64,000 nt of DNA from a virus (lineage: Duplodnaviria; Heunggongvirae; Uroviricota; Caudoviricetes). Both the position numbers and the translations under genes were made by a program. Below the pieces are notes generated by a model. The model did not search any database, had not been told where the DNA came from, and was given only the letters and a program-made list of their open reading frames with translations. Below, one piece after another: positions 1 to 64,000 of the stretch (its first letter is position 1; the number at the start of each line of letters is the position of its first letter). The DNA is taken from IMG/VR virus record IMGVR_UViG_3300027917_004307; one strand, written 5' to 3'.

Positions 1-1641
1 CTAAATCTGTATAGCTTCCAGGAACCACTCCGGTAAAATATTGGCAGCCATGCTGAAGAACCGCCCAAAGTCTTCATCTACGATATAAGTGTGTGCCCAA
101 TCCTTATCGTGTCTAACCGACCGACCATACGATTGGCAGATCTTCAGAGCTGTCAGCCACACGTAGTAATTCCATGAAATTTCAACTCTTTTCTTCAATT
201 GTGGGTTTGCATTCTGATTTGGATACGGCACTTTGCAAATAATTTGGAATCTACTATCATTGTCGGTTAAATTGAGTCCCTCATGCATTGCTGGTGCTAT
301 TATGACTGAATTTTCATATTGCGAATGTTCTTCAAGCATTTCATCTTTACTAACGAAATCTTTTTGGAACAAAAACCTATCAGAGGAATCGCATGCGTCG
401 ATTAGTAAATTTGCTATTTCAAAATTGTGTGTATGAATTATTCCCTTATTATCTGGATATTTCTCACATATTCTATCAACAGTCTCCACGAGTCTCGGAT
501 ATGTTCTCACTTTGTTTTTATAGCTAAGAGAGCCGCATGGTTCAAAATAAATCGGGCGGTTCTCGACTGGAAACACGCTAGGCATTTTATAAGATGCGAC
601 TTCATTTTCATCTAATCCCAGCGCATCAACCATCGTCCTATGCGAAAGAATGGTGGCGCTCATTAGCAAAATTTTGTCTGCTTTCGAAAACAACAATTCG
701 TTGGCATATTTCCTAATGAATAATGGTTTCAATTCAATCATTCTGTGTCTTTTCTTAGTAAAATTACACACCCATTTGTCGTTATCAACCTCTCTCAACA
801 AAGCAAGCCTGGTAAGCATACTCTCAAGTCGTTCCAACTTCTTGATTTTATCGTTCGCACTCGCGGTTGCTGCAAGCAATCGCACCCTGCCCATCAGGTC
901 TATCTCGTCGAAATATTTAGCATATTCCTCTGGTGTCTTTCGTTCCTCCAAGATTATATCCAAATCCCTATCAGATATGGTAATAGAAACAAAGTCTAAA
1001 AGTTTGCCTTCCGTATTATGTGCTTCGTCCAGGCACATGAAGTTTCTCTTAGGGAATGCATCGGTAAACACTGTCTGGTACAAAAACGAATCAAAATTCA
1101 TCACACACATCTGCGCTGCTCTTGCCCTGAAGTTGGCATACCAGTATGCACAACTGGGCATACCATTGATCAAGGCCCCTGGGAACTCGTTTGGTACACA
1201 CTCACCCATTTTTGCTACTTTTTTGATAATCTTACACACACCAACATTGCAATTGAATTTAAACTCTGGACGGCTCAATTCTGCTATGAGCGTGCTCCGT
1301 ATAGCGTCACCATCTTCTTTTGCTTTCCTTATCATCTTAGGCCATAATTTGCATTCGTAAGCGTTACGACCCTTAATCGTAGCCAACGATTTATCGTGAC
1401 CAAAGTCGTTAATAAGCTGGTTCTGCAAAATCTTCGTTGCTGTAAGATAATATGCTTTATCAAAGTGCTTGGCAACTGTATATGCTATAGCAGATTTCCC
1501 AGCGCCAGTTGGCGATTCTAAAAAGACGACCCTTTTACCATTTGCAAATGAATCAAGCACGAATTCAATAGCCTCTTTTTGTCTGGGTCTAAACGACGGG
1601 AATGGAAAATATTTCATAGTATCCTCAAAAAAGATATACAT
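1..1641 (-). CDS. DinG/XPD(Rad3)-like SF2 DNA helicase with Fe-S cluster domain
   Basis: Walker A 'SPTGAGKS'. DEAH box 'CLDEAHN'. Four-Cys cluster (C-x-...NCNVGVC...C) between the helicase motifs, typical of XPD/DinG. Complete ORF with its stop at 1-3. Confidence 0.7.
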   Translation of the reverse strand: MYIFFEDTMKYFPFPSFRPRQKEAIEFVLDSFANGKRVVFLESPTGAGKSAIAYTVAKHFDKAYYLTATKILQNQLINDFGHDKSLATIKGRNAYECKLWPKMIRKAKEDGDAIRSTLIAELSRPEFKFNCNVGVCKIIKKVAKMGECVPNEFPGALINGMPSCAYWYANFRARAAQMCVMNFDSFLYQTVFTDAFPKRNFMCLDEAHNTEGKLLDFVSITISDRDLDIILEERKTPEEYAKYFDEIDLMGRVRLLAATASANDKIKKLERLESMLTRLALLREVDNDKWVCNFTKKRHRMIELKPLFIRKYANELLFSKADKILLMSATILSHRTMVDALGLDENEVASYKMPSVFPVENRPIYFEPCGSLSYKNKVRTYPRLVETVDRICEKYPDNKGIIHTHNFEIANLLIDACDSSDRFLFQKDFVSKDEMLEEHSQYENSVIIAPAMHEGLNLTDNDSRFQIICKVPYPNQNANPQLKKRVEISWNYYVWLTALKICQSYGRSVRHDKDWAHTYIVDEDFGRFFSMAANILPEWFLEAIQI

Positions 1642-1677
1642 TAAAATACGGACAATCAGGTGTGCTATTTGGGGATG

Positions 1678-2073
1678 TTATTTGATTTTGAAGTACTTCA
1701 GGAGTCTGCTGACGATAGTATCTTTCAGGCCAGAATCATCGACGCCCTCTTTTTGGGCTAGCTTCTGCAAATCCTTTTTCTTCATAGTTTTCAGATCAGT
1801 CTTGGTTGGGGTGTCAGGTTTAGAAACTTTCTTGACCTTCTTGGTCTTCTTGGTCTTAACGGGTTTGATTTCCACCTTATCATCGGTTGTACCGAATTTC
1901 TTATCCGGTCCAGGCTTCACTTCAGCCTTCATAATCCCGACTTTGACTTTAATTCTAGGCTTGCAATGTACGCAAGCCCCTTCATTCAGTTCGCCCCTAG
2001 ATACTATACGCTTGCATTTTGGGCAACGCATAATTCCCCCCTTAGCTGCTCGGCGTAATTGCAGCAGTATCAA
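1678..2073 (-). CDS. small DNA-binding protein with N-terminal zinc ribbon, Lys-rich linker and C-terminal SAP-like motif
   Basis: CPKCKR...CVHCKP zinc ribbon. The KPVKTKKTKKVKKVSK linker. The C-terminal 'LQKLAQKEGVDDSGLKDTIVSRLLKY' matches the SAP helix-extended-helix pattern. Confidence 0.45.
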   Translation of the reverse strand: MILLQLRRAAKGGIMRCPKCKRIVSRGELNEGACVHCKPRIKVKVGIMKAEVKPGPDKKFGTTDDKVEIKPVKTKKTKKVKKVSKPDTPTKTDLKTMKKKDLQKLAQKEGVDDSGLKDTIVSRLLKYFKIK

Positions 2074-2503
2074 AAATCAGTGCCAGCATCGTGTCGAGCT
2101 TATCGGTGTATGTGCTCAGGTTGTCAGACTCCGTGATGAGGTCTGGCAAATCAAGCCTGTGCTGGCCGCCGAAGTCATACCTAGAGTACGCCGGATAACT
2201 CGTTGAATCATCCAGCGAGAACAGGAAGTCAGCCATCAAGACTATATCGGTGATGGTTTTAGTGGCTGCTGCACCAGCATCCATCGTTGCTGCACTGACG
2301 AACGACAGATTCTCCCACAACGCAGTCTGAATGGCATCATACACTGTCGTATTAGTGATCTCAATCTGTGCGTAAGTTCCACCAGACGTAAAAACGCCCC
2401 AATTATTCCCACCTTCGTATTGGCAGTGAAAATACCCTACAGTGTTATCATTGTAGGTTACTATTCCAGAAAACCGTGCTGCCATGTCAGTAATCGAAGC
2501 CAT
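2042..2503 (-). CDS. hypothetical protein
   Basis: 153-aa ORF on the strand shared with its neighbours. No recognisable motif. Confidence 0.4.
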   Translation of the reverse strand: MASITDMAARFSGIVTYNDNTVGYFHCQYEGGNNWGVFTSGGTYAQIEITNTTVYDAIQTALWENLSFVSAATMDAGAAATKTITDIVLMADFLFSLDDSTSYPAYSRYDFGGQHRLDLPDLITESDNLSTYTDKLDTMLALIFDTAAITPSS

Positions 2504-2603
2504 ATTTCACCTCATAAATTTTAGGATCTATTATACGTTTGCCAGGACGTATTCTTATTGGTCCAGTGTATGGGAATAAATAAAATGAGCTTTTGGAGAT
2601 ATT

Positions 2604-2957
2604 TTGATGGATATCAGTGGAAAAGTATGGGGGCATACCAGCCGACTGTTCTCAAAAAACAATGTTGAATTATATAGAATATGGGGCAAAAAAGGCGGCA
2701 AGAGCTCGATGCACAGGCATGTTTCTAAGATATCATTATTCTTCGTCGAGAAGGGGAAGTTAAAGGTTGTTGTTGAAAAGAACGATTATAATCTGGTCGA
2801 TGAGACAATATTAACGGCTGGCCAGCAGATGACCATTCGACCAGAGGAATATCACAGATTCGAGGTACTTGAGAATGATACAGTAGCTTATGAAATATAC
2901 TGGGTAGAAATCGATAGCAACGATATACAAAGGAAAGATTGTGGGTCAATCGATTGA
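2604..2957 (+). CDS. cupin-fold protein
   Basis: His-containing beta-barrel motifs (HRH...EYHRFEV) resembling small cupins. Plus-strand gene sitting in a minus-strand context. Confidence 0.4.
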   Translation: MMDISGKVWGHTSRLFSKNNVELYRIWGKKGGKSSMHRHVSKISLFFVEKGKLKVVVEKNDYNLVDETILTAGQQMTIRPEEYHRFEVLENDTVAYEIYWVEIDSNDIQRKDCGSID

Positions 2958-3238
2958 TAATATGTCCGGGTCTTCAGTAATCAAATCAGCAATTATGTCA
3001 ACATATTCGAGCGGAACCATTCTGCCACGTGACGTCATTCTGACTTTTCTGTTCCTACGCGCCTTAAGTGCGCCGCTCAGGGCTTCAATAGAATATAGCC
3101 TGTATAATTCCTTTGCTTTTTCGGATAGACCAACGGGATTGTACATGCCGCGTTTGGCCATCAATGCATAGGTGATTTCTTTGGCTGTGGCATCTCTTAA
3201 ACCCATAGTAATTTATATTTGATCTCAAAAATATTGAA

Positions 3239-3640
3239 ATGGAGGACATAATGGACAATTTAGCTAGGCTAGTCAATAAGATCTGTGATGCTACGACTTA
3301 TCAGACGCTGTATTCTCTAGAAGAAGATTTTAACAATGTCGGGCTAACAATGCAATTCACAAAAAAGGGCGATGCAGCCATATGTAAAATCAAAGATGAC
3401 AAACCATCAGTTGCCAACCCAATGGAAGATCATATTTATATAGGAAGCCTGGACAATGCCCCAGATATCATAGGGTGTGACGCCGTAATAAAAATAATTA
3501 AATTTATCGTAAATGCTAAAGGCAGCAAAGCAGAAGTAAAGAACACCCCTCGTGGGTGGAAGAATGAATTAAGCATGTATGGAAATTCTATAAAAGTTGA
3601 AAACAAACACGAAGAGTACCAAATAACAGAAGATTTATAA
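3239..3640 (+). CDS. hypothetical protein
   Basis: 133-aa plus-strand ORF with an SD-like 'ggagga' immediately upstream of its ATG. Confidence 0.35.
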   Translation: MEDIMDNLARLVNKICDATTYQTLYSLEEDFNNVGLTMQFTKKGDAAICKIKDDKPSVANPMEDHIYIGSLDNAPDIIGCDAVIKIIKFIVNAKGSKAEVKNTPRGWKNELSMYGNSIKVENKHEEYQITEDL

Positions 3641-4342
3641 TAACGCTCTAAGTGCACCCACCCATGCTTCTATGTTCTGAACTATATCACCAAACGAATC
3701 TGCAATAACATGTCCAGCAGCCAATTCGTCCCATACAGCATCTGCTATTGCACCCGGCGATGTAGAACCTGCATGTCGTGGTATAATTATTACTGGATCG
3801 TTTACCGCTGGTGTAAAAGGCAGTGTTGATACAGTTAACGCGCCATTGGCGTTGGCATAAGAATTGATTGTCCTAGCAGATACTCCAGCGGCATTTATAA
3901 CAACAACCTGCAGATTATCCCAGAAGCCATCAGCTTCGGCAAGATTTGTTCTAATTTCTGTTGGGGATGAGCCCGCAATAGCGGTAGTTCTAGTGGCTAC
4001 AAGTGTCTCTCCCAAAGAGTCAAAGTCTTCTTGCGACACTTTCAAGATCGCAGACATCGCGTCATCAATTCTAGGCGGCGGAGGTGGAATCTTATTTACT
4101 TCAATCACGACACCGTACTCACCAACTCCGTTAGCAGTTATAAACGCCGTTGGTATGGTAAAGTAATACAACCCAGCTTTCACAGCAGATTGTGCAACTG
4201 CTGGGTTGTTTGTGGCCGTATTAGCAGGATTAACAACCGTTACAGTAAAAACACCAGGAGCCAGCCCAGTAACCAATAAACCAGCATTTACTACAACGAA
4301 CGATCCCTGAAAGCCATCAGACTGTTTAGCAAACCATACCAT
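3635..4342 (-). CDS. tail fibre-associated protein sharing C-terminal modules with the downstream beta-helix fibre
   Basis: Two sequence modules (EADGFWDNLQVVVINAAGVSARTINSYANANGALTVSTLPFTPAVNDPVIIIP and AVWDELAAGHVIADSFGDIV) are clearly homologous to the C-terminus of ORF 4342-6417 but occur in swapped order. PPPP linker. GC-rich. Confidence 0.5.
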   Translation of the reverse strand: MVWFAKQSDGFQGSFVVVNAGLLVTGLAPGVFTVTVVNPANTATNNPAVAQSAVKAGLYYFTIPTAFITANGVGEYGVVIEVNKIPPPPPRIDDAMSAILKVSQEDFDSLGETLVATRTTAIAGSSPTEIRTNLAEADGFWDNLQVVVINAAGVSARTINSYANANGALTVSTLPFTPAVNDPVIIIPRHAGSTSPGAIADAVWDELAAGHVIADSFGDIVQNIEAWVGALRALL

Positions 4343-6417
4343 TACGCCAACCCCGTTCTACCGTCGCTCACCATAGAAAGCACCATCACAGGGTCATCGA
4401 TCGATGGTGTGAAAGGTAGTGCACCGTTTAAATGAAACGCACCATCAGCGTTGGTATAAGAATCAATTTTGCGTACGGCAGTGCCAGCAGAGTTAATTAC
4501 CTGCAAGTACATCCCATCATAAAATCCATCAGCCTGTGTCAAACTTGTTTTAACAAGTACATCAGTGCTTCCTGAAGTAGCCAAACTATCGGCTATAACC
4601 GTGGCAGATATTTCAGCACCAAACGTTCCAGCCGTAGTATGATTGTCGGCCAATTCGTCCCACACAGTAGACGGAAGTGTGCGCTCCGTCACAGTAGCTC
4701 CAGCACTATTGTCAGTGAGGATTCCGACCCCGGCGATATATACATTGCCTGCGGTAATTGTGTTCATCAATGTCGCTACATAATATCCAGTCACCGCGAA
4801 CTGAGAACCGGCATTGGTCATGTTAGCTGCTACGATAATACCAGAGTAGTTGGCGAAACCAGCATTTCCGTCACCGTTCAGGTTAACAACCATTCCGGAT
4901 GACGACGTGCAGCGGTCTGCATTGAGGGTCTCTCCGGACGCCACAACAAACGTACCAGCCATAGTACAATTGTCAAGACTGCAATTTATGTTTGTAAATC
5001 CGCTCGGCAAATTACAATCGATAGCATCGAAATGGCCTGAGGCTGACCCAGTAAGCGTGACGCTCTTGAAAGCGGTACTAGATACACTCTGACCGTTCAT
5101 ATTCACACTGGCAGAGTCAGTGCTATGAGATTCAATCGTGTATCCATTAACAGCACCGGTTAGTGTGATACTGCCATGTATATGGATCTTCATGATGCTG
5201 TTGGCAGATGCGATAGCCAAAGCATCCGTAATATTATCAACCGGGCTGGATGCTGTGCCATTTGGAAATGCTGTTCCTGAATTGCCGCTCCCAGTGTCGA
5301 GCCACACGGTATCCCACTGCGTCTTTGTAATAAGTTCTTTGTTAAGCAAGCCATCTGTGTTCACGTCCGCCGTACCAGTGCTGTTATCTACAATGATTCC
5401 GACTCCTGAGATTATGATAGTTCCAGCAGTCACCGTGGAATCCAAAATAATCATTCCGCCAGTCAGTCCGACACCAACCTCCTCTGTATCTGAAGTCAAA
5501 TTCTTAATGGTGACTATACCGGAATAGTTAGGCATAGCCAGATCCTGGCCAACACCACCCATATCAATGATAGGCGGGTTGTCTTGGTCAATCGTATAAC
5601 AATTTGCCAAGACAGCTTCTTCACTACCGTCAAGTGTGATTGTGCCGTAGAGGCCACAATTGGTGATCTGTCCATTCACGTAGTTCAGCGTGCCAACATA
5701 AGAATCTTTTACAGTAGAACCACCATCTAGCGTTCCTTGGAGATCGCATTCTAAGAACTCACAATTGGTAACATTCGCAGCAGTATTTACAGTCAATGAC
5801 GACTTGGTGCGAGATTGCCCCCTAAACACCATATCCTGATAACCAGCACCGGAGTTAATAGTCAGATCACCAATAACATTAATTATACCAATGCCTTTCG
5901 CTGTGGCAATAACCATACAATCAGCTAAATTGTCTGTTGGTTGGCGAAGCGTGCCGGTAGGATAAATCTGTCCAGATCTAGCACGCCCAGTGGTGTTTGC
6001 AACATCAACATATATGCCGTCAGCGTATTCCCCAAACTCGATGGCAGATGAGTGGACCAAACCGGCACTATTCAGTGGGCGCACTGACACTTGGTTGAGA
6101 TTTACACGATCACCAACATTGCTGTTGGCTCCAACCAAGTTGACAGCATATTGGTCGTCTTCGAAGGTGATGGTATACTCGTTAACAATCTCAACCGTGC
6201 GAGCGAGTTCAACACCACCAATCTGGAAAGGTGGGTTGTGGTTATGGGTCTTTGGCCAATTGATTCCTTGGATATTGTCTTCGAGGCCCTTTAATGTCAG
6301 GCGGAACTGGTTCAGGTCCAGAGAATACACGTCGAACGGATCCGTCTGGATCAGTGTCATATCCGTTTTGTAGATGTAGATGACCTTGTTAGGCCAATCA
6401 ACTGTAATAGCCACCAC
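4342..6417 (-). CDS. tail fibre / tailspike with right-handed parallel beta-helix (pectate-lyase-like) repeats
   Basis: Many repeats of the N-C-(S/T)-x-x-N / G-x-x-I type (NCSLDNCTMAGTF, NCEFLECDLQG and similar), rich in G/T/N/S. C-terminal module shared with 3635-4342. Confidence 0.6.
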   Translation of the reverse strand: MVAITVDWPNKVIYIYKTDMTLIQTDPFDVYSLDLNQFRLTLKGLEDNIQGINWPKTHNHNPPFQIGGVELARTVEIVNEYTITFEDDQYAVNLVGANSNVGDRVNLNQVSVRPLNSAGLVHSSAIEFGEYADGIYVDVANTTGRARSGQIYPTGTLRQPTDNLADCMVIATAKGIGIINVIGDLTINSGAGYQDMVFRGQSRTKSSLTVNTAANVTNCEFLECDLQGTLDGGSTVKDSYVGTLNYVNGQITNCGLYGTITLDGSEEAVLANCYTIDQDNPPIIDMGGVGQDLAMPNYSGIVTIKNLTSDTEEVGVGLTGGMIILDSTVTAGTIIISGVGIIVDNSTGTADVNTDGLLNKELITKTQWDTVWLDTGSGNSGTAFPNGTASSPVDNITDALAIASANSIMKIHIHGSITLTGAVNGYTIESHSTDSASVNMNGQSVSSTAFKSVTLTGSASGHFDAIDCNLPSGFTNINCSLDNCTMAGTFVVASGETLNADRCTSSSGMVVNLNGDGNAGFANYSGIIVAANMTNAGSQFAVTGYYVATLMNTITAGNVYIAGVGILTDNSAGATVTERTLPSTVWDELADNHTTAGTFGAEISATVIADSLATSGSTDVLVKTSLTQADGFYDGMYLQVINSAGTAVRKIDSYTNADGAFHLNGALPFTPSIDDPVMVLSMVSDGRTGLA

Positions 6418-6426
6418 TCACCCCCA

Positions 6427-6750
6427 TTATTCACCGTCCGCATAGCTCGTGGTGCCTTTGGCATAGAACTGCTGTTGCAGACTGGCAAGCTGAGTGCGGT
6501 ACTGCTCAAGCAGACCACCAAGAGCACGCATCGTCTCCTCCAACTTGCCCATTCGCTGTTCTAATATACGAAACATCTTGCGAGTTTCGTTGCCATGGTT
6601 TACGGCAGCTTCAGTATTCCGGCGGTTGACTTCTTCAGAGGCCAGCATAGTTGCGATGTCTTTAGGAACCGCCATGATTTTGTCTAAAGCTTTCTTGTCG
6701 GTAATTTTAACTTCTACTTCCTCACCGCCTGTAGAGCCTATCGCTGTCAT
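6427..6750 (-). CDS. small coiled-coil protein (possible fibre assembly/neck factor)
   Basis: 107 aa with heptad-like Leu/Glu-rich sequence, lying between fibre genes. Confidence 0.35.
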   Translation of the reverse strand: MTAIGSTGGEEVEVKITDKKALDKIMAVPKDIATMLASEEVNRRNTEAAVNHGNETRKMFRILEQRMGKLEETMRALGGLLEQYRTQLASLQQQFYAKGTTSYADGE

Positions 6751-6759
6751 AAAAACCTC

Positions 6760-8553
6760 TTATTCGTCGGAGACCAACAAAACAGTAATATCTTTGTCTG
6801 CATCAGACGCCAATGTATCTACAATATCAAACTGTTTATAATACGGGGACGATGTTTGCTTCCTAGCCCATCCTGAGAAAGGTTGGTCGAAAGAAATCGA
6901 CCACGAATCACTAATCTCACCGCTACCATCTGTTGTTCCGGCAAGCATCACAAACGTCGCCGTAATCGTACCAGTCGCAGGAGAAGACCCAATGGTTTCA
7001 TTCGTGGTATAAGTATAAGTACTACCGTCAGAGTATGTGATCTGATAACGACCGTTATAGACGTCCTCGTTGGCTCCTTGGATGTTCACCCAATCCCCGG
7101 TTTCCAGGCCATGAGTCGCATGTGTGACGGTCGCTGTAGTACCAGATCCAGTAATGTTTACCGAGGCGTTGTAGGGGAAGTTGACACCGCTTGTCACTTC
7201 CACAAAAACCTGTACTCCAGAGATGACAGCTTTTGTGTCACCATCTTTGACAGTAATGGTAAGAGTAACCGGGCTGATAACTACGCTAGTTGACGCCCCA
7301 GACCCATTTCTAACGCTGAAATTTCCTGTGCCACCAGTGATATAAATCGTGATTGCTTTGCCGGAGTTGTTATAGATGGTGGAGTCATTCTGCTCATCAG
7401 AAGCATTGTAACCAGATGTCGTCCAGCCACGAAGTGTAATCGAACTAGGCGTGTTGCTGCCTAATTCAATCGCATGAGTAGTGGCCGTGCCCTTAGTGAA
7501 CTCCATATCGTCCAACTCACCATCAGGATCAGCATTGACGTTGTAATATAGGGCAGCGGTACCAGTAGAACCCTCGTAGCCTTTGATCACCGAACCTGTC
7601 AGGTCTGCGCCACCAGCTGTGATCTGACCGCAATCGTTGTATGAGTTACCAGTGACAGTCTGGCCACTAGCATAGGTGAAATCTCCGCCCCTACGGAAGA
7701 CGTTATCAGTAATCTCAACAGAACCTGGGCTACCGGTGGACATATCGAAGTCAAATCTTGTGTCGGCAGCGGTACCGGCGGACTTGATGGTAGACCCGGT
7801 GATGAGAATGTCCGCGCCGCTGCCATTACCGTTGATGGCGTAGAGTCCGTCAGCGACGGGCTGATCCGTGAAGATCAGCACGTCACCATCCATCTCGAAG
7901 TAGGTCGTGGTAGCGCCGTTGCCGAGCTGTATCTTGCCGTAACTGAAGTAAACACCCTCGCTCTCCAGCACTATCCCGTAGCCTATGAGTGTGGCCCCAG
8001 AAATACGGTCTGCTTCTGCAACATCACTAAGATGCACAGCATTTGAACCGCTACCTGTACCGCCAGTGATATAGTAGCCGTCCATGTAACGGAAGTAGTC
8101 GACCCAGGTATTGGTGGCATTCTTGGCGTTGGTGTGGTGATTGGCGCGGATACCCCAACGATCGACGTTGGCTGGGGTCACAGTGGTGAACAGCGCGCAG
8201 TCGACCACCATGTTGAACCAACCGCCGAAATAGTCGTCGCTGCTGAAGATAGTCACATAGTCGGTATTCGTACCGTCGTACACGAATACCTCGTAACCGC
8301 CGTTAGTCTCAGTCTCCATGTAGGGCACGTTGATCGTGTTGATCCAGAGACGGAGGTGTTCTCCGGAGCAAGAGATAGGCGAGCCCTTATCTACGTAACC
8401 CTCATCAAGGTCGGAGCGGAGGATGCCAGACATGGCGTTGGTACCCTCTTTCTTGATGTCTGGGTCCGCAGTAGTGAACTCAGTCCAATCGGTGTTAGCA
8501 TCAGCGTCGTCAATCTCAGTGAGATTGATTGCTCCCAGCGTTGCTGTTGCCAT
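6760..8553 (-). CDS. structural fibre / baseplate-distal protein (G/T/S-rich beta protein)
   Basis: 597 aa, GC-rich, with Gly/Thr/Ser-rich beta-strand composition typical of phage receptor-binding proteins. Adjacent to the other fibre genes. Confidence 0.5.
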   Translation of the reverse strand: MATATLGAINLTEIDDADANTDWTEFTTADPDIKKEGTNAMSGILRSDLDEGYVDKGSPISCSGEHLRLWINTINVPYMETETNGGYEVFVYDGTNTDYVTIFSSDDYFGGWFNMVVDCALFTTVTPANVDRWGIRANHHTNAKNATNTWVDYFRYMDGYYITGGTGSGSNAVHLSDVAEADRISGATLIGYGIVLESEGVYFSYGKIQLGNGATTTYFEMDGDVLIFTDQPVADGLYAINGNGSGADILITGSTIKSAGTAADTRFDFDMSTGSPGSVEITDNVFRRGGDFTYASGQTVTGNSYNDCGQITAGGADLTGSVIKGYEGSTGTAALYYNVNADPDGELDDMEFTKGTATTHAIELGSNTPSSITLRGWTTSGYNASDEQNDSTIYNNSGKAITIYITGGTGNFSVRNGSGASTSVVISPVTLTITVKDGDTKAVISGVQVFVEVTSGVNFPYNASVNITGSGTTATVTHATHGLETGDWVNIQGANEDVYNGRYQITYSDGSTYTYTTNETIGSSPATGTITATFVMLAGTTDGSGEISDSWSISFDQPFSGWARKQTSSPYYKQFDIVDTLASDADKDITVLLVSDE

Positions 8554-8556
8554 GGC

Positions 8557-8880
8557 TTACTCGCACTTCTCTTTGAGGGTCTCTATAACAGGGCGCAGCT
8601 GCCGTACCTTTTGCTCGGTCAGGCAATTGAACAGTTTGCACATGCGTGGTTTCTTGTCCTGTATCCTGCATATAGCAAACCCGTTATTTAGTTTGCTCAG
8701 ATAGATACAGATATCGTCTTCATCCACAGGGATCGTAGGCCCGAGGTCTCCGTCAATAACTACAATATCGGCTGATATTTTTTCATCAGATGCGTAAGAG
8801 CAGCCACCAAAAACGCTGTCGCGGCGGTAGCCACAACACCAACCACACCGCACACAATCCACGAAGAACTCTTTAGGCAT
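8557..8880 (-). CDS. YkgJ/UPF0153-like CxxCxxCC metal-binding protein
   Basis: 'CVRCGWCCG' CxxCxxCC motif plus a further Cys (KPRMCKLFNC) as in the putative zinc/iron-chelating domain family. Confidence 0.45.
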   Translation of the reverse strand: MPKEFFVDCVRCGWCCGYRRDSVFGGCSYASDEKISADIVVIDGDLGPTIPVDEDDICIYLSKLNNGFAICRIQDKKPRMCKLFNCLTEQKVRQLRPVIETLKEKCE

Positions 8881-11344
8881 CCGAAATCCGTGAGATAGTC
8901 AGAGTCTGGCCGACACTAGTAAACGTCCACTGGCTGATGTACTCCTTGATTGGCGTTCCACCGCCATCTCGCACGAGAGCAACCAAATCACGGCTACCAG
9001 CGGTATGTACAGCCTGGTACCGATCAGTAGAACTGGTACCATCGTACTCTTGGTCCAGGTACGCAATGTAGATGTCGTTTCCGATATCCGCATTGACAGA
9101 TGCGAAATCTTCGTTTCCATCGGTCGTATCGATGTTGTAGAACCGGTTGGGCGTCCCGTTCTCCCAGTTATTGTAGTGCAGGCGGCGCTCCAGACCGTTG
9201 TTGTCCGTCACCCGAATCCAGCCATCAGCCGGAGTGTCGGAAGGAATGGACTCCGTGATCTCCACCTCGGTGATGTTGTCCGTTGTGAGAGCGGCGGCCA
9301 GAGACAACTGATCCTTGTCGATGGCCGGGTTGTCCTCCGGATCAAGAGTGACGCCATCCCACGGAGCAACCAGCACCCTGTCGCCAGTGACCATTCCACC
9401 GACGATGTTGGTAACCAGGTTGGGCGGGTTCCTGGTAACCCCGTCCAACGCGGTGAGTTTGTCATTCTGAGACAGGTCGGCGTACTCAACACCGACACCG
9501 TAAGCGCCAATAATGGCCGAACCAGTGGACTGTCCGAGGAATGCAGGCGAAACGGCTCTGGATGTGACACTTCCATCGACGTCCAGGTAGTCCGTCACAT
9601 CGGCGGCGGCAGGGTCTGTTCCACAGTAATACAGCCTAATATTGTTGCTCACCGTAACGCCATTCAGCGTCTGGACGTACAGGTTACCCGTGGCCCCATC
9701 ATCGTCAACAGCCAAACAGAGCAGCAGACCACCGCCGGTCACTGCTGTAGGCGTGCCATTGACCGTGGCCTGGGCTCCGGACACTTGACCAGTAAAGGTC
9801 TCTGCGTCCGTGACAGTGCCGCTCTCCACTCGAATGATGAGGCTGCCCGTAGAGCCATCGTCGTCGATGGCAATGACCGTGCCTTTCCAGGCAGGGGTAG
9901 CCGTGTCCTCGTGGACAGCCTCGCCAACGAGGAAAGGACCTCCGGACTCGCCTGTATAAACCACGTTGGTGCCCCAGGCGAGGCGGTCGTTGGTACTAAC
10001 AGAGATTCCGCCAGCTTCACCGTCGTAGGCGAACGAGTGGGTAACGCCTCGGAACCAGATGCCCGGGATGTCGTGAATCTCGGACGATGTGTACACCTGG
10101 AAGGCAAGGTCATCAGCGGCAACCGCCGTCCACCCAGCTGTATTATGCGCCCGGTTACCGCTATGGGTACCAGATGAAGCTAAACCCTCAACGTGAACAT
10201 AATTCGAAGCATCTCCATCTCCATGCTCGATCACGAGGCAGTAGTACGTACTTGCTGCCACCGGCACCGGAGTCTCCCACCAGAAGGTGTACTCGCGGTA
10301 GTCAGAAGTGAGATTGCCAGCCTCAATTGCCTCAGATACGCCACCCTGAATGGCATTGGGCACCGATGATGTCCCGTACGTGCCGCTGTGGGAGTAGATG
10401 GAGGCTGTGATATCGCCAGTGGGAGAACCCAAACCGATCTTTAGATTCACCGTGACCTTGTGAATCAGCATGGCGTTGCCGCCGACCGTGAACGACTGGG
10501 CCGCTCCCGTAATGGTAGCATCGTCCACGACGAAATTGGAGCCACTATCCGAGCAGGAGTCCTCGGCGGTTGGATCCTTGGCGAGCCATTTGGTGCGCTC
10601 GTAGAGCTGGTTGATGGTGTAGGAGTCGCGGTTCCATTCGGAGTAGTACTCCTCGTCTGTTCCGTTGTTGTCAACGTCGATCAGGCGGAGACCCTCGGTA
10701 TTAGTGATAGTGGTCCATCCGGCCACGGTGGCGGCGACGGTTTCATTGTTCAGGTCGTCGCTGTCGGTAAGGGCCAAGACGTTGTTGCCACGGGCAGTGC
10801 CGTTGATCTTGAATTCGCTGTAGGTGTTCTCGTAAGTACGGCAGATACCTACCAACCGCCGACCGTCGATATCGACACCATTCACCCGAGTCTTGATCAT
10901 GAATCGGTGGCTAATACCAGCATTAGCGTCGGCGTTCAGACCACCAGTACTGAAGTTCCACCAATCGTCGGCCAGGGCTTTACCGTCCTGGAGGATCTGG
11001 ATCTGGACTGTGGCGTTGCCGAAGTTCACGATGCCATCGTAGATTGTATCCCCGCCGTCCTGCACGATCGAACCGTCGTAGAGATGTTCGACAGCGTTGT
11101 CATCAAGGTTGTACCCGTTGAGTAATGTGATGTAGTTGTCCGTCGCTCGGCTGGACGGGTTTAGACCAGTGATGTCCAGCTCATCGTCACCAGATGCCAC
11201 GGCGTCGTCCGCGAGGCCCTGGATCCAGCGGTGAAGCTGAATCACGGTCGCATACGACGGGCTCCCACCGTCATGATCGTCTCCGATATATCGGATATCC
11301 TTAGTGGACCTGTCAATGGTCCAGTCACCTGGCACTATAGCCAT
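8873..11344 (-). CDS. large tail fibre / receptor-binding structural protein
   Basis: 823 aa, GC-rich, G/T/D/N-rich with no enzymatic motif. Lies within the fibre gene block. Confidence 0.5.
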   Translation of the reverse strand: MAIVPGDWTIDRSTKDIRYIGDDHDGGSPSYATVIQLHRWIQGLADDAVASGDDELDITGLNPSSRATDNYITLLNGYNLDDNAVEHLYDGSIVQDGGDTIYDGIVNFGNATVQIQILQDGKALADDWWNFSTGGLNADANAGISHRFMIKTRVNGVDIDGRRLVGICRTYENTYSEFKINGTARGNNVLALTDSDDLNNETVAATVAGWTTITNTEGLRLIDVDNNGTDEEYYSEWNRDSYTINQLYERTKWLAKDPTAEDSCSDSGSNFVVDDATITGAAQSFTVGGNAMLIHKVTVNLKIGLGSPTGDITASIYSHSGTYGTSSVPNAIQGGVSEAIEAGNLTSDYREYTFWWETPVPVAASTYYCLVIEHGDGDASNYVHVEGLASSGTHSGNRAHNTAGWTAVAADDLAFQVYTSSEIHDIPGIWFRGVTHSFAYDGEAGGISVSTNDRLAWGTNVVYTGESGGPFLVGEAVHEDTATPAWKGTVIAIDDDGSTGSLIIRVESGTVTDAETFTGQVSGAQATVNGTPTAVTGGGLLLCLAVDDDGATGNLYVQTLNGVTVSNNIRLYYCGTDPAAADVTDYLDVDGSVTSRAVSPAFLGQSTGSAIIGAYGVGVEYADLSQNDKLTALDGVTRNPPNLVTNIVGGMVTGDRVLVAPWDGVTLDPEDNPAIDKDQLSLAAALTTDNITEVEITESIPSDTPADGWIRVTDNNGLERRLHYNNWENGTPNRFYNIDTTDGNEDFASVNADIGNDIYIAYLDQEYDGTSSTDRYQAVHTAGSRDLVALVRDGGGTPIKEYISQWTFTSVGQTLTISRISDA

Positions 11345-11454
11345 ATTATAGCCTCCTCATATACTTACTCGCACAACGCTATTATATATTTTACTTCAAC
11401 ACTTATTTTTATACGAAATTAAAGATAATTATTTTCAATCCAACAAATATAACT

Positions 11455-11916
11455 TCAATTAACTGTAACAGACGTTAGATTCTTGCCAACATATACTAAA
11501 TTTTTGGTTAGTGTTGCTCCGTCGCTATTCCTTGTCAATACTATCTTAGTCAAATTCTTACCTGTATATGTCAAAACTTTACCAAACAATTGGACTGCCT
11601 TGGTATTGTCAACATAAACATTTATACTGGTAAGATTTTTACCAACATAAGTAAATTCAGTGTATCTGGCAATCGATGCTGCCTTAAATGCCATTTCCAA
11701 TTCAAGATTTAATTTTTCCCTATCAGTTATGGCTGATGGAATTGGATCGTTTAAGACTTTCCAATCGGCTAATGCACCTGCCGCAGCTGCTACCGCCCAG
11801 TAATACGTTATACCAGTTGACCTTACGGTACGTACGTCACCCTGTACATTACCTACAACAGGCAAACTAGGGAAAGTAGCGACTGAATCTCTGAGCACTT
11901 TTACTATTTTAGACAT
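11455..11916 (-). CDS. repeat-containing virion-associated protein
   Basis: Internal repeats YVGKNLTSINVYVDN / YTGKNLTKIVLTRN / YVGKNLTSVTVN. Confidence 0.4.
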   Translation of the reverse strand: MSKIVKVLRDSVATFPSLPVVGNVQGDVRTVRSTGITYYWAVAAAAGALADWKVLNDPIPSAITDREKLNLELEMAFKAASIARYTEFTYVGKNLTSINVYVDNTKAVQLFGKVLTYTGKNLTKIVLTRNSDGATLTKNLVYVGKNLTSVTVN

Positions 11917-12700
11917 CTATAAGGTCAAGCCTCAGTCCAACTATTGCAGGTAATTCAGTCTGTGGATCGGGGCTGCCATCCCAATTCCTAGAAATTTTAA
12001 TGCTCACTATATCATTGGCATGGATAAATTCGCCAGTATCCATAATTTCAGTTTCTCTTATGTCACCCCTCAATAAATTAAAGGTTGATATGTTGGTATC
12101 ATTTGTAATTTCTGAACTATTACCAGTGGTTATTTCTGTCGCCACGACTGAAGTTCTTAAATCATAAGACGTATTGTCCCCAGAATCGTAGGCCCATATC
12201 AGATATATTTTCATTCTTGTATAAATAATGCTTCCATCTATTTTAGTATTATATCCTATTACTGAAAGCTCATTAGATGGTAAATACAAAATTAATCTTT
12301 TATCGTCTAAATTGCCTTGGGTAGCGCCAGCCCATACACTCATGGCACCAACAGCAACAAAATTCGGGTCTTGATCGAACATTATTGGTGTTGGTTCTAG
12401 CGTATCACTTCCTATCAGCCAGTTAATGTATGCTTTAAATTTCTCACCACGCTGTATGCCATAAATCTGATCCAAAAACGGCAGAGCTGAATTCGGTATA
12501 TCCAATTCTATCGTGTTAGTCAACGGATCATAAATCGTTCTAAATTCAACATTTTCCTCATTATTCAATGCCAATCGAGCGAATAATGCATACAGAAATA
12601 AATCGTTCATACCAGCGGATTCTCTAGCAGAACGAAGCACATTCGGAGTTATTCGTCCGAATACGTTGTCACCTCTGGATACGGCCATACAATCCTCCAT
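11909..12700 (-). CDS. hypothetical protein (fibre-block associated)
   Basis: 263-aa ORF translationally coupled to both neighbours. Confidence 0.4.
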   Translation of the reverse strand: MEDCMAVSRGDNVFGRITPNVLRSARESAGMNDLFLYALFARLALNNEENVEFRTIYDPLTNTIELDIPNSALPFLDQIYGIQRGEKFKAYINWLIGSDTLEPTPIMFDQDPNFVAVGAMSVWAGATQGNLDDKRLILYLPSNELSVIGYNTKIDGSIIYTRMKIYLIWAYDSGDNTSYDLRTSVVATEITTGNSSEITNDTNISTFNLLRGDIRETEIMDTGEFIHANDIVSIKISRNWDGSPDPQTELPAIVGLRLDLIDV

Positions 12701-12725
12701 TATTATATTTGATTATCTTTAGATA

Positions 12726-13457
12726 TCAATCGGGCTTGGGGTGCCTACAATCGGTGGTTTTGTGAGAGGGGATTTGTGATGTGGCTTTTCTTAGTGCTTG
12801 TGATATATCATAATACTCTACCATATCATTGATTTTAGAACCTGGTGTGCACGATATTATCTTAAAGTCAAACTCTTTGGCATATGGGAGTATTTCTTTG
12901 ATTTGCCTCAAAGCCATGTCATACGTTCGCTGGTTGTATCCGATCTGTACGTCGTTGAGTTTTCTTTCATAACAATATATGTTGTTTTTATTTGTAACAA
13001 ATGAGCATCCGACAAGATAAACCTCGTTGAACCCTAACCTATATGCAACTTGGATTGCCAACGTAAATACATTCTTACACCAAGTGAAATTCCTGCCGCG
13101 CAAATAGAATACATTAGGCTCCATTTTCTCCGATGCCATAAAATAAGTGTTCGGCATATCGCGCCATCTTTTATCACCAATCATACAATTCTTTCTAGTA
13201 ATATAAGTAAATTTCATTGGGGCTGGGTCCATCAATATCGACGCGGAATAATTTTCGGCGATATCAGCACCAACCCATAAATCAGGTCTTATAATCGTTG
13301 CAGTGTTATTCATTACCATTTTGACTATTAATTTGTTGTCAAACTTGTTTTTCACCTCATTAATATATGGCGACCCTCCAAATAAAAAGCATGGTCCACT
13401 AAATAGACCATCTAAATCCATAGCTTTTCGCCTGCCACCTTGGTATCTAAAAAACAT
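12726..13457 (-). CDS. hypothetical protein, possible Rossmann-like sugar/nucleotide transferase
   Basis: Motifs LFGGSPYIN ... WVGADI ... YLVGCSF suggest an alpha/beta nucleotide-binding fold. First gene of the glycan-modification cluster. Confidence 0.35.
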   Translation of the reverse strand: MFFRYQGGRRKAMDLDGLFSGPCFLFGGSPYINEVKNKFDNKLIVKMVMNNTATIIRPDLWVGADIAENYSASILMDPAPMKFTYITRKNCMIGDKRWRDMPNTYFMASEKMEPNVFYLRGRNFTWCKNVFTLAIQVAYRLGFNEVYLVGCSFVTNKNNIYCYERKLNDVQIGYNQRTYDMALRQIKEILPYAKEFDFKIISCTPGSKINDMVEYYDISQALRKATSQIPSHKTTDCRHPKPD

Positions 13458-15352
13458 TACAGTAACCCTAAAGCTGCTTTTAGAATTATATCTGACGTTT
13501 CTTTGCGGAATCTCTCTATGCCAAACTCTGCAACTGACTTTGATCTGGCTTTCATCCCTATTTCGTACCTCATCGTTGGGTCATTAACCAATTCTACCAA
13601 ATACTTTACGAAATCGTTGTCATCGTCGCATAAAAATCCATCAACGCCATGGGTAATTTGTTCTGCTGGCCCACCTTTATTCTCACACACGACTGGAAGG
13701 CCTGCAGCCATCGCCTCTGATATCACCCTACCCCACGAATCAACCGTACCTTCTTTGTTACGGTGAACGAATATGTCAAAACTTTTATAGAATTCCTTAG
13801 GAGTCTTACTCCCTATCTTAGGCGTTTCACACTGGCTAAGAGTTATGTTGTCCCAGTATTCTGAACCACCAACGAGAGAAAATCTAACTTGAGGAGCTTG
13901 TCTCTTTACCGCATCAAGTATGGTTAGTAATTCAGCCGGGAATCTCGTATGTAAACTAGATGTCAATTTGCCTATCACACATCTTTTATTGTCTGGCGAT
14001 CTATCAATCGCTTCATATGGATTCAGATCCATGCATGGTGGAATGAGTTTCCAATTCATTCTCGGTTTTATGCGCTCATAGCTATCCAATATGGTTTCAG
14101 ACACAAACACGTCCAAATCAGCGTGAAAACAAGGGAATGTCCTGTTGTGATGAACGGCAATTAAAGGCCATTGCTTTAACCAATCGTACGGCCATTCTCC
14201 GTCCACAGTCTTACCACCAGTATTGTGGAACATCATTATCGCTGGATCTATCTCTCTTACTATTTCTTCTGTTAATTTTTCTATATGGCACACTTCAATG
14301 CCATCATTCCTGAATTCGTTGGCCATCTCAAAGTCTTCTCTTGAATCATAAAAAAAGCATATGATGTGGTAGAATTCAGGATATATTTTTGCAACATCTC
14401 TAGAGAATAATATAGTCCCACCACGCCAGAACGCCTGGTTACAATGTAGCATGACGTTGTTCGCCTTGCGAACTGGCCTGGGCGGGTATACTTTGAGTGG
14501 TATAACTTTGCTGTTGACCAGCAGCTTCGAATCGGCAACACCGAATTCCCTATTTATGTTGCCGACCACACGGTCATACTTTTGCCAAGCTTTGTTGTTC
14601 TCAAAGAAATAATAGTACGTTGACCTGTTTATCTCTAATCCAATTTGTCTTTCTCTGCCATCCTCAGCTATCGTTTTGCCATGCGACTGGTGAATACCAA
14701 ACACACCCATATCTAACTCAAGGTTGAATTTGGCCGACAACGCTCTAAAGCCAAACTCCGTGTCATCACACCCAATTCCAAGCATGAACAATTCTTCTAT
14801 GCCGCCAAGCTCTACAAAATCAGTCTTTGTCATGGCTCCTATGAAGAAAACCCATGGATGATTGCGTGGTAGCTTGTTAGGCCCACAATATTCAATCCCA
14901 CCAATTTTCCTAAGCCTTTCAATATCAAAATTGTCAAACTTACGAGACTCAGCGTTGATTACGTGGCCATATAGAAATGTTTTGTCTCTAGCACGTTCGG
15001 AAATCAATTTTAAGTTGTCCCTAGCAAACACAGTCTCTGGAGACGTCAGCACTATTATATCACCATCCGCCTGTTTTACACCAAAGTTCTGCGGGAGTGC
15101 AGGATTTGTGAGCCCATCAAACATGTTCGGTTTAATCGTGCCGCTATTGACGTCAACATCGTATAGCTTAAAGTTGAGTTTACAATGATATCCATTCAAC
15201 AAATCAATTAGACCATCATTTGACTGCTGGTCTACGATTACAATTTCAAATTGGTCTGGTGGAAGTGTTTGTGAGACGTATGATTCTAAAGTTGGTTTGA
15301 ATAAATCGGCCCGGTTTCTAATTGGCACTATTATGCTGATTTTTGGTTTCAT
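13457..15352 (-). CDS. bifunctional glycosyltransferase: N-terminal GT2 (GT-A) domain fused to C-terminal GT4-like (GT-B) domain
   Basis: N-terminus 'ISIIVPIRNRADLFKPTLESYVSQT...FEIVIVDQQSND' is a GT2 signature. C-terminus 'GRVISEAMAAGLPVVCENKGGPAEQITHGVDGFLC' is the EX7E motif of retaining GT-B enzymes. Confidence 0.7.
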   Translation of the reverse strand: MKPKISIIVPIRNRADLFKPTLESYVSQTLPPDQFEIVIVDQQSNDGLIDLLNGYHCKLNFKLYDVDVNSGTIKPNMFDGLTNPALPQNFGVKQADGDIIVLTSPETVFARDNLKLISERARDKTFLYGHVINAESRKFDNFDIERLRKIGGIEYCGPNKLPRNHPWVFFIGAMTKTDFVELGGIEELFMLGIGCDDTEFGFRALSAKFNLELDMGVFGIHQSHGKTIAEDGRERQIGLEINRSTYYYFFENNKAWQKYDRVVGNINREFGVADSKLLVNSKVIPLKVYPPRPVRKANNVMLHCNQAFWRGGTILFSRDVAKIYPEFYHIICFFYDSREDFEMANEFRNDGIEVCHIEKLTEEIVREIDPAIMMFHNTGGKTVDGEWPYDWLKQWPLIAVHHNRTFPCFHADLDVFVSETILDSYERIKPRMNWKLIPPCMDLNPYEAIDRSPDNKRCVIGKLTSSLHTRFPAELLTILDAVKRQAPQVRFSLVGGSEYWDNITLSQCETPKIGSKTPKEFYKSFDIFVHRNKEGTVDSWGRVISEAMAAGLPVVCENKGGPAEQITHGVDGFLCDDDNDFVKYLVELVNDPTMRYEIGMKARSKSVAEFGIERFRKETSDIILKAALGLL

Positions 15353-17004
15353 AGCACAAAATACATTTTGCTGTCCAATTTTTCATACTCTTCTTCGTCG
15401 TAGTAATCCAATTCTATATCCGCAAAACCTGATGCGATGTATGACCGTACCCTAAAATGACCTTGAAATAGTCTGTTGCCACTTCTCATGCCTATTGGCG
15501 GCAATTTTACGTCGCTTTTTATTCCATTAAGGCAGTCTATTAATCTAAGATAGTCTCTGGTTGCTATACGTATTGAACTTCCTCTTACGATCCTATCGTG
15601 ATGGCAAAATTCATTCATGCTTATGAGCGCATCATAAGAGTCTAAACACAGGTCATGTATCGGCTGATTTTTGTTGGCCCCAACATTAGCCTCAATTGAT
15701 TTAATATTGTTCTTAATCCTGTTGTGTAATTTGTCATGCTCCCATTCGCCGCTAACAACCAATCCATGCAATATCTTAAGGCACGACTCTATCGTAACCG
15801 GTGGCATTACCGACATAACCCATTTAATGTTTTTGCCTTTATAATTACAAACATCACCGACATGTATTCGTTTGTTTGCTAACCATGGAGCAAAATACAC
15901 AACCAGCCTGCCATGCCTATGTCCTTTTATCGCCTTGGCTGGGATAAATCCATAATCTTCGGCTATGCCAGCAATGATTTCATTATCAACAGGATCAATC
16001 TCAAAGATCGCCTCATTGCAATGTTTAAACAGATCAGCAATGGCTTCTTTATATCTCAATTCTCCAACTTGCTTCCTCACGTGGTGAAGCATATTTAGGC
16101 TCATCACCACATCATACTTCTTATCGAAGAACCAATCACCACCAAATTTCCTTCCAACAAATTTGCAGTTTGATTCTCTAAAATCTTTGAGCTTATTGCA
16201 AGTCTCTATGGCTGGAGCATCGGCATCAAACCCGACCACTTCCTTAGCGCCAGTCTCTTCAGCCTTAAATGAAAAATACCCGTTAAAGCAGCCTATGTCA
16301 CATACGGATTTGTTGTAGAATGAAATACCACTGTTTCTTATGTTCTCCCATGTGGTAAGAGACTTAACTCTTCCTTCTTTTATTACATCACTATTTATTT
16401 CTATGCGCTGGTATGAAGGATCGCACGATGTTTTGTTAACTAAGCTCGTTATTTCTTCTTTATGTGTGTCAGACAATTTGGTTGGTTGTTTCTTAGGTTT
16501 TGTCAACAAAGCCCTTATAATCGTCACACGGCCAGATCGCCTGTTCAAGATTTCTTTGTGATATTCGTCAAAACCAGCATTTTTGAAGTCGTTAACTTCC
16601 CACCCAGATTTATGTGTTTGGGCTTCGTCGGCATTTTCACCCCAAACATCTTCAGTCTGCTTAAAAAACCCGTTTGGAGTATAAACGGCAACACACTTCC
16701 TAGCTACCATAATGCTATAATGCAACGCCTTTATACCGTCTCTTTTGTCTAAATGCTCCAAGGAATCAAACCACAATACCGCATCAAAACTGTTTGGAAC
16801 AATGTGTCTTTCTAGTTGTGTTGCATCCGCCACAATATATGGCAAATTAGAATTCTTTACAGCTTTATCGACATAACCTCTTACTATATCAATACCTAAA
16901 TACGTGTAACTTTTAAATAAGTCAGAATGGCGGCCTATACCACACCCGATGTCCAATATTGACTTGACACCTAGTTTGTTGAATTTCTCTATAAACCATT
17001 TCAT
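15349..17004 (-). CDS. tandem class-I SAM-dependent methyltransferase domains
   Basis: Two motif-I glycine loops, 'ILDIGCGIGRHS' and 'VCDIGCFNGYFS', each followed by an acidic motif II (GIDIV / GFDAD). Confidence 0.65.
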   Translation of the reverse strand: MKWFIEKFNKLGVKSILDIGCGIGRHSDLFKSYTYLGIDIVRGYVDKAVKNSNLPYIVADATQLERHIVPNSFDAVLWFDSLEHLDKRDGIKALHYSIMVARKCVAVYTPNGFFKQTEDVWGENADEAQTHKSGWEVNDFKNAGFDEYHKEILNRRSGRVTIIRALLTKPKKQPTKLSDTHKEEITSLVNKTSCDPSYQRIEINSDVIKEGRVKSLTTWENIRNSGISFYNKSVCDIGCFNGYFSFKAEETGAKEVVGFDADAPAIETCNKLKDFRESNCKFVGRKFGGDWFFDKKYDVVMSLNMLHHVRKQVGELRYKEAIADLFKHCNEAIFEIDPVDNEIIAGIAEDYGFIPAKAIKGHRHGRLVVYFAPWLANKRIHVGDVCNYKGKNIKWVMSVMPPVTIESCLKILHGLVVSGEWEHDKLHNRIKNNIKSIEANVGANKNQPIHDLCLDSYDALISMNEFCHHDRIVRGSSIRIATRDYLRLIDCLNGIKSDVKLPPIGMRSGNRLFQGHFRVRSYIASGFADIELDYYDEEEYEKLDSKMYFVL

Positions 17005-17984
17005 ACGAAATTACGATGATCTACGTCATCGATCAGATTGGCCAATGCGTTGTTGTAATTTGAGTAATAACATTTGATGCAACCAGACCCGTCATAATGG
17101 TTTTGCTTACTCCATATATCATCCAGGTTATTTATGTCTCCCATTACCATAACGCTGCTGCAGTCCCTATCGGGAACTGCTTGCGCATACTGTGTGCCAC
17201 AGCACGGATAGATTAAACCATCAGCACCAACAACTGGCTTCAATAGGCTTATTAGGCACCTCTGTGTGCCAGCAGCATACTGTTTCCTATCCTGCCAGAT
17301 AACTATGTTGTCGTTTATTGCTGACCCTATTAAATTCGATAAATGTTTTAAGTCAGCAACAGGTTTTAAGATATCATTAACCATTCTTACATGGGTGAAG
17401 TTATGCTCGTTCGCATACTTTATTATATTGAATATATTGTCGGTATTTGGTTCATCAGTAATAACATAACTAAATGACCAGTCGATGTCGAAATTGACCA
17501 CTTTATCAACGGATTTGAACAATTTTACAGTATCAGATTCATCGCTAGCAGAAATTCTCACCCATGTAATCGGAGCAGCCCGCAATTTATTTAGAAGATA
17601 ACCATTTGTAACAAGCCCAACTTCAATCCCACATCTGAGTGCTTCGCTTATCACCCAATTAATGTCGTACTGCGCCTCTTTCCATAATAACGGTTCGCCA
17701 CCGCCAGTAATAGTGACTGATCTGCATCCAAGCCCCCTAAAATTTATGAATATATTCTCCAATTGTTCTTTCGACAGCTGTAAAGATTTCTCCCTTTCAG
17801 AACATGAACAGAAGGAGCAATTAAGGTTGCACTTATTGGTGGGATTTAATTGTAAATGAACTGGCTGTATTATATTGTGGTCGATTATACTTGATAGCAA
17901 TTTTATATTCTTAAAAATTTTAATTGGGAAACCACCACTGGCAGCTGTGTATGCTTGTGTCTTCGACATATATTTTATATACAT
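17001..17984 (-). CDS. radical SAM enzyme
   Basis: 'NPTNKCNLNCSFCSC' CxxxCxxC cluster and the 'GGGEPLLW' SAM-binding motif. Confidence 0.7.
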   Translation of the reverse strand: MYIKYMSKTQAYTAASGGFPIKIFKNIKLLSSIIDHNIIQPVHLQLNPTNKCNLNCSFCSCSEREKSLQLSKEQLENIFINFRGLGCRSVTITGGGEPLLWKEAQYDINWVISEALRCGIEVGLVTNGYLLNKLRAAPITWVRISASDESDTVKLFKSVDKVVNFDIDWSFSYVITDEPNTDNIFNIIKYANEHNFTHVRMVNDILKPVADLKHLSNLIGSAINDNIVIWQDRKQYAAGTQRCLISLLKPVVGADGLIYPCCGTQYAQAVPDRDCSSVMVMGDINNLDDIWSKQNHYDGSGCIKCYYSNYNNALANLIDDVDHRNFV

Positions 17985-18442
17985 TGAACTTATTTTGCTG
18001 CAAATATTTATATATTATCAATAACAGGATGGAAATGTTCTTCTTTGGCTTCCTCTTGCTTTGTGGGTATTCAGATGGCCATTCACCAACGAACGTGTAA
18101 GGGAAGCGAAAGGACGGCTCAGGAAATACCGTCCGGAGGGTTATTAAAATAACAATGGTTCCAGTAGGCAGCCGGGGCTCAGAGTGACCACAGACAGGTC
18201 GGAGCAACTTCCGGATTTCCGTCATCCTTCAACCATGTCGCCTTCAGCCATCAGCAAGTTTCAGTCTTGTGACTCTGATTCTTAAGCCTTGCGAGAGGGC
18301 AAGCATCTTAACAGGATGCTGCAGTGGCTTTCAAGGCCATTGCTCGGCAGTCCGTATAACGCAACAGACTCAAGCGCTCATTTTGACCACAAATGAGAAG
18401 GGTCTGCTTCTTCTCCTTTTTCACCTATGAAACCACTACAAT
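17985..18442. other. GC-rich hairpin-dense non-coding island (candidate structured RNA / regulatory region)
   Basis: About 460 bp with no ORF of 60 aa or more in the gene orientation, and GC-rich against an AT-rich background. Consecutive stem-loops gccttgc-gagagg-gcaagc, gcatc-ttaacag-gatgc, cagtggc-tttcaag-gccattg (with a G-U pair on the plus sense) and a nested hairpin cagac..ctcattt-tgaccac-aaatgag..gtctg. Confidence 0.25.
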
Positions 18443-19024
18443 CTATTCCTTGGGCGGAGGCCCAAGGTCAACATGCTCCGTGAAATTGATATTCTCAATC
18501 GCCACGTCAAGATCATGCTCCAGTTGTATTAAACTGGACATTTCTTTCTCGATTTCATCTAATGAAACGTATGACACCAATTCAAGATTAGCCTGTTCTT
18601 TATGTTCACCAACCATCCTGCTGATCTGTGACTCAATTCCAGCTTGATGGGCTGTCAGGTGGTGTTTCATCTGCTGGAGGAATTGCATCCTATCCTTAAG
18701 CATCCCCCTACGGTGCTTGCCATGCCCACGCAGTGACAATGCTTCAAACATCGACATTGTCTTTGGTTTACCGTTAAAGTCAACCGTTACTGTCTTTTCA
18801 AGATTTGCCCTAAGGATTGCAGTATTGAGGTCGACCCAATATTTTTCAAGGTCACTGACGGATTGTTTAAGTTTATTTACAGTAAGTTGTTGGTTTTTAA
18901 TAGGAGGCTTAACAGCATTCGAGTGGCAGAGCAATTCCATGATTTGGGCATTGGATTTAGTAATTCTTTTGTCAACAAGAGCCCTAGTCTTGAGAGCTTC
19001 GCTCAACGTCATTTGGTCCGACAT
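18443..19024 (-). CDS. coiled-coil protein adjacent to the vault-protein homolog
   Basis: 193 aa with helical heptads (LEKYWVDLNTAILRANLEK...). Flanked on both sides by GC-rich non-coding islands. Confidence 0.5.
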   Translation of the reverse strand: MSDQMTLSEALKTRALVDKRITKSNAQIMELLCHSNAVKPPIKNQQLTVNKLKQSVSDLEKYWVDLNTAILRANLEKTVTVDFNGKPKTMSMFEALSLRGHGKHRRGMLKDRMQFLQQMKHHLTAHQAGIESQISRMVGEHKEQANLELVSYVSLDEIEKEMSSLIQLEHDLDVAIENINFTEHVDLGPPPKE

Positions 19025-19363
19025 TTCTACCTCCTCAATAATTAGTATTGATTATCAATGCCACTCTACCTATTCTTATGGTATTTCGCCCGCTATAAAG
19101 GGGGGTCGTCCTGCGCAGGTGGGTGGCCTGGGTCATAGCTCCGTTTGCGTTGACCGAAGAAGAGTCGCCTACCTTACTCCTCGCCTACACCGGTTCGACG
19201 AGTTTCATCCTCCCTCCCTTTGGCTTCTGCGCCTCAAGCGATGCACGCTTCACACCACGACATCGTTGGCGCTGTCCTCGGCGACCGCCTCTTCGATACA
19301 GAAATCAAAACCGGAAGTTTCCCGTGAGTCCACCGACCTACTTAGCTGCCCTCCGTCACTACC
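19025..19363. other. GC-rich non-coding island between the coiled-coil gene and the MVP-like gene
   Basis: About 340 bp without a credible ORF. Contains the 10-bp perfect palindrome cctgcgcagg and the hairpin aagcg-atgca-cgctt. GC-rich. Confidence 0.25.
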
Positions 19364-28726: not shown

Positions 28727-29181
28727 ATCTCATGGCCACACGGTGGTGTTGGCCGCAGCTTGCCGCAACACGACTCATATAATTTATTGCTGCCACAAGG
28801 ACACTTGTCTTCATACAAAATTTTGTCTACACAGCAATCATTCATCAACTTAATGTTCACCCCAGGTTTACCAAGCGCAATCATAATTAATGCAAAACCT
28901 TTCCTAATAGTATGAAATTTACCGTTGATATTCACAATCGACCACGCATGATACTCAGGGTCATTATAATCTTCTTCCAACACTTTAAACATGGCCATTA
29001 GCTCTTTGTCAGTGAAATAACTTCTCAGCTTAGACATCATTTCCTCATAACGAAAATCAGGAACGCAAGAAATCCAAAGCCTTCTGAAGCCTTGCGGCAA
29101 TATCTCCTTCTTCAGGACTAAGTAAAATAATTCCGTTTCCTTCCACACAAACATGCGTATACCCGACATTATACAGAACAA
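28723..29181 (-). CDS. SEC-C metal-binding motif protein
   Basis: The C-terminal 'CPCGSNKLYESCCGK' is the SecA C-terminal zinc-binding (SEC-C) motif. Confidence 0.5.
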   Translation of the reverse strand: MFCIMSGIRMFVWKETELFYLVLKKEILPQGFRRLWISCVPDFRYEEMMSKLRSYFTDKELMAMFKVLEEDYNDPEYHAWSIVNINGKFHTIRKGFALIMIALGKPGVNIKLMNDCCVDKILYEDKCPCGSNKLYESCCGKLRPTPPCGHEI

Positions 29182-29259
29182 GCAAGGCTTTAGTCAGGTC
29201 GTCCTCATTTGGAACGACTAAACGGCCACATTCTACACAATTGCCGCGCCCATCAGTTT

Positions 29260-29559
29260 TCATGTCAGCCTCTCCCACTGCCATTTTCCATCGGTAGTGT
29301 CTCGTACTTCATCCAATTTACTCAGCAGAATATTTACCGCCTCGCATAGCTTGCAGATCGTAATAGCATTTTTGTCACCAGCAAGGCAGCCTTTCATCGC
29401 CGAATGTGCATGATATTCATCACAACTTACTCTTACAAGCTTCTTGGCCTCATTGTAAACTTTATTAATCGCTTCTTCGAGTTTCATTTGACCTCCATAA
29501 CCTCTTCCCAGATATGATGAGCGCTTATTCCCAAACATAAGCCCGCCTCTTCTATCCAC
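29260..29559 (-). CDS. hypothetical protein
   Basis: 99-aa ORF. Confidence 0.35.
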   Translation of the reverse strand: MDRRGGLMFGNKRSSYLGRGYGGQMKLEEAINKVYNEAKKLVRVSCDEYHAHSAMKGCLAGDKNAITICKLCEAVNILLSKLDEVRDTTDGKWQWERLT

Positions 29560-29873
29560 GGGCAGAAAGCATCACGAACGAAAGTGTCACCATTTCCGTT
29601 GTTCAATTCTTTATACTTTTCGATCAACCTATACATGCTTTTGACCCGATCGAGATAAGTAGCCTTCCTTGAGACAACCGACTTGTAAAATTGCTTGCAT
29701 GCTTCGGTGAGAGCTATGTCCTTTGGGCCTGCCTCGCCACCACCCCCATCAATAACCCAAACTTCTGGCCCGTATATTTCAAGCTTTCTGGTTCTGATAA
29801 CATCAGATGTTTCAACGATTACGAGCTCTGAGCCGCTAATTTGCCCATTACAAAATTTCCATCGTTCCATCAT
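29484..29873 (-). CDS. hypothetical protein
   Basis: 129-aa ORF. 'EVWVIDGGGGEAG' is weakly family-2-like. Confidence 0.35.
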   Translation of the reverse strand: MMERWKFCNGQISGSELVIVETSDVIRTRKLEIYGPEVWVIDGGGGEAGPKDIALTEACKQFYKSVVSRKATYLDRVKSMYRLIEKYKELNNGNGDTFVRDAFCPWIEEAGLCLGISAHHIWEEVMEVK

Positions 29874-30121
29874 GGTCCTTTTGTCAACAATTCTAAAATT
29901 CTTGGGAAACTATTTGGGTTATGAAGGTCTATAACGAATTCCCAATTGACCAATCCTTCCGACCAAACGCGAGCTTGTAGATCTTCTACATAAATCCTAA
30001 CCATAGAAAAATGTCGTCCCAGCATCAGGTGCTGTGGTGGTTTCCCATCAAACCTTTCAAAATAACCAGTAGTAATGCCATTTTCCTTTAAATATTTAGC
30101 TATAGCAAATATGGCGTTCAC
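29870..30121 (-). CDS. paralog family 1 small protein
   Basis: 'AKYLKENGITTG' and 'DLHNPNSFPRILELL'. Confidence 0.5.
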   Translation of the reverse strand: MNAIFAIAKYLKENGITTGYFERFDGKPPQHLMLGRHFSMVRIYVEDLQARVWSEGLVNWEFVIDLHNPNSFPRILELLTKGP

Positions 30122-30489
30122 ATTGGCTCCGCTAGTTTCGTTCTAACCTTCGGATATCTCTCGGCTAGTGCAGATAGTAGTTCAAAACCACGCAGTAAAT
30201 ATTGCTCAGGAACAGAATTGGGCATCCCAATGCAAAATCTTTCTTTGAACATAACAACAACATCAGAATGTTCAATGTGCCAATAAACTACTTCTGCAGC
30301 CGAAATGACACCACGACGATACGAAGGCAATAGCGCCTTGCGACGTTTACCCAATCTATCCAGCACCACAATTGTCGATTCAGTCTCGGTCATATCTTCG
30401 GAACCACGCAGGGAAGATCGTATAGTATAAAGCATTTCTGCCATTAAACATCTCAGCGTATGCTTCCATAAACCTCTTAAGCCTTCCAA
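30118..30489 (-). CDS. paralog family 2 small protein
   Basis: 'YWHIEHSDVVV' and C-terminal 'ERYPKVRTKLAEPM'. Immediately upstream of the family-1 gene. Confidence 0.45.
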   Translation of the reverse strand: MEGLRGLWKHTLRCLMAEMLYTIRSSLRGSEDMTETESTIVVLDRLGKRRKALLPSYRRGVISAAEVVYWHIEHSDVVVMFKERFCIGMPNSVPEQYLLRGFELLSALAERYPKVRTKLAEPM

Positions 30490-30778
30490 AGGCCTCTTTA
30501 TCGTATATTCCTGCTCGCAATGACGGGTGGGTCTTATGTGTGTATAAAATCACTTCTTCTTTATAAACTTCTAGTCGCGCCTCTGTGTCTTGGCCATTCC
30601 AGAAAATTTTGATCTCTGCGGGGCCGCCCCCATTTTGTGTGGTTGTTGTATACCCAATATCATGAAGCCAGCACAACATGATGTGTAGGAGGTTATGCTC
30701 TTCATCGAAAGCCCGGCATTTAGCCTTCTTTTGGCCATGTGCGTTTGATTTCGTCATCGGCATACTTCCAGAGGCCAT
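30380..30778 (-). CDS. hypothetical protein
   Basis: 132-aa ORF. Overlaps 30118-30489 in another frame, so its exact extent is uncertain. Confidence 0.3.
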   Translation of the reverse strand: MASGSMPMTKSNAHGQKKAKCRAFDEEHNLLHIMLCWLHDIGYTTTTQNGGGPAEIKIFWNGQDTEARLEVYKEEVILYTHKTHPSLRAGIYDKEAFGRLKRFMEAYAEMFNGRNALYYTIFPAWFRRYDRD

Positions 30779-31526
30779 CTTTAATGTAGTAAGCCTGCTT
30801 GCCGTGAAGCTTATTCAATGTGTCTTTCAGGAACGTTGCCCAATTGAGCTTGTTATAGAGACCTAGGTCCCATCTTTTATCTACTGTCCCTATTTTAATC
30901 TTATCAATCTTTCCGACCAATGAATCAATCACCTTTAACGCTTCAGCTGTGTCGATCACAGGTTCCAGACTAACCCAAGTTTGAAGTCCAGCGGCTCGCA
31001 TATTAGCCAATGTTTCAAACCTATCTGCAATAGGACTAGCATTTGGCTCTAACTTCTGCCTGATATTCTCATCAATAAAGCAGATGGTGGTAGCAAATTC
31101 AATATCGTATTTCTTGAAGAGGTTGAAATCTCGCATGGCCATGCTACTCTTTGTTAAAATAGTCATCGGGACTCCATGTTTTCCCATGACATTGATCGCC
31201 TGTTGTGTCAGCAGAAGTGTGCTTTCTAGGGGCTGGTAAGGATCAGAGGTGAAACTCATCAAGACCCTGTCGGTTCCATTGAACCTTTTTGCTTCATTTC
31301 CAAGCTGATGTAAGAGATTCTTTACCCTTTTGGCTTCGCTTAATGTTGCTTTACCCCTCACAGTTGGTAAATCAAATAACTTCTTTTTCTCGTCTTTCTT
31401 GGCTCCCTGATATGCAAAGTAAGGTGCATAACAATATTCGCACTTGTGACCACATCCCTTGTAGAGATTACAAGCCAGGTTGGAATATTCCAGGGCAGGT
31501 CCTTTTGGTTTGTAGATCAGGCTCAT
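30720..31526 (-). CDS. radical SAM protein of the SplB / DNA-photolyase-like (COG1533-type) family
   Basis: 'YSNLACNLYKGCGHKCEYCYAPY' carries the CxxxCxxC motif embedded in the xPYxGCxHxCxYCYA signature of spore-photoproduct-lyase-like enzymes. Confidence 0.6.
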   Translation of the reverse strand: MSLIYKPKGPALEYSNLACNLYKGCGHKCEYCYAPYFAYQGAKKDEKKKLFDLPTVRGKATLSEAKRVKNLLHQLGNEAKRFNGTDRVLMSFTSDPYQPLESTLLLTQQAINVMGKHGVPMTILTKSSMAMRDFNLFKKYDIEFATTICFIDENIRQKLEPNASPIADRFETLANMRAAGLQTWVSLEPVIDTAEALKVIDSLVGKIDKIKIGTVDKRWDLGLYNKLNWATFLKDTLNKLHGKQAYYIKDGLWKYADDEIKRTWPKEG

Positions 31527-31788
31527 TTAACTCCTTTCGTCGCCAGAGAAACAAAGGTATACAAACCTGCTGTGCGTTTCACAGTAAATTAGTTGATTCA
31601 TTATAATCACTTGGCGACGGATCAACAGCGGTCAAGTTGGGCATTTCCTGCAAGCCGCCCCAGTGCGCGGCCCAGTGCCTCGGCATACGCCTGGGCCATG
31701 AGGTACTCCCCGTTCCGGCAGAATCCCCGTATTTTTTCCATGATTTCTTCGGCTTCTTCCATTTTTACTCTCCCAATCATTTGACCGA

Positions 31789-32055
31789 TTACCATTTCAG
31801 TTTGCCCGGTTCCTGCGTTCGGGAATAAAGAGCCCGCATTGTGACGAGGGCCTTCGCTTCCCGTAGGATTTCCTCATGAAGGAGCTTAATCCGTTCCTCA
31901 CAGTCTGCGGGCATAGGGGCCAACCATGTTTTCCCGTCATCATCGAGGAAAGCCCCGAACAAGGATGCTTCTGCCCACCTTGAGGCCGCCCGAACGACGC
32001 GCTCCCTCTGGGCCGATAACATTTCTTCCTGGTCTTTTGTCAGTTCTTCCATCAT
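31789..32055 (-). CDS. hypothetical protein (start chosen at internal Met 'MMEELTKDQ')
   Basis: The N-terminal 30 codons of ORF 31789-32148 look like non-coding translation (Arg-rich). The portion from MMEEL onward is protein-like. Confidence 0.3.
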   Translation of the reverse strand: MMEELTKDQEEMLSAQRERVVRAASRWAEASLFGAFLDDDGKTWLAPMPADCEERIKLLHEEILREAKALVTMRALYSRTQEPGKLKW

Positions 32056-32269
32056 GGCTCTTTCGCTCAATTGCAGGGGTCTTTCCCTGTAGTGTTCTCT
32101 GCGCCTCGGGGCACCTGAATATGATCTCGCTTTTGGCCCCATATTCACACGCCCCCTCTACGATGATCTCCGTGTCATGGTTTCCACACATAGCGCAGAT
32201 CACCAAGAATTCTTTGTACAACGGCTCCGTGAATGCCTTGTTGTCCATCGTCCTACCTCTTTCGCTCAA
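31940..32269 (-). CDS. zinc-ribbon small protein (its 3' portion overlaps the next gene; possible frameshift)
   Basis: The N-terminus 'CAMCGNHDTEIIVEGACEY...RCPEAQ' is a 4-Cys ribbon. The C-terminal ~40 codons look non-coding and overlap 31789-32055. Confidence 0.3.
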   Translation of the reverse strand: MSERGRTMDNKAFTEPLYKEFLVICAMCGNHDTEIIVEGACEYGAKSEIIFRCPEAQRTLQGKTPAIERKSHDGRTDKRPGRNVIGPEGARRSGGLKVGRSILVRGFPR

Positions 32270-32538
32270 TTATAATAGTCGGCGATAAACATGGCGAAGT
32301 TCGCCACGTCTGCCGCTTCCTCGCGTATTTTGTCCTTCTTCCTCTCGTGCACGGCCACGGTCAACTCGGCCATTTCTTCACGAAGCCGGGTCATAAAAAA
32401 TCCATGAACACCAGAAGGTGGCAAAGGATATGTGCAGTTTTTCCAGTGGCGGTCCCATCCACCGTAACCCCGGGCGCGGCCTATGTCCAATTTCCGCCGC
32501 ATCTCATCAAGGAACTTCTTTTCCAGCCCTCGGTTCAT
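32266..32538 (-). CDS. MazG-like nucleotide pyrophosphohydrolase
   Basis: 'REEMAEL...EEAADVANFAMFIADYY' is the MazG/HisE EExxD metal-binding helix pair. Confidence 0.6.
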   Translation of the reverse strand: MNRGLEKKFLDEMRRKLDIGRARGYGGWDRHWKNCTYPLPPSGVHGFFMTRLREEMAELTVAVHERKKDKIREEAADVANFAMFIADYYN

Positions 32539-32610
32539 CTCACTCCTCTCGTCTACTGCTTAAATCCAAATGGCTCAGGGTCTTCCGTAATATGCCTCGA
32601 TACTATCGCG

Positions 32611-32988
32611 CTATTTGACCACCATGGCCGTCGTGTCATCCGGGGCTTCCACGATCAGCACGGGGCTATATTTCCGCTCGTGCGTTTCAAACCTCATGGG
32701 CCAATCGGGTATGTCGTCGTCCTCCTCTGGCATGGTGACCCCGATCACCCACGTTGCCCCCTTGATGGGTTTGGGACAATACTGTGCGAAGATCACGAGT
32801 TCCCCGTCCTTGGAATTAAGTTGATAGGCCGCACCGGTTTCGTAGCAGCCGATCTCTTCTGACTCATGCCCCTCCATTTCGAACAGGTCATCCGATGCCC
32901 CATAGAATCGAAATTCTCTCATGGTTTCATCCTCAAGAACGGTTATTTTGGTAAGGGGTACACCTCTAACAGCAACTTCTCGTTGCAC
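32611..32988 (-). CDS. hypothetical protein
   Basis: 125-aa ORF. Confidence 0.35.
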   Translation of the reverse strand: MQREVAVRGVPLTKITVLEDETMREFRFYGASDDLFEMEGHESEEIGCYETGAAYQLNSKDGELVIFAQYCPKPIKGATWVIGVTMPEEDDDIPDWPMRFETHERKYSPVLIVEAPDDTTAMVVK

Positions 32989-33170
32989 ATAATCTCGTCA
33001 CCACGGTAATATCCCGCCGACTGTGCCTGGCAGGTTTGATGCCCACAATGAGGGCAATCCTCGGGATGTGCAGCTTTGCGGTACTCCAACAAAACCCACC
33101 CGATCACCTCGTGGTAAACAAGGCATTTACCCTCTTTGTGCTTATGTATGTGGTATTTCTTTAGTTGCAT

Positions 33171-33647
33171 CTATGCCTCTCTATTGTGCCAATCGTCGTG
33201 AAGATGTACATCGTCATTGATTACCATGCCATCTTCATACCAATCATCTTCGTTGTCGATGTGGTATTCCTTGTCATCTGGATGTGGTCTGAGAACTAAA
33301 TCAATTGCAGGATATTCCGGAGTAACACCATCGAATATTCCCAATATTGAAAAAGCTAGCCCGCTCAATTTCTCGTGCGTAGTTAGTCTATCAACTTTGT
33401 CCCAATAATCTACATATGATCTTATGATATCCAGAAGTTCTTTTCTTGCTTGCTCTTTTGCAATTGATTCCGACATTCTAATACTCCCTCTATTTTGTTT
33501 GTTTGAATCCTTCGCATTGACCGTCTTCGCCAATCTTACACCTTGACGGTATCTTGCACTTTCCCGTATTGCCGTTGGCAATACAGGCAAGACGCTTGCA
33601 AGGGAAGTTAGGCAACGCCCAATCTCTACTTCTCGGATAACCACCAT
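33171..33647 (-). CDS. hypothetical protein
   Basis: 158-aa ORF. Confidence 0.35.
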   Translation of the reverse strand: MVVIREVEIGRCLTSLASVLPVLPTAIRESARYRQGVRLAKTVNAKDSNKQNRGSIRMSESIAKEQARKELLDIIRSYVDYWDKVDRLTTHEKLSGLAFSILGIFDGVTPEYPAIDLVLRPHPDDKEYHIDNEDDWYEDGMVINDDVHLHDDWHNREA

Positions 33648-33671
33648 CCTTTGGCATCAATCCATTCTTCT

Positions 33672-34097
33672 TCATGACTTTTCCCCAATTGGCCAAGCTT
33701 CACTTAGAAGGCTTGGCCTGTTAGGCTGAGTATTTGCGAAATCACCAACATAAAACAAAGCTCGCACCCAATCTTCAGGTTTGGTCCTAGCGAAGATCAC
33801 GAAGCCGATCACATCGCCTTTTAGACGCTTCTTGATGCTATTCATCGCTTTGCCAGTAGTCCACACATCATCAACGAGCAAGAGCGGATATTTAGGCCCC
33901 TCTTCATATTGTTTCAATGCATTGGCTAGACGAGAACCACCCTTTGGAACACCAAGTACTTTGCTGAAAATAATCCTTCTACCTACAAATTTGGCAATCT
34001 CATTAATATCCGCATCCGTTAGGGAATCGCAATCGATTTTAAAATCACTTTCACCACCTGCGTGAAGAGTAAAGTAGCCATTGATTAGGATAGTCAT
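33672..34097 (-). CDS. type I phosphoribosyltransferase-domain protein
   Basis: 'PLLLVDDVWTTGKAMNS' is the PRPP-binding motif. Confidence 0.6.
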   Translation of the reverse strand: MTILINGYFTLHAGGESDFKIDCDSLTDADINEIAKFVGRRIIFSKVLGVPKGGSRLANALKQYEEGPKYPLLLVDDVWTTGKAMNSIKKRLKGDVIGFVIFARTKPEDWVRALFYVGDFANTQPNRPSLLSEAWPIGEKS

Positions 34098-34107
34098 TTG
34101 AATCCTC

Positions 34108-34770
34108 CTAAGTGTAAGTCAAATAAACCGCTTTCTCACTATCAGTCGGATCCCAAATAGCCAATAGGTATGTAAAAACATCTCGATGCAATACTAACAA
34201 TGGATCAGCCAACTTGCTACTAGGAATTTCCTCTAGCGTCCATGAATTCAGCTTCCTCTCAGATATGATGAAGATTTCACCAGAGTCCAAAACAGGAGTA
34301 AGAGATTTCAGCAAGGACTTTACAGATTTCGGCAAGAGACCTATATACGACGTAGTTAAAACCGCAGGCTGACTATAGGATCGATCACGCTGATAAAGCT
34401 CTTCACGAACATCCTGAAAGTAATCCTCATAAGGTGACTTGGGCTGCATATAATATCTCCCATACTCACTTTCTTCGTTAAATGCCTCAGTGCTAAATAT
34501 TCTCATGATGTTAGACTTGAGACTAAACACTCCATACTTAGGAATAGGAAGTGGAACTGTCTCCACGTGGTTCACCTCCCTTGTCGCTAATGTCCCTTTA
34601 AGTCTGGTCTTCAAGAACCCCATATCAATAACTGGAAACATACTGGACAAGATGGTATGGAACTCTACACCTTCAGCGCTCTTTAACGATTCTATAGTAC
34701 ATTCCAGTGAGTGCAGATTGCTGGTATCAATACTCCTCTTGATCTCTCTTCTAACTTTAGGCATCTGCAT
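34108..34770 (-). CDS. hypothetical protein
   Basis: 220-aa ORF. Confidence 0.4.
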   Translation of the reverse strand: MQMPKVRREIKRSIDTSNLHSLECTIESLKSAEGVEFHTILSSMFPVIDMGFLKTRLKGTLATREVNHVETVPLPIPKYGVFSLKSNIMRIFSTEAFNEESEYGRYYMQPKSPYEDYFQDVREELYQRDRSYSQPAVLTTSYIGLLPKSVKSLLKSLTPVLDSGEIFIISERKLNSWTLEEIPSSKLADPLLVLHRDVFTYLLAIWDPTDSEKAVYLTYT

Positions 34771-34772
34771 CG

Positions 34773-35378
34773 CTACCTCCTCGCAAGAAACTCAGGAACT
34801 TTCCGGTGCACCTGGACGACGCGTGGATCGCCAGCAGTTTTGTATTTCTCGACCAACTCAAGTATGGACGGGAATGATTCTGGATCGTACATGTTAAATA
34901 TGACGGTACCGCATTTGGCCATTGTTGGTGTATCCAAATCAGGTGTATAAATTTTAATTTCTGTGTCATAAATTGCCATGTGTATCTTGAACTTGTTAAT
35001 TATAAGCACCATCATGTCGCCTGAGATATTGTGTGCAGCAATGTCATGCTGAGCCAAAAATTCAGCAACTGCGCATTTTAATTCGTTGTTTGGATCTACC
35101 CACCCACCGGTAGACGTGTAAATAGTATCGCCAATACACATAGTCCCATCGCCAATGCGCTGCAATACTGCATCAGAAACAGTCCAACCGCTATGTATGT
35201 TGACCCAATATTCGTTGATGACCTCTATGAAGTCTTCTATTTCAATGTTCATACTCATATCCAGCAGTTCTTTAACATCACTATAAAACATCACAAGCGG
35301 GACAATATAATCATCTACAGTGCACACTAACTTTTTGCCAATGTCAAGCACAAACCCACTAGTGCTCTTGTGCTTCAC
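34773..35378 (-). CDS. fusion of family-2-like N-terminal half and family-1-like C-terminal half
   Basis: The N-terminal half carries 'YWVNIHSGWTV' (family 2 WHI motif). The C-terminal half carries 'AEFLAQHDI...NMYDPESFPSILELVEKY' (family 1). Confidence 0.5.
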   Translation of the reverse strand: MKHKSTSGFVLDIGKKLVCTVDDYIVPLVMFYSDVKELLDMSMNIEIEDFIEVINEYWVNIHSGWTVSDAVLQRIGDGTMCIGDTIYTSTGGWVDPNNELKCAVAEFLAQHDIAAHNISGDMMVLIINKFKIHMAIYDTEIKIYTPDLDTPTMAKCGTVIFNMYDPESFPSILELVEKYKTAGDPRVVQVHRKVPEFLARR

Positions 35379-35380
35379 TA

Positions 35381-35488
35381 CTACCCCTCCAGAGATTCAC
35401 TCTTCGCCGGGTGCACCTCAAACCCACGATATGGTCGCTCATAGGTGCATTGGATCTTTCCGCACTCGCCGCATTCTGCGCCGTTCAT
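35381..35488 (-). CDS. tiny Cys-rich ORF 'MNGAECGECGKIQCT...' (duplicate start module)
   Basis: 35 codons. The N-terminus is encoded by copy 1 of the 81-bp direct repeat and is identical to the start of 35546-35824 except for one residue. Confidence 0.25.
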   Translation of the reverse strand: MNGAECGECGKIQCTYERPYRGFEVHPAKSESLEG

Positions 35489-35545
35489 AAGGTCATTCCT
35501 ATCGCCAATACTACGATTATGATTGCAATCGCGTATACATTTTTG

Positions 35546-35824
35546 CTACTTCCAGAATTGCCACCACTTCTTTTCTTCAGTTAAAGGCCGTACCAATAAA
35601 GGCCGTACCAACTCAGCCAATACTTTTCTATCCGCAGGCTCTAATTTCCCTTTGGTCTCTATTCTATCAAGTTGGAGGAGAATTCCCTTCATGGCAAGCA
35701 ACTGTTTTTGTTCAACACTACGATAATCTTCTTCTAGTTGATGGCGAATGAGAGCTAGCTCCTGGGGATACCGGTCGCAGGTGCATTGAACCTTCCCACA
35801 TTTCCCGCATTCTGCACCGTTCAT
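35546..35824 (-). CDS. small Cys-rich protein (MNGAECGKCGKVQCTCD...)
   Basis: 92 aa with a 4-Cys N-terminus followed by a helical region. ATGA overlap with the upstream 20-codon ORF. Confidence 0.4.
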   Translation of the reverse strand: MNGAECGKCGKVQCTCDRYPQELALIRHQLEEDYRSVEQKQLLAMKGILLQLDRIETKGKLEPADRKVLAELVRPLLVRPLTEEKKWWQFWK

Positions 35825-35879
35825 TTGCAGATCTCCTCAATAAAACCGATCTTTCCGCACTCGCCGCATTCTGCGCCGT

Positions 35880-36188
35880 TCATAAGGTCATTCCTATCGC
35901 CAATACTACGATTATGATTGCAATCGCGCACAGCAATATCACCCACCCAGGCAATTTAGGCCCGTCTTGAATGACTCTCAATTCGGGCTTTTTGGTGGCT
36001 GCCCCCCTGCTAATTCTCTCGTTCGTGAAAGGCCCAGGGGTAAGGTTAAACTCCGCTCCACACCCATCGCATTTAATATTCACGGAGAGTCCACCTCGCG
36101 GCCCCTGCAAGAAAGCCTTAGACCCGCAGTCAGGACACCGCCCCTTGTCGAGAGTCTTGGATGCCTTTGGGTCGAGATCTTCGATCAT
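35880..36188 (-). CDS. zinc-ribbon protein with C-terminal TM anchor
   Basis: CPDCGS...CDGCGAE ribbon. The C-terminal 'WVILLCAIAIIIVVLAIGMTL' is encoded within copy 2 of the 81-bp repeat. Confidence 0.45.
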   Translation of the reverse strand: MIEDLDPKASKTLDKGRCPDCGSKAFLQGPRGGLSVNIKCDGCGAEFNLTPGPFTNERISRGAATKKPELRVIQDGPKLPGWVILLCAIAIIIVVLAIGMTL

Positions 36189-36307
36189 CTGCGGATCTCC
36201 TCAATGCGAAGCTCCTCAAGACCAATTATGATACGCCAACTCTTCAAATATCTCAAACTCATCCAGTCTTGTCTGTGTCAAAAACCATTAACTCTTCTCC
36301 TCAACTG

Positions 36308-36589
36308 TTAGGGCGCGATCCCTTCATTCCATGAGTATGTCTCTGGCCCATCTTCACCCTTGCAGTAGTCGTGCACCCAGGTGGCGTAATCGTGGCCGAG
36401 CAGTTCACGGACCATTTGGTCAATCACCCACGCCTTGTAGGCTCCGTCCGTTTGGGCGAATCGATACGCCACATCCAGGGCGCAACGGATTCTCTCGTCA
36501 AGGTCTTCCACATTATCCGGTAGCATGCTCTCCCTCCTTTTTGCTACACTCCCCTCACATAGCTTTATGGCATCTTTGGTCTCAGTCAT
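36308..36589 (-). CDS. hypothetical protein
   Basis: 93-aa ORF. Confidence 0.4.
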   Translation of the reverse strand: MTETKDAIKLCEGSVAKRRESMLPDNVEDLDERIRCALDVAYRFAQTDGAYKAWVIDQMVRELLGHDYATWVHDYCKGEDGPETYSWNEGIAP

Positions 36590-36758
36590 TTCATTATATT
36601 ATATAGGACTAATGTTATACTGCTGATACCCAACAGCAATCCAGCCGAGCCAAGCACTAATCCGAAGACCAACTTGCACTTGGTCTTCTCGCCGACATGC
36701 GATAACAGCGAGACTAAAGCGCACGTCAGTCCGGTTAGTCCCAAATATAGAGCTGTCA
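36586..36758 (-). CDS. small two-helix membrane protein (not in ORF track)
   Basis: Manual translation gives MTALYLGLTGLTCALVSLLSHVGEKTKCKLVFGLVLGSAGLLLGISSITLVLYNIMK. Its stop overlaps the start of 36308-36589. Coordinates are approximate to within 1 nt. Confidence 0.3.
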
Positions 36759-36871
36759 TTTGCCTTTCTCCAGGATCTCTCTTATTTCCTTTTTATTCTG
36801 CTCTTTTCCAATAAACCACCGCGTCGATCCACGTCAGTGCCTCGACGCTAACAAAGTTGATTCCCATATTG

Positions 36872-37690
36872 TCAGGGAAGGCCTTGAGAGGAGTCTCTTC
36901 GGTCATCAGGCAGTTTCACCGTCGTCTCCGTCCTAGCGAACTTGGTGATCGAGCCGTCCTGTTCCACCACAGCACAGATAGGACCCCATCCTTTAAACTT
37001 GCCCTCCGGAATCGCGCCTAGGATGCCGTTAATGAGCCCAAGAGGGCGAATGCGATTCGACCCATCCTCGGATTTCCCAACCTGAATATCAGGGTCATCA
37101 ACCATGGTGTCATTACAGGACACTTCATGCTCAATGAAAGCACGGCAGGCATCCGGATCAGTCTTCAGGAAACGGTTCATCACATCGATTGCCTTGTCTA
37201 TTGAGTCCATCGTTACTCCTCGTTTAAATCTCTTCTGTATTCTCTTGAACATCTCTTCGTTGGAGATTGTGCGGCCTGCGCGGATGTCGGCCATCCCACG
37301 CTCTACTAAGGTATGAATGGCCCCCTGGAGGAGTTCCTGTAAGACCACGCCCGTATTTGTCTCAACTTGGACAGCCCGGTCATCCCACAATTCGAGCATA
37401 TTGTAATCTTTCTCGTTGGTCACTTCGAGGCGCTTCCCGACATGCTCTTCACACCAATCCTGAATTTCTTGCCTCATCGCCTCGATCTTCTCGGGTGTGT
37501 CGCTCACACGAGTCGGGTCAGGCCTCCCGACGCGGGCGGTCATGATCTTAACTTCTTTTCCCTCAGCCAACCATTTCTTGACTCGTTCAACCATTTCAGG
37601 AATGGGAGCGCCTATCTTGCCGCCATTCCAACCACCATAGACAGCCAAAGTGCCATCTAGATCTACACCTATCCAGCCTTGTTCAGTCAT
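36872..37690 (-). CDS. HAD-superfamily phosphatase-like protein
   Basis: N-terminal 'GVDLDGTLA' DxDGT motif, then a C-terminal extension. Confidence 0.5.
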   Translation of the reverse strand: MTEQGWIGVDLDGTLAVYGGWNGGKIGAPIPEMVERVKKWLAEGKEVKIMTARVGRPDPTRVSDTPEKIEAMRQEIQDWCEEHVGKRLEVTNEKDYNMLELWDDRAVQVETNTGVVLQELLQGAIHTLVERGMADIRAGRTISNEEMFKRIQKRFKRGVTMDSIDKAIDVMNRFLKTDPDACRAFIEHEVSCNDTMVDDPDIQVGKSEDGSNRIRPLGLINGILGAIPEGKFKGWGPICAVVEQDGSITKFARTETTVKLPDDRRDSSQGLP

Positions 37691-37754
37691 TAGCTGGCTC
37701 CTGATCTTGTTCTATCGGCTCCGCAAGAAGTTTGGCGATGTGGGGATGGATCTC

Positions 37755-38060
37755 CTAGACATGGGCGTAGCACTTCTTAATAATTTTCAGGATCCTCGGA
37801 AACGTCTCTGGATCATGCAAATCATAAACATCGTCAGACACGCCCGCGTTCAGTCTCACGCTACTCGCAATCGCCATAATTATGCATGGGTGTGGTCTGC
37901 TTTCTGCTCTAATAACAGCAAACACTTGATCAAGATCTTTTGTCTGATTGCGGATTCCAATATAACCATGAACTGTCTGATTGCGGATTCCAATATAACC
38001 ATGAACGCGAGGAACCACATTCACTCCATTCTCTTTAAGCCATTCGGCTAATTCATCCAA
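37755..38060 (-). CDS. paralog family 1 small protein containing an in-frame 33-bp tandem duplication
   Basis: 'AEWLKENGVNV' and 'DLHDPETFPRILKII'. Duplicated peptide VHGYIGIRNQT x2. Confidence 0.5.
   Translation of the reverse strand: MDELAEWLKENGVNVVPRVHGYIGIRNQTVHGYIGIRNQTKDLDQVFAVIRAESRPHPCIIMAIASSVRLNAGVSDDVYDLHDPETFPRILKIIKKCYAHV
37941..38006. repeat. perfect 2 x 33-bp tandem duplication inside gene 37755-38060
   Basis: tgtctgattgcggattccaatataaccatgaac occurs twice in immediate tandem. Confidence 0.9.
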
Positions 38061-38179
38061 TAGATTATGTTTCGTTTCCTCGTCTATTCTACCGGCTCCT
38101 CAGCATTTCCACCAAATGTAAGCCCAGTGCTACATCAACAAACCCAGAAGTATACAGACGATCAACCACGGGAATTCAG

Positions 38180-38458
38180 TCATCTCTCCTCATCTATCGG
38201 CTCCGCCATCTTCGACACCAATTCAGGAAATTGTTCGGCTATATCTTCTAAGATTTCGAAAGGATCCAAGCCGGGGCCGGTCGTACCATAAAATCCGCCT
38301 GGGGTACTAGCACTCCAAGCATAGTAGTTGCTGCTATCGTATCTGCGAACCTCCAGAGCGCCGCCATTGATTCGAATATGCCAAGCCATATAGCCTTTAC
38401 GGAAAGGATAGTAGTCTTCGCAGATGCGATCCAAGACTTCGGTTGCCTCGTCATCCAT
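38180..38458 (-). CDS. paralog family 2 small protein
   Basis: 'AWHIRINGGALEV' and C-terminal 'EQFPELVSKMAEPIDEER'. Lies directly upstream of family-1 gene 37755-38060. Confidence 0.45.
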   Translation of the reverse strand: MDDEATEVLDRICEDYYPFRKGYMAWHIRINGGALEVRRYDSSNYYAWSASTPGGFYGTTGPGLDPFEILEDIAEQFPELVSKMAEPIDEER

Positions 38459-38975
38459 TTAAATAGCAAGTCCTGCAAAGGGTCGTGTACTTATCCTTCC
38501 CCCCGACCTCGACATCACCTTCTTTGTTGCCCGCCTTGAAGTAAGAAAATGTGCCCATTTCTGACCCGCATTTAGTGCAGATCGCCGTCAGCATGTCGAT
38601 GGAATCGCACAGAGGGATGAGGCTTTGGATAGGTGCGAAGGGTGTTCTTTCTGAGGTCCCGTTCAGCCCACACGCAATCACGGTGCATTTCTGAGCCAGG
38701 TGATCGACCTCTGCTGCAAATTGTGGATAGTCGAAGAATTGTGCCTCATCTACCCCGATCACATCGCCTTTCGAGTGCTCAATTTCAAAAATGCCATTCA
38801 CGAAATGAATCGGGAATAGAAATGCCTTGTTGTCGTGCGTCAGATGGCCTCTAGTATCCGTCTTGGGGCGCAGCAACACCACCCTCTTGCCAGCGATACT
38901 AGCCCTCTCAAGCCGCCTGATAAGCTCCGAAGTCTTGCCAGAGAACATTGGGCCTAAAATCAATTGAAGCGTCAC
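38451..38975 (-). CDS. tdk: thymidine kinase
   Basis: P-loop 'GPMFSGKTSELI'. C-terminal zinc ribbon CTKCGSE...CRTCY. GTG start. Confidence 0.85.
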   Translation of the reverse strand: MTLQLILGPMFSGKTSELIRRLERASIAGKRVVLLRPKTDTRGHLTHDNKAFLFPIHFVNGIFEIEHSKGDVIGVDEAQFFDYPQFAAEVDHLAQKCTVIACGLNGTSERTPFAPIQSLIPLCDSIDMLTAICTKCGSEMGTFSYFKAGNKEGDVEVGGKDKYTTLCRTCYLNG

Positions 38976-39448
38976 TTGCGAAGCTCCTCAAGATCAATCA
39001 TGATATGATTCTCATCCGTCTTTGGATCCAGCCATCGAAATGTATCGCCGTGCTCCTCTGACCACGTGATCACATCCGGCAATGGGTAGCCCAGCGCGAT
39101 CCCTGTGACTTTATGTTTATCAACCGGGGGTAGGTTGCTATCACGCACCCATTTAGCCAATCTAGCAATGTCTTTATTCTCCGGCAAGAATGCAATATCA
39201 TGCCAGATGGTCAAGCCGTTCTTCGCCGCCAATTCCTCTCTATAATCTTTCCTAAATCCAGTGACTAATGGCTTCTTGCCCTCGGCGGTCTTGGCGAATT
39301 GGGTCTTGGCCGTACTGCCGTAACTCCAATATCGGGTCTTCCAATCCATGGCCTTATCGAAGGCCCTCTTGTGGCAGGCAGGGATGGACTTGCGGAGGTA
39401 GGCGAGATCTTGTTTGGCTTGAGCGATGGCGGCTTGCTTAGGGGTCAT
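38972..39448 (-). CDS. hypothetical protein
   Basis: 158-aa ORF ending in the ...LEELRK junction motif. Confidence 0.4.
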   Translation of the reverse strand: MTPKQAAIAQAKQDLAYLRKSIPACHKRAFDKAMDWKTRYWSYGSTAKTQFAKTAEGKKPLVTGFRKDYREELAAKNGLTIWHDIAFLPENKDIARLAKWVRDSNLPPVDKHKVTGIALGYPLPDVITWSEEHGDTFRWLDPKTDENHIMIDLEELRK

Positions 39449-40023
39449 TTGCGGAGCTCCTCGATGATGGCGAGCATGTCTGCGTTAGTGTGATTCCGTT
39501 TCCCGATATTGATGAATTTGCAGACCAGCTGAATATTACCCTTCACATGTCCTTGCTCCGGGTCAATTCGGTCGATAGAGACAGATTTCAACTCACCAAA
39601 CTTGTGTATCATTGAAATACCTGTTAGGGCGCAACACCCATTCTGCGATTCCCACAAATCCATAACGTAATCTATGTCAATATCCCACATACGTCTGTTG
39701 GGATCTTTGGGATCATGCGGGCCTGGCTTCTTGGAACGAGAGCGGATGCCACTGAGTTGTTTTGACAAGAAAATGCGAGGATTTTTCTCATATCTGGCTT
39801 TCAACTGTGCTTTCCCTCCTCTGTTGTGATAATGATCACGAGTTGTGGCCTGGTATTGTTCTCTGTTAGTATCTTTCCAATCCTTAATTTGCTTAGCAAT
39901 CTTGTGTTTGTTCTTCCGCCTATAATTTTTCATGTATTCCGTGTTGCATGTCTTACATATATTAGCATTATGCACGAATTCGACATCGACTTCTTTAGCG
40001 CTGCACACTCTACACTTTTTCAT
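39445..40023 (-). CDS. HNH-like endonuclease with N-terminal zinc finger
   Basis: CRVCS...CKTCN finger. C-terminal 'SIDRIDPEQGHVKGNIQLVCKFIN' resembles the HNH core. Confidence 0.4.
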   Translation of the reverse strand: MKKCRVCSAKEVDVEFVHNANICKTCNTEYMKNYRRKNKHKIAKQIKDWKDTNREQYQATTRDHYHNRGGKAQLKARYEKNPRIFLSKQLSGIRSRSKKPGPHDPKDPNRRMWDIDIDYVMDLWESQNGCCALTGISMIHKFGELKSVSIDRIDPEQGHVKGNIQLVCKFINIGKRNHTNADMLAIIEELRK

Positions 40024-40059
40024 GCTACTTTTAAAATACGGTAAAAAGTTAGGAGGGAC

Positions 40060-40089
40060 AAAAAAAGAGCCCCGATTTCTCGGGGCTCT
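40060..40089 (-). terminator. rho-independent terminator downstream of the major capsid gene
   Basis: On the minus strand, agagccccgag-aaat-ctcggggctct followed by tttttttg, 27 nt after the capsid stop. Confidence 0.7.
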
Positions 40090-40115
40090 AGATTGTACGC
40101 AGTGAGGATTTCCGC

Positions 40116-41666
40116 TTACAAGTTGCTCACTGTGACTACGCCGTAGTAGAGCCCACCATCTTCGATGAGCTTTTTTCCATACCGGGTCATTATGCCCTTG
40201 TTCGGCGTGAAGGAGTTGGGGTCCAACACGGTCGGCGTCGAGAGCAGCGGGATGTACGGCGCGTAGAAGTACCCGGAGTCCAGCACCGAGTTACCCTTGA
40301 AGCCCATCAGGATCTTGCAATTCGGGAAGAGCGGATCCTTGTAAAGTTTCAGCTTCCCTTGAATCGTACCGGCGCTCGTAATCCCGATGTCGATCCCATC
40401 TTGCGCCAGTGCGTCCGATCCACGGAAGTCATTGAGCTGCTCGAACTTCGAGGCAATGTCAGCGCTCGTCACCATCCAGTTGGCCGGTCCCCGTAGGGTG
40501 GTCCTGTGGATGATGTTGGCAACTTCCAGCACCTTGTAGAGCAGCGCGATGTTGCGGTCTGTGAAATTCACCGCAGCACCGGCACCCGTCGCGAAGTTGT
40601 GGTTGGCGCGAATGGCGGCGGCGATGATCAGATCGTTAATGATTTCCCTGTCGATCTCGGCCACCATCTCATCGGCCATAAGGTCCGTGAGGGTGCTCTC
40701 TGCGTCGATGTTGTGCACCGACTTGAGGTCCTGGGCGGCTTCGAGACTCCAGGAGGTCTTGAGCTTGCGGGTGACAGCGGCCACCGAGTCGCTGTCGATG
40801 CTCATCGAGACCTCAGGCTGGAACGGGTTGTTTTCCAGGTCGTACTCGTAATTGACCCTGGCTACTGCTCCTGCGGGGAGCGTGCCACTGGCCAGAGTGA
40901 CCGAGACAGAGCCATCATCGTGATTGAACTCCGTCGCACCGGAGGTGGACTCGTCAATCGTGATGTCGGAAGTGTCACCCACGAGCACAACATCCGGAGC
41001 GCCATCCGAGTCAAACCCGACCTGAAGGATGGGCGTCGGAGTTTCGCAGTCGTCGGCGATGGAGTCTGCTGTAAAGACGTTGACCACCACCGTACCGGCG
41101 AGAACGGGCTTGTGAACCAGGTTCCCCTGGATGGCAGCGCCACCCTGCACGATCGCGAGATCCTCATCCTGGACAATCTGCGAGGTGTAGTAGGGATCCA
41201 AGGCCCAGCCGTTCTGGCGGGCAAACTGCTGGGCAGTATTCTGCCTCATGATCTGTGTACCAGCAATCGTCTGGCCCTTGGAGATGGCGTAACGGTACCT
41301 GATGTAGAAAATCAGGCTGGCTGGCTGACTCATTGGCTGAACACCGACGAGGTTATCAGCGATGAGCCTGGGATAGCTCTTGCGGATGAGCGGCAGGGCA
41401 AAACGGGTGAAGTCAGCGATATCGCCCGTGGTCGTAGCATCCTCAAGCAGGACATTCCTTTTCTTGGGATCCCAGCTGTTCAGCTGGTTTTCCATAATAG
41501 CTGCCATGAGACCATACTTTTTAGGCGTGATCTCAGGGCACTTCTTGAGGACTGGAGACCACTTGGCCACCATCGCATTCTTCTTTGACTCACGAGCGAG
41601 GATTACATCCCGCTCCTCAGTCAAGGTAGCGCCCTTGCCGCTACCCTTTTTCGTCATATGGGGCAT
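40116..41666 (-). CDS. major capsid protein, T4 gp23-like
   Basis: 'WSPVLKKCPEITPKKYGLMAAIMENQ' aligns with T4 gp23 'WKPLLEGEGLPEIANSKQAIIAKIFENQ'. 'RLIADNLVGVQPMSQPASLIFYIRYRY' aligns with 'NLIAFDICGVQPMNSPTGQVFALRAVY'. The C-terminal 'YFYAPYIPL...NSFTP..GIMTRYG' aligns with 'IYYAPYVAL...KNFQPVMGFKTRYG'. Confidence 0.85.
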   Translation of the reverse strand: MPHMTKKGSGKGATLTEERDVILARESKKNAMVAKWSPVLKKCPEITPKKYGLMAAIMENQLNSWDPKKRNVLLEDATTTGDIADFTRFALPLIRKSYPRLIADNLVGVQPMSQPASLIFYIRYRYAISKGQTIAGTQIMRQNTAQQFARQNGWALDPYYTSQIVQDEDLAIVQGGAAIQGNLVHKPVLAGTVVVNVFTADSIADDCETPTPILQVGFDSDGAPDVVLVGDTSDITIDESTSGATEFNHDDGSVSVTLASGTLPAGAVARVNYEYDLENNPFQPEVSMSIDSDSVAAVTRKLKTSWSLEAAQDLKSVHNIDAESTLTDLMADEMVAEIDREIINDLIIAAAIRANHNFATGAGAAVNFTDRNIALLYKVLEVANIIHRTTLRGPANWMVTSADIASKFEQLNDFRGSDALAQDGIDIGITSAGTIQGKLKLYKDPLFPNCKILMGFKGNSVLDSGYFYAPYIPLLSTPTVLDPNSFTPNKGIMTRYGKKLIEDGGLYYGVVTVSNL

Positions 41667-41695
41667 CGCACCCTCCTTAACAGAGAGCCCTTTTA

Positions 41696-42532
41696 TTATT
41701 CGGGCATCTCACTAGCAATCTTGTCAATGTCGGATGACCCGCTTCTCCTAGCAACCCCTGCCGGGATCTCAGATTCAACCAGAGGCCTGCGGGTCGTCTT
41801 GGCCTTGGCCGGGACCTTGCGAGACTTATCAAGGCGTTCGGAGAGGGTCTTCTTGCCCTTCTTGTCTTCCGTCAGGGCTTTACCCTTCTTCTTGCCTTCA
41901 CAGGTGCATGGGGACTTCCCACAATCTTTACAACCATCGGCGCATGACTTGCAGGTGGTTCCCTCGCCCATGATGGGCGCACCACACTCGCACTTGGCGG
42001 CTCCGCCCTTCTCTTCGAGCAGACCATTCTCCTTCAAGGTACTCTCCATGAGCTGGTTCTTCTTGAGGACCTTGACGGCGATAGCGTTTGCACGATTGGC
42101 GGAATTTACTGCACGCTGCCTCTCTTCTCTGAGTTGCGTAGCGAGTTTTTCGAGGCGCTCTGACTTCTTCTCCAGGGCACGAATCTCCCGACTAGGCACA
42201 CCGCCTTCAATCTCGATATCCTCAAGAATAGCTTTGGCCTTCTTGAGGCGGGCGGTTGCTTCGGTCTCTTCTGCTACCCTCTGCTTAGTCATCGCCTGCT
42301 CGATCGACTTCACCTTGCTCTCAAGGAATACAGCCACTTTGCGTGCAAGGTTGACCTTTTCTTTAGCCACTTCTTCGATACAGATCTTTTTAGCCTTCTC
42401 GACCTTCTCCTGCAGTCGTCTCTCATACTGCTCCTTGAGGTCGTTAGAATAGTGCTCAAGATGCTCACATAGCTGGTTCGCGAGCTCTTTGGAGGCACCA
42501 ATGTTTTCCAACAACGCCAATATCTTATCCAT
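41696..42532 (-). CDS. prohead scaffold protein (gp22-like) with C-terminal Cys cluster
   Basis: Almost entirely coiled coil and charged. Immediately upstream of the capsid gene. Unusual C-terminal CKSCADGCKDCGKSPCTCEGKKKGK. Confidence 0.55.
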   Translation of the reverse strand: MDKILALLENIGASKELANQLCEHLEHYSNDLKEQYERRLQEKVEKAKKICIEEVAKEKVNLARKVAVFLESKVKSIEQAMTKQRVAEETEATARLKKAKAILEDIEIEGGVPSREIRALEKKSERLEKLATQLREERQRAVNSANRANAIAVKVLKKNQLMESTLKENGLLEEKGGAAKCECGAPIMGEGTTCKSCADGCKDCGKSPCTCEGKKKGKALTEDKKGKKTLSERLDKSRKVPAKAKTTRRPLVESEIPAGVARRSGSSDIDKIASEMPE

Positions 42533-42588
42533 TTTTAGTTCTCCAACAATCTATTCTAGTTTTGACTGAAGAGTTTATTCTTAAAAGG

Positions 42589-42822
42589 TCATCCTACAGT
42601 TGTCCAGTCACCATCTGGTGGCAGCATTTGATTTAAATTGGCTCCACCGCTCCACGATGCTCCACACATTTTACATGTGAGATGAAAACCAGCATATATC
42701 GGAGACAAACCAGCGCCATGTGCTTTCGCTGATGTTATGAAACCATCGATGTCATCGTGTGGACATTCTTGCGTATCTCCCAAACCATCATCTAGCATTT
42801 TGGCGATTTCTTCTGGATCCAC
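42589..42822 (-). CDS. small Cys/His protein in head module
   Basis: 77 aa with 'CPHDDIDGF...CKMCGASW'. Confidence 0.35.
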   Translation of the reverse strand: MDPEEIAKMLDDGLGDTQECPHDDIDGFITSAKAHGAGLSPIYAGFHLTCKMCGASWSGGANLNQMLPPDGDWTTVG

Positions 42823-43337
42823 TAGTATTTCCTCTGCTCTTCTGGGGGCTCGTACAAGTATTTGCTGATGTCTTCTGGTTCCTCTTCCTCCGCATCATAC
42901 GGCGCAGCACCCATTGGAACATATGCTTGGTGCATAGCTTGCATCGTTTCAGATGGGATTGGTTCACCTATCAATTCACCAACCCTTTGGATCGCCGTCA
43001 AAATCTCCCCGATGTAACGAACTTCCGCAATTCCCATATGATCATCAAGATATCCCTGCGCTAAACCAATTAGCGTGTTCATCACTTCTCTGTTGGATAA
43101 GGGCGTACCAACATCTTCGCTAGCTAGCGTCTCAGCAGCACCCTTAACCGCGCCAACAGCAGCCGATCCAGCAGTCTCAAGCGCTTTAGCAGCACCCTTG
43201 GCAGCCATCTTCGCGACACCTGGACCTTTCTTCTTGACAAGTTCAATGCCAGCTTTACCCCAGTCCTTAAGCTTGCCCTCGTCAAAAAGATCTGGGTCCT
43301 CATCTATGAATTTTGCGATTTCTTCTGGAGTCAGCAT
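42822..43337 (-). CDS. Ala/Gly-rich acidic protein (candidate prohead core/internal protein)
   Basis: 171 aa with 'GVAKMAAKGAAKALETAGSAAVGAVKGAAETL' and an acidic C-terminus. Sits in a gp67/gp68-like position. Confidence 0.4.
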   Translation of the reverse strand: MLTPEEIAKFIDEDPDLFDEGKLKDWGKAGIELVKKKGPGVAKMAAKGAAKALETAGSAAVGAVKGAAETLASEDVGTPLSNREVMNTLIGLAQGYLDDHMGIAEVRYIGEILTAIQRVGELIGEPIPSETMQAMHQAYVPMGAAPYDAEEEEPEDISKYLYEPPEEQRKY

Positions 43338-45301
43338 TAATCGTTGATGGAATTGCCCATCACCTCAGCGATAGTATCCTCGGTAATCGTGTCGTCATCA
43401 ATTAGCTTCGCCAGATTGTTGCGAATGATCGTCTTAGATTCTACAACTTCGTCTGTCTCTTCCTCGCCCTCTTCCTCGCCCTCTTCCTCGCCCTCTTCCT
43501 CGCCCTCTTCCTCGCCCTCTTCCTCGCCCTCTTCTTCGCCCTCAGGAGGACCTTCAACAGGAGGACCTTCTTCACCTTCTTCGCCCTCAGGGTCTGGCGA
43601 AAGACCCATTTCTGGTTCCATGCCTTCAGGTTCGCCCTCAACCTGCTCCTCGTAAGCAAGGGCTTGGTTGATCATGATCATAGCATCATCATCCGCATTG
43701 TTCTTGATGATATTTAGGAATTTGGCCAGTTCCGCAGCGGTGATAACGCCATCATCCATCATCTCATCCGCTTCCATCTCAGGAAGGGAGTCAGCTGCAT
43801 CGGCAATATCATCGATCGGAGGTTCCTCTGCCGGTGGCATTTCACCTGGGCCTTCGTCGGTAATTTCAGCAGGAGGCCCAACTCCCTCATCACCAAACGG
43901 CATCGGCTGTTCATTGAGAGGAGCAAGCAACTCCATCTTCATGGCTTCTTCGAAATTCTCAAGCCCAAGACGCCTCTTCCAGTCATCTTCTGAAAGGACT
44001 CTACCGCCAGACACCACCTCGCACATCCTATGAAGGCGACGTGAAACCCTGCCCCTAGCGGACTCTTTGATCAACTCTAATTTCTTCATCAATTTGTTCT
44101 CCATTGAGGTTACCATACCCTTATTCTCTACGTCTTCTATTGCAGTTTCTTTGTTGTTCGGGCACCCATCTGTATCGCATGCCTTATCCGGACCGCATGT
44201 GCCACCACAGATCTTGCATTTATGTCCATCTGGACCTTGCTCGGTCATTGGCATGTCATCCGCAATGACACCACCAGCAATACCACCAGCCCCAACAGCA
44301 TCCTCAACCGGAATGCCGCATGCGCCACAATGTTCATTTATGGCCGAAGACATATGCTGGACTTCTTCATCGATGCGTGTTGAAAGATCCTTCATCGCCT
44401 TTAGCACATCAAGAATCTTCTCTTCCTTCTCTTCTTCGGTGTCACCTCTGAATAAGTCATCAAAAGTCTCTTCATCAACACCTTCAAGAGCATCGTCCAG
44501 TTCAGTTTCGGATCCACCACCAATTTCATGGTGCCTCTGCCTCAGGCGGGCCAAAAGGGGGCTCTCTTCCCTGACGATTTCACCATCGGTACCAAACACA
44601 TAACTTTCAGAAGTTAGTTTGCTACCAAGCTTGAGTATCTGAATAATTCTATCTACTGATTCTGGCATATTCTTTAAAATGTACTCCGCTATTTCATACG
44701 GGTCCCATGATTCTGGACGATCTACTTCAGTTTTCTTACCTGCCATTTCCCCAGCTTCTTGTTCGCGTTCAAATCTGCCAATCTTTTCTTTGTCTATTGA
44801 GGCATAAATGTCTTCTAAGCCTGCTTCTTTCATCACCGTAGCAACGTCGCCTGAAGACATATGTGCACTAAGAATGTTGGCTAGCTCTATTGTCTCACTC
44901 TCAATTAAATCCTTGATACTCTTATTGCCTTCCTTCTTGCGCTTCTCTTCGCGTTCTTTCTCCCTCTTCTTGGCAAATTCTTTGGCTTGTGCTCTTGCAG
45001 AAAGTTTAGAATGTGGGTCTATATAATATCCACCCAACCCACTTTCTGACTTTTTGTACACCCGCCCAGGTTTATACGTTATATCCTTCTTCTTTATTAA
45101 TTCCTGCCCAGGAGTAGGTTTTTCTTCCTCTTCCTTGACTTCGGGGAGCCCCTCGTGCTTAGTTGAAGCGAAATCTTTCGCGGCCCTTTTTGACATGCCT
45201 TTTGCAGCCTTAGCTACGGCAGGAGATGCCGGTTCTTCACCCTTTTTGGCGGCGTAGACCATTCCCATGAACCGCTGCTGCTTCTTTGATTTAGCGGGCA
45301 T
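43337..45301 (-). CDS. large acidic low-complexity protein with (GEEE)n tract and Cys clusters (candidate internal head / ejected protein)
   Basis: 654 aa. The C-terminal (EEGEEEG)n is encoded by 12-bp repeats. Cys clusters at CGACGIP...HKCKICGGTCGPDKACDTDGCPNNKE. Lies between the prohead protease and scaffold genes. Confidence 0.45.
   Translation of the reverse strand: MPAKSKKQQRFMGMVYAAKKGEEPASPAVAKAAKGMSKRAAKDFASTKHEGLPEVKEEEEKPTPGQELIKKKDITYKPGRVYKKSESGLGGYYIDPHSKLSARAQAKEFAKKREKEREEKRKKEGNKSIKDLIESETIELANILSAHMSSGDVATVMKEAGLEDIYASIDKEKIGRFEREQEAGEMAGKKTEVDRPESWDPYEIAEYILKNMPESVDRIIQILKLGSKLTSESYVFGTDGEIVREESPLLARLRQRHHEIGGGSETELDDALEGVDEETFDDLFRGDTEEEKEEKILDVLKAMKDLSTRIDEEVQHMSSAINEHCGACGIPVEDAVGAGGIAGGVIADDMPMTEQGPDGHKCKICGGTCGPDKACDTDGCPNNKETAIEDVENKGMVTSMENKLMKKLELIKESARGRVSRRLHRMCEVVSGGRVLSEDDWKRRLGLENFEEAMKMELLAPLNEQPMPFGDEGVGPPAEITDEGPGEMPPAEEPPIDDIADAADSLPEMEADEMMDDGVITAAELAKFLNIIKNNADDDAMIMINQALAYEEQVEGEPEGMEPEMGLSPDPEGEEGEEGPPVEGPPEGEEEGEEEGEEEGEEEGEEEGEEEGEEETDEVVESKTIIRNNLAKLIDDDTITEDTIAEVMGNSIND
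43457..43540. repeat. tandem 12-bp repeat (ctcttcctcgcc)n, about 7 copies, encoding (GEEE)n
   Basis: Read directly from the sequence. A coding low-complexity repeat, not a CRISPR array. Confidence 0.9.
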
Positions 45302-46016
45302 TCAGTTTCTCGGCAAGCATTCTTGAGAACTGTTCGGCAATTAGATGCTCAGCTTCTTCCCTGATTTTCTTTGGGGCATTCCTCTTGATTTCCTTGAGCG
45401 TCCTTTCACGACTCTCTTTGATGCTCAAATAAGAACCATGCACGCTAGGCTCAGCAACAATATCAAAAGTGACAAACGTAAAACCAGGCATCACTTTATA
45501 ATATTCGTTACCCTCATGGATTGTCGTCTCCATATCACCAACGCCGCGTGATGAAATGCCAAGCTGCACATTGCTCTCGATGAGTGCCTTGGCAATAGCA
45601 CCCATCGGGGTTTTCTCGATAACATGCAGCTCACCAAATACGGCATCCCCCTTCATTTGAAGTTGGGTTAGAAGGTGGGATACCCTATCAAGATGAATTT
45701 TAGCGTCGGGCGGATGATCGCATTCTCCCATCACCCGCCTGGCTTTGATGTCTTCCTGGATCTCGTTTACAGCGCTTTCCAGGATTTCCCCAGGATAAAT
45801 TCTACCATTAGCATTGGGCCTATCTGCAAATTGGAATTGGCCACCAAGCTTCAAAATGCTCCCGATGCCCTTGATGTCTTCTGTAATCGGCCTAGAAGAC
45901 AATATTAAAGGCATTGAATCTTGAAACAATTGATGGCACCCAATATTGCCAGTAATAGAGGCGGTGTGTCTGCTAACACAACCACCCTCACAATGCTTGC
46001 ATTTGAACTTCGGCAT
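45291..46016 (-). CDS. prohead core protease, T4 gp21-like (U9 family)
   Basis: 'MGECDHP' (His) and 'GISSRGVG' (Ser) match the conserved catalytic blocks of gp21. Position is between the portal-side genes and the scaffold. N-terminal CKHCEGGC. Confidence 0.7.
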   Translation of the reverse strand: MPKFKCKHCEGGCVSRHTASITGNIGCHQLFQDSMPLILSSRPITEDIKGIGSILKLGGQFQFADRPNANGRIYPGEILESAVNEIQEDIKARRVMGECDHPPDAKIHLDRVSHLLTQLQMKGDAVFGELHVIEKTPMGAIAKALIESNVQLGISSRGVGDMETTIHEGNEYYKVMPGFTFVTFDIVAEPSVHGSYLSIKESRERTLKEIKRNAPKKIREEAEHLIAEQFSRMLAEKLNAR

Positions 46017-46018
46017 AA

Positions 46019-49000
46019 TTATATCGCTGGCTTCTCTTCTTCCTCACCTGCTTCTTCGCCCTCTTCGCCCTCTTCCTCACCACCGAGGATATCTTCGATT
46101 TCCTCTTCGCCACCTTCCTCACCCCCTTCTGGCAGCTCTGGGGCTTCTTCTTCGCCAGCCTCTCCTAAGTCTGGAATGTTAGCTTCAGGAGGACCCTCTG
46201 GCGCACCACCCATTATTTCCGCGCCACCGCCGGACCCAAGATCTAATGATTTGACAACAGAATCAATTACATTGTCGATCGAATCATCAGATGCAACAAT
46301 TACCGCCACGTCTTCAGAGAGGTCTTCATCGTCCTTCTTTTCCCTCTCATTGATGGAGGACTTTTTGTAGCCGATGGGCTTGATGCCCTTAGACGACTTC
46401 TTGTACTGTGCTTCTCCAAGCCCAGGCCCGGCCATCTCAGGATCTCTCACCCCAGGCTCAATCTCGGCGGCGTCTTCAAGGAATCCAGGGCAGTCAGGAT
46501 TGGGGCAAGGTTCGCCAGGTTCGCCAGTGGTCCTTTCCATACAGTCGTAGCAGATGCACTCAGTGCCTTTGTCCATCCCGAATTCTCTGAACCTGGCGGT
46601 CATCGGCCTGCGATGGTATGGTCCGTAAATCCACTCAGGATCTTCAAGCTCGCTGAGGACATTCAGTGCTGCTTCGTCAGATCTCAATGCTTCCTTCAGC
46701 GATTTAACAGCAGCCCCAACGGAATCCTTCTTGCCTTCCACCAATGCTGCGAATTGCTCCATGAGTTCACTATTTTCGCCAATGGCCTTGTGGATCGTGG
46801 CAAGCCATTCCTTCACGTCTTCAGCCTTTTCCCAAGGCTTACCGCTATCACCGGGCTTGTCGTCATCACTCCCATCACCCTCATCGCCCTCATCGCCCTC
46901 ACTTTTCTTGCCAAACTTGTGCTTCTCAAGGGCCGGTGGTAACTTGCCTTCGGCAACACCGCCCTTGCTCTTGGCGCTAACTTTTTCTGTCTTGCTCCCC
47001 TGGTCACCTGACTTAAGTTCAGCTGAAAGGGTGTCGTCAAGTTTATCAACCCAGCCGCCGCCTTTGTATTGCTTGCCGGTCCCAGGCTGTACCTTCTCTG
47101 GGTTGCCAGCACTCTCGGCAACGCCTTTGCCCTCCGGACGATCCATCATAGCAGACCCGGTGCTTGGCTTTCCAGCATCAGGGTCGTCTTCATTATCGGC
47201 GGGAAGACCATCGTCGGATAGACCCTTCTTTTGCACGCCCTTGCCGCCTTGGTTGTCCATTTTCTGGCCGGATCCGCTTGAATAATCGGCATCACCAACG
47301 CTCTTGTTTGCAATACCCTTGCCCTTTGGGCTACCCATCTTTGGGTCACCAGAGGCTGCCTTGCCCTTGCCAGCGGAACCTGGTTCGCTGCCACTCTTAG
47401 CTGCCACACCCTTACCCTTGGGACTATCCATTTTGGCCCCGTATTCTTCATTGATTTCAGTCTCGCTGCCGACATCAATGCTATCGTATGGATCCTCGAA
47501 GAGTGCATCATCATCTACAACGACGTCATCACCGGTTTCCACCATGACGTCGCGTAAGCTCTCGAATTGCTCTTTGAGATCCTTCGCATCAAGTGTATCG
47601 CAACGCTTGATGTACTCTGCCATCTTGGCACTGTACTTGTTAAAGCCATCATCTTCGGCGAGGAAAATGTGCCCATCAGTCTTCCATTTGTCAAGTTCAG
47701 CGCTGAGTTGATCGACGGTCATTTCCTCGATGACGACTTCCTTATCCTTCTGTTCAGACTCGGGAAGCGGCGGCAATCCTTCCTCCCCTTCCTCCTCCTC
47801 GCCTCCCATCGGTAGCTCTACCACTGGGCCAGCAGGCTCCTCTTCCTGAATCGGCTCGTCACCAGGAATCTCGCTGTAAGTCTCAAGCGTCACAATACGA
47901 TCAATCAGGGTGTCAGGAATGCTGCATAGAAGCTGTTCGGCTTCCATGATGATGTCGGTTGCAGGTTCTGGCTCTTCAAGCTCAGCAATCATCGACTCAA
48001 CCTGGTTGGCCAAGTCTTCCTTTCCTTCCATCTTGGTCAAAATAGAATTGATGACCTTGAGCGTGGTGAGATATGCTTTGGCGCGAGCGGCCTGAACACT
48101 GACGCTCTCATTGAAGAGCTTACCGAGAAACGAATCATAATCCTTTGAGAAGCTCTCAGAAGACTCAAGCAGCTTCACATTGTGAAGCATCTCTGAATTT
48201 TCTGCCTTGATCGCCGTCTTCTCCCAGGCTTCACAGATTGATTGGTGGTTAACCTTTAGGTTCGTGCGATAGAATAACATCGCAACATCTTCGGCCAGAA
48301 GCGAATTAAATTCACACTTCGTTGCCAATGCTTGTTCAACCAGATTCTTGATCCCATCAGCATCTAACAAACAGAATTCCTGCTCCTCGCTAAGGAATTT
48401 GGCCGCCACTTTGACGGCTTCCTTGATCTCACCGGATGATACCATTCCGGCAATATTCCTAATCATACTGCTAAATTTATCCGATTTCCAAGCACTCTCC
48501 GCCACCGACTTCATATGCTTGGCGACGAGACGACGCCTTGTCATTTCATTCACAGGAATGTTGAACTTCTCACCAGTTTCAGGGAATTCAGCCTTGATCA
48601 CCCTGCCATTGTCATCCACTTCGACAAATTCAGAAATTGCCGAGCAGAATGCTTCCGTAATGGCTGGAATGTCATACTTCTCGCCTTCCATATCCACAGG
48701 GACGTGGTGGGCGAGCTGATCCTTAGTCGTTACCCAACCACTCTCAGGTATTACAGACGGACGGAACCTGCCGTTCTCTATGATCCTATAAATATGTTCC
48801 GCTTCTTTGAAATCATCCGCTGCCAGACTCTCTACCAGACTGATGCAATGCTGGTCGAAAGACTCAGACTTCTGCTCGTCTACGATCTTAATCGGCTGTA
48901 TATTGCTAATTTCTACCTTGCCATGCGGTTTCTTTGCAATCTTAGCATGGTGGTAGGAATTGGCTTCAACATCCTCGAAGATCATTGAGTTGGCTTCGAG

Positions 49001-49162
49001 AGCAACAAGCCGGAAATTCTTTCCAGCCTCTTCCCCGAGCTTATTCACAATTCCTTCGAAGAATACTACCTTAGATTGAGCCGACGTGTTGATCGCACGC
49101 AGAAACTTCCTGGCATCCATAGTCAGCGGAGCCGGAGACGTGTTCTGATCTGTGCTGGGCAT
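46019..49162 (-). CDS. giant acidic low-complexity protein (1047 aa) with PKGKG repeats, Cys cluster and poly-Glu tail
   Basis: Repeats KMDSPKGKGVAAK / KMGSPKGKGIANK / KMDNQGGKGVQKK / MMDRPEGKGVAES. Cys cluster CICYDCMERTTGEPGEPCPNPDCPG. C-terminal GEEGGEEEIEDILGGEEEGEEGEEAGEEEEK. Sits between the portal and prohead protease, where gp67/gp68 lie in T4. Confidence 0.45.
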   Translation of the reverse strand: MPSTDQNTSPAPLTMDARKFLRAINTSAQSKVVFFEGIVNKLGEEAGKNFRLVALEANSMIFEDVEANSYHHAKIAKKPHGKVEISNIQPIKIVDEQKSESFDQHCISLVESLAADDFKEAEHIYRIIENGRFRPSVIPESGWVTTKDQLAHHVPVDMEGEKYDIPAITEAFCSAISEFVEVDDNGRVIKAEFPETGEKFNIPVNEMTRRRLVAKHMKSVAESAWKSDKFSSMIRNIAGMVSSGEIKEAVKVAAKFLSEEQEFCLLDADGIKNLVEQALATKCEFNSLLAEDVAMLFYRTNLKVNHQSICEAWEKTAIKAENSEMLHNVKLLESSESFSKDYDSFLGKLFNESVSVQAARAKAYLTTLKVINSILTKMEGKEDLANQVESMIAELEEPEPATDIIMEAEQLLCSIPDTLIDRIVTLETYSEIPGDEPIQEEEPAGPVVELPMGGEEEEGEEGLPPLPESEQKDKEVVIEEMTVDQLSAELDKWKTDGHIFLAEDDGFNKYSAKMAEYIKRCDTLDAKDLKEQFESLRDVMVETGDDVVVDDDALFEDPYDSIDVGSETEINEEYGAKMDSPKGKGVAAKSGSEPGSAGKGKAASGDPKMGSPKGKGIANKSVGDADYSSGSGQKMDNQGGKGVQKKGLSDDGLPADNEDDPDAGKPSTGSAMMDRPEGKGVAESAGNPEKVQPGTGKQYKGGGWVDKLDDTLSAELKSGDQGSKTEKVSAKSKGGVAEGKLPPALEKHKFGKKSEGDEGDEGDGSDDDKPGDSGKPWEKAEDVKEWLATIHKAIGENSELMEQFAALVEGKKDSVGAAVKSLKEALRSDEAALNVLSELEDPEWIYGPYHRRPMTARFREFGMDKGTECICYDCMERTTGEPGEPCPNPDCPGFLEDAAEIEPGVRDPEMAGPGLGEAQYKKSSKGIKPIGYKKSSINEREKKDDEDLSEDVAVIVASDDSIDNVIDSVVKSLDLGSGGGAEIMGGAPEGPPEANIPDLGEAGEEEAPELPEGGEEGGEEEIEDILGGEEEGEEGEEAGEEEEKPAI

Positions 49163-49232
49163 GTTATATTCTCCTAATCTCAGATTTACTATTCTAGTCT
49201 ATATTTGCTGGAATGGGGTTTTGTAACTTTAA

Positions 49233-51047
49233 TTATCCTGTGAGGTTATCTTCCTCGTCGCCTGAGTGTATTGATTCTAGCAATATTTTCATTTCCTTCT
49301 TAGCTGATTTTCGATCTATAGGATCGATGACGCTATCGACCAATAATGCATCGTCCTTACCCTTCAACCCATCCAATTCATTATTGTTAAGCAAGAATTC
49401 AAAGCTTGATGAATATCTCGTTGGTACGGTAGGAACTTTGTTCTCGCTTTCCTCAATCATCTCCATGAGTGTTTTCTCTGTCTTGGCATCATAACTTTCT
49501 AGAGCGCCACCCATCATTTCTCCACCTTCTCCACCTCCACCACCTCCACCACCTTCTCCACCTTCTCCACCTCCACCACCTTCTCCGCCAAGAAGACCAC
49601 CACCGAGACCGCCACCGAGACCACCACCGAGACCACCGCCTTTACCACCTTCGCCACCCATTTCAAGTCCTTCTTCCATGGCTTTCTTTTTTTCTTCTTG
49701 CATTTGTCTAATTTCGTCTTCAGTCATATCTGTGAATCTCTTCAAGATCCACTCATCAGGAAATAATTCAGTACCCTTTAAAGCATCAATTACGTCTGCC
49801 CTGGAAGCCCAGGTCTCAATCCTATACAACTCGTCAATTGCAGAACTAGCAGTCATGTGCAACGAGAAGTTCTTGAGGTCCTTTTCTGAATAGCCCCTCA
49901 AAGCAAGATGGACGATAGCTGCCTTTTTGAGACCCATAGCTGCTTCACGTTGTACCCATTGCACAGCTTTGGCAAACTCGGGTGACACTTGCGATAACGA
50001 CTTGGTTTCGTTCTCTCCAGATTCGCCAATCCCAACTCTGCTGTACGGAATCTTGAGTCCAGAGATCATTTTCTTCTTGAAGTACTCAATATCTGCTATT
50101 TGATCGAGGTTTTCAGCGCCTGGTAGAGTCTCAACTTTAGGGCCGGTGCCGTCTGATCTCATGGGCAGCCAGAAATCATCTTCTTGTATAAGTGGATTCC
50201 ATCGCTCATTCACATCGCCAGTTGCTGGATCAAAGAATCTCCTTTTCTTGAATGTGTTCGCTATCTTCTCCATGTAACCAGGAATTTCATGAGTCGGAAT
50301 TTGGCCGACAGGAATTGTGAAAACGCGCTTCTCGGGCGCACGGGTCAAACGATAGATAATTGCCGCATCTTCCATCAAGCGAAGCTGCTTGAAGTGTTTC
50401 CTCGCGCCGTTTAACAGTGATCGGCCATATGGATGAAATAAATTCTCATATGAAGTAAGCCTCATATGCATCACTTGCCACGGGTGTAAGAATTCTGGAC
50501 TCCTAACCAATTCATCTTGGTAAAAGAATCCTACAAGATCACCGAATTTAGTCTCAACCCTAGTAAAATTATAAATATTCATGAATCTGATACTTGCAAC
50601 ACCATCCCTATTCTTAGTCGGAATTATCTCAGCAGGGAAATCACCATACTTGACCAAGTACCTGATCATTGGACGCAGGGTATTGTCGATCAATAGAGTA
50701 TCATAAAATAGCTCTTCAAGTTCATTCTTGACTGCTTTGGTCTTGGCCTTTACCATTATTGAGTGTTTTGACTCACTGTCAATTAATGAAGCTTCATCTG
50801 AATATAAATCCAACGCGAGAGACATCTCGCCGACTTCATCCATCTGGTCGTAGTCTTTATACCTCTCTAAGCGATTAATATGAAGATTTGTTTGTTCTAG
50901 AAGTGCATGTTGCGAAGATAGATTTATGAAATCGCCTGAAGCAATTAATTTGTCAATCGACGATTGGTCAGTGAACAGATTGTCGCCACGATAAACATTG
51001 CTTTGCTTGAAATAAGCGGCGATTCTGTCAAATAATTGCCAGCTCAT
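49233..51047 (-). CDS. portal protein, T4 gp20-like, with C-terminal Gly-rich insertion
   Basis: 'AIIYRLTRAPEKRVFTIPVG' aligns with T4 gp20 '[21 protein letters not shown]'. 604 aa versus 524 in T4, the extra length being a (GGE/GGL)n tract. Confidence 0.8.
   Translation of the reverse strand: MSWQLFDRIAAYFKQSNVYRGDNLFTDQSSIDKLIASGDFINLSSQHALLEQTNLHINRLERYKDYDQMDEVGEMSLALDLYSDEASLIDSESKHSIMVKAKTKAVKNELEELFYDTLLIDNTLRPMIRYLVKYGDFPAEIIPTKNRDGVASIRFMNIYNFTRVETKFGDLVGFFYQDELVRSPEFLHPWQVMHMRLTSYENLFHPYGRSLLNGARKHFKQLRLMEDAAIIYRLTRAPEKRVFTIPVGQIPTHEIPGYMEKIANTFKKRRFFDPATGDVNERWNPLIQEDDFWLPMRSDGTGPKVETLPGAENLDQIADIEYFKKKMISGLKIPYSRVGIGESGENETKSLSQVSPEFAKAVQWVQREAAMGLKKAAIVHLALRGYSEKDLKNFSLHMTASSAIDELYRIETWASRADVIDALKGTELFPDEWILKRFTDMTEDEIRQMQEEKKKAMEEGLEMGGEGGKGGGLGGGLGGGLGGGLLGGEGGGGGEGGEGGGGGGGGEGGEMMGGALESYDAKTEKTLMEMIEESENKVPTVPTRYSSSFEFLLNNNELDGLKGKDDALLVDSVIDPIDRKSAKKEMKILLESIHSGDEEDNLTG
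49515..49660. repeat. Gly-codon low-complexity tract (ccacc/tcc repeats) encoding the GGEGGKGGGLGGGLGGG... insertion in the portal
   Basis: Read directly from the sequence. Confidence 0.85.
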
Positions 51048-51116
51048 TTTATTCTCTTAATGTATCTGTTCTTAGGCGGCACAGACATTTTTGCCCATCC
51101 ATGGCATCCCAATCTA

Positions 51117-53420
51117 TCATTTAGGTCTCTTAGGAATAGTCAAGTTGTGCTTTTTTGGCCTTACAATCCTAATGTTATTTTTGGTTTTGCCTAGGGTAAT
51201 TCCACCAATTTGTTGCTGAAATTTTCTAATTTCATCCTCAGCCTTTATTTTGCCACTATCCACTTCGCTACTAACATTAAATGGCAACATTATATTTTTA
51301 CTAGCTATAGAATTCAGATCGAATTTGCTAGTCGGATCAGATAATGGAACGTCGAAATTATGATACGGTAATAAATTATGTCCACCTATCCTAACTGCAT
51401 CGCCAACACCAATCAGCGACAATGCTGTAGCGATGACCAAGTCGTCATTGTTACCTGGACCTGGCTCAGCACCAGTCTTGGTCTCGGTCAATTGGACATA
51501 GATCATCGCTTCTTTATATAGTCTCGAAGAGCATACGACATAACCATCTTCACCTAGTCCGTCTATTAAGCATTTATCCAGTAGAGGCTTACTTTGGCCG
51601 GTAGTTGAGAATCCAAGATGCCCGGCTTTAACTTTCAGATCTGCTCTCTTCCTTCTACTCCTATATATGTTCGGGTATGCTAAATCTTCGAATAATTCTT
51701 GGCAGGTGGCTTTGCCGATGCCAGTATTTTCAACTACTGCCAGTGCATTATTATACCACCTGCCAATAAAGTCTATCATCTTCGCAAAGACTTTGGGCCT
51801 GACTTTAATCTTCAGTTCTGCTACTTGTTCGCCCTCATTGATATCAAAAACTTCGATGGCACTGAAATCCTGCCCTTCGCCAGTGGCTACGTCACAACCA
51901 AGCACATACTGGTGCGGCGGTTCACCGGTCTCTTCGTTCCCCTTGTTTGGCTTCTTCCAGACCCACAATTCATCCCTAAAATCAAGGACTTCCCTCTCCT
52001 CAGTCGTAGGATTGACATAATCCTGTAAACCAACCGTCTTATAATTTTTCCCATGAATCGCAACTGTATTCCCAATTATTGATAATGTCTGTCTCGATAA
52101 GACCGTATGGCCAGTACCGACGAATTCAGCAAGAACCTCTTGTCTGAATTTAGAGTCATCACCTTTTTCAGTAAGGTTTCTGTATTCAGTGTCAAGCCAC
52201 GGACTCCAATACGGCCCGAATTTTTCTATCTCATCTGGCGTTTTGCATTCACGAAGACCAGCAGTGGGACATATAGATATCGTATTGCCAGAGAACTCAT
52301 CCTTAAATGGAATCTTCCATGTCATATCCCACCAATTGATCACTATCGGATTGAAGTCATTTTGGTTTGATTCAGCGTCAGTCCAGAATCTCCAATACCA
52401 ATTACCAACACCCTTAACAGTTGAAATAACAATGGCGCGACCACCATGCTGGAGTGTAGGCCAGCCACCACTCCACATATCATCCATATGAGGCATAAAC
52501 GCCGCTTCATCGATGATATTTAACGACGACGCATTCGAGCGCAGAGTATCGGGGCTAGATGTTAAGCTGGTAATCGTAGAGCCGTTAGGAAATCCTATTT
52601 TGTGTTCGTTGCTCATGCCACCAGCTGCTGGATCTATCGACCAAATTTGCTGCATCCACGACGGCAAGTGCCCAAACGCCAACTTAACATTCTTTTTTAA
52701 AAAATCCTTGGCGTCCTTGTCTCGTTTTGACACGATCAGTACAGTTTTGTGACCAAAAAACATCGCATACCAAAGAGCAAAGGCACCGGATAACGTAGAA
52801 ATACCGCAATTATGAACAACAGCTCCATCAACAATGTAGTTATTGTATGGTGGGACTCTTAAATCATAAACTTGGCATTCCAAATTTGTTGGTTTTACTG
52901 ACTTTATTTCAGATTCGGCTATTTCCATACGATCGTTGATTTCGATTATCCTATCGCCTTGGTTTAATGATCCAATATTACGCCATCCACCAGGCGTCTT
53001 AAATTCATGATTGCTGGTAAAAAATGATTTGTGCCCGTTTTTGCTATTAACCTCAACTAAGTCGTCAGAAATCCCATTGTTGTACACATCCTCAACAACA
53101 CTAACGACAACACCATCATTGCTTAGCGAATAAACTTGATCGCCATTTTTTATTGAATCTATCCTTATTGGCCCGCTTGGTGTCCATACTTGAGAGTCAT
53201 CACGTGCGCATTGCCTGCATTTTCTATAAATGTTGAACCGTTTTGTCATGAAGTCTCTGATACTATCGATTTGATAGTCGAATAGGTTAAATGGGATGAT
53301 TCCTGCCCGTGGGTGTTGGATCTTACAGAAAGTTTTTATAAAGAATACCGGGCTTCTCTGGCATTTACGTATTAGTTTTTTTAATTGCTTTGGGTTAACC
53401 ATCGTCATCCATACCGTCAT
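51117..53420 (-). CDS. terminase large subunit (gp17-like) interrupted by a mini-intein in the ATPase P-loop
   Basis: After the intein is removed, 'RKCRQ|CGISTLSGAFALWYAMFFGHKTVLIVSK' aligns with T4 gp17 '[32 protein letters not shown]'. Extein length is about 633 aa. It directly precedes the portal gene. Confidence 0.85.
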   Translation of the reverse strand: MTVWMTMVNPKQLKKLIRKCQRSPVFFIKTFCKIQHPRAGIIPFNLFDYQIDSIRDFMTKRFNIYRKCRQCARDDSQVWTPSGPIRIDSIKNGDQVYSLSNDGVVVSVVEDVYNNGISDDLVEVNSKNGHKSFFTSNHEFKTPGGWRNIGSLNQGDRIIEINDRMEIAESEIKSVKPTNLECQVYDLRVPPYNNYIVDGAVVHNCGISTLSGAFALWYAMFFGHKTVLIVSKRDKDAKDFLKKNVKLAFGHLPSWMQQIWSIDPAAGGMSNEHKIGFPNGSTITSLTSSPDTLRSNASSLNIIDEAAFMPHMDDMWSGGWPTLQHGGRAIVISTVKGVGNWYWRFWTDAESNQNDFNPIVINWWDMTWKIPFKDEFSGNTISICPTAGLRECKTPDEIEKFGPYWSPWLDTEYRNLTEKGDDSKFRQEVLAEFVGTGHTVLSRQTLSIIGNTVAIHGKNYKTVGLQDYVNPTTEEREVLDFRDELWVWKKPNKGNEETGEPPHQYVLGCDVATGEGQDFSAIEVFDINEGEQVAELKIKVRPKVFAKMIDFIGRWYNNALAVVENTGIGKATCQELFEDLAYPNIYRSRRKRADLKVKAGHLGFSTTGQSKPLLDKCLIDGLGEDGYVVCSSRLYKEAMIYVQLTETKTGAEPGPGNNDDLVIATALSLIGVGDAVRIGGHNLLPYHNFDVPLSDPTSKFDLNSIASKNIMLPFNVSSEVDSGKIKAEDEIRKFQQQIGGITLGKTKNNIRIVRPKKHNLTIPKRPK
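52810..53211 (-). mobile_element. mini-intein (Hint domain only, 134 aa) within the large terminase
   Basis: Begins at Cys 'CARDDSQVWTPSGPIRIDSI' (block A). Block B is 'KSFFTSNHEF'. Ends '...QVYDLRVPPYNNYIVDGAVVHN' followed by a +1 Cys. No endonuclease domain. Confidence 0.8.
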
Positions 53421-53955
53421 CGTCCCCGAGAAGTTTAGACAGATCGATATTTGTCACATTTTCCTGCACGATCTGCGTTCCTTTGACGGCAGAAATCATT
53501 CGGCTCATCGAGTCCAGTAGTTTAATAATAGTAGCGTTAGTCTCTGCCTTTGTCCTGTGCGCTGATACTAAGCCTTCGACTATAAACTCCCTAGGTGTCT
53601 TAGAATCAATAAAAATATCTCTGATCCTTTGGATTGTATCTTCTATCGCTTCTCTATCATTATGGTAGTTATTTAATATTGTTTCAGCAATATTATTAAA
53701 TTTCTCATAGACTGCCCTAATATCAACGGCACCGTCCGCTTGCCCCACACCATCAATTACCTCAGCTATAGCTTCCTGGTGCTTTGCTGGTGGTTCTATG
53801 TCATGGTCAGGATCAGGATCAGGATCTATCACTGATTCAGGCTCCTTCTCCGCTTGCTCGAACGGATCTTTAGCCTTATCCAGCAATTCCATAAGCTCTT
53901 CGTCGTTTATCGGCTGATCTGGCTGATCAGATCCTGCCTTCTCTTCTTCAGGCAT
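53395..53955 (-). CDS. putative terminase small subunit (gp16-like), acidic
   Basis: 186 aa immediately upstream of TerL. Loose similarity of 'FIVEGLVSAHRTKAETNATIIKLLDSM' to T4 gp16 '[25 protein letters not shown]'. Confidence 0.4.
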   Translation of the reverse strand: MPEEEKAGSDQPDQPINDEELMELLDKAKDPFEQAEKEPESVIDPDPDPDHDIEPPAKHQEAIAEVIDGVGQADGAVDIRAVYEKFNNIAETILNNYHNDREAIEDTIQRIRDIFIDSKTPREFIVEGLVSAHRTKAETNATIIKLLDSMSRMISAVKGTQIVQENVTNIDLSKLLGDDDGMDDDG

Positions 53956-55034
53956 TCTAAATATTCCGGAATACTAATCGTACTTTCTGACAGAACCGCG
54001 TTTATTCTCTCAGACACTAGTTTGACTGTTGGTGCTATGCTACCCAATTCACTTCTACCAAGCATCGTCTCCAAAATTCTGCTACTTGCATCTAACTGTT
54101 CGTATGACAGGATGTTCAAATCAGTGTCTGGGTCTTGGATGAGAGATACTATTAAATCGGCCCCCTCTTTTATTTTGTCTTCCCTCATGCGATCGGCTTT
54201 TCTCTTTTCATTCGGCCTGTCAGCTTTACGCTCCTTATACCTCTGGTCTTCGTTCGACTTATCCCTCTTTGGCGTAACTTTTGTAGGGTCTGGCATCCTC
54301 ATTGGGACTCTACGTCCTTTGTCCTGATTCTTAGATTTAAGTGATTTCCTAGTTTTCAAAGCGACTTGGTTATCGTGAGATAGAGGGGCAATCCCACGCC
54401 CCTCAACGGTGGTGCTGTCGGTTGTTTTAACAGTATCGATACCATCCTGCTCGACTTCGGCTGGTTCTATCCTAAGTGACCTCAATATCGTATCATCATA
54501 TTCTGCTGTAACATTGAAGACTGATCCACGATACTTGACTGGGGCTATAATGGCTTGATCGGCCAGTTCGTTTTCCAATCCCTCGATAACAGAAGCGTCA
54601 ACGATGGCAATCTTACCAGTTGGAGCAGTAAATTCTTCCTCAAAGTTCTCAGGTTCTTCAGCTATTTCCTCGTCTTCTTTGAGCGGCCACATTGGCTCAT
54701 CATTAGATGCTTCTGGCAGGCCAAATTTGTTGTCGATTAGGGCAGCAGCACGCTTGTGGCATATCGGCACATTTACCTTAATTGTACCAACAGCTTTGTC
54801 GTCATTGATTTTGTCAATGACGACACCACCATCGAGACTGTATCTAAACCACAATTGAGACCCATCTCCAACCCTAACCACCACGAGTGCCTGGCCATGT
54901 GCGTCGGTTTTACTGCTGATTCTGCCGACATCTATTCCATATGCTTTTTTGAGCTGTTTTCTAACACTCTTAGCATATTTTCTCAATGAAACCATTTTGT
55001 CTTCAGTTTCAGCCATCGTATTCGTCCTCTTCAT
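53907..55034 (-). CDS. hypothetical basic/acidic protein
   Basis: 375 aa with a K/R/D/E-rich C-terminal half. Confidence 0.4.
   Translation of the reverse strand: MKRTNTMAETEDKMVSLRKYAKSVRKQLKKAYGIDVGRISSKTDAHGQALVVVRVGDGSQLWFRYSLDGGVVIDKINDDKAVGTIKVNVPICHKRAAALIDNKFGLPEASNDEPMWPLKEDEEIAEEPENFEEEFTAPTGKIAIVDASVIEGLENELADQAIIAPVKYRGSVFNVTAEYDDTILRSLRIEPAEVEQDGIDTVKTTDSTTVEGRGIAPLSHDNQVALKTRKSLKSKNQDKGRRVPMRMPDPTKVTPKRDKSNEDQRYKERKADRPNEKRKADRMREDKIKEGADLIVSLIQDPDTDLNILSYEQLDASSRILETMLGRSELGSIAPTVKLVSERINAVLSESTISIPEYLECLKKRRQDLISQISR

Positions 55035-64000: not shown

Follow-up and report, generated by a model that had tools for sequence, protein, structure and literature searches.

What do four adjoining enzyme genes next to fiber-like genes build, and onto what is their product placed? 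The question is raised by the window, which is the whole 64,000-nucleotide stretch of viral DNA analyzed here. Within it, positions 12726-17984 are exactly filled by four minus-strand open reading frames (Table 1), and these genes are best explained as a translationally coupled, glycan-building cassette in a jumbo phage whose capsid is T4-like. An earlier note on this DNA had offered two alternatives for the cassette, namely the glycosylation of virion proteins (fibers) or the modification of a host-surface polymer. Our analysis supports the domain assignments behind that proposal and favors the first alternative over the second.

Table 1. Cassette genes, candidate promoter, and fiber-like neighbors (positions in the window)
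Feature	Position	Strand	Basis or remark
Radical SAM enzyme, 327 aa	17001..17984	minus	Pfam and CNLNCSFC motif
Double methyltransferase, 551 aa	15349..17004	minus	Pfam, two class-I SAM domains
Bifunctional glycosyltransferase, 631 aa	13457..15352	minus	Pfam, GT2 and GT4
Minimal Maf/sialyltransferase-like (MptE-like fold) transferase, 243 aa	12726..13457	minus	Fold
TATAAATA, T4 late-promoter-like octamer	18005..18012	minus	Ends ~20 nt upstream of the radical SAM ATG
Modular fiber-family member, candidate glycan acceptor, 263 aa	11909..12700	minus	Homologues adjoin the cassette
Protein with three YD-like 'Y.GKNLT' repeats, 153 aa	11455..11916	minus	Start overlaps the 263-aa gene by 8 nt
Acidic Gly/Ser/Thr-rich protein, 823 aa	8873..11344	minus	Composition, GC3
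Fiber-like gene, 597 aa	6760-8553	minus	Composition, synteny
Fiber-like gene, 691 aa	4342-6417	minus	Composition, synteny
Fiber-like gene, 235 aa	3635-4342	minus	Composition, synteny

Enzymes of the cassette

The four genes had been described as coupled to each other, and their junctions (GTATGA, CTATGA, and TAATG) bear this out. The cassette had also been placed downstream of the fiber block; because all of the genes are on the minus strand, it actually lies upstream (5') of the fiber-like genes. The octamer TATAAATA is a possible cassette promoter. Eight matches to this T4 late-promoter-like octamer occur in the window versus 2.8 expected, and a scan of the window found none preceding the capsid gene. 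No cassette protein has a transmembrane segment or a 19-residue hydropathy window above 1.4, and the maximum for the 631-aa glycosyltransferase, which is soluble, is 0.99. Other sugar-enzyme genes surround the fiber block: a PIG-L deacetylase is encoded ~6 kb 5' of the cassette, and beyond the fiber block there are genes for a DRL/Gfo-Idh-MocA oxidoreductase, a GT-B protein, and a GT2-like protein.

The radical SAM enzyme, recognized earlier by its CNLNCSFC motif, matches Radical_SAM (PF04055) at 61 bits versus a cut-off of 29.5. It carries the CxxxCxxC motif and GGE SAM-binding motif of the superfamily and has a partial TIM-barrel fold. Five further cysteines (C243, C261, C262, C302, and C305) are invariant, and its top structural neighbors are SPASM and twitch enzymes. 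The enzyme probably carries an auxiliary Fe-S cluster. Among the domains named for searching in the earlier note, radical SAM, GT2, and GT4 were all found, whereas the SPASM match is below its cut-off (18 bits versus 21.5). Equivalogs of MoaA, viperin, anSME, PqqE, MftC, QueE, HpnH, and ArsS were rejected because all NCBIfam scores are far under their cut-offs. The best of these matches, to archaeal MoaA, reaches 54.7 bits versus a cut-off of 325, and the matches span only the N-terminal half of the protein.

The radical SAM family is unnamed and has more than 1000 members, which are found only in viral contigs and metagenome-assembled genomes (MAGs). A search of 185,579 species genomes turned up the family at only 36 loci; every one is in a MAG, with many phyla represented, and several of the loci have capsid, protease, or portal genes adjoining. 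The family is thus essentially virus-borne. In IMG/VR, a GT2 gene accompanies the radical SAM gene in 71 of 80 loci (within 200 bp in 55 of them, and always on the same strand), and 36 of the loci have methyltransferase clusters. Furthermore, the radical SAM gene is located between the major capsid and connector/tail genes in every locus that holds both (13/13). The trio of radical SAM, GT2, and methyltransferase genes is inside the late structural operons of other viruses. The samples from which the trio comes are presumably mostly anoxic.

The two class-I SAM methyltransferase domains attributed earlier to the second protein were confirmed by Pfam. Two stretches match Methyltransf_25/11/12/31/23 at about residues 16-94 and 231-316, both above the Pfam cut-offs (78 bits for Methyltransf_25); the domains themselves extend over about residues 1-185 and 195-335 and carry the SAM motifs ILDIGCGIG and VCDIGCFNG. 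The C-terminal region (about residues 335-551, ~215-230 aa) has no Pfam match at E<5. No DNA-methylase domain was found in any cassette protein, and the methyltransferase domains belong to neither PF00145 nor PF01555. The architecture of the 551-aa protein recurs in loci L095 (560 aa) and L096 (550 aa). The first domain is a stand-alone 182-aa gene in L006 and is joined to the glycosyltransferase in L009. Fusions of methyltransferases and glycosyltransferases recur in relatives (P0004, P0007/9/10, and the 490-aa protein of L010), and these repeated fusions support the methylated-sugar chemistry that had been suggested for the cassette.

The third protein is the bifunctional GT-A/GT-B glycosyltransferase that the earlier reading made it out to be, with Glycos_transf_2 (PF00535) at its N-terminus (37 bits versus a cut-off of 23.3) and Glycos_transf_1 (PF00534) at its C-terminus (62 bits versus 26.4). 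Glyco_trans_1_4 also matches, at 55 bits, and the GT4 half includes the stretch SEAMAAGLPVVCENKGGPAEQI in the E-x7-E region. The GT2 domain lacks a canonical DxD; the sequence where it would usually be is 'LTSPE', a stretch that close relatives conserve. Because there is a weak match to Glyco_transf_7C (E of about 0.01), the sequence suggests a GT7/GT27-like variant. The best PDB sequence matches are TarS for the GT2 part and BshA and TreT for the GT4 part, which also matches PimB. Only 11 homologues of the protein were found; their GT4 halves are ~60% identical, and the N-terminal domain is swapped among them.

The fourth protein has the fold of the protein O-glycosyltransferase Maf (PDB 5mu5) and of sialyltransferases, including the sialyltransferase-like catalytic fold. 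Its match to PF01973 is 15.6 bits, under the cut-off of 34.6, and weak matches, the strongest at an E-value of 1e-5, are present in 10 of 12 members of its family. Pyrophosphokinases also have the MptE-like fold. The pairing of a GT4 domain with this Maf-like protein is very rare (11-12 database relatives).

Fiber-like neighbors and their linkage to the cassette

The genes next to the cassette had been called tail-fiber genes. The fiber-like part of this description stands, on the indirect evidence of composition, repeats, and a shared N-domain, whereas the word "tail" is less secure, as head fibers or whiskers are possible. No annotated fiber family was matched by these proteins in profile and database searches. 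The 263-aa protein belongs to a family whose ~95-aa N-domain is conserved and whose distal parts vary greatly, and the N-domain is all that is common to ~40 of 56 representatives. Homologues in four lineages (L001, L006, L009, and L095) carry collagen-like GPT repeats. Those of L001, L006, and L009 match Pfam Collagen (PF01391) at 51-74 bits versus a cut-off of 27.2, and the repeats of L095 were recognized by eye. Pfam finds no collagen repeats in the window's own 263-aa protein, and thus the collagen feature belongs to the gene family rather than to this copy.

The remaining neighbors are also fiber-like in several respects. The 153-aa protein is syntenic and 60-79% identical in L003, L005, and L096, and a repeat domain resembling its own is joined to the fiber N-domain in P0160 and P0163; the protein is probably a fiber partner or a distal module. 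The 823-aa protein matched no database family and has a homologue in L003/L005 (38% identical). Its K+R content is 5%, and the GC3 of its gene (0.67) is second only to that of the major capsid gene (0.74), compared to about 0.40 for the cassette. This is probably an abundant virion surface or fiber protein and possibly a further glycan acceptor. The 597-, 691-, and 235-aa proteins are low in K+R, high in S/T/G, and syntenic in L003/L005, and the C-termini of the 235- and 691-aa proteins are 43% identical.

Of these neighbors, the 263-aa family is the one that stays with the cassette. A homologue adjoins the GT4 and Maf-like pair in all six lineages found (window/L096, L003-5, L001-2, L006/L008, L009, and L095), and no related locus long enough to include the relevant flank lacks one beside the cassette. 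The linkage has survived inversions, since the pair and the homologue are co-directional at two loci but divergent elsewhere. The L095 locus also has a B12-dependent radical SAM enzyme.

Candidate targets of the cassette

The reading we prefer is the cytoplasmic glycosylation of virion fibers with a methylated, radical-SAM-tailored glycan, a proposal that we think has about as much for it as against it. It is favored because the cassette stays linked to one fiber gene family through rearrangements, because the fourth enzyme resembles a protein O-glycosyltransferase, because no cassette protein has a membrane segment, and because the trio is inside late structural operons elsewhere. The acceptor, donors, and radical SAM chemistry that we infer are as follows. 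The GT-A/GT2, GT-B/GT4, and Maf/sialyltransferase-like modules would each add one sugar from a nucleotide-activated donor, and one or both class-I methyltransferase domains would methylate the glycan. The compact radical SAM enzyme, which has no peptide-recognition domain, may remodel one of the sugars, at the nucleotide-sugar stage or on the growing glycan, by chemistry of the DesII/BlsE/BtrN type (oxidation, deamination, decarboxylation, or dehydration). The adjoining 263-aa fiber protein would be the most likely acceptor, perhaps along with other fiber-like proteins. The predicted outcome is a set of glycosylated virion fibers comparable to the BclA filaments of Bacillus spores or to chlorovirus-made glycans.

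Among the alternatives, the one that survives best is also unlikely. The cassette might remodel the host surface during infection, by modifying an envelope polymer (LPS O-chain, capsule, or S-layer glycan), for example so that superinfection is blocked or adsorption altered, and its place beside fiber genes would then reflect only a shared hypervariable host-recognition island. There is precedent in T4-like pelagimyophages and cyanomyophages, where cassettes of glycosyltransferases and radical SAM enzymes beside tail fibers have been read as modifying the host O-antigen (PMC7029224). Likewise, there are weak PHROG matches to 'GtrB-like O-antigen conversion' (E of 1e-4 to 1e-3), and the best NCBIfam matches of the glycosyltransferase domains are exopolysaccharide enzymes, though all are far under cut-off. 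However, neither a membrane protein nor a flippase, a polymerase, or a membrane-anchored glycosyltransferase is encoded in the cassette, and the capsid-to-tail late operons that hold the trio elsewhere are an atypical place for host-conversion genes. Moreover, the linkage is to one particular fiber gene family and not to fibers generally. O-antigen conversion of the GtrABC type in particular was rejected, given that the PHROG matches are weak, the hydropathy profiles are as described above, and no membrane-protein genes are adjacent.

Somewhat less likely still is a RiPP-like pathway, in which the radical SAM enzyme would modify a fiber or capsid polypeptide by cross-linking, epimerization, or oxidation, and the glycosyltransferases and methyltransferases would then decorate that site. 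The fold neighbors of the enzyme include peptide-modifying as well as sugar-modifying enzymes. Against this, its core begins at about residue 40 of 327, with no N-terminal peptide-recognition (RRE) domain, and no precursor-peptide gene is evident. Its size and architecture instead fit enzymes that act on small molecules, such as BlsE, itself a chain of 327 residues; DesII ranks second, and the NCBIfam scores are again all far under cut-off.

A free glycosylated and methylated metabolite, or a cytoplasmic polysaccharide, unconnected with the virion is improbable. All cassette enzymes are soluble, a radical SAM enzyme together with methyltransferases and glycosyltransferases is a tailoring set typical of natural-product sugar pathways (the DesII, BlsE, BtrN, AbmM, and SpeY neighbors), and the additional radical SAM enzyme of L095 would suit such a pathway, but there is no scaffold-forming enzyme or exporter, and the conserved linkage to fiber and structural genes would be unexplained.

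We consider it most improbable of all that the cassette glycosylates and methylates modified phage-DNA bases to evade restriction: phage glycosyltransferases are classically DNA-modifying, diverse ones reportedly hypermodify 5hmC (bioRxiv 10.1101/2023.12.21.572611), radical SAM enzymes are reported in thymidine hypermodification pathways (PMC8989533), and the fold of the fourth protein is shared with pyrophosphokinases, but the methyltransferase domains match small-molecule/tRNA-type class-I families rather than DNA C5 or N6/N4 methylases, no hydroxymethylase, TET/JBP, or DNA kinase is encoded in the cassette or its immediate flanks in the 261-kb genome, and the neighbors are structural rather than replication genes.

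Relation to known systems

Fiber glycosylation by the cassette would best be read as a novel variant of known virion glycosylation. More tentatively, and as a possibility we rate well below that of fiber glycosylation itself, the trio may represent an undescribed but widespread system with which phages and archaeal viruses tailor virion glycans, its compact twitch-type radical SAM enzyme producing a sugar new to characterized pathways. In this jumbo-phage clade, the trio would have been joined to the Maf-like transferase and the GT4 domain to build heavily glycosylated, BclA-like fibers, which in relatives are collagen-like. If the cassette does decorate fibers, then virion glycosylation extends to jumbo phages and to the organelles of host recognition, radical SAM chemistry joins the viral glycan toolbox, and an unnamed family of more than 1000 members gains a function. 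The conserved pairing of enzymes and fiber gene also offers a clonable candidate enzyme-substrate pair, even though the phage is uncultured. The pairing is also a warning against using 'LPS/O-antigen auxiliary metabolic genes' as a default label for such genes.

Among individual enzymes, DesII, BlsE, BtrN, SpeY, and AbmM are some of the closest structural or sequence neighbors of the radical SAM protein. Like sugar-acting twitch/SPASM enzymes, it is compact, has conserved extra cysteines, and is found in a sugar-enzyme context. However, it belongs to none of them (12-20% identity in structural alignments), and peptide-modifying enzymes score as well as those of the DesII/BlsE type. The fourth protein shares its catalytic fold with Maf flagellin O-glycosyltransferases (PF01973), but it is a catalytic core alone, whereas Maf enzymes have flanking flagellin-binding domains. 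Maf also uses CMP-nonulosonic acid donors, and neither the window nor its flanks showed a gene for NeuB/PseI or for a CMP-sugar synthetase.

To our knowledge, experiments have demonstrated that phage-encoded enzymes glycosylate virion proteins in only a few phages, notably mycobacteriophages. The mycobacteriophage glycans reportedly occupy the C-termini of capsid and tail-tube proteins, and we know of no radical SAM component in this system. A tblastn search of 50,697 phage records returned no mycobacteriophage match to the glycosyltransferase fusion. The likeness to the proposed role of the cassette is that phage-encoded glycosyltransferases decorate virion proteins (Freeman et al. 2023, as cited in PMC12619734 and PMC12801897).

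The host-recognition clusters of pelagimyophages and cyanomyophages (PMC7029224) resemble the locus in their T4-like capsids and in a variable region where glycosyltransferase and radical SAM cassettes are interleaved with fiber genes. They are described there only at the annotation level, and the linkage of Maf-like, GT4, and fiber genes is not described; the radical SAM relative in HTVC008M is just 23% identical.

Chlorovirus PBCV-1, with its A064R/A061L system, encodes soluble, cytoplasmic, multi-domain glycosyltransferase activity that works with SAM methyltransferases; A064R combines two glycosyltransferase domains with one methyltransferase domain and takes part in building the capsid glycan (PMC9614988). 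The likeness is one of architecture, extending to the glycosyltransferase-methyltransferase fusions of cassette relatives such as P0004 and to the virion-protein target proposed here. PBCV-1 differs in being a eukaryotic virus with N-linked capsid glycans, no radical SAM enzyme, and no Maf-like enzyme.

In the BclA filaments of Bacillus spores, Thr residues of PTG triplets bear an O-linked tetrasaccharide whose cap is anthrose, a methylated sugar (PMC6222408). That glycosylation, as described, does not include a radical SAM enzyme, and the window's 263-aa copy lacks collagen repeats. Relatives of this copy, by contrast, have long runs of GPT collagen repeats, and their genes are immediate neighbors of glycosyltransferase and methyltransferase genes; the product predicted for the cassette is likewise a methylated glycan on a filament.

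Gene content and layout of the cassette

The window corresponds to positions 7147-71146 of a 261,688-bp metagenomic contig (ENA ERZ27279932 k141_869270). Its genes include those for a T4-type major capsid protein, a portal, a terminase, and a ribonucleotide reductase. The capsid protein shares 31% identity with cyanophage gp23 and 40% with that of a 595-kb uncultured phage, and the cassette DNA has no match among 50,697 phage records. The phage might belong to, or be kin to, the moraphages, a newly described lineage of aquatic jumbo phages whose genomes reach 307 kb, whose predicted hosts are Bacteroidota, and whose core genome includes four glycosyltransferase orthogroups (PMC12619734).

Four minus-strand ORFs fill exactly the interval given in the earlier note, which described four consecutive genes. 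The gene junctions read GTATGA, CTATGA, and TAATG, so the translational coupling proposed there is plausible. However, its placement of the cassette downstream of the fibre block is wrong. All of these genes run on the minus strand, which puts the cassette 5' of the fibre-like genes, and it is transcribed ahead of them. Pfam searches confirmed the radical SAM domain and the fusion of GT2 and GT4 domains in the 631-aa protein, and likewise that the 551-aa protein contains two distinct class-I methyltransferase domains.

Features of the cassette and its surroundings, in window coordinates unless a related contig locus (L) is named
Feature	Position	Strand	Remarks
Second 107-aa gene	6427-6750		
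597-aa fibre-like gene	6760-8553		GC3 0.56
107-aa cysteine-rich protein (CVRCGWCC...)	8557-8880	-	weak CxxCxxCC (PF03692) match
823-aa fibre-like gene	8873-11344		GC3 0.67
153-aa gene	11455-11916	-	overlaps 263-aa gene
263-aa fibre-family gene	11909-12700	-	
Sigma-70-type promoter	12702-12729	-	TTGATA, 16 nt, TATAAT; 11/12 positions
Maf-like, 243 aa	12726-13457	-	cassette
GT2+GT4 fusion, 631 aa	13457-15352	-	cassette
Double methyltransferase, 551 aa	15349-17004	-	cassette
Radical SAM, 327 aa	17001-17984	-	cassette
Gap, 458 bp	17985-18442		no plausible ORF
TATAAATA octamer	18005-18012	-	
193-aa coiled-coil-like protein	18443-19024	-	PHROG 1491 'tail fiber protein', 4e-9
844-aa vault-like protein	19364-21898	-	MVP_shoulder 94 bits, Vault_3 36 bits, weak Band_7/SPFH
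PIG-L (LmbE-like GlcNAc de-N-acetylase), 379 aa	23928-25067	-	34.5 bits (cut-off 28.2)
268-aa protein	30720-31526	-	PHROG 'DNA repair photolyase'
272-aa protein	36872-37690	-	phosphoheptose-isomerase, polynucleotide-kinase-like PHROG matches
Capsid gene	40116-41666		GC3 0.74
278-aa gene beside capsid gene	41696-42532		GC3 0.63
Second glycan gene set	L133 (source contig) 15342-18901		just left of window coordinate 1
B12-dependent radical SAM, 516 aa	L095 6267-7817		
Radical SAM homologues, 693-697 aa	L080 7989-10082; L086, L087 7989-10070		
Head-decoration genes (examples)	L046 4602-5069; L036 4443-4943		

Cassette enzymes and their relatives

The radical SAM enzyme has more than 1094 homologues, typically with 45% identity over the full length, and for those listed the source records give no specific functional name. 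Every NCBIfam model is far from its cut-off for this protein. The subfamily search called for by the earlier note confirmed the superfamily. Placement in a solved or named subfamily failed by sequence, and fold matches were mixed. CxxxCxxC, GGGEP, C243, C261, C262, C302, and C305 are invariant in the family, and the five further cysteines suggest an auxiliary cluster. In three IMG/VR contigs (469, 111, and 217 kb), long homologues carry an insertion of ~350 aa, probably an intein, at the conserved cysteine-rich 'PCCG' region; the sequences on either side of it correspond to query residues 10-272 and 254-326.

A scan of IMG/VR yielded 97 viral contigs with radical SAM relatives. For 80 loci, neighbouring ORFs were clustered and cluster representatives were annotated. 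Of the 80 loci, 71 contain a GT2 gene, at 200 bp or less from the radical SAM gene in 55 and always sharing its strand. Clusters of class-I methyltransferases occur in 36 loci, sulfotransferase-like genes in 14, and NDP-sugar epimerase/dehydratase genes in 10. In the siphovirus-like subset, the genes run in the order portal, Mu-F, protease, head decoration, HK97-type capsid, [radical SAM, GT2, methyltransferase], connector, major tail, chaperone, and tape measure. All 13 loci that include both a capsid gene and a connector or tail gene have the radical SAM gene between the two. Among 185,579 species-representative genomes, only 36 radical SAM loci were found, all of them on contigs of MAGs that span many unrelated phyla, with no isolate genome among the sources; several have capsid, protease, or portal genes as neighbours. 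Given this capsid-to-tail position and the MAG-only loci with structural neighbours, the family is essentially one carried by viruses, within their late structural operons. The IMG/VR loci almost entirely lack the GT4 domain, the Maf-like protein, and the 263-aa family, and thus the cassette combines a widespread trio (radical SAM, GT2, methyltransferase) with a lineage-specific pair (GT4, Maf-like).

Ser/Thr-rich C-terminal tails, reportedly present on capsid and tail-tube proteins of mycobacteriophages, were not found on these proteins in the siphovirus-like loci. A conserved C-terminal serine motif, EA(V/L)(D/N)(M/L)S(G/D)SSG, is common to the head-decoration proteins whose genes lie just 5' of the capsid gene and the radical SAM/GT2 cassette, and could be a modification site.

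Only 11 relatives of the glycosyltransferase fusion were found, and the related contigs form a modular system. Every one of them carries the GT4 half (~60% identity) and the Maf-like gene (~55% identity), and the N-terminal GT-A domain is swapped. The GT2 type is accompanied by the radical SAM gene and a methyltransferase, whereas the alternative N-termini (a galactosyltransferase-like or a Methyltransf_24 domain) occur without the radical SAM and methyltransferase genes. The GT2 domain of the window has 'TSPE' in place of the expected DxD, and its assignment is uncertain. Methyltransferase-glycosyltransferase fusions among the relatives, namely P0004 (MT-GT2-MT24-GT4), P0007/9/10, and a GT2+MT protein in L010, argue that the methyltransferases would act on the glycan. 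The C-terminal region of the 551-aa protein (~215-230 aa) belongs to no detectable family, and a suspected ParB-like motif there was rejected, with zero Pfam matches even at E<5. In L095, the gene for a B12-binding radical SAM enzyme directly follows the Maf-like gene. Class B radical SAM enzymes that bind B12 are typically methyltransferases, and this appended gene suggests further glycan tailoring.

A search of 5.8 billion clustered proteins returned only 12 relatives of the Maf-like protein, 10 of which match PF01973 (MptE-like/Maf) weakly, below threshold. There is also a weak PHROG sialyltransferase match. A possible resemblance to the Cst-II sialyltransferase motif (LGYKEIYLSG..Y..Y...IGH) is given no weight here. 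When its AlphaFold model (pLDDT 85, pTM 0.85) was compared with known structures, the matches described a predicted minimal sialyltransferase-like catalytic core without the Maf flanking domains. This supports the possible transferase anticipated as the fourth gene, although the fold is also common to pyrophosphokinases and the assignment is uncertain. The N-terminus is conserved across homologues, so the long start overlapping the glycosyltransferase stop codon is correct; the database gene call is 12 codons short.

Fibre-like genes and other neighbours

In all related loci that extend to the flank in question, the cassette adjoins a homologue of the 263-aa gene. The two are co-directional in the window and L096 but divergent in L001-L006, L008, L009, and L095, and thus the linkage has survived inversions in six lineages. 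Members of this family have in common an N-terminal domain of ~95 residues (42-61% identity), which in L001, L006, L009, and L095 is followed by long GPT/GXY collagen repeats (Pfam Collagen, 51-74 bits for the L001, L006, and L009 homologues). The L001 and L009 homologues end in a beta domain. Searching all 1.84 billion representatives with HMMER gave 56 relatives, ~40 of which share only the N-domain and have very diverse C-terminal domains. Phage fibre or receptor-binding proteins are usually built in this way. The sigma-70-type promoter, near consensus, takes up the 25-nt spacer that separates the Maf-like stop codon from the 263-aa gene and stops 1 nt short of the first ATG. For this gene, the database call begins at Met5, which would make a transcript from that promoter nearly leaderless.

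Three NLT sequons in the 153-aa protein were rejected as sites of N-glycosylation: they fall within YD-like 'Y.GKNLT' repeats common to other fibre-family members, where such repeats are also fused to the same N-domain, and sequon density is unremarkable.

Protein searches with the 823-, 263-, and 691-aa proteins gave zero matches in phage records or PDB, which leaves the fibre label without homology support. The 823-, 597-, 691-, and 235-aa proteins match no known family, are partly paralogous, and are acidic (4-5% Lys+Arg) and rich in Gly, Ser, and Thr. GC3 is ~0.40 for most window genes, the cassette included, and the 823-aa gene is second only to the capsid gene. This spread looks like expression-linked codon bias, by which the 823-aa protein is probably abundant. 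These features suggest that the four are abundant virion surface proteins. The cysteine-rich 107-aa gene sits between the 823- and 597-aa genes; the two 107-aa genes were dismissed as paralogous chaperones, being unrelated to each other (E 0.3).

Upstream of the cassette, the 458-bp gap separates the 193-aa gene from the radical SAM gene and is GC-richer than the cassette. A structured RNA or riboswitch was rejected there (zero Rfam matches, folding z-score -0.81). The TATAAATA octamer was likewise too weak as a general late promoter, since the window has just 8 copies and the capsid gene is preceded by none of them. The 193-aa protein, encoded between the vault-like gene and the cassette, also scores 27 bits against the DIP1984 family, below cut-off. 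A vault-like shell protein is unusual for a phage; its gene, ~1.4 kb upstream of the cassette, is not kept beside it in relatives, and L096 has a VWA protein there.

Further sugar enzymes surround the fibre block. The PIG-L deacetylase, ~6 kb upstream of the cassette and with a homologue upstream in L096, may be part of the same glycan pathway. A second glycan gene set, past the fibre block and a helicase, encodes a 316-aa GT2-like protein (22.3 bits, just below cut-off), a 385-aa DRL/Gfo-Idh-MocA oxidoreductase with a SAF domain (140 bits), and a 384-aa GT-B protein (52 bits), and is kept in L001, L004, and L095. The 272-aa protein may be another sugar-phosphate enzyme. We take the PHROG of the 268-aa protein to be a spore-photoproduct-lyase-like family, and it is thus possibly a second radical SAM enzyme.

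A glycosylation model and its alternatives

None of the four cassette proteins has a membrane segment, and no flippase, polymerase, or membrane glycosyltransferase gene is near the cassette. Together with methyltransferases that are not DNA methylases, the fibre linkage, and the Maf-like fold, this makes glycosylation of virion fibres the best-supported model, to which we give about an even chance. The cassette enzymes would act in the cytoplasm, adding to the fibres a methylated oligosaccharide in which one sugar is tailored by the radical SAM enzyme. The glycan reading of the earlier note is thus partly supported, by the domains, the fibre-gene linkage, and the methyltransferase-glycosyltransferase fusions, and one rival to fibre glycosylation, modification of a host surface polymer, which the note also named, still carries some weight. 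T4-like pelagimyophage islands unite glycosyltransferases, radical SAM, and fibre genes, as the window does, and have been attributed to host O-chain modification (PMC7029224). However, the lack of membrane segments and of nearby export and polymerization genes makes this unlikely here.

The radical SAM step could instead be directed at a protein. Its closest folds mix peptide maturases (SkfB 19.7, SuiB 18.1) with sugar and nucleoside-sugar enzymes (DesII 19.0, BlsE 18.7, BtrN 14.1), and a profile search of PDB sequences returned the same mixture. The structural model (pLDDT 93), however, has no N-terminal peptide-recognition domain, and we regard a protein target as rather improbable; from the compact architecture and gene context, we lean towards a sugar substrate. 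A free metabolite as the product is highly improbable, and DNA hypermodification, given the nature of the methyltransferases, is the least probable of all.

Fibre glycosylation has parallels in known systems. The methyltransferase-glycosyltransferase fusions among cassette relatives parallel the architecture of PBCV-1 A064R, in which the terminal part of the capsid glycan is assembled by two glycosyltransferase domains together with one methyltransferase domain (PMC9614988). The collagen-like relatives of the 263-aa protein recall BclA, where Thr of PTG triplets bears a tetrasaccharide with anthrose, a methylated sugar, as its cap (PMC6222408). Read as fibre glycosylation, the cassette is a new form of known virion glycosylation, and the unnamed radical SAM family is its newest part.

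Follow-up and report, generated by a model that had tools for sequence, protein, structure and literature searches.

Organization of the locus

The window analyzed here is the whole stretch of 64 kb, taken from a metagenomic MEGAHIT contig of 261.7 kb (261,688 bp; k141_869270, ENA ERZ27279932). It encodes a Gp23-type MCP (match to PF07068), a large terminase, a ribonucleotide reductase and a helicase, nearly all genes lie on one strand, and its source is an uncultured T4-like jumbo phage. No close relative was found among cultured phages, and a megablast search of the locus against INPHARED returned no match. At the locus all genes are on the minus strand, where the order is gene A, repeat copy R2, the rest of a 20-codon stub ORF, gene B, 12 nt, repeat copy R1, the rest of ORF C, and gene D (Table 1). 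Together, the 314-bp stretch between the repeat copies (S) and one copy of the repeat (R) account for 395 bp.

Table 1. Positions of the repeat copies, genes, linkers and smaller duplications in the 64-kb window
Feature	Position	Strand	Description
Gene D	34773..35378	-	201 aa ORFan; GTG start 2 nt after the stop of C
ORF C	35381..35488	-	35 aa; knuckle module as in B, then an unrelated tail
R1	35453..35533	-	Orphan copy of the A tail plus functional SD, start and first 12 codons of ORF C
Cassette S	35534..35847	-	314 bp: GGTTTT, 20-nt tail/SD linker ATTGAGGAGATCTGCAAATG, gene B, TAG, CAAAAATGTATA
Gene B	35546..35824	-	92 aa; N-terminal Cys knuckle CxxCx4CxC, predicted three-helix bundle, WWQFWK tail
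Tandem duplication in B	35582..35611	-	Perfect, 15 bp x2, in frame (LVRPL LVRPL); lacking in homologues
Stub ORF	35821..35883	-	20 codons, MNGAECGECGKI followed by GFIEEICK and stop; ATGA-coupled to A upstream and B downstream
Linker J3	35822..35841	-	ATTGAGGAGATCTGCAAATG, within S; encodes an IEEICK tail, SD GAGGAG and the overlapping ATGA start of B
R2	35848..35928	-	Functional end of gene A (15 codons and stop) plus first 12 stub codons
Gene A	35880..36188	-	102 aa; Zn-ribbon core (weak Lar-like matches); C-terminal TM helix WVILLC/AIAIIIVVLAIGM
Linker J2'	36186..36205	-	Directly upstream of A; 18/20 positions match J3
Orphan gene tail	36205..36233	-	29 nt, 93% identical to the 3' end of the 158-aa ORF (38977-39005); precedes J2'
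Tandem duplication	37941..38006		Perfect, 33 bp x2, in frame
Linker J1	38973..38992	-	End of the 158-aa ORF (...LEELRK-stop) plus overlapping GTGA start of thymidine kinase
Linker J0	39446..39465	-	C-terminus (...IIEELRK-stop) of the endonuclease VII/HNH-like 192-aa ORF plus ATGA start of the 158-aa ORF

A sequence-only reading of this DNA had reported a perfect 81-bp direct repeat in which the TM tail of one minus-strand gene overlaps the start of the next, and our data confirm both points. The two copies are 100% identical (0 of 81 nt differ), and their starts are spaced 395 bp apart. Read on the minus strand, R comprises 1 nt, then AIAIIIVVLAIGMTL and the stop codon that ends gene A, and continues through an ATGA overlap into 12 codons encoding MNGAECGECGKI. 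The first 49 of its 81 nt cover the final nucleotide of a Cys codon and then the 15 terminal codons and stop of A, while the remainder is the overlapping start of C. Exactly two copies of R are present in the 64 kb, where R is both the longest exact local repeat and the sole long perfect dispersed repeat. When the codons of the window were shuffled (n = 20), exact local repeats never exceeded 16 nt, compared with the 81 nt observed. Our data support the view that the repeat is a recent, or recently homogenized, duplication.

We found no indication that R is a regulatory or structured element. Neither copy contains promoter-like or terminator-like sites, the predicted RNA fold of R is no better than that of shuffled sequences (z = +0.24; z = -0.53 for the wider context of R2), and no structured RNA or Rfam element was found in or around R. 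An exact scan of IMG/VR for the core of R gave 0 matches.

The three ORFs of 20 codons, 92 aa and 35 codons that the sequence-only reading had described (stub, B and C) are present at the positions it gave. Its statement that the three are ATGA-coupled stands in part. ATGA overlaps link A to the stub and the stub to B only; the stop of B (35546-35548) lies 57 nt upstream of the ATG of C (35486-35488), and the ATGA at C overlaps nothing but the copy of the A tail in R1, which is an orphan because that frame contains no start codon. Similarly, the starts were said to be near-identical, which holds for the stub and C, whose starts are identical and both lie within the repeat, but not for B, whose start shares 79% DNA identity with the repeat over 53 nt. 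The SD of gene D (GGAGGGG) sits inside the 3' end of C.

Relatives of the genes that flank the repeat were scarce. Homologues of gene A (P0003 and P0004) have only the Zn-ribbon core in common with it, lack the TM tail and occur in unrelated contexts. Gene D had no relatives in IMG/VR or the JGI metagenomes, and a search of 5.8 billion proteins returned D alone. In the databases searched, no relatives of A, C or D with this synteny were found. We also considered that C might be an internal-deletion derivative of a B paralogue; this was rejected since the similarity at the 3' end was no better than that of shuffled sequences.

Gene B and its family

We found that B belongs to a very small family of phage proteins. 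A single homologue (P0002, 48% identity) was the sole match among 5.8 billion clustered proteins, a profile of the family recovered only 8 members among 1.84 billion representatives, and a degenerate DNA scan added two JGI contigs. No relatives were recovered when IMG/VR was scanned with the family profile, and a degenerate scan for the knuckle gave 0 matches in IMG/VR and 0 in GTDB genomes. Members are approximately 90 aa long and consist of a Cys knuckle (CxxCx4CxC) or a Cys-less version of it (MPNGGFGDV...), a helical body and a W(W/Y)QFWK(RS) tail. The AlphaFold2 model of B (mean pLDDT 75) is a generic three-helix bundle. Sequence and fold searches of B gave no informative hit in Pfam, PHROG, PADLOC or PDB, and among these searches B matched no transposase, integrase, recombinase or homing endonuclease. 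A programmed frameshift from B into the frame of the orphan TM tail was considered and dropped as no slippery heptamer is present.

The N-terminal module of the family (MNGAECGxCGxxQCTxxR) is shared between B and C. In P0011 the knuckle is fused to an unrelated coiled-coil tail and in C it likewise precedes a tail of its own, indicating that the knuckle behaves as a portable N-terminal module. Of the first 20 codons, 11 differ between B and C (5 synonymously and 6 non-synonymously), while the two copies of R differ at none of their 81 nt. The supposed triplicated start is thus made up of the two copies left by one recent event and one old paralogue. The similarity of the B start reflects old paralogy within a small protein family that is also present in other phages.

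A hyperplastic setting

Searches with the MCP identified 80 relatives in IMG/VR, with 73-87% amino acid identity, on contigs of up to 408 kb. The structural genes are common to these relatives. Besides the MCP (80 relatives), the ORFs at 41696-42532, 45291-46016, 46019-49162 and 49233-51047 are shared by 78, 61, 50 and 47 of them, respectively, the terminase by 30, and the endonuclease VII/HNH-like gene directly after the MCP by 33. The genes of the block around the repeat are not: U158, TK, A, B, D and E220 are absent within 10 kb of the MCP in 80 of 80 relatives, and among the ORFs from 39448 down to approximately 28000 only three have matches in the 10-kb flanks of relatives, namely U272 (2 loci) and two ORFs near 29 kb (1 locus each). 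This difference places the repeat locus in a hyperplastic region. Since the 192-aa HNH-like ORF is syntenic after the MCP in 33 relatives, we rejected it as a local homing endonuclease.

The proposal that the locus is a rearranging hotspot is borne out by this comparison with the 80 relatives, and by two perfect tandem duplications and an orphan gene tail nearby (Table 1). In addition, a 20-nt linker recurs in this region. It encodes a tail of the form [IL]EE[LI]R[KR]-stop, an SD and an overlapping ATGA start. Copies of the linker are confined to 35.8-39.5 kb, where a stricter pattern gave 3 matches versus 0.01 expected by chance, and a looser pattern gave 4 full copies and one half copy within 3.7 kb. 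The relatives' counterparts of the 192-aa protein have comparable helices at their C-termini (FIRDLRSQ, FLKDVRNS and WLKAIREA, each followed by a stop); the linker tail is therefore native to the 192-aa gene, and the other copies look derived.

Probable insertion of a cassette into a coupled gene junction

We consider the most probable account of the locus to be the recent acquisition of a cassette, in which S was inserted into the junction of A and C with duplication of 81 bp, rather than a triplication. The argument begins with the joints. The hydrophobic helix of A (WVILLCAIAIIIVVLAIGM) crosses the left boundary of R2 (WVILLC/AIAIIIVVLAIGM, the slash marking the boundary) and requires residues from both sides, which indicates that the joint between the head of A and R2 is native. 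At the other end, the knuckle homology between C and B extends 17 nt past the boundary between R1 and C (CAATGCACCT..GCGACC), and because the N-terminal module of the B family runs on beyond R1, the joint between R1 and the rest of C is also native. With both joints native the ancestral order was probably A-R-C, with S plus one copy of the repeat as the novelty. The novel joints are ...AAAGATC/GGTTTT... and ...TGTATA/CGCGATT...; microhomology was not evident at either of them, and no inverted repeats were found at the ends of S. We found neither an empty A-R-C site in close relatives nor a donor site for S, including in a search of the window for the ends of S, and so the polarity of the event (insertion versus another history) is drawn from the internal logic of the locus alone.

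In the ancestor, gene A, which encodes the TM-tailed Zn-ribbon protein, would have been translationally coupled via ATGA to ORF C, which encodes the short Cys-knuckle peptide, in the order A-R-C-D. Insertion of the 314-bp S together with a duplicated 81-bp junction would then have converted A-R-C to A-R-S-R-C. The inserted segment would have brought in the tail/SD linker of a gene formerly upstream of B, gene B itself and probably the first 7 nt of a gene formerly downstream. In the product, R2 would preserve the TM tail and stop of A, and R1 would preserve the SD and start of C. The by-products would be the 20-codon stub, which may relay ATGA coupling from A to B, and the orphan A tail upstream of C. 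As the stub is in frame, it would preserve the chain from A through the stub to B, for which the random chance of a frame match is 1 in 3. Candidate mechanisms include a pair of template switches, or of illegitimate joins, involving a donor, and the Campbell-type integration of a circle containing R. We know of no defined enzymatic precedent for an 81-bp target duplication.

We reasoned that, since the stop of A and the start of C overlap, only an insertion that duplicates the junction would leave both genes intact. Selection would be expected to filter for such an outcome because only insertions of this kind spare A and C. This suggests a route by which a cassette can enter an overlapping, coupled gene pair with neither gene being destroyed, namely by duplicating the junction. 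The composition of the cassette agrees weakly with a separate origin of S, as far as base composition can indicate: B has a GC3 of 0.45, lower than that of A (0.58), C (0.64) and the upstream genes (0.57-0.62). Composition does not uniquely mark S, however, as D (0.47) and E220 (0.43), just downstream, are equally low.

The repeat had also been proposed as a substrate for homologous recombination, and this is supported. Recombination between the two copies of R could delete B precisely, restore A-R-C and release a circle of 395 bp. For T4-type recombination less than 50 bp of homology suffices, according to Singer et al. (1982) as that work is cited in PMC2839356. Perfect copies of 81 bp exceed this length, which suggests that B is an accessory gene prone to gain and loss, and its loss would be expected at appreciable frequency unless B is under selection. 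Annotations should list neither the 20-codon stub nor the orphan tail as an independent gene and should regard B as a readily lost accessory gene.

Alternative explanations

The perfect identity of the copies could reflect gene conversion instead of recency. It is conceivable, though we consider it unlikely, that the junction duplication is old and has been kept 100% identical by frequent gene conversion between the copies, by selection on the A tail and the C start, or by both. Under such a history perfect identity would say nothing about age, because the copies would have been homogenized or selected. Short homologies are enough for efficient recombination in T4-type phages (PMC2839356), coding constraint acts on part of each copy (in R2 on the A tail, in R1 on the C start), and older, diverged copies of junctions are found nearby, such as the 93% identical orphan gene tail. 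Nevertheless, the copies differ at 0 of 81 nt even though no coding constraint is evident for the orphan A tail in R1 or for the stub half of R2. Moreover, homogenizing recombination should also delete S, and the perfect 15-bp duplication in B, which homologues lack, fits a recent change at this locus.

An assembly artifact, raised as a possibility by the sequence-only reading, is unlikely. In a de Bruijn graph, a repeat shorter than k is contained, together with both of its flanks, in read-derived k-mers. The name of the contig (k141_869270) gives a final k of 141, which exceeds the 81-bp repeat, and the sequences spanning A/R/S and S/R/C must therefore be carried by k-mers derived from reads. 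A more elaborate version, which we regard as improbable, is a chimera of strains in which variants (A-R-S-... and ...-S-R-C, or A-R-C and a molecule of R plus S) were joined, such that no genome has R-S-R. Repeats are classic sites of misassembly, the structure is represented by one metagenomic MEGAHIT contig from one sample, and our searches yielded no second contig confirming it. Against this stand the spanning k-mers, which must exist in the reads at a final k of 141. A free circle of R plus S alongside A-R-C would yield other spanning k-mers (S/R/S and A/R/C), a join within S would require two independent rare variants, and the contig is unbroken over 261.7 kb.

The sequence-only reading had itself seen here a very recent local duplication with triplicated gene starts. 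In its simplest form this would be a tandem duplication, with one segment bearing the MNGAECG start copied in place two or three times and the copies diverging afterwards. The recent component survives insofar as the 81-bp repeat is recent or homogenized, but there is no triplication, and the 314 bp between the copies form a distinct cassette. Three similar starts do occur inside 400 bp, and two relatives (L065 and L074) carry tandem arrays of small paralogous genes downstream of the MCP with a period of approximately 310-420 bp. However, the duplication covers only 81 of the 395 bp and S is single-copy in the window, the B start carries 5 synonymous differences while the repeat copies are mutually identical, and orthologues of B at 48% identity reside in unrelated contexts. 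The synonymous divergence of B implies that the duplications behind the B start and behind R differ greatly in age. A tandem duplication is largely refuted by this anatomy, and we give it very little weight.

It is just as doubtful that R is a target-site duplication made by S as a transposable element or a mobile gene of the homing type. In favor of this, the insert is flanked by direct repeats of its target, genes of the B family are found at varying positions in other phages and an endonuclease VII/HNH-like gene lies 3.6 kb away. Against it, S lacks terminal inverted repeats, the searches with B gave no match to a transposase, integrase or homing endonuclease, the HNH-like gene, conserved and syntenic in 33 relatives, is not a local mobile element, and all target-site duplications that we know of are far shorter than 81 bp.

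Comparison with known systems

The insertion reading can be set beside several known systems. Transposition likewise leaves an insert flanked by a direct duplication of the target. Target-site duplications of transposons are a few bp long, whereas the duplication here is 81 bp and is accompanied by neither terminal inverted repeats nor a transposase.

A closer likeness is offered by the promoter-early stem-loop (PeSL) cassettes of T4-like phages (Arbiol et al. 2010, PMC2839356; Comeau et al. 2014, PMC4122927). PeSLs are intergenic composites of a terminator stem-loop, a sigma-70-like early promoter and an SD, with many dispersed copies in hyperplastic regions, and recombination between them deletes or inserts an ORF and releases mini-circles of approximately 400-800 bp (PMC2839356, PMC4122927). 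Circles of approximately 400 bp were demonstrated for the PeSL-flanked ORFan210 (PMC2839356). Both involve small ORFans that lie between short direct repeats in the hyperplastic regions of T4-type genomes, and in both the repeated element allows a cassette to be expressed without disruption of its neighbors. The two differ in that R is coding (the tail of one gene and the start of the next) and lacks a stem-loop and a sigma-70-like promoter, and in that R is a single perfect pair while PeSLs form a dispersed family. The element that is dispersed near R, the 20-nt linker, is a translational linker (tail, SD and start) rather than a transcriptional one.

The closest documented case is gene 68 of mycobacteriophage Island3, a small ORF without homologues that its sister phage Brujita lacks (Pope et al. 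2011, PMC3029335). It is flanked by copies, approximately 50 bp long, of the 3' end of the upstream gene, and was read as the product of, or substrate for, recombination between them (PMC3029335). Similarly, B is flanked by direct repeats and absent from 80 of 80 MCP relatives, and R derives from the 3' end of the upstream gene A. R differs in being longer (81 bp) and perfect and in including the ATGA-overlapping start and 12 codons of the downstream gene. Island3 also has an empty-site sister in Brujita, while none was found for A-R-C.

Short conserved boundary or linker sequences at the joints of phage mosaics have been discussed as possible crossover points, in work cited as references 21 and 22 of PMC3029335. 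The 20-nt linker of this phage and an FWKRS-stop/SD linker in three contigs with B-family genes (L003, L007 and L008) resemble such sequences. The 20-nt linker was not the crossover point of the S insertion, as it lies inside S, 6 nt from the 5' end. Overall, the locus is a clean and unusually fresh but fairly ordinary instance of known phage genome plasticity. Gene gain in a hyperplastic phage region is caught here close to the moment of the event, and both recombination scars, the stub ORF and the orphan tail, are perfectly preserved.

Translational-coupling junctions as possible sites of cassette exchange

We hypothesized, tentatively and with more doubt than we attach to the insertion itself, that translational-coupling junctions (a gene tail, an embedded SD and an overlapping start) are preferred sites and linkers of cassette gain and loss that are duplicated at each insertion, both in this clade of jumbo phages and in the unrelated phages with the B family. 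This is a lead that draws on few cases here. If true, it would explain why unrelated neighbors share C-terminal tails (HNH192, U158, the remnant upstream of A and the stub) or N-terminal starts (C and the stub, the 171-aa and 77-aa ORFs, y93 and AAA_24), as well as the orphan gene tails. Junction duplication would then be a translation-level counterpart of PeSL shuffling, with R-S-R as its freshest product, excisable as a 395-bp circle. More generally, tails or starts shared between neighboring and otherwise unrelated small phage genes may be fossils of junction duplications.

The contigs that carry B-family genes provide a comparison. They are otherwise similar but differ in the order of genes around B, which behaves there as a mobile cassette: nuclease-B-x66-P89-AAA_24 in L003, nuclease-B-AAA_24 in L007 and P109-B-y93-AAA_24 in L008. 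In all three, the sequence encoding the FWKRS-stop tail (TTTTGGAAAAGGAGTTAAC.AATG) supplies the SD for the next gene and is present at every junction, with one non-coding copy after y93. The y93 cassette of L008 is bracketed by a junction repeat of approximately 31 nt, 313 bp apart, and L007 has the corresponding empty site. The L008/L007 pair displays the architecture of R-S-R as a natural presence/absence polymorphism.

A junction linker and possible relics of displaced genes

We found that a 20-nt linker, in which a gene tail, a Shine-Dalgarno sequence and a start are combined, follows the pattern [AC]T[TC]GAGGAG[AC]T[CT][CT]GCA[AG][AG]TGA and is common to genes that are otherwise unrelated. 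The linker codes for ...[IL]EE[LI][RC][KR]* and overlaps the start of the following gene, and all of its copies lie within one 3.7-kb stretch. Furthermore, the intergenic stretch that precedes gene A, the 102-aa ORF, contains an orphan copy of the 158-aa ORF's 3' end (29 nt, 93% identity). This copy and its original are separated by 2772 bp, and the block from the thymidine kinase gene to U93 sits between them.

Cassette S, which is bracketed by the perfect 81-bp repeat, terminates past the stop codon of its 92-aa gene B in CAAAA-ATGTATA. The ATG, 5 nt past this stop and with GGAAG upstream of it in the tail of B, may have begun the gene that came after B at its earlier location. In contigs of other phages that carry B-family genes (L003, 924-4217; L007; L008, 4008-5600), an AAA_24 ATPase gene lies on one side of these genes while a gene with conserved C-terminal Cys residues, possibly a nuclease, lies on the opposite side. 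Downstream in L003 are then QueD (PTPS), a radical-SAM QueE-like gene and GTP cyclohydrolase I, a set that looks like a 7-deazaguanine DNA-modification module.

Coordinates of linker copies, repeats and associated genes
Feature	Position	Details
End of cassette S	35534-35545	
20-nt linker copies	35822-35841, 36186-36205, 38973-38992, 39446-39465	
Orphan 29-nt copy	36205-36233	
Original, 158-aa ORF 3' end	38977-39005	
101-aa ORFan	37755-38060	
33-bp x2 tandem duplication	37941-38006	perfect, in frame
192-aa endonuclease VII/HNH-like ORF	39445-40023	phrog_3322, phrog_1035
Strong, intrinsic-terminator-like hairpin	40066-40089	
Adjacent 171-aa and 77-aa ORFs	42589-43337	
Repeat at their starts	42788-42817, 43300-43329	87% identity over 30 nt
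Repeat in 654-aa ORF	43457-43543	12 bp x7, (EEGE)n
Repeats in 604-aa ORF	49518-49637	periods 9 to 27 bp

The hyperplastic region and other repeats

The hyperplastic region begins at the endonuclease VII/HNH-like ORF, which comes directly after the major capsid protein gene and the terminator-like hairpin; in 33 of the 80 relatives this gene likewise follows the capsid gene. Downstream of the capsid gene, two relatives, L065 (13039-13593) and L074 (12842-14840), contain tandem arrays of small paralogous genes that are 90-95% identical and recur about every 310-420 bp. The hyperplastic region of this clade thus also undergoes tandem gene amplification.

The 33-bp duplication, 2 kb from the 81-bp repeat locus, is another very recent duplication, and it doubles the peptide VHGYIGIRNQT within the ORFan. 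The adjacent 171-aa and 77-aa ORFs have similar N-terminal peptides, MLTPEEIAKFIDE and MDPEEIAKMLDD, and neither ORF was found in the 80 relatives, where the flanking structural genes are conserved. A comparable motif, FI(T/D)EDPD, occurs in small genes of L074 (about 12.8-14.5 kb). Low-complexity in-frame repeats are present in the 654-aa and 604-aa ORFs, the latter being kept in 47 relatives.

Follow-up and report, generated by a model that had tools for sequence, protein, structure and literature searches.

In bacteriophage T4, the head genes are arranged in the order 20-67-68-21-22-23 (confirmed in the T4 record), with gp67 (PIP; Pfam GP67, PF17634) and gp68 encoded between the portal (gp20) and the protease (gp21). 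gp67 has a 45-aa helical N-terminal part followed by a poly-D/E tail, the length of which varies among Tequatroviruses. The T4 core proteins are cut after L/I-x-E and exit the head (PMC9026906; PMC5694885), and IPI-III and Alt carry a short N-terminal capsid-targeting sequence (CTS) ending in I-x-E, a leader found on many unrelated, fast-evolving proteins that are often encoded in tandem arrays near head genes (PMC9026906). Giant phages of the phiKZ type (phiKZ, 201phi2-1, SPN3US), which have very large capsids, contain many large head-internal proteins that are processed by an S77-related protease encoded nearby (PMC5694885).

The window analyzed here, a stretch of DNA of 64,000 nucleotides, harbors the head-morphogenesis operon of an uncultivated huge phage (contig of 261,688 bp) with a T4-type portal, an S77 protease, and a gp23-type capsid protein. 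On the minus strand, to which all coordinates in the operon refer, the portal gene (49233..51047; 604 aa, T4 gp20 type, Pfam Portal_T4 E 1.9e-73) is followed by g1047 (46019..49162), an ORF encoding a 1047-aa putative prohead-core protein by position and conservation, the T4 gp21-type S77 prohead protease (45291..46016; 241 aa, Pfam Peptidase_S77 E 5e-21, PHROG 207 3e-48), g654 (43337..45301), an ORF encoding an acidic accessory protein of 654 aa, g171 (42822..43337), g77 (42589..42822), a scaffold-like protein of 278 aa (41696..42532), and the T4 gp23-type major capsid protein (40116..41666; Pfam Gp23 E 3.5e-79). An intein-bearing TerL was also identified (51117-53420; Pfam/PHROGs). The two giant acidic proteins that a first-pass annotation had placed in the head block are present, with flanking genes assigned by Pfam and PHROGs, and g1047 does occupy the T4 gp67/gp68 position as claimed; g654 was likewise correctly located between protease and scaffold, although g171 and g77, which share this slot, had been overlooked. 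The portal protein is devoid of Cys, and its composition reveals a Gly/Glu low-complexity insertion at aa ~451-515. The scaffold-like protein, which had no Pfam or PHROG match and owes its name to position and composition, is helical, its C-terminal part is basic, and 8 Cys fall within aa 181-211; its gene is directly upstream of the capsid gene in all related loci. When both sequences were compared by eye (our own reading), V-L-L-E|D (aa 72-76) of the capsid protein fell opposite L-T-E|A, the maturation site of T4 gp23. The gene junctions are tight, the protease start codon being directly 3' of the g1047 stop codon, and overlaps of 11 nt (protease/g654), 1 nt (g654/g171), and 1 nt (g171/g77) were found. 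The single strong minus-strand terminator is a hairpin of 10 pairs, of which 7 are G-C, followed by a T-run just 3' of the capsid gene (40066..40089), and likely marks the end of the head operon. Because the junctions are adjacent or overlapping and this is the sole strong terminator, g1047 and g654 appear to be co-transcribed with the head-morphogenesis block.

With 21.5% D+E and a net charge of -107, g1047 is, together with g654 (24.8% D+E, net charge -81), at the negative extreme of the 42 minus-strand ORFs tabulated for the window. The conserved N-terminal region of g1047 (aa 1-430; 47873..49162) is predicted to fold, with an alpha/beta part at aa 13-200 and a helical part at aa 206-429. 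The following segment, delimited by pLDDT and conservation (aa 431-545; 47528..47872), consists of an acidic, disordered linker (aa 431-478; pLDDT 36-42) and a conserved three-helix module (aa 483-543; pLDDT 71-95). A low-complexity region rich in G, K, D, and E (aa 571-780; 46823..47452), variable between homologues and devoid of any [LI]-x-E site, contains four M-D-x-P-K-G-K-G-V repeats (pattern M-[DG]-x-x-[KEG]-G-K-G, aa 577-685). It precedes a zinc-ribbon-like Cys cluster, CxCxxC-x11-CxxxxC, present in a minority of homologues (aa 869-891; 46490..46558; C869, 871, 874, 886, and 891) and a C-terminal tail of poly-Glu/Gly composition (aa ~985-1047; 46022..46210), the last 47 aa of which have a net charge of -23. 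The PKGKG repeats, the (GEEE)n tract, and the Cys clusters listed in the first-pass annotation were all recovered by ORF and composition analysis, as was an N-terminal Cys4 cluster in the protease (C6, 9, 13, and 27) that it had missed. Structure prediction, which it had proposed for both proteins, gave the folded N-terminal region and disordered linker of g1047 and a mean pLDDT of 62 for g654, with 231 residues below 50.

Although g1047 had been considered unusual for this module, the comparison across relatives shows that it is the normal, conserved state of the whole clade. Every related IMG/VR locus covering the interval (n >40; capsid identity 73-87%) has a g1047 homologue of ~1000 aa between portal and protease, and about 60 homologues of roughly 720-1290 aa were found, whereas g654 is restricted to the closest relatives (L004, L007, L009, and P0061-64; 7 sequences with conserved modules). 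At 50% identity, the g1047 family comprises 157 clusters, in all of which the conserved domain is N-terminal. The median for the 146 full-length homologues is 1025 aa in length and -88 in net charge (from -161 to -37), split between a near neutral N-terminal 430 aa (-9) and the rest (-83). The C-terminal half is variable in sequence but polyanionic in every case; among the 146, 25 end in a polyacidic, 24 in a Cys-rich, and 40 in a basic tail. Identity across the family is 31-66% for the N-terminal region of g1047, 44-72% for the protease, and 29-60% for the scaffold; this region diverges more slowly than expected of arms-race cargo and to an extent comparable with the protease and scaffold. 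g1047 is a clade-wide, vertically conserved head-module component. Its conserved N-terminal region, although confidently modelled, had no match in Pfam, PHROGs, PDB, or BFVD.

Among the closest known counterparts are T4 gp67/gp68. g1047 shares with gp67 the slot between portal and protease and a build in which a structured N-terminal part leads into a poly-D/E tail; g1047 is also enriched in L/I-x-E, the motif at which T4 core proteins are cut (PMC9026906). However, g1047 is 13 times longer than gp67, its ~550-aa conserved folded region is without counterpart in gp67/gp68, and no homology to gp67 was detectable (hhalign 18 columns, probability 4%), nor any significant sequence or fold match to gp68, MuF, or PDB/BFVD structures. 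In LR756511.1, a 595-kb uncultured phage, a 616-aa ORF occupies the position of g1047 directly upstream of the protease and gave a marginal colinear hhalign match to aa 38-233 (E 9e-5, probability 59%, 186 columns); it also has a disordered low-complexity end but is shorter and mildly acidic (net -15). With phiKZ-like phages, which have very large capsids and encode many big head-internal proteins near an S77-related protease that processes them (PMC5694885), the system would share this arrangement, but there is no PHROGs homology, [SAG]-x-E, the phiKZ-type cleavage motif, occurs no more often than expected (z 0.0), and the window phage follows a T4-type gene order and clearly encodes a scaffold-like protein.

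Counts of [LI]-x-E, proposed at first pass for both giant proteins, gave a split result: the motif is twofold enriched in g1047 (33 vs 16.2 expected; z 4.6) but unenriched in g654. It also exceeds expectation in the scaffold-like protein (14 vs 5.2) and the protease (10 vs 3.6), and no enrichment over expectation was found in the portal or capsid protein. The enrichment may merely reflect amphipathic helices, as the conserved sites fall inside predicted helices and TerL itself reaches z 2.3.

The slot between protease and scaffold is marked by a portable N-terminal leader, approximately M-N-P-E-E-I-A-K-L-I-T-E-D-P-D (pattern M-x(4-9)-I-A-x-[LF]-I-T-E-D-P-[DN]), which includes a T4-type I-x-E motif. 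The acidic 171-aa protein g171 begins with M-L-T-P-E-E-I-A-K-F-I-D-E-D-P-D-L-F, including I-D-E, and the 77-aa protein g77, which has 3 Cys, begins with M-D-P-E-E-I-A-K-M-L-D-D, corresponding to the first half of the leader (consensus MDPKDIAKLITEDPD). Across the clade, the leader is carried by proteins in and near this slot, and it heads at least 37 mutually unrelated cargo clusters including g171; one cargo is a two-peptidase enzyme. The related loci contain 17 matches vs 0.87 expected, 10 of them within the first 16 residues, and IMG/VR contains 68 exact pattern matches, mostly in frame and no more than ~15 aa downstream of an ATG; some form tandem arrays, the longest with 7 matches. Genes for capsid, terminase, helicase, or RNR are common to the window and at least 14 of the stretches with a match. 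The residue before Ala, although free in the search pattern, is Ile in 35 of 43 distinct sequences, and synonymous codons vary freely, which indicates selection on the peptide rather than the DNA. As with the CTS of IPI-III and Alt, this is a short N-terminal leader (~13-18 aa) that ends in I-x-E and is carried by many unrelated, fast-evolving proteins, often in tandem arrays near head genes (PMC9026906). It differs from the T4 sequence M-K-T-Y-Q-E-F-I-A-E, its targeting and cleavage are putative, and most of its cargos are acidic, in contrast to the basic T4 IPs. Also unlike the T4 proteins, g1047 lacks a leader entirely and g654 has only a degenerate internal remnant. Because the leader is occasionally C-terminal (window ORF 2946-3206) or internal, it may serve for docking in general and not as a propeptide.

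g654 lies in this same hypervariable slot, alongside g171 and g77. Its basic N-terminal module (aa 1-55; 45137..45301; pLDDT 85-96) matches Pfam DUF3008 (PF11450) at E 2e-4, the 21.8 bits being under the 24-bit cut-off, with PHROG matches down to 4e-17. The N-terminal 47 aa are 62-75% identical to small proteins of T4-like cyanomyoviruses, from which g654 differs in having the module fused to about 600 more residues. For example, the 69-aa, DUF3008-only SSCSM1_93 of cyanophage S-SCSM1, the virion proteome of which was determined by mass spectrometry, is annotated as virion protein; the literature searched contained no mention of DUF3008. Further downstream, the alignment of the 7 homologues defines a CxxC (C325/328) and a conserved Cys5 knuckle (C362, 365, 369, 375, and 380; together aa 325-380; 44162..44329) with the consensus H-K-C-K-I-C-G-G-x-C-G-P-D-K-A-C-D-T-x-x-C-P-N-N, modelled as beta-hairpins with pLDDT 80-89. 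The degenerate leader remnant, MSSAINE, lies N-terminal of this Cys region, and in g654 homologues the Met-led leader M-D-I-T-K-I-A-D-M-I-S-E-D-P directly follows DUF3008, which suggests gene fusion. g654 appears to have arisen in evolution by fusion of a DUF3008 module to a leader-type Cys5-knuckle protein, with expandable acidic repeats in addition. These repeats include a 12-bp tandem repeat of 7.2 copies coding (GEEE)7 (43457..43543). The ENA contig of the same phage (k141_869270, 261,688 bp) encodes (GEEE)3 only, giving a protein of 638 aa, which points to a length polymorphism or to uncertainty in the assembly of the tract.

g1047 and g654 are most likely prohead-core or internal proteins. 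The siting in the head block and the CTS-like leader on neighbouring proteins agree with the first-pass reading as core or internal proteins, but not with its view of g1047 as a local expansion. More specifically, we lean towards g1047 acting as a prohead-core, internal scaffold-type protein, g654 being a lineage-specific accessory head-internal protein, and the leader an analogue of the T4 CTS. The conserved, roughly charge-neutral N-terminal ~550 aa of g1047 would fold and anchor the protein in a core forming on the portal, whereas the disordered, polyanionic C-terminal ~500 aa (family median net charge -83) would fill and organize this large core, possibly pairing in part with the basic scaffold tail. 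The S77 protease would then cut after [LI]-x-E, and acidic fragments would exit as DNA enters. The leader would dock cargo in the core, like the T4 capsid-targeting sequence, and cleavage after I-T-E would remove it. Points against this reading are that g1047 has no leader, that the leader of g654 is degenerate and its cleavage motif unenriched, and that a polyanion the size of g1047 would be unfavourable in a DNA-filled head unless removed.

A possible but doubtful alternative is that g1047, and perhaps g654, is a packaged ejection or "inner-body" protein, kept in the mature head or end-trimmed and delivered into the host with the DNA in the manner of T4 Alt/IPs, P1 Dar, or phiKZ/SPN3US ejection proteins. 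There it could, for example, counter restriction or defence by mimicking DNA as a polyanion. Both proteins are large, of odd composition, and encoded in the head operon; the neighbouring slot, like T4 IP loci, is hypervariable; giant phages package many large proteins with long propeptides (PMC5694885); aa 571-793 of g1047, free of [LI]-x-E, could outlast processing; and the DUF3008-only S-SCSM1 protein carries its virion annotation. However, g1047 does not behave like arms-race cargo, in that it is never absent and its N-terminal region is as conserved clade-wide as morphogenetic proteins; Pfam and PHROGs revealed no enzymatic or anti-defence domain, the leader is absent from g1047, and each copy, at a net charge of about -100, would vie with the DNA for space and counter-ions. 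In Mu and SPP1, MuF/gp7-type genes are directly downstream of the portal gene. The same placement of g1047 and its large conserved folded domain could indicate a non-virion assembly factor (portal-associated initiator, chaperone, or head-size determinant), catalytic or transient at the portal vertex as a positional analogue of Mu gpF/SPP1 gp7 and neither bulk core nor protease substrate. We consider this unlikely; the best BFVD Foldseek match is MuF-like but non-significant (E 0.085), its TM-score of 0.09 is noise, Pfam Phage_Mu_F was unmatched by g1047 even at permissive thresholds, and neither the universal ~500-aa polyanionic disordered half nor the motif enrichment common to g1047, scaffold, and protease would be explained.

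It is still less probable that metal handling is the main function, with zinc or another metal bound to knuckle, ribbon, and metallothionein-like modules cross-linking the protease, g1047, g654, g77, and the scaffold. Five consecutive head genes of the window encode Cys clusters, which are absent from the capsid protein and TerL, and the portal lacks Cys altogether; a cluster of four or more Cys occurs in 78 of 146 g1047 homologues, and 24 of 146 end in tails like C-K-C-G-K-P-N-C-K-C-C-K-D-C-G-N-A-K-C-S-C; the g654 knuckle shows strict conservation and is modelled with confidence; and the cluster of one g1047 homologue (P0043) matches Pfam Zn_Ribbon_TF at 8e-8. Yet clusters are sporadic in related loci (5/62 scaffolds and 3/50 protease N-termini, window itself extra), and no metallothionein-type Pfam match was found. 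Within the g1047 family, the clusters, put forward at first pass as a feature of the protein, turned out to be a sporadic, non-conserved insertion (9-29% column occupancy), and with their varying position and form they cannot be its conserved core function. An artefact, whether mis-assembly, chimeric joining over low-complexity repeats, or chance-open non-coding sequence, could be suspected from the low-complexity DNA repeats and from the 7 vs 3 (GEEE)n copies in the two versions of the contig. It is effectively refuted by colinear, g1047-sized homologues on many independent contigs from different samples, which exclude a fused or mis-assembled g1047, by several conserved blocks in 7 g654 homologues, which make mis-assembly of g654 unlikely, by the identity of window and ENA contig except for repeat copies and one mismatch, and by confident AF2 models of the conserved parts.

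Together, these data identify g1047 as a gene not described before and retained by a whole phage group. The portable leader is also a new finding and, as judged from its sequence, appears to resemble the T4 signal for loading proteins into the capsid.

In the window, the head genes all lie on the minus strand, with neighbours that abut or overlap, in the order TerL (51117-53420, 767 aa, with an Intein_splicing/PT-HINT match at aa ~71-207 in Pfam/PHROGs), portal (49233-51047, 604 aa, Portal_T4 E 2e-73), the 1047-aa acidic protein g1047 (46019-49162, without family match), prohead protease (45291-46016, 241 aa, Peptidase_S77 E 5e-21), the 654-aa acidic protein g654 (43337-45301, N-terminal DUF3008), the small ORFs g171 (42822-43337, 171 aa) and g77 (42589-42822, 77 aa), both without family match, a helical scaffold-like protein that also lacks a family match (41696-42532, 278 aa), and the major capsid protein (40116-41666, 516 aa, Gp23 E 4e-79). 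Because the junctions are tight and the sole strong minus-strand terminator-like hairpin (40089-40066) lies directly past the capsid gene, the block from TerL to capsid looks like one late operon. The order 20-67-68-21-22-23 was checked in the T4 record, and g1047, between the portal and protease genes, does occupy the gp67/gp68 position in which the first-pass annotation had placed it. The window portal contains no cysteine and carries a 65-aa Gly/Glu low-complexity insertion at aa ~451-515 (GGGLGGGLGGGL...GGEGGGGGEGGEGG), encoded by 9-27-bp tandem repeats at 49518-49637. The TerL start is overlapped by a 186-aa ORF (53395-53955, minus strand; 24.7% D+E, comparable with g654; net charge -28) that gave no match in the family search and whose location points to a small terminase subunit or some other acidic head-related protein.

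Inteins are frequent in this clade: the TerL of the window carries a mini-intein (Intein_splicing/PT-HINT), a 677-aa ORF at 55009-57042 (minus strand) contains an intein with a LAGLIDADG domain, and intein/homing-endonuclease insertions occur in relatives (loci L021, 509-4834, and L010, 26-3028), with two in one portal (1442 aa) and one in one TerL (1001 aa). In some relatives the protease measures 600-650 aa; the one examined matched S77 only at aa 514-595 and showed no intein domain. The minus strand also encodes, upstream of the head genes, a B12-dependent (class II) ribonucleotide reductase of 1110 aa (59814-63146) and a ResIII/DEAD helicase (57137-58642), and downstream of them an ORF at 38451-38975 (minus strand) reads like a thymidine kinase and is a putative one. 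An 844-aa ORF at 19364-21898 (minus strand) matches major vault protein domains (MVP_shoulder 9e-27, Vault_3 1e-8, Band_7 weak), and to our knowledge a vault-like protein gene is unusual for a phage. A tRNA gene search of the whole window found none.

The composition that first drew attention to this locus was borne out on analysis. g1047 (net charge -107, D+E 21.5%) and g654 (net charge -81, D+E 24.8%) have the two most negative net charges of the 42 minus-strand ORFs tabulated, in line with the acidic character described for them, and the Cys clusters reported in both and in the scaffold-like protein are present, the last holding 8 Cys within aa 181-211. An additional cluster was found at the protease N-terminus (C6, C9, C13, C27). 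The PKGKG-type repeats correspond to four M-D-x-P-K-G-K-G-V copies in g1047, and the (GEEE)n tract of g654 to (GEEE)7, with a near-perfect 12-bp tandem repeat (43457-43543) as its coding sequence. A publicly available contig from this phage (ENA ERZ27279932, k141_869270, 261,688 bp) has three GEEE units instead of seven, giving a protein of 638 aa, so the length of this tract should not be taken literally; besides the repeat number there is one mismatch, and the rest is identical. That the long ORFs are an artefact of assembly or ORF calling is hardly credible, and mis-assembly or ORF fusion was rejected in view of this near-identical contig and of g1047 and g654 homologues in related loci.

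Conservation across the clade distinguishes g1047 from an idiosyncratic insertion. Capsid-protein searches of IMG/VR retrieved related loci, on contigs of up to 408 kb, whose capsid proteins are 73-87% identical to that of the window, and in each locus spanning the interval from portal to protease a g1047 homologue sits there; the first-pass annotation had regarded the protein as unusual for the head module, a view that this same-slot occurrence contradicts. A database search returned 60 homologues, roughly 720-1290 aa and mostly ~1000 aa long, none of them annotated, and an exhaustive phmmer search with g1047 aa 1-430 against 1.84 billion cluster representatives matched 157 proteins at E<=1e-3 and 130 at E<=1e-30, with the domain N-terminal in the full-length matches. 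One homologue, P0024, comes from an NCBI contig of 120 kb named 'MAG: Candidatus Nitrosocaldus sp.'; either phage DNA was binned wrongly here, or some members may have archaeal hosts. The most conserved part is aa 1-570, with 13 invariant residues and 31-66% identity; beyond aa 570 the sequence varies while its character stays constant across the family. Among 146 full-length members, median length is 1025 aa and median net charge -88 (range -161 to -37), the first 430 aa being approximately neutral (-9) and the remainder carrying -83. Details of the C-terminal half are less uniform: the region of the Cys cluster of the window protein is present in 9-29% of homologues, some cluster of at least four Cys in 78 of the 146, a polyacidic C-terminus like that of the window protein in 25, and a Cys/Lys-rich C-terminal tail, such as C-K-C-G-K-P-N-C-K-C-C-K-D-C-G-N-A-K-C-S-C, in 24.

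The AlphaFold2 model of g1047, built from 59 sequences, has a mean pLDDT of 83 over aa 1-570. Residues 13-200 form an alpha/beta part and residues 206-429, mostly at pLDDT >90, a helical one; the acidic linker that follows (aa 429-473) is disordered, with pLDDT <50, and aa 483-543 make up a three-helix module. Foldseek found no relative of this model in the PDB (best E 0.41) or in BFVD (best E 0.085, TM-score 0.09), searching the PDB with a sequence profile produced a single chance match, Pfam and PHROGs scans found no family, and tblastn against 50,697 phage records gave no match. A MuF-like minor head protein was also considered and rejected, as g1047 has no Pfam Phage_Mu_F domain and the sole MuF-like match in BFVD is the one at E 0.085 and TM-score 0.09. 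In the annotated collection, the closest phage is the 595-kb uncultured LR756511.1 (capsid identity 40%), in which a 616-aa ORF immediately upstream of the protease gene gives a colinear but marginal match to g1047 aa 38-233 (E 9e-5, probability 59%); other huge-phage clades may therefore hold a distant version of the gene. With this ORF as tblastn query, the same 50,697 records returned only itself.

T4 gp67 invites comparison with g1047, as both occupy the portal-protease slot and both end in a polyacidic tail, gp67 being a helical segment of 45 aa that runs into a poly-D/E stretch. This compositional parallel is striking, but gp67 is small (~80 aa) whereas g1047 has 1047 aa with a folded region of ~550 aa. 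GP67 (PF17634) and DUF7216 gave no match to g1047 aa 1-440 or aa 81-200 even at E<=10, and hhalign of the g1047 family profile aligned only 18 columns with gp67 (E 0.009, probability 4%, not significant) and 17 columns with gp68 (PHROG 1049, probability 0.6%), with no PHROG match. Membership of either family (gp67: GP67, PF17634, PHROG 1064; gp68: PHROG 1049) was accordingly rejected, and g1047 is not filed under them because the alignments cover 17-18 columns at low probability. The homologue search with the gp67 N-terminus for the gp67 profile returned only near-identical Tequatrovirus sequences. These proteins (P0181-P0300; the T4 gene 67 itself is L085, 2282-2524) range from 56 to 87 aa with the first 50 residues identical, so the poly-D/E tail varies in length among T4 relatives as well; the shortest, of 56 aa, may be truncated.

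Counts of the gp21-type cleavage motif [LI]-x-E, suggested in the first-pass annotation as a check on both giant proteins, separated the two: the motif is enriched in g1047 (33 observed vs 16.2 expected, z 4.6) but not in g654 (11 vs 13.6). Enrichment was also seen in the scaffold-like protein (14 vs 5.2, z 4.5) and the protease (10 vs 3.6, z 4.0) and was absent from the portal and capsid protein; phiKZ-type [SAG]-x-E was not enriched in any protein counted. Since every conserved [LI]-x-E site of the aligned g1047 family falls inside a predicted helix and TerL reaches z 2.3 as well, the enrichment is suggestive only: in g1047 it may be structural, and the conserved sites were rejected as predictors of cleavage. 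By eye, the V-L-L-E|D of the capsid protein appears to correspond to L-T-E|A of T4 gp23.

The gene slot after the protease behaves differently from that of g1047. Homologues of g654 are restricted to the closest relatives (L004, L007, L009 and proteins P0061-P0064), and in most relatives the scaffold gene directly follows the protease gene; in the others, the gap holds unrelated genes, including other acidic proteins (27-34% D+E) and some genes that appear unconnected with head assembly. In an alignment of seven members, g654 starts with DUF3008 (aa 1-55). A variable insert separates this from the short motif I-A-x-M-I-S-E-D-P, next comes a Cys5 knuckle that is strictly conserved (H-K-C-K-I-C-G-G-x-C-G-P-D-K-A-C-D-T-x-x-C-P-N-N), and the remainder consists of a helical block and a further helix, both conserved and joined by an acidic linker, and of a tail of acidic repeats. 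Mean pLDDT of its AlphaFold2 model is 62, with 85-96 in DUF3008, 80-89 in the knuckle and 231 of 654 residues below 50. The window protein scores slightly below the 24-bit cut-off for DUF3008 (PF11450; 21.8 bits, E 2e-4); PHROG matches down to 4e-17, homologues P0061 and P0063 above the Pfam cut-off and 17 invariant columns argue that its N-terminus belongs to this family. DUF3008 is seen in many architectures, and literature searches on it returned nothing relevant; a stand-alone version, the 69-aa SSCSM1_93 of cyanophage S-SCSM1, is annotated as 'virion protein', the virion proteome of this phage having been determined by mass spectrometry of CsCl-purified particles (PMC9602691). Homologues of g654 have, immediately after DUF3008, a Met-led peptide, M-D-I-T-K-I-A-D-M-I-S-E-D-P, which in the window protein has decayed to M-S-S-A-I-N-E, and this arrangement suggests that g654 arose by fusion of a DUF3008 gene with a knuckle protein bearing such a leader.

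This leader, roughly M-N-P-E-E-I-A-K-L-I-T-E-D-P-D, recurs at the N-terminus of g171 (M-L-T-P-E-E-I-A-K-F-I-D-E-D-P-D-L-F), and the start of g77 (M-D-P-E-E-I-A-K-M-L-D-D) matches its first half. In plus-strand ORFs of the related loci, the pattern [IVLM][AVSG]xx[IVLM][STDNI][EDT]DP occurred 17 times against 0.87 expected from shuffles, 10 of the 17 inside the first 16 residues, and its carriers formed 13 mutually unrelated groups; Pfam scans of the leader-bearing proteins of this first locus set found no domain. In IMG/VR, 68 matches to the back-translated core A-x-[LF]-I-T-E-D-P-[DN] turned up, spread over 41 stretches; most are in frame and ~15 codons or less past an ATG (e.g. M-N-P-E-E-I-A-K-L-I-T-E-D-P-D-V), and there are tandem arrays of up to seven. 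Arrays of 5-7 matches (L102 526-5707, L106 2689-7556, L118 4181-9048, L067 12622-14957) are mostly separate adjacent genes with unrelated bodies, and one L102 ORF has two copies spaced 30 aa apart. Ile precedes the leader Ala in 35 of 43 distinct sequences, a position that the search pattern left unconstrained, and all degenerate codon positions vary, so the constraint acts on the peptide and not on the DNA. At least 14 of the matched stretches have capsid, terminase, helicase or RNR genes in common with the window and therefore come from the same clade. The T4 capsid-targeting sequence (CTS) is a 10-residue element common to non-conserved internal proteins (PMC9026906), which the leader resembles in length and position, its I-T-E fitting the L/I-x-E rule of the gp21 protease. 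An N-terminal leader of this type, 10-20 aa long, ending in L/I-x-E and common to unrelated proteins, is found in g171 and at the head of at least 37 unrelated cargo clusters in IMG/VR. Among leader-bearing proteins is one of 462 aa with an AstE/AspA-M14-like and a Peptidase_C39 domain (L104 ~12780-14170, plus strand), a candidate packaged enzyme. The leader was looked for in g1047 homologues and never present, and in g654 it is a degenerate internal remnant only. The motif is internal in a few proteins, and a leader-like copy lies at the C-terminus of an 86-aa ORF of the window (2946-3206, minus strand; ...V-D-I-I-A-D-L-I-T-E-D-P-D-I-L-S-I-D), so it is not exclusively N-terminal. Literature searches on the motif returned nothing relevant.

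On balance, g1047 is probably a clade-wide prohead-core protein, and g654, g171 and g77 accessory head-internal proteins from a cargo slot with a CTS-like leader, a reading built on gene position, operon structure, conservation pattern, composition, order and disorder prediction and motif statistics, all established here. g1047 would be taken up into the prohead, paired electrostatically with the basic scaffold tail, then proteolysed and expelled, and the leader would target proteins for loading. g1047 could instead be a protein of the ejected inner-body or DNA-mimic type, which we consider unlikely; kinship with phiKZ-like inner-body/ejection proteins found no support, with no PHROG match and [SAG]-x-E in g1047 at 36 vs 36.0 expected. 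With its gene next to that of the portal, g1047 could act there as a non-virion assembly factor, an idea to which we give still less credence. Metal-mediated cross-linking as the main role is very improbable. The Cys spacing in the window proteins fits two CxxC-type pairs, the g654 knuckle is modelled as hairpins and one g1047 homologue matches Zn_Ribbon_TF at 8e-8; the window proteins themselves have no Pfam match to a zinc ribbon or knuckle. Pfam scans of the Cys-rich tails gave weak zinc-ribbon matches in one homologue (P0041) and no metallothionein family.

The prohead-core reading may tentatively be extended to an undescribed two-part head-internal system, in which a ~1000-aa g1047 hub, universal, of new fold and with a polyanionic disordered half, would build the core, and a dedicated and portable leader (M-N-P-E-E-I-A-K-L-I-T-E|D-P-D) would load dozens of unrelated, rapidly exchanged cargos, including enzymes as well as g654, g171 and g77, for delivery to the host. 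The conserved domain of g1047 would perhaps be the leader receptor, and cross-links within the core may be made by zinc-knuckle or metallothionein-like modules. Core and internal proteins of the T4-type prohead are a known kind; the g1047 family, with its confidently modelled N-terminal region lacking a counterpart in PDB, BFVD, Pfam or PHROGs and its universal polyanionic half, and the leader motif have not been described.

The T4 core is built from a small set of proteins, and we know of no confirmed scaffold in phiKZ-like phages. g1047 bears on the question of how very large capsids are constructed and filled: as an extra component, invariably present in a clade with T4-type head genes, it is a concrete candidate for a core protein peculiar to large capsids. 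Should the leader function as the CTS does in T4, sequence would directly reveal which proteins uncultivated huge phages package and perhaps inject, and the leader would provide a new tag for targeting proteins into capsids.

Follow-up and report, generated by a model that had tools for sequence, protein, structure and literature searches.

Inteins in terminases are efficient at splicing and concentrate in ATPase motifs, the classic P-loop insertion site being GK/T (PMC5050341; here and below a slash marks an insertion point). The mycobacteriophage TerL1-a and TerL1-b inteins (Kelley et al. 2016, mBio; PMC5050341) are likewise Walker A P-loop inteins of a phage large terminase, are found both as mini forms and with an endonuclease, and allow the ATPase site to form only on splicing, as we predict for the intein described here, which lies in a 64,000-nucleotide stretch of viral DNA (hereafter the window). 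The TerL1 hosts belong to the Terminase_1 family and have a canonical GK[ST] loop, whereas the window host is a T4-type terminase (Terminase_6) with a deviant loop; TerL1-a sits at the classic K/T position, whereas the window intein sits at Q/C with its +1 Cys aligned with L164 of T4 gp17, and no close sequence relationship was detectable between the TerL1 inteins and the window intein. The TerL6-f intein of mycobacteriophage Chandler gp6 (PMC5050341) likewise interrupts a Terminase_6-type ATPase domain, but its site is the ATPase coupling C-motif and not the P-loop. In addition, the deposited sequence of the terminase large subunit of Vibrio phage VPALA (PV171464.1) holds a ~173-residue P-loop insert (ARQSGK/CVDHD...GILSHN/TTVVAAF). 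This cultured phage likewise has a T4-type TerL (Terminase_6N, 72.6 bits), but its insert is at the classic GK/T of a canonical loop, is unrelated in sequence to the window intein and had no Pfam intein match at E<0.01. Terminase P-loop inteins are already documented, and the window case is a clean new example that leaves current understanding unchanged.

The window terminase derives from an uncultured large phage represented by a metagenomic contig of 262 kb. Its probable start is Met7 of the ORF, at 53402, which fits the N-termini of homologues as well as the 761-residue gene call in the database (P0001), a protein with 100% identity to the window terminase. Read through, the ORF runs ...RFNIYRKCRQ / CARDDSQVW...IVDGAVVHN / CGISTLSGAF..., with a GC content of 38.3% in the intein against 42.4% in the extein. 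The original prediction had put the intein at 52810-53211; a 134-residue insert is indeed present there, but these coordinates are one base off, the true span being 52809..53210. The parts of the terminase gene are as follows.

51117..53420, minus strand: large terminase (TerL) precursor ORF, 767 aa.
53211..53420, minus strand: N-extein, residues 1-70, with the C-terminal end ...FNIYRKCRQ.
53211..53222, minus strand: N-terminal half of the P-loop, K67-C68-R69-Q70, R69-Q70 corresponding to R162-Q163 of T4 gp17.
52809..53210, minus strand: predicted class-1 mini-intein, HINT splicing domain only, 134 aa, precursor residues 71-204.
52794..52808, minus strand: C-terminal half of the P-loop, +1 Cys and G-I-S-T, corresponding to L164-G165-K166-T167-T168 of T4 gp17.
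51117..52808, minus strand: C-extein, with the remaining ATPase domain and the RNaseH-like nuclease domain, stop codon counted in.
52506..52523, minus strand: Walker B and catalytic Glu, L-N-I-I-D304-E305, corresponding to MIYID-E256 of T4 gp17 (PMC6379665, Table 1).
52419..52424, minus strand: S333-T334 in the VIST segment, corresponding to ITTT of T4 gp17 and intact in the window.

Judged by its sequence and modelled fold, the 134-residue insert is a real mini-intein of the canonical class-1 type inside the terminase P-loop, with splicing itself predicted. It had been described beforehand as a Hint-only mini-intein with blocks A and B, a terminal HN and a +1 Cys, and Pfam, the conserved residues and the AlphaFold and Foldseek results all agree with this. 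The residues concerned are these.

53208..53210, minus strand: intein Cys1 (TGC), predicted first nucleophile, invariant in 12 alleles.
53007..53018, minus strand: block B, T65-S-N-H68 (TxxH motif).
52863..52865, minus strand: block F Asp116, in VYDLRV, invariant in 12 alleles.
52809..52814, minus strand: block G His133-Asn134 (CAT AAT), predicted Asn cyclisation site, invariant in 12 alleles.

The insert alone scored 45.6 bits (E 8.6e-12) against Pfam Intein_splicing (PF14890), for which the curated cut-off is 35.8, and its sequence matches in the PDB were to the NpuDnaB mini-intein (4o1r, E 1.4e-8) and the Mtu RecA mini-intein. Its AlphaFold model (pLDDT 97.1, pTM 0.89) is all-beta, and the best Foldseek matches in the PDB were again the Mtu RecA and NpuDnaB mini-inteins (TM 0.90-0.92, rmsd 1.4-1.6 Å). 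These inteins (3ifj, 2in0, 4o1r) share the HINT fold at 139-142 residues and 26-28% identity; their solved forms, however, are splicing-domain constructs from cellular RecA or DnaB, with no terminase host. The 12 allelic inteins that we could compare are overall merely 24-60% identical, yet C1, H68, D116, H133 and N134 are invariant among them, T65 is nearly so (at least 90% conserved), and 11 of the 12 have Cys at +1, the remaining one having Ser. Intein alleles that share 53-60% of their amino acids are saturated at synonymous positions, which makes them unsuited to dN/dS. Pfam found no LAGLIDADG or HNH endonuclease domain in the 134-residue insert; where the allele in P0005 carries ~200 extra residues with LAGLIDADG_3, the window intein has the short loop NDRMEIAESE. 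A PHROGs search with the intein alone gave a weak and uninformative match to a 'head protein' (E 1.6e-4). With 134 residues and Cys at both position 1 and position +1, the element is to our knowledge near the lower size limit of natural contiguous inteins, the Mth RIR1 mini-intein being of comparable size, and it could be a candidate for protein engineering.

Excision of the insert in silico yields a 633-residue protein with the junction RKCRQCGIST, exactly as the original prediction had it. Fourteen-way and 42-way alignments with intein-free homologues were used to examine this junction: homologues up to 86% identical (P0002) run through it without a gap (...YRKCRQ-CGISTL...), and P0002 together with ~100 other intein-free homologues reads KxRQ[CSA]G.ST, again gapless. 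At the DNA level the intein-free insertion site of P0002 reads AGAAAGTGTCGTCAG / TGTGGGATTTCCACA, and comparison of the junctions places the intein boundaries codon-precisely and in frame. The spliced protein matched Pfam Terminase_6N at 27.0 bits (cut-off 22) from profile position 4, in an alignment that spans the junction, and matched the phrog_2 terminase family at E 1.2e-42. Profile searches linked the family to the T4 gp17 structures 3cpe and 2o0h and the gp17 fragment 3ezk (E 1e-32 to 1e-47); the alignment to 3cpe (E 1.7e-45) crosses the junction, where the family profile reads kktRQsGIST, covers the nuclease domain and takes in Walker B with its Glu as well as the segment aligned with ITTT. 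Both the split of the terminase P-loop between Q and C and the continuous alignment of the extein with T4 gp17 across the junction, on which the original prediction had staked itself, are borne out by the gapless homologues and by this profile match (E ~1e-45). D304, E305, S333 and T334 are invariant in the fourteen-way alignment, and the VIST/ITTT segment is one that we take to be the ATPase coupling C-motif. An HMM scan of six-frame ORFs found one terminase gene within the window, with genes for a portal (Portal_T4) and a major head protein (phrog_138) close by; in relatives, a Peptidase_S77 gene is found downstream of the portal gene. On these sequence comparisons, the placement of the insert at a terminase P-loop is far beyond chance.

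The same comparisons bear on annotation. Where the intein goes unrecognised, Terminase_6N falls below its curated cut-off of 22 (20.3 bits on the unspliced precursor) and the P-loop seems to be missing; the terminase of this clade has to be annotated as a 767-residue intein-containing precursor maturing to 633 residues.

Insertion in the P-loop had been called typical of inteins, which is true in general, but the Q/C site (KCRQ/CGIST, against LSRQ-LGKTT in T4) lies two residues upstream of the classic GK/T site. The loop itself departs from the canonical Walker A G/A-xxxx-GK[ST], with G-I-S-T in the window against G165-K166-T167-T168 in T4. That it is not of the T4 GKT form, as first proposed, holds family-wide: the position of T4 K166 is Ile in the window and hydrophobic across the family, and the uninterrupted homologues read K-x-R-Q-[CSA]-G-[IAVLM]-S-[TK] in 104 of 104 cases, with GK[ST] in none. 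The deviant form recurs in Mel-JY01 and LR756508, the closest of the deposited phages; cyanophage S-SSM6b has GKS. K67, R69 and Q70 are invariant in the 42-homologue alignment, and K67, invariant in all 42 sequences, lies five residues N-terminal of the Gly.

This displaced Lys had been likened to that of lambda gpA, a comparison that stands in its spacing. The deviant Walker A of gpA, K76-S-A-R79-V-G-Y-S83, is attributed to Mitchell and Rao (2004) in PMC6379665, where the motif KSARVGYS (Table 1) has the same Lys-to-Gly spacing from K76 to G81. Both proteins have the pattern K-x4-G-x-[ST] and lack a Lys beyond the Gly (K67-C-R-Q-C-G72-I-S74 and K76-S-A-R-V-G81-Y-S83), so that they share the missing post-Gly Lys (G-I-S and G-Y-S), a Lys five before the Gly and an Arg in the loop. 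The Arg, on the other hand, is at G-3 in the window, like R162 of T4, and at G-2 in gpA, and the overall homology of the window terminase is to T4 gp17, not to gpA. The spliced terminase scored 17.7 bits against Pfam GpA_ATPase, below the cut-off of 25.6, and an hhalign comparison of the family profile with lambda gpA was weak (probability 2.7%, E 0.017), pairing R69 with R79 through a one-residue gap rather than K67 with K76. As the hhalign match is too weak to demonstrate homology, we keep the likeness to gpA as a resemblance of pattern. By analogy with the proposal for lambda gpA K76, K67 probably supplies the phosphate-binding amine. A K-x-R-Q-x-G-[hydrophobic]-S-T loop in a T4-like terminase bridges the T4 and lambda types of Walker A, and its family-wide occurrence offers a testing ground for the 'displaced lysine' idea.

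The same insert occupies the same codon in 11 further proteins from databases and on 11 contigs of IMG/VR; one of the proteins comes from one of these contigs, L008. Besides the window, the allele is known from at least 21 metagenomic contigs, some with a LAGLIDADG endonuclease and some reduced to mini forms. These relatives came from the extein search and a pattern scan of IMG/VR. A search of a 5.8-billion-protein index with the intein only gave no relatives, just four word-sharing candidates, and a tblastn search of 50,697 deposited phages with the intein found no terminase allele, the only matches being helicase inteins of ~30% identity in Vibrio phages and PaV-LD; to date the allele is known only from metagenomes. 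The same-site forms are either 333-337 residues with LAGLIDADG or mini forms of 134-156 residues. The mini forms have differing deletion boundaries, some (P0069, P0081) retain endonuclease remnants, and every one has a different full-length form as its closest relative. Mini forms at this site would be the expected outcome of repeated endonuclease loss, and from the remnants and the homing-cycle model we infer loss rather than gain as the direction of change. The clade offers a natural homing series at one codon, with intein-free, endonuclease-bearing and independently miniaturised alleles, and has at least four further intein sites within the same ATPase; this series makes a good data set on the phage intein homing cycle.

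We consider it highly likely that, as a whole, the locus encodes a class-1 mini-intein in the P-loop, descended from a LAGLIDADG homing intein and spliced out to give a 633-residue terminase. The ancestor would have been a LAGLIDADG-bearing homing intein aimed at this codon, of which the window copy is a form without the endonuclease and which would therefore now be inherited vertically; it would persist because deleting it imprecisely would ruin an essential gene. Translation would give a 767-residue (or 761-residue) precursor with the ATP-binding loop split into KCRQ and CGIST. Following the class-1 mechanism (reviewed in PMC10663303), Cys1 would then carry out an N-S acyl shift aided by Thr65 and His68 of block B and Asp116 of block F; the +1 Cys would attack the resulting thioester (trans-thioesterification); cyclisation of Asn134, with His133 assisting, would release the intein; and an S-N shift would restore a normal peptide bond in a 633-residue terminase with the loop K-C-R-Q-C-G-I-S-T. 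ATP binding and DNA packaging would be expected from the spliced protein only. Splicing of the 134-residue intein is what its conserved residues and the precedent of other inteins lead us to infer.

A further possibility is that splicing is a redox-gated conditional switch, in which a disulfide within C68-R-Q-C71 would block the first splicing step and delay terminase maturation. The window has Cys at -3, at 1 and at +1; trapping by a disulfide between an N-extein Cys and Cys1 is known from Pyrococcus abyssi MoaA and an engineered DnaE 'redox trap' (PMC10663303), and the redox trap structure 3nzm is among the fold matches of the intein. Were this correct, the intein would be more than a selfish element carried along, as it would set the time of DNA packaging according to conditions in the infected cell. 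However, Cys at -3 is not enriched in the presence of the intein (five of 12 intein-bearing alleles, against ~43 of 104 intein-free homologues), and the other seven intein-bearing alleles have Thr or Val there, so the Cys pair is not required for this intein. We regard such a switch as improbable, and give equally long odds to the broader proposal that Cys(-3)-x-x-Cys1, or after splicing Cys-x-x-Cys(+1), renders the maturation or activity of the terminase redox-sensitive.

Considerably less credible still is the reading of the insert as a HINT remnant that has decayed and can no longer splice (or as a cleavage domain resembling bacterial inteins), the terminase gene being a pseudogene or its product functioning with the insert retained. 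The lost endonuclease domain does amount to some decay, but the full set of catalytic residues is present and is conserved among 12 divergent alleles, the ORF is open, the exteins are conserved under evident constraint, no other terminase gene lies within the window, and those terminase inteins that were assayed splice efficiently (PMC5050341); moreover, with its P-loop interrupted by the insert, an unspliced protein could hardly bind ATP. An assembly artefact or chimera, conceivable for a window that is a single contig of a metagenome assembly, can practically be dismissed, as the same codon is occupied by diverged sequences in independent assemblies (ENA, JGI, Logan and IMG/VR) and the junctions are codon-precise and in frame.

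With regard to other inteins, the window holds exactly two (ten large ORFs searched with Pfam, and every six-frame ORF with a local HMM), the second being in a neighbouring gene that the original prediction had labelled gp55; its spliced 258-residue extein had no match in Pfam, PHROGs or the PDB sequences, and we treat the label as tentative. The suggestion of an intein-rich lineage is borne out in part: the window has just these two, and among the relatives the syntenic neighbour gene is also intein-bearing and the terminases carry inteins at five or more sites, some of them at or beside the VIST/ITTT segment.

The insert in the large terminase (TerL) gene of the window is an intein, real and correctly interpreted in the original prediction, which had placed it at 52810-53211, one base away from its actual position. 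At the junctions the ORF reads RFNIYRKCRQ/CARDDSQVWTPSGPIRIDS ... YNNYIVDGAVVHN/CGISTLSGAF (slashes mark intein boundaries).

51117-53420, minus strand: TerL precursor ORF, 767 residues
52809-53210, minus strand: insert in the translated ORF, precursor residues 71-204, 134 residues

The true TerL start is probably Met7 (53402), based on agreement with a database gene call (P0001; 761 residues, 100% identity to the window TerL) and with homolog N-termini; this start is also favored by the overlap of its ATG with the stop of an upstream ORF (ATGGTTAA). This acidic, 186-residue ORF (53395-53955, minus strand), which overlaps the TerL start at 53395-53420, had no family match and is possibly the small terminase. 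The window sits within a 261,688-bp metagenomic contig (ENA ERZ27279932 k141_869270).

Domain, fold and conservation data agree with the predicted Hint-only mini-intein. A Pfam search with the insert alone matched Intein_splicing at 45.6 bits (8.6e-12; curated cut-off 35.8 bits), with weaker matches to PT-HINT and Hint_2 and none to an endonuclease domain, and there were sequence matches to the solved mini-inteins NpuDnaB (4o1r, 1.4e-8) and Mtu RecA (3ifj, 2.8e-8). AlphaFold2, supplied with 11 allelic sequences, gave an all-beta model (mean pLDDT 97.1, pTM 0.89); the top PDB hits of a Foldseek search with this model were all mini-inteins, those of Mtu RecA and NpuDnaB matching over the whole chain (TM 0.90–0.92, rmsd 1.4–1.6 Å). 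The 12 inteins at this site share only 24–60% identity with the window copy; invariant among them are Cys1, block B His68, block F Asp116 and His133-Asn134, which, judged from the alignment, make up the class-1 catalytic set (roles reviewed in PMC10663303). Thr65 of the block B motif T-S-N-H is nearly invariant, and 11 of these inteins are followed by a +1 Cys, one by a +1 Ser. The slightly lower GC content of the intein (38.3%, vs. 42.4% for the extein) hints weakly at a foreign source.

The TerL extein is continuous across the junction. A search with the spliced 633-residue sequence identified 443 homologs with E-values of 1e-10 or less, and intein-free proteins ranging from 86% (homolog P0002) down to about 48% identity are ungapped at the junction (...YRKCRQCGISTL...). 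At the DNA level, the intein-free allele of locus L002 reads AGAAAGTGTCGTCAG/TGTGGGATTTCC, and the same codons flank the 402-bp in-frame insert of the window. Terminase_6N scored 27.0 bits against the spliced protein (cut-off 22), the match spanning the junction from profile position 4, vs. a below-cut-off 20.3 bits against the precursor, where the match begins only past the intein. TerL also matched phrog_2 (terminase large subunit; 1.2e-42), and a 42-sequence family profile matched T4 large terminase gp17 structures (3cpe, 1.7e-45; 2o0h, 2.4e-32) and the gp17 fragment 3ezk (3.1e-47), taking in the ATPase and nuclease domains. In this alignment f-k-k-t-R-Q-s-G-I-S-T pairs with C-N-L-S-R162-Q163-L164-G165-K166-T167-T168. 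Based on the ungapped homologs and on this profile alignment, likewise ungapped at the junction, the discontinuity with gp17 that the original prediction named as its refutation was not found, and the intein splits the P-loop between Q and C as proposed, i.e., between the equivalents of T4 Q163 and L164.

The family-wide loop survey and alignments also bear out that the Walker A motif is not of the T4 GKT form. Among the best 120 homologs, all 104 uninterrupted loops read K-x-R-Q-[C/S/A]-G-[I/A/V/L/M]-S-[T/K] and none contained GK[ST]; K67, R69, Q70, G72 and S74 (extein numbering) do not vary across 42 sequences. This form is shared, as K-[SA]-R-Q-M-G-I-S-T, by the closest of the deposited phages (Microcystis phage Mel-JY01 and LR756508, which is uncultured and 484 kb long), while the T4-like cyanophage S-SSM6b has, unlike this family, the canonical R-Q-S-G-K-S. 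The deviant Walker A of the lambda large terminase gpA is K76-S-A-R79-V-G81-Y-S83 (PMC6379665, Table 1, where Mitchell and Rao 2004 is the reference given for such terminase motifs). Both loops follow K-x4-G-x-S and lack a Lys behind the Gly; the loop Arg is at G-3 in the TerL family, as in T4, and at G-2 in gpA. As the Lys is invariant and identically spaced, its predicted N-terminal displacement as in lambda gpA is a reasonable inference, while direct homology to gpA was sub-threshold (GpA_ATPase vs. spliced TerL, 17.7 bits, cut-off 25.6; hhalign of the family profile vs. gpA, probability 2.7%).

The TerL precursor would be unable to form the P-loop. Class-1 splicing would proceed through an acyl shift at Cys1, attack by the +1 Cys, cyclization of Asn134 and an S-N shift, restoring KCRQCGIST, and ATP binding by the ATPase and motor assembly would follow only after splicing, an argument already made for terminase inteins elsewhere (PMC5050341). 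Since the gene at 51117-53420 is the sole terminase gene within the window and the catalytic residues are intact, splicing would be expected to be efficient. It is conceivable that splicing is redox-gated through the CxxC pair of Cys(-3) and Cys1, a mechanism with precedent in the MoaA intein (PMC10663303), but alleles lacking the intein have Cys(-3) just as often. Conservation of the catalytic residues and an open, constrained ORF make a dead remnant very unlikely, as independent occurrences in other assemblies do an assembly artefact.

Inteins were found in 23 of the best 120 homologs, 12 of them at the RQ/C site, being either mini (134–156 residues) or LAGLIDADG-bearing (333–337 residues). 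IMG/VR added 11 contigs with this site (four mini, 135–145 residues; six full-length, 331–337; one of unmeasured size), some of 341–356 kb and one (L008) being the contig of homolog P0007. Closest to the window intein is that of P0005, which bears an endonuclease (60% identity between splicing domains, 72% between exteins); the mini-intein of P0039 appears by eye closest to another full-length form, P0032. Deletion boundaries differ between the mini-inteins, two of which (P0069 and P0081) keep endonuclease remnants. Based on these boundaries, remnants and differing closest full-length forms, the alleles fit a homing cycle of invasion by an endonuclease-bearing intein and subsequent independent endonuclease decay. 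Several TerL relatives are on 311–385 kb contigs, and a 53%-identical terminase (P0050) is on a 170-kb contig labeled by NCBI "MAG: terminase family protein [Nitrososphaerales archaeon]"; either a virus was mis-binned there, or the label hints at the host range of the clade.

Phage terminase P-loop inteins are already well known; this one lies at a non-classic position, within a family-wide deviant Walker A. In mycobacteriophages the terminase is the commonest intein host, TerL1-a (at the classic K/T position) and TerL1-b lying within the P-loop and TerL6-f in the C-motif, and five of five terminase inteins tested spliced efficiently (PMC5050341). The window intein shares the loop of TerL1-a but at Q/C, two residues upstream of K/T, and unlike for TerL1-a and TerL1-b its host is Terminase_6-type with a deviant loop. 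A search of deposited phage sequences did not find this allele. The T4-type TerL of the cultured Vibrio phage VPALA (L023, PV171464.1) appears to hold an unannotated insert of ~173 residues (126–298) which, read directly from the deposited sequence, is at the classic site (ARQSGK/CVDHD...GILSHN/TTV); it had no Pfam intein match at E<0.01.

The window and its relatives share the order helicase, intein-bearing 677-residue gene, two small genes, TerL and T4-type portal, followed in relatives by a large protein and a Peptidase_S77 prohead protease.

40116-41666: major head protein (phrog_138 match)
49233-51047, minus strand: T4-type portal (Portal_T4, 1.9e-73)
55009-57042, minus strand: 677-residue neighbor gene, LAGLIDADG intein-bearing
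55423-56679, minus strand: its 419-residue LAGLIDADG intein, residues 122–540 (FNMW/CVAPDT...VTHN/SQVAKT)

The neighbor was predicted to be an intein-bearing gp55; the intein stands, and the gp55 label is unsupported, as the spliced 258-residue extein had no match in Pfam, PHROGs or PDB sequences. Its syntenic homologs in relatives (685 and 1075 residues) bear inteins too. The TerL family has at least five intein sites, at least four of them additional to RQ/C: WP/TLQHGG, HGG/C, IVVS/C...HQ/T and IST/C...HN/CNG, with inserts of about 430–460 residues (homologs P0027, P0036, P0102, P0105, P0111 and others), the last two being at or beside the segment aligning with the T4 gp17 C-motif. A relative of the TerL intein is found in another host protein at IMG/VR loci L020 and L021 (match starts 2501 and 116; ...LLEDAMLIYKL/C); as this site matches the window portal motif RLMEDAAIIYRL/T, it is a portal intein of related viruses. 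The window holds exactly two detectable inteins; taken with the TerL and portal sites of relatives, the "intein-rich lineage" becomes a fairly intein-prone one, documented mostly outside the window.

C-terminal to its portal domain, the portal carries a long stretch rich in Gly (GGEGGKGGGLGGGL...GGGGGGGGEGG). Two further genes were noted.

59814-63146, minus strand: class II (B12-dependent) ribonucleotide reductase, 1110 residues, barrel domain in two matched stretches
19364-21898, minus strand: 844-residue ORF with major vault protein shoulder domain (PF11978, 93.9 bits) and Vault_3 (35.7 bits)

A domain search detected no intein domain in the reductase. The 844-residue ORF had no PHROG match, and its vault domains are unusual on a phage contig.
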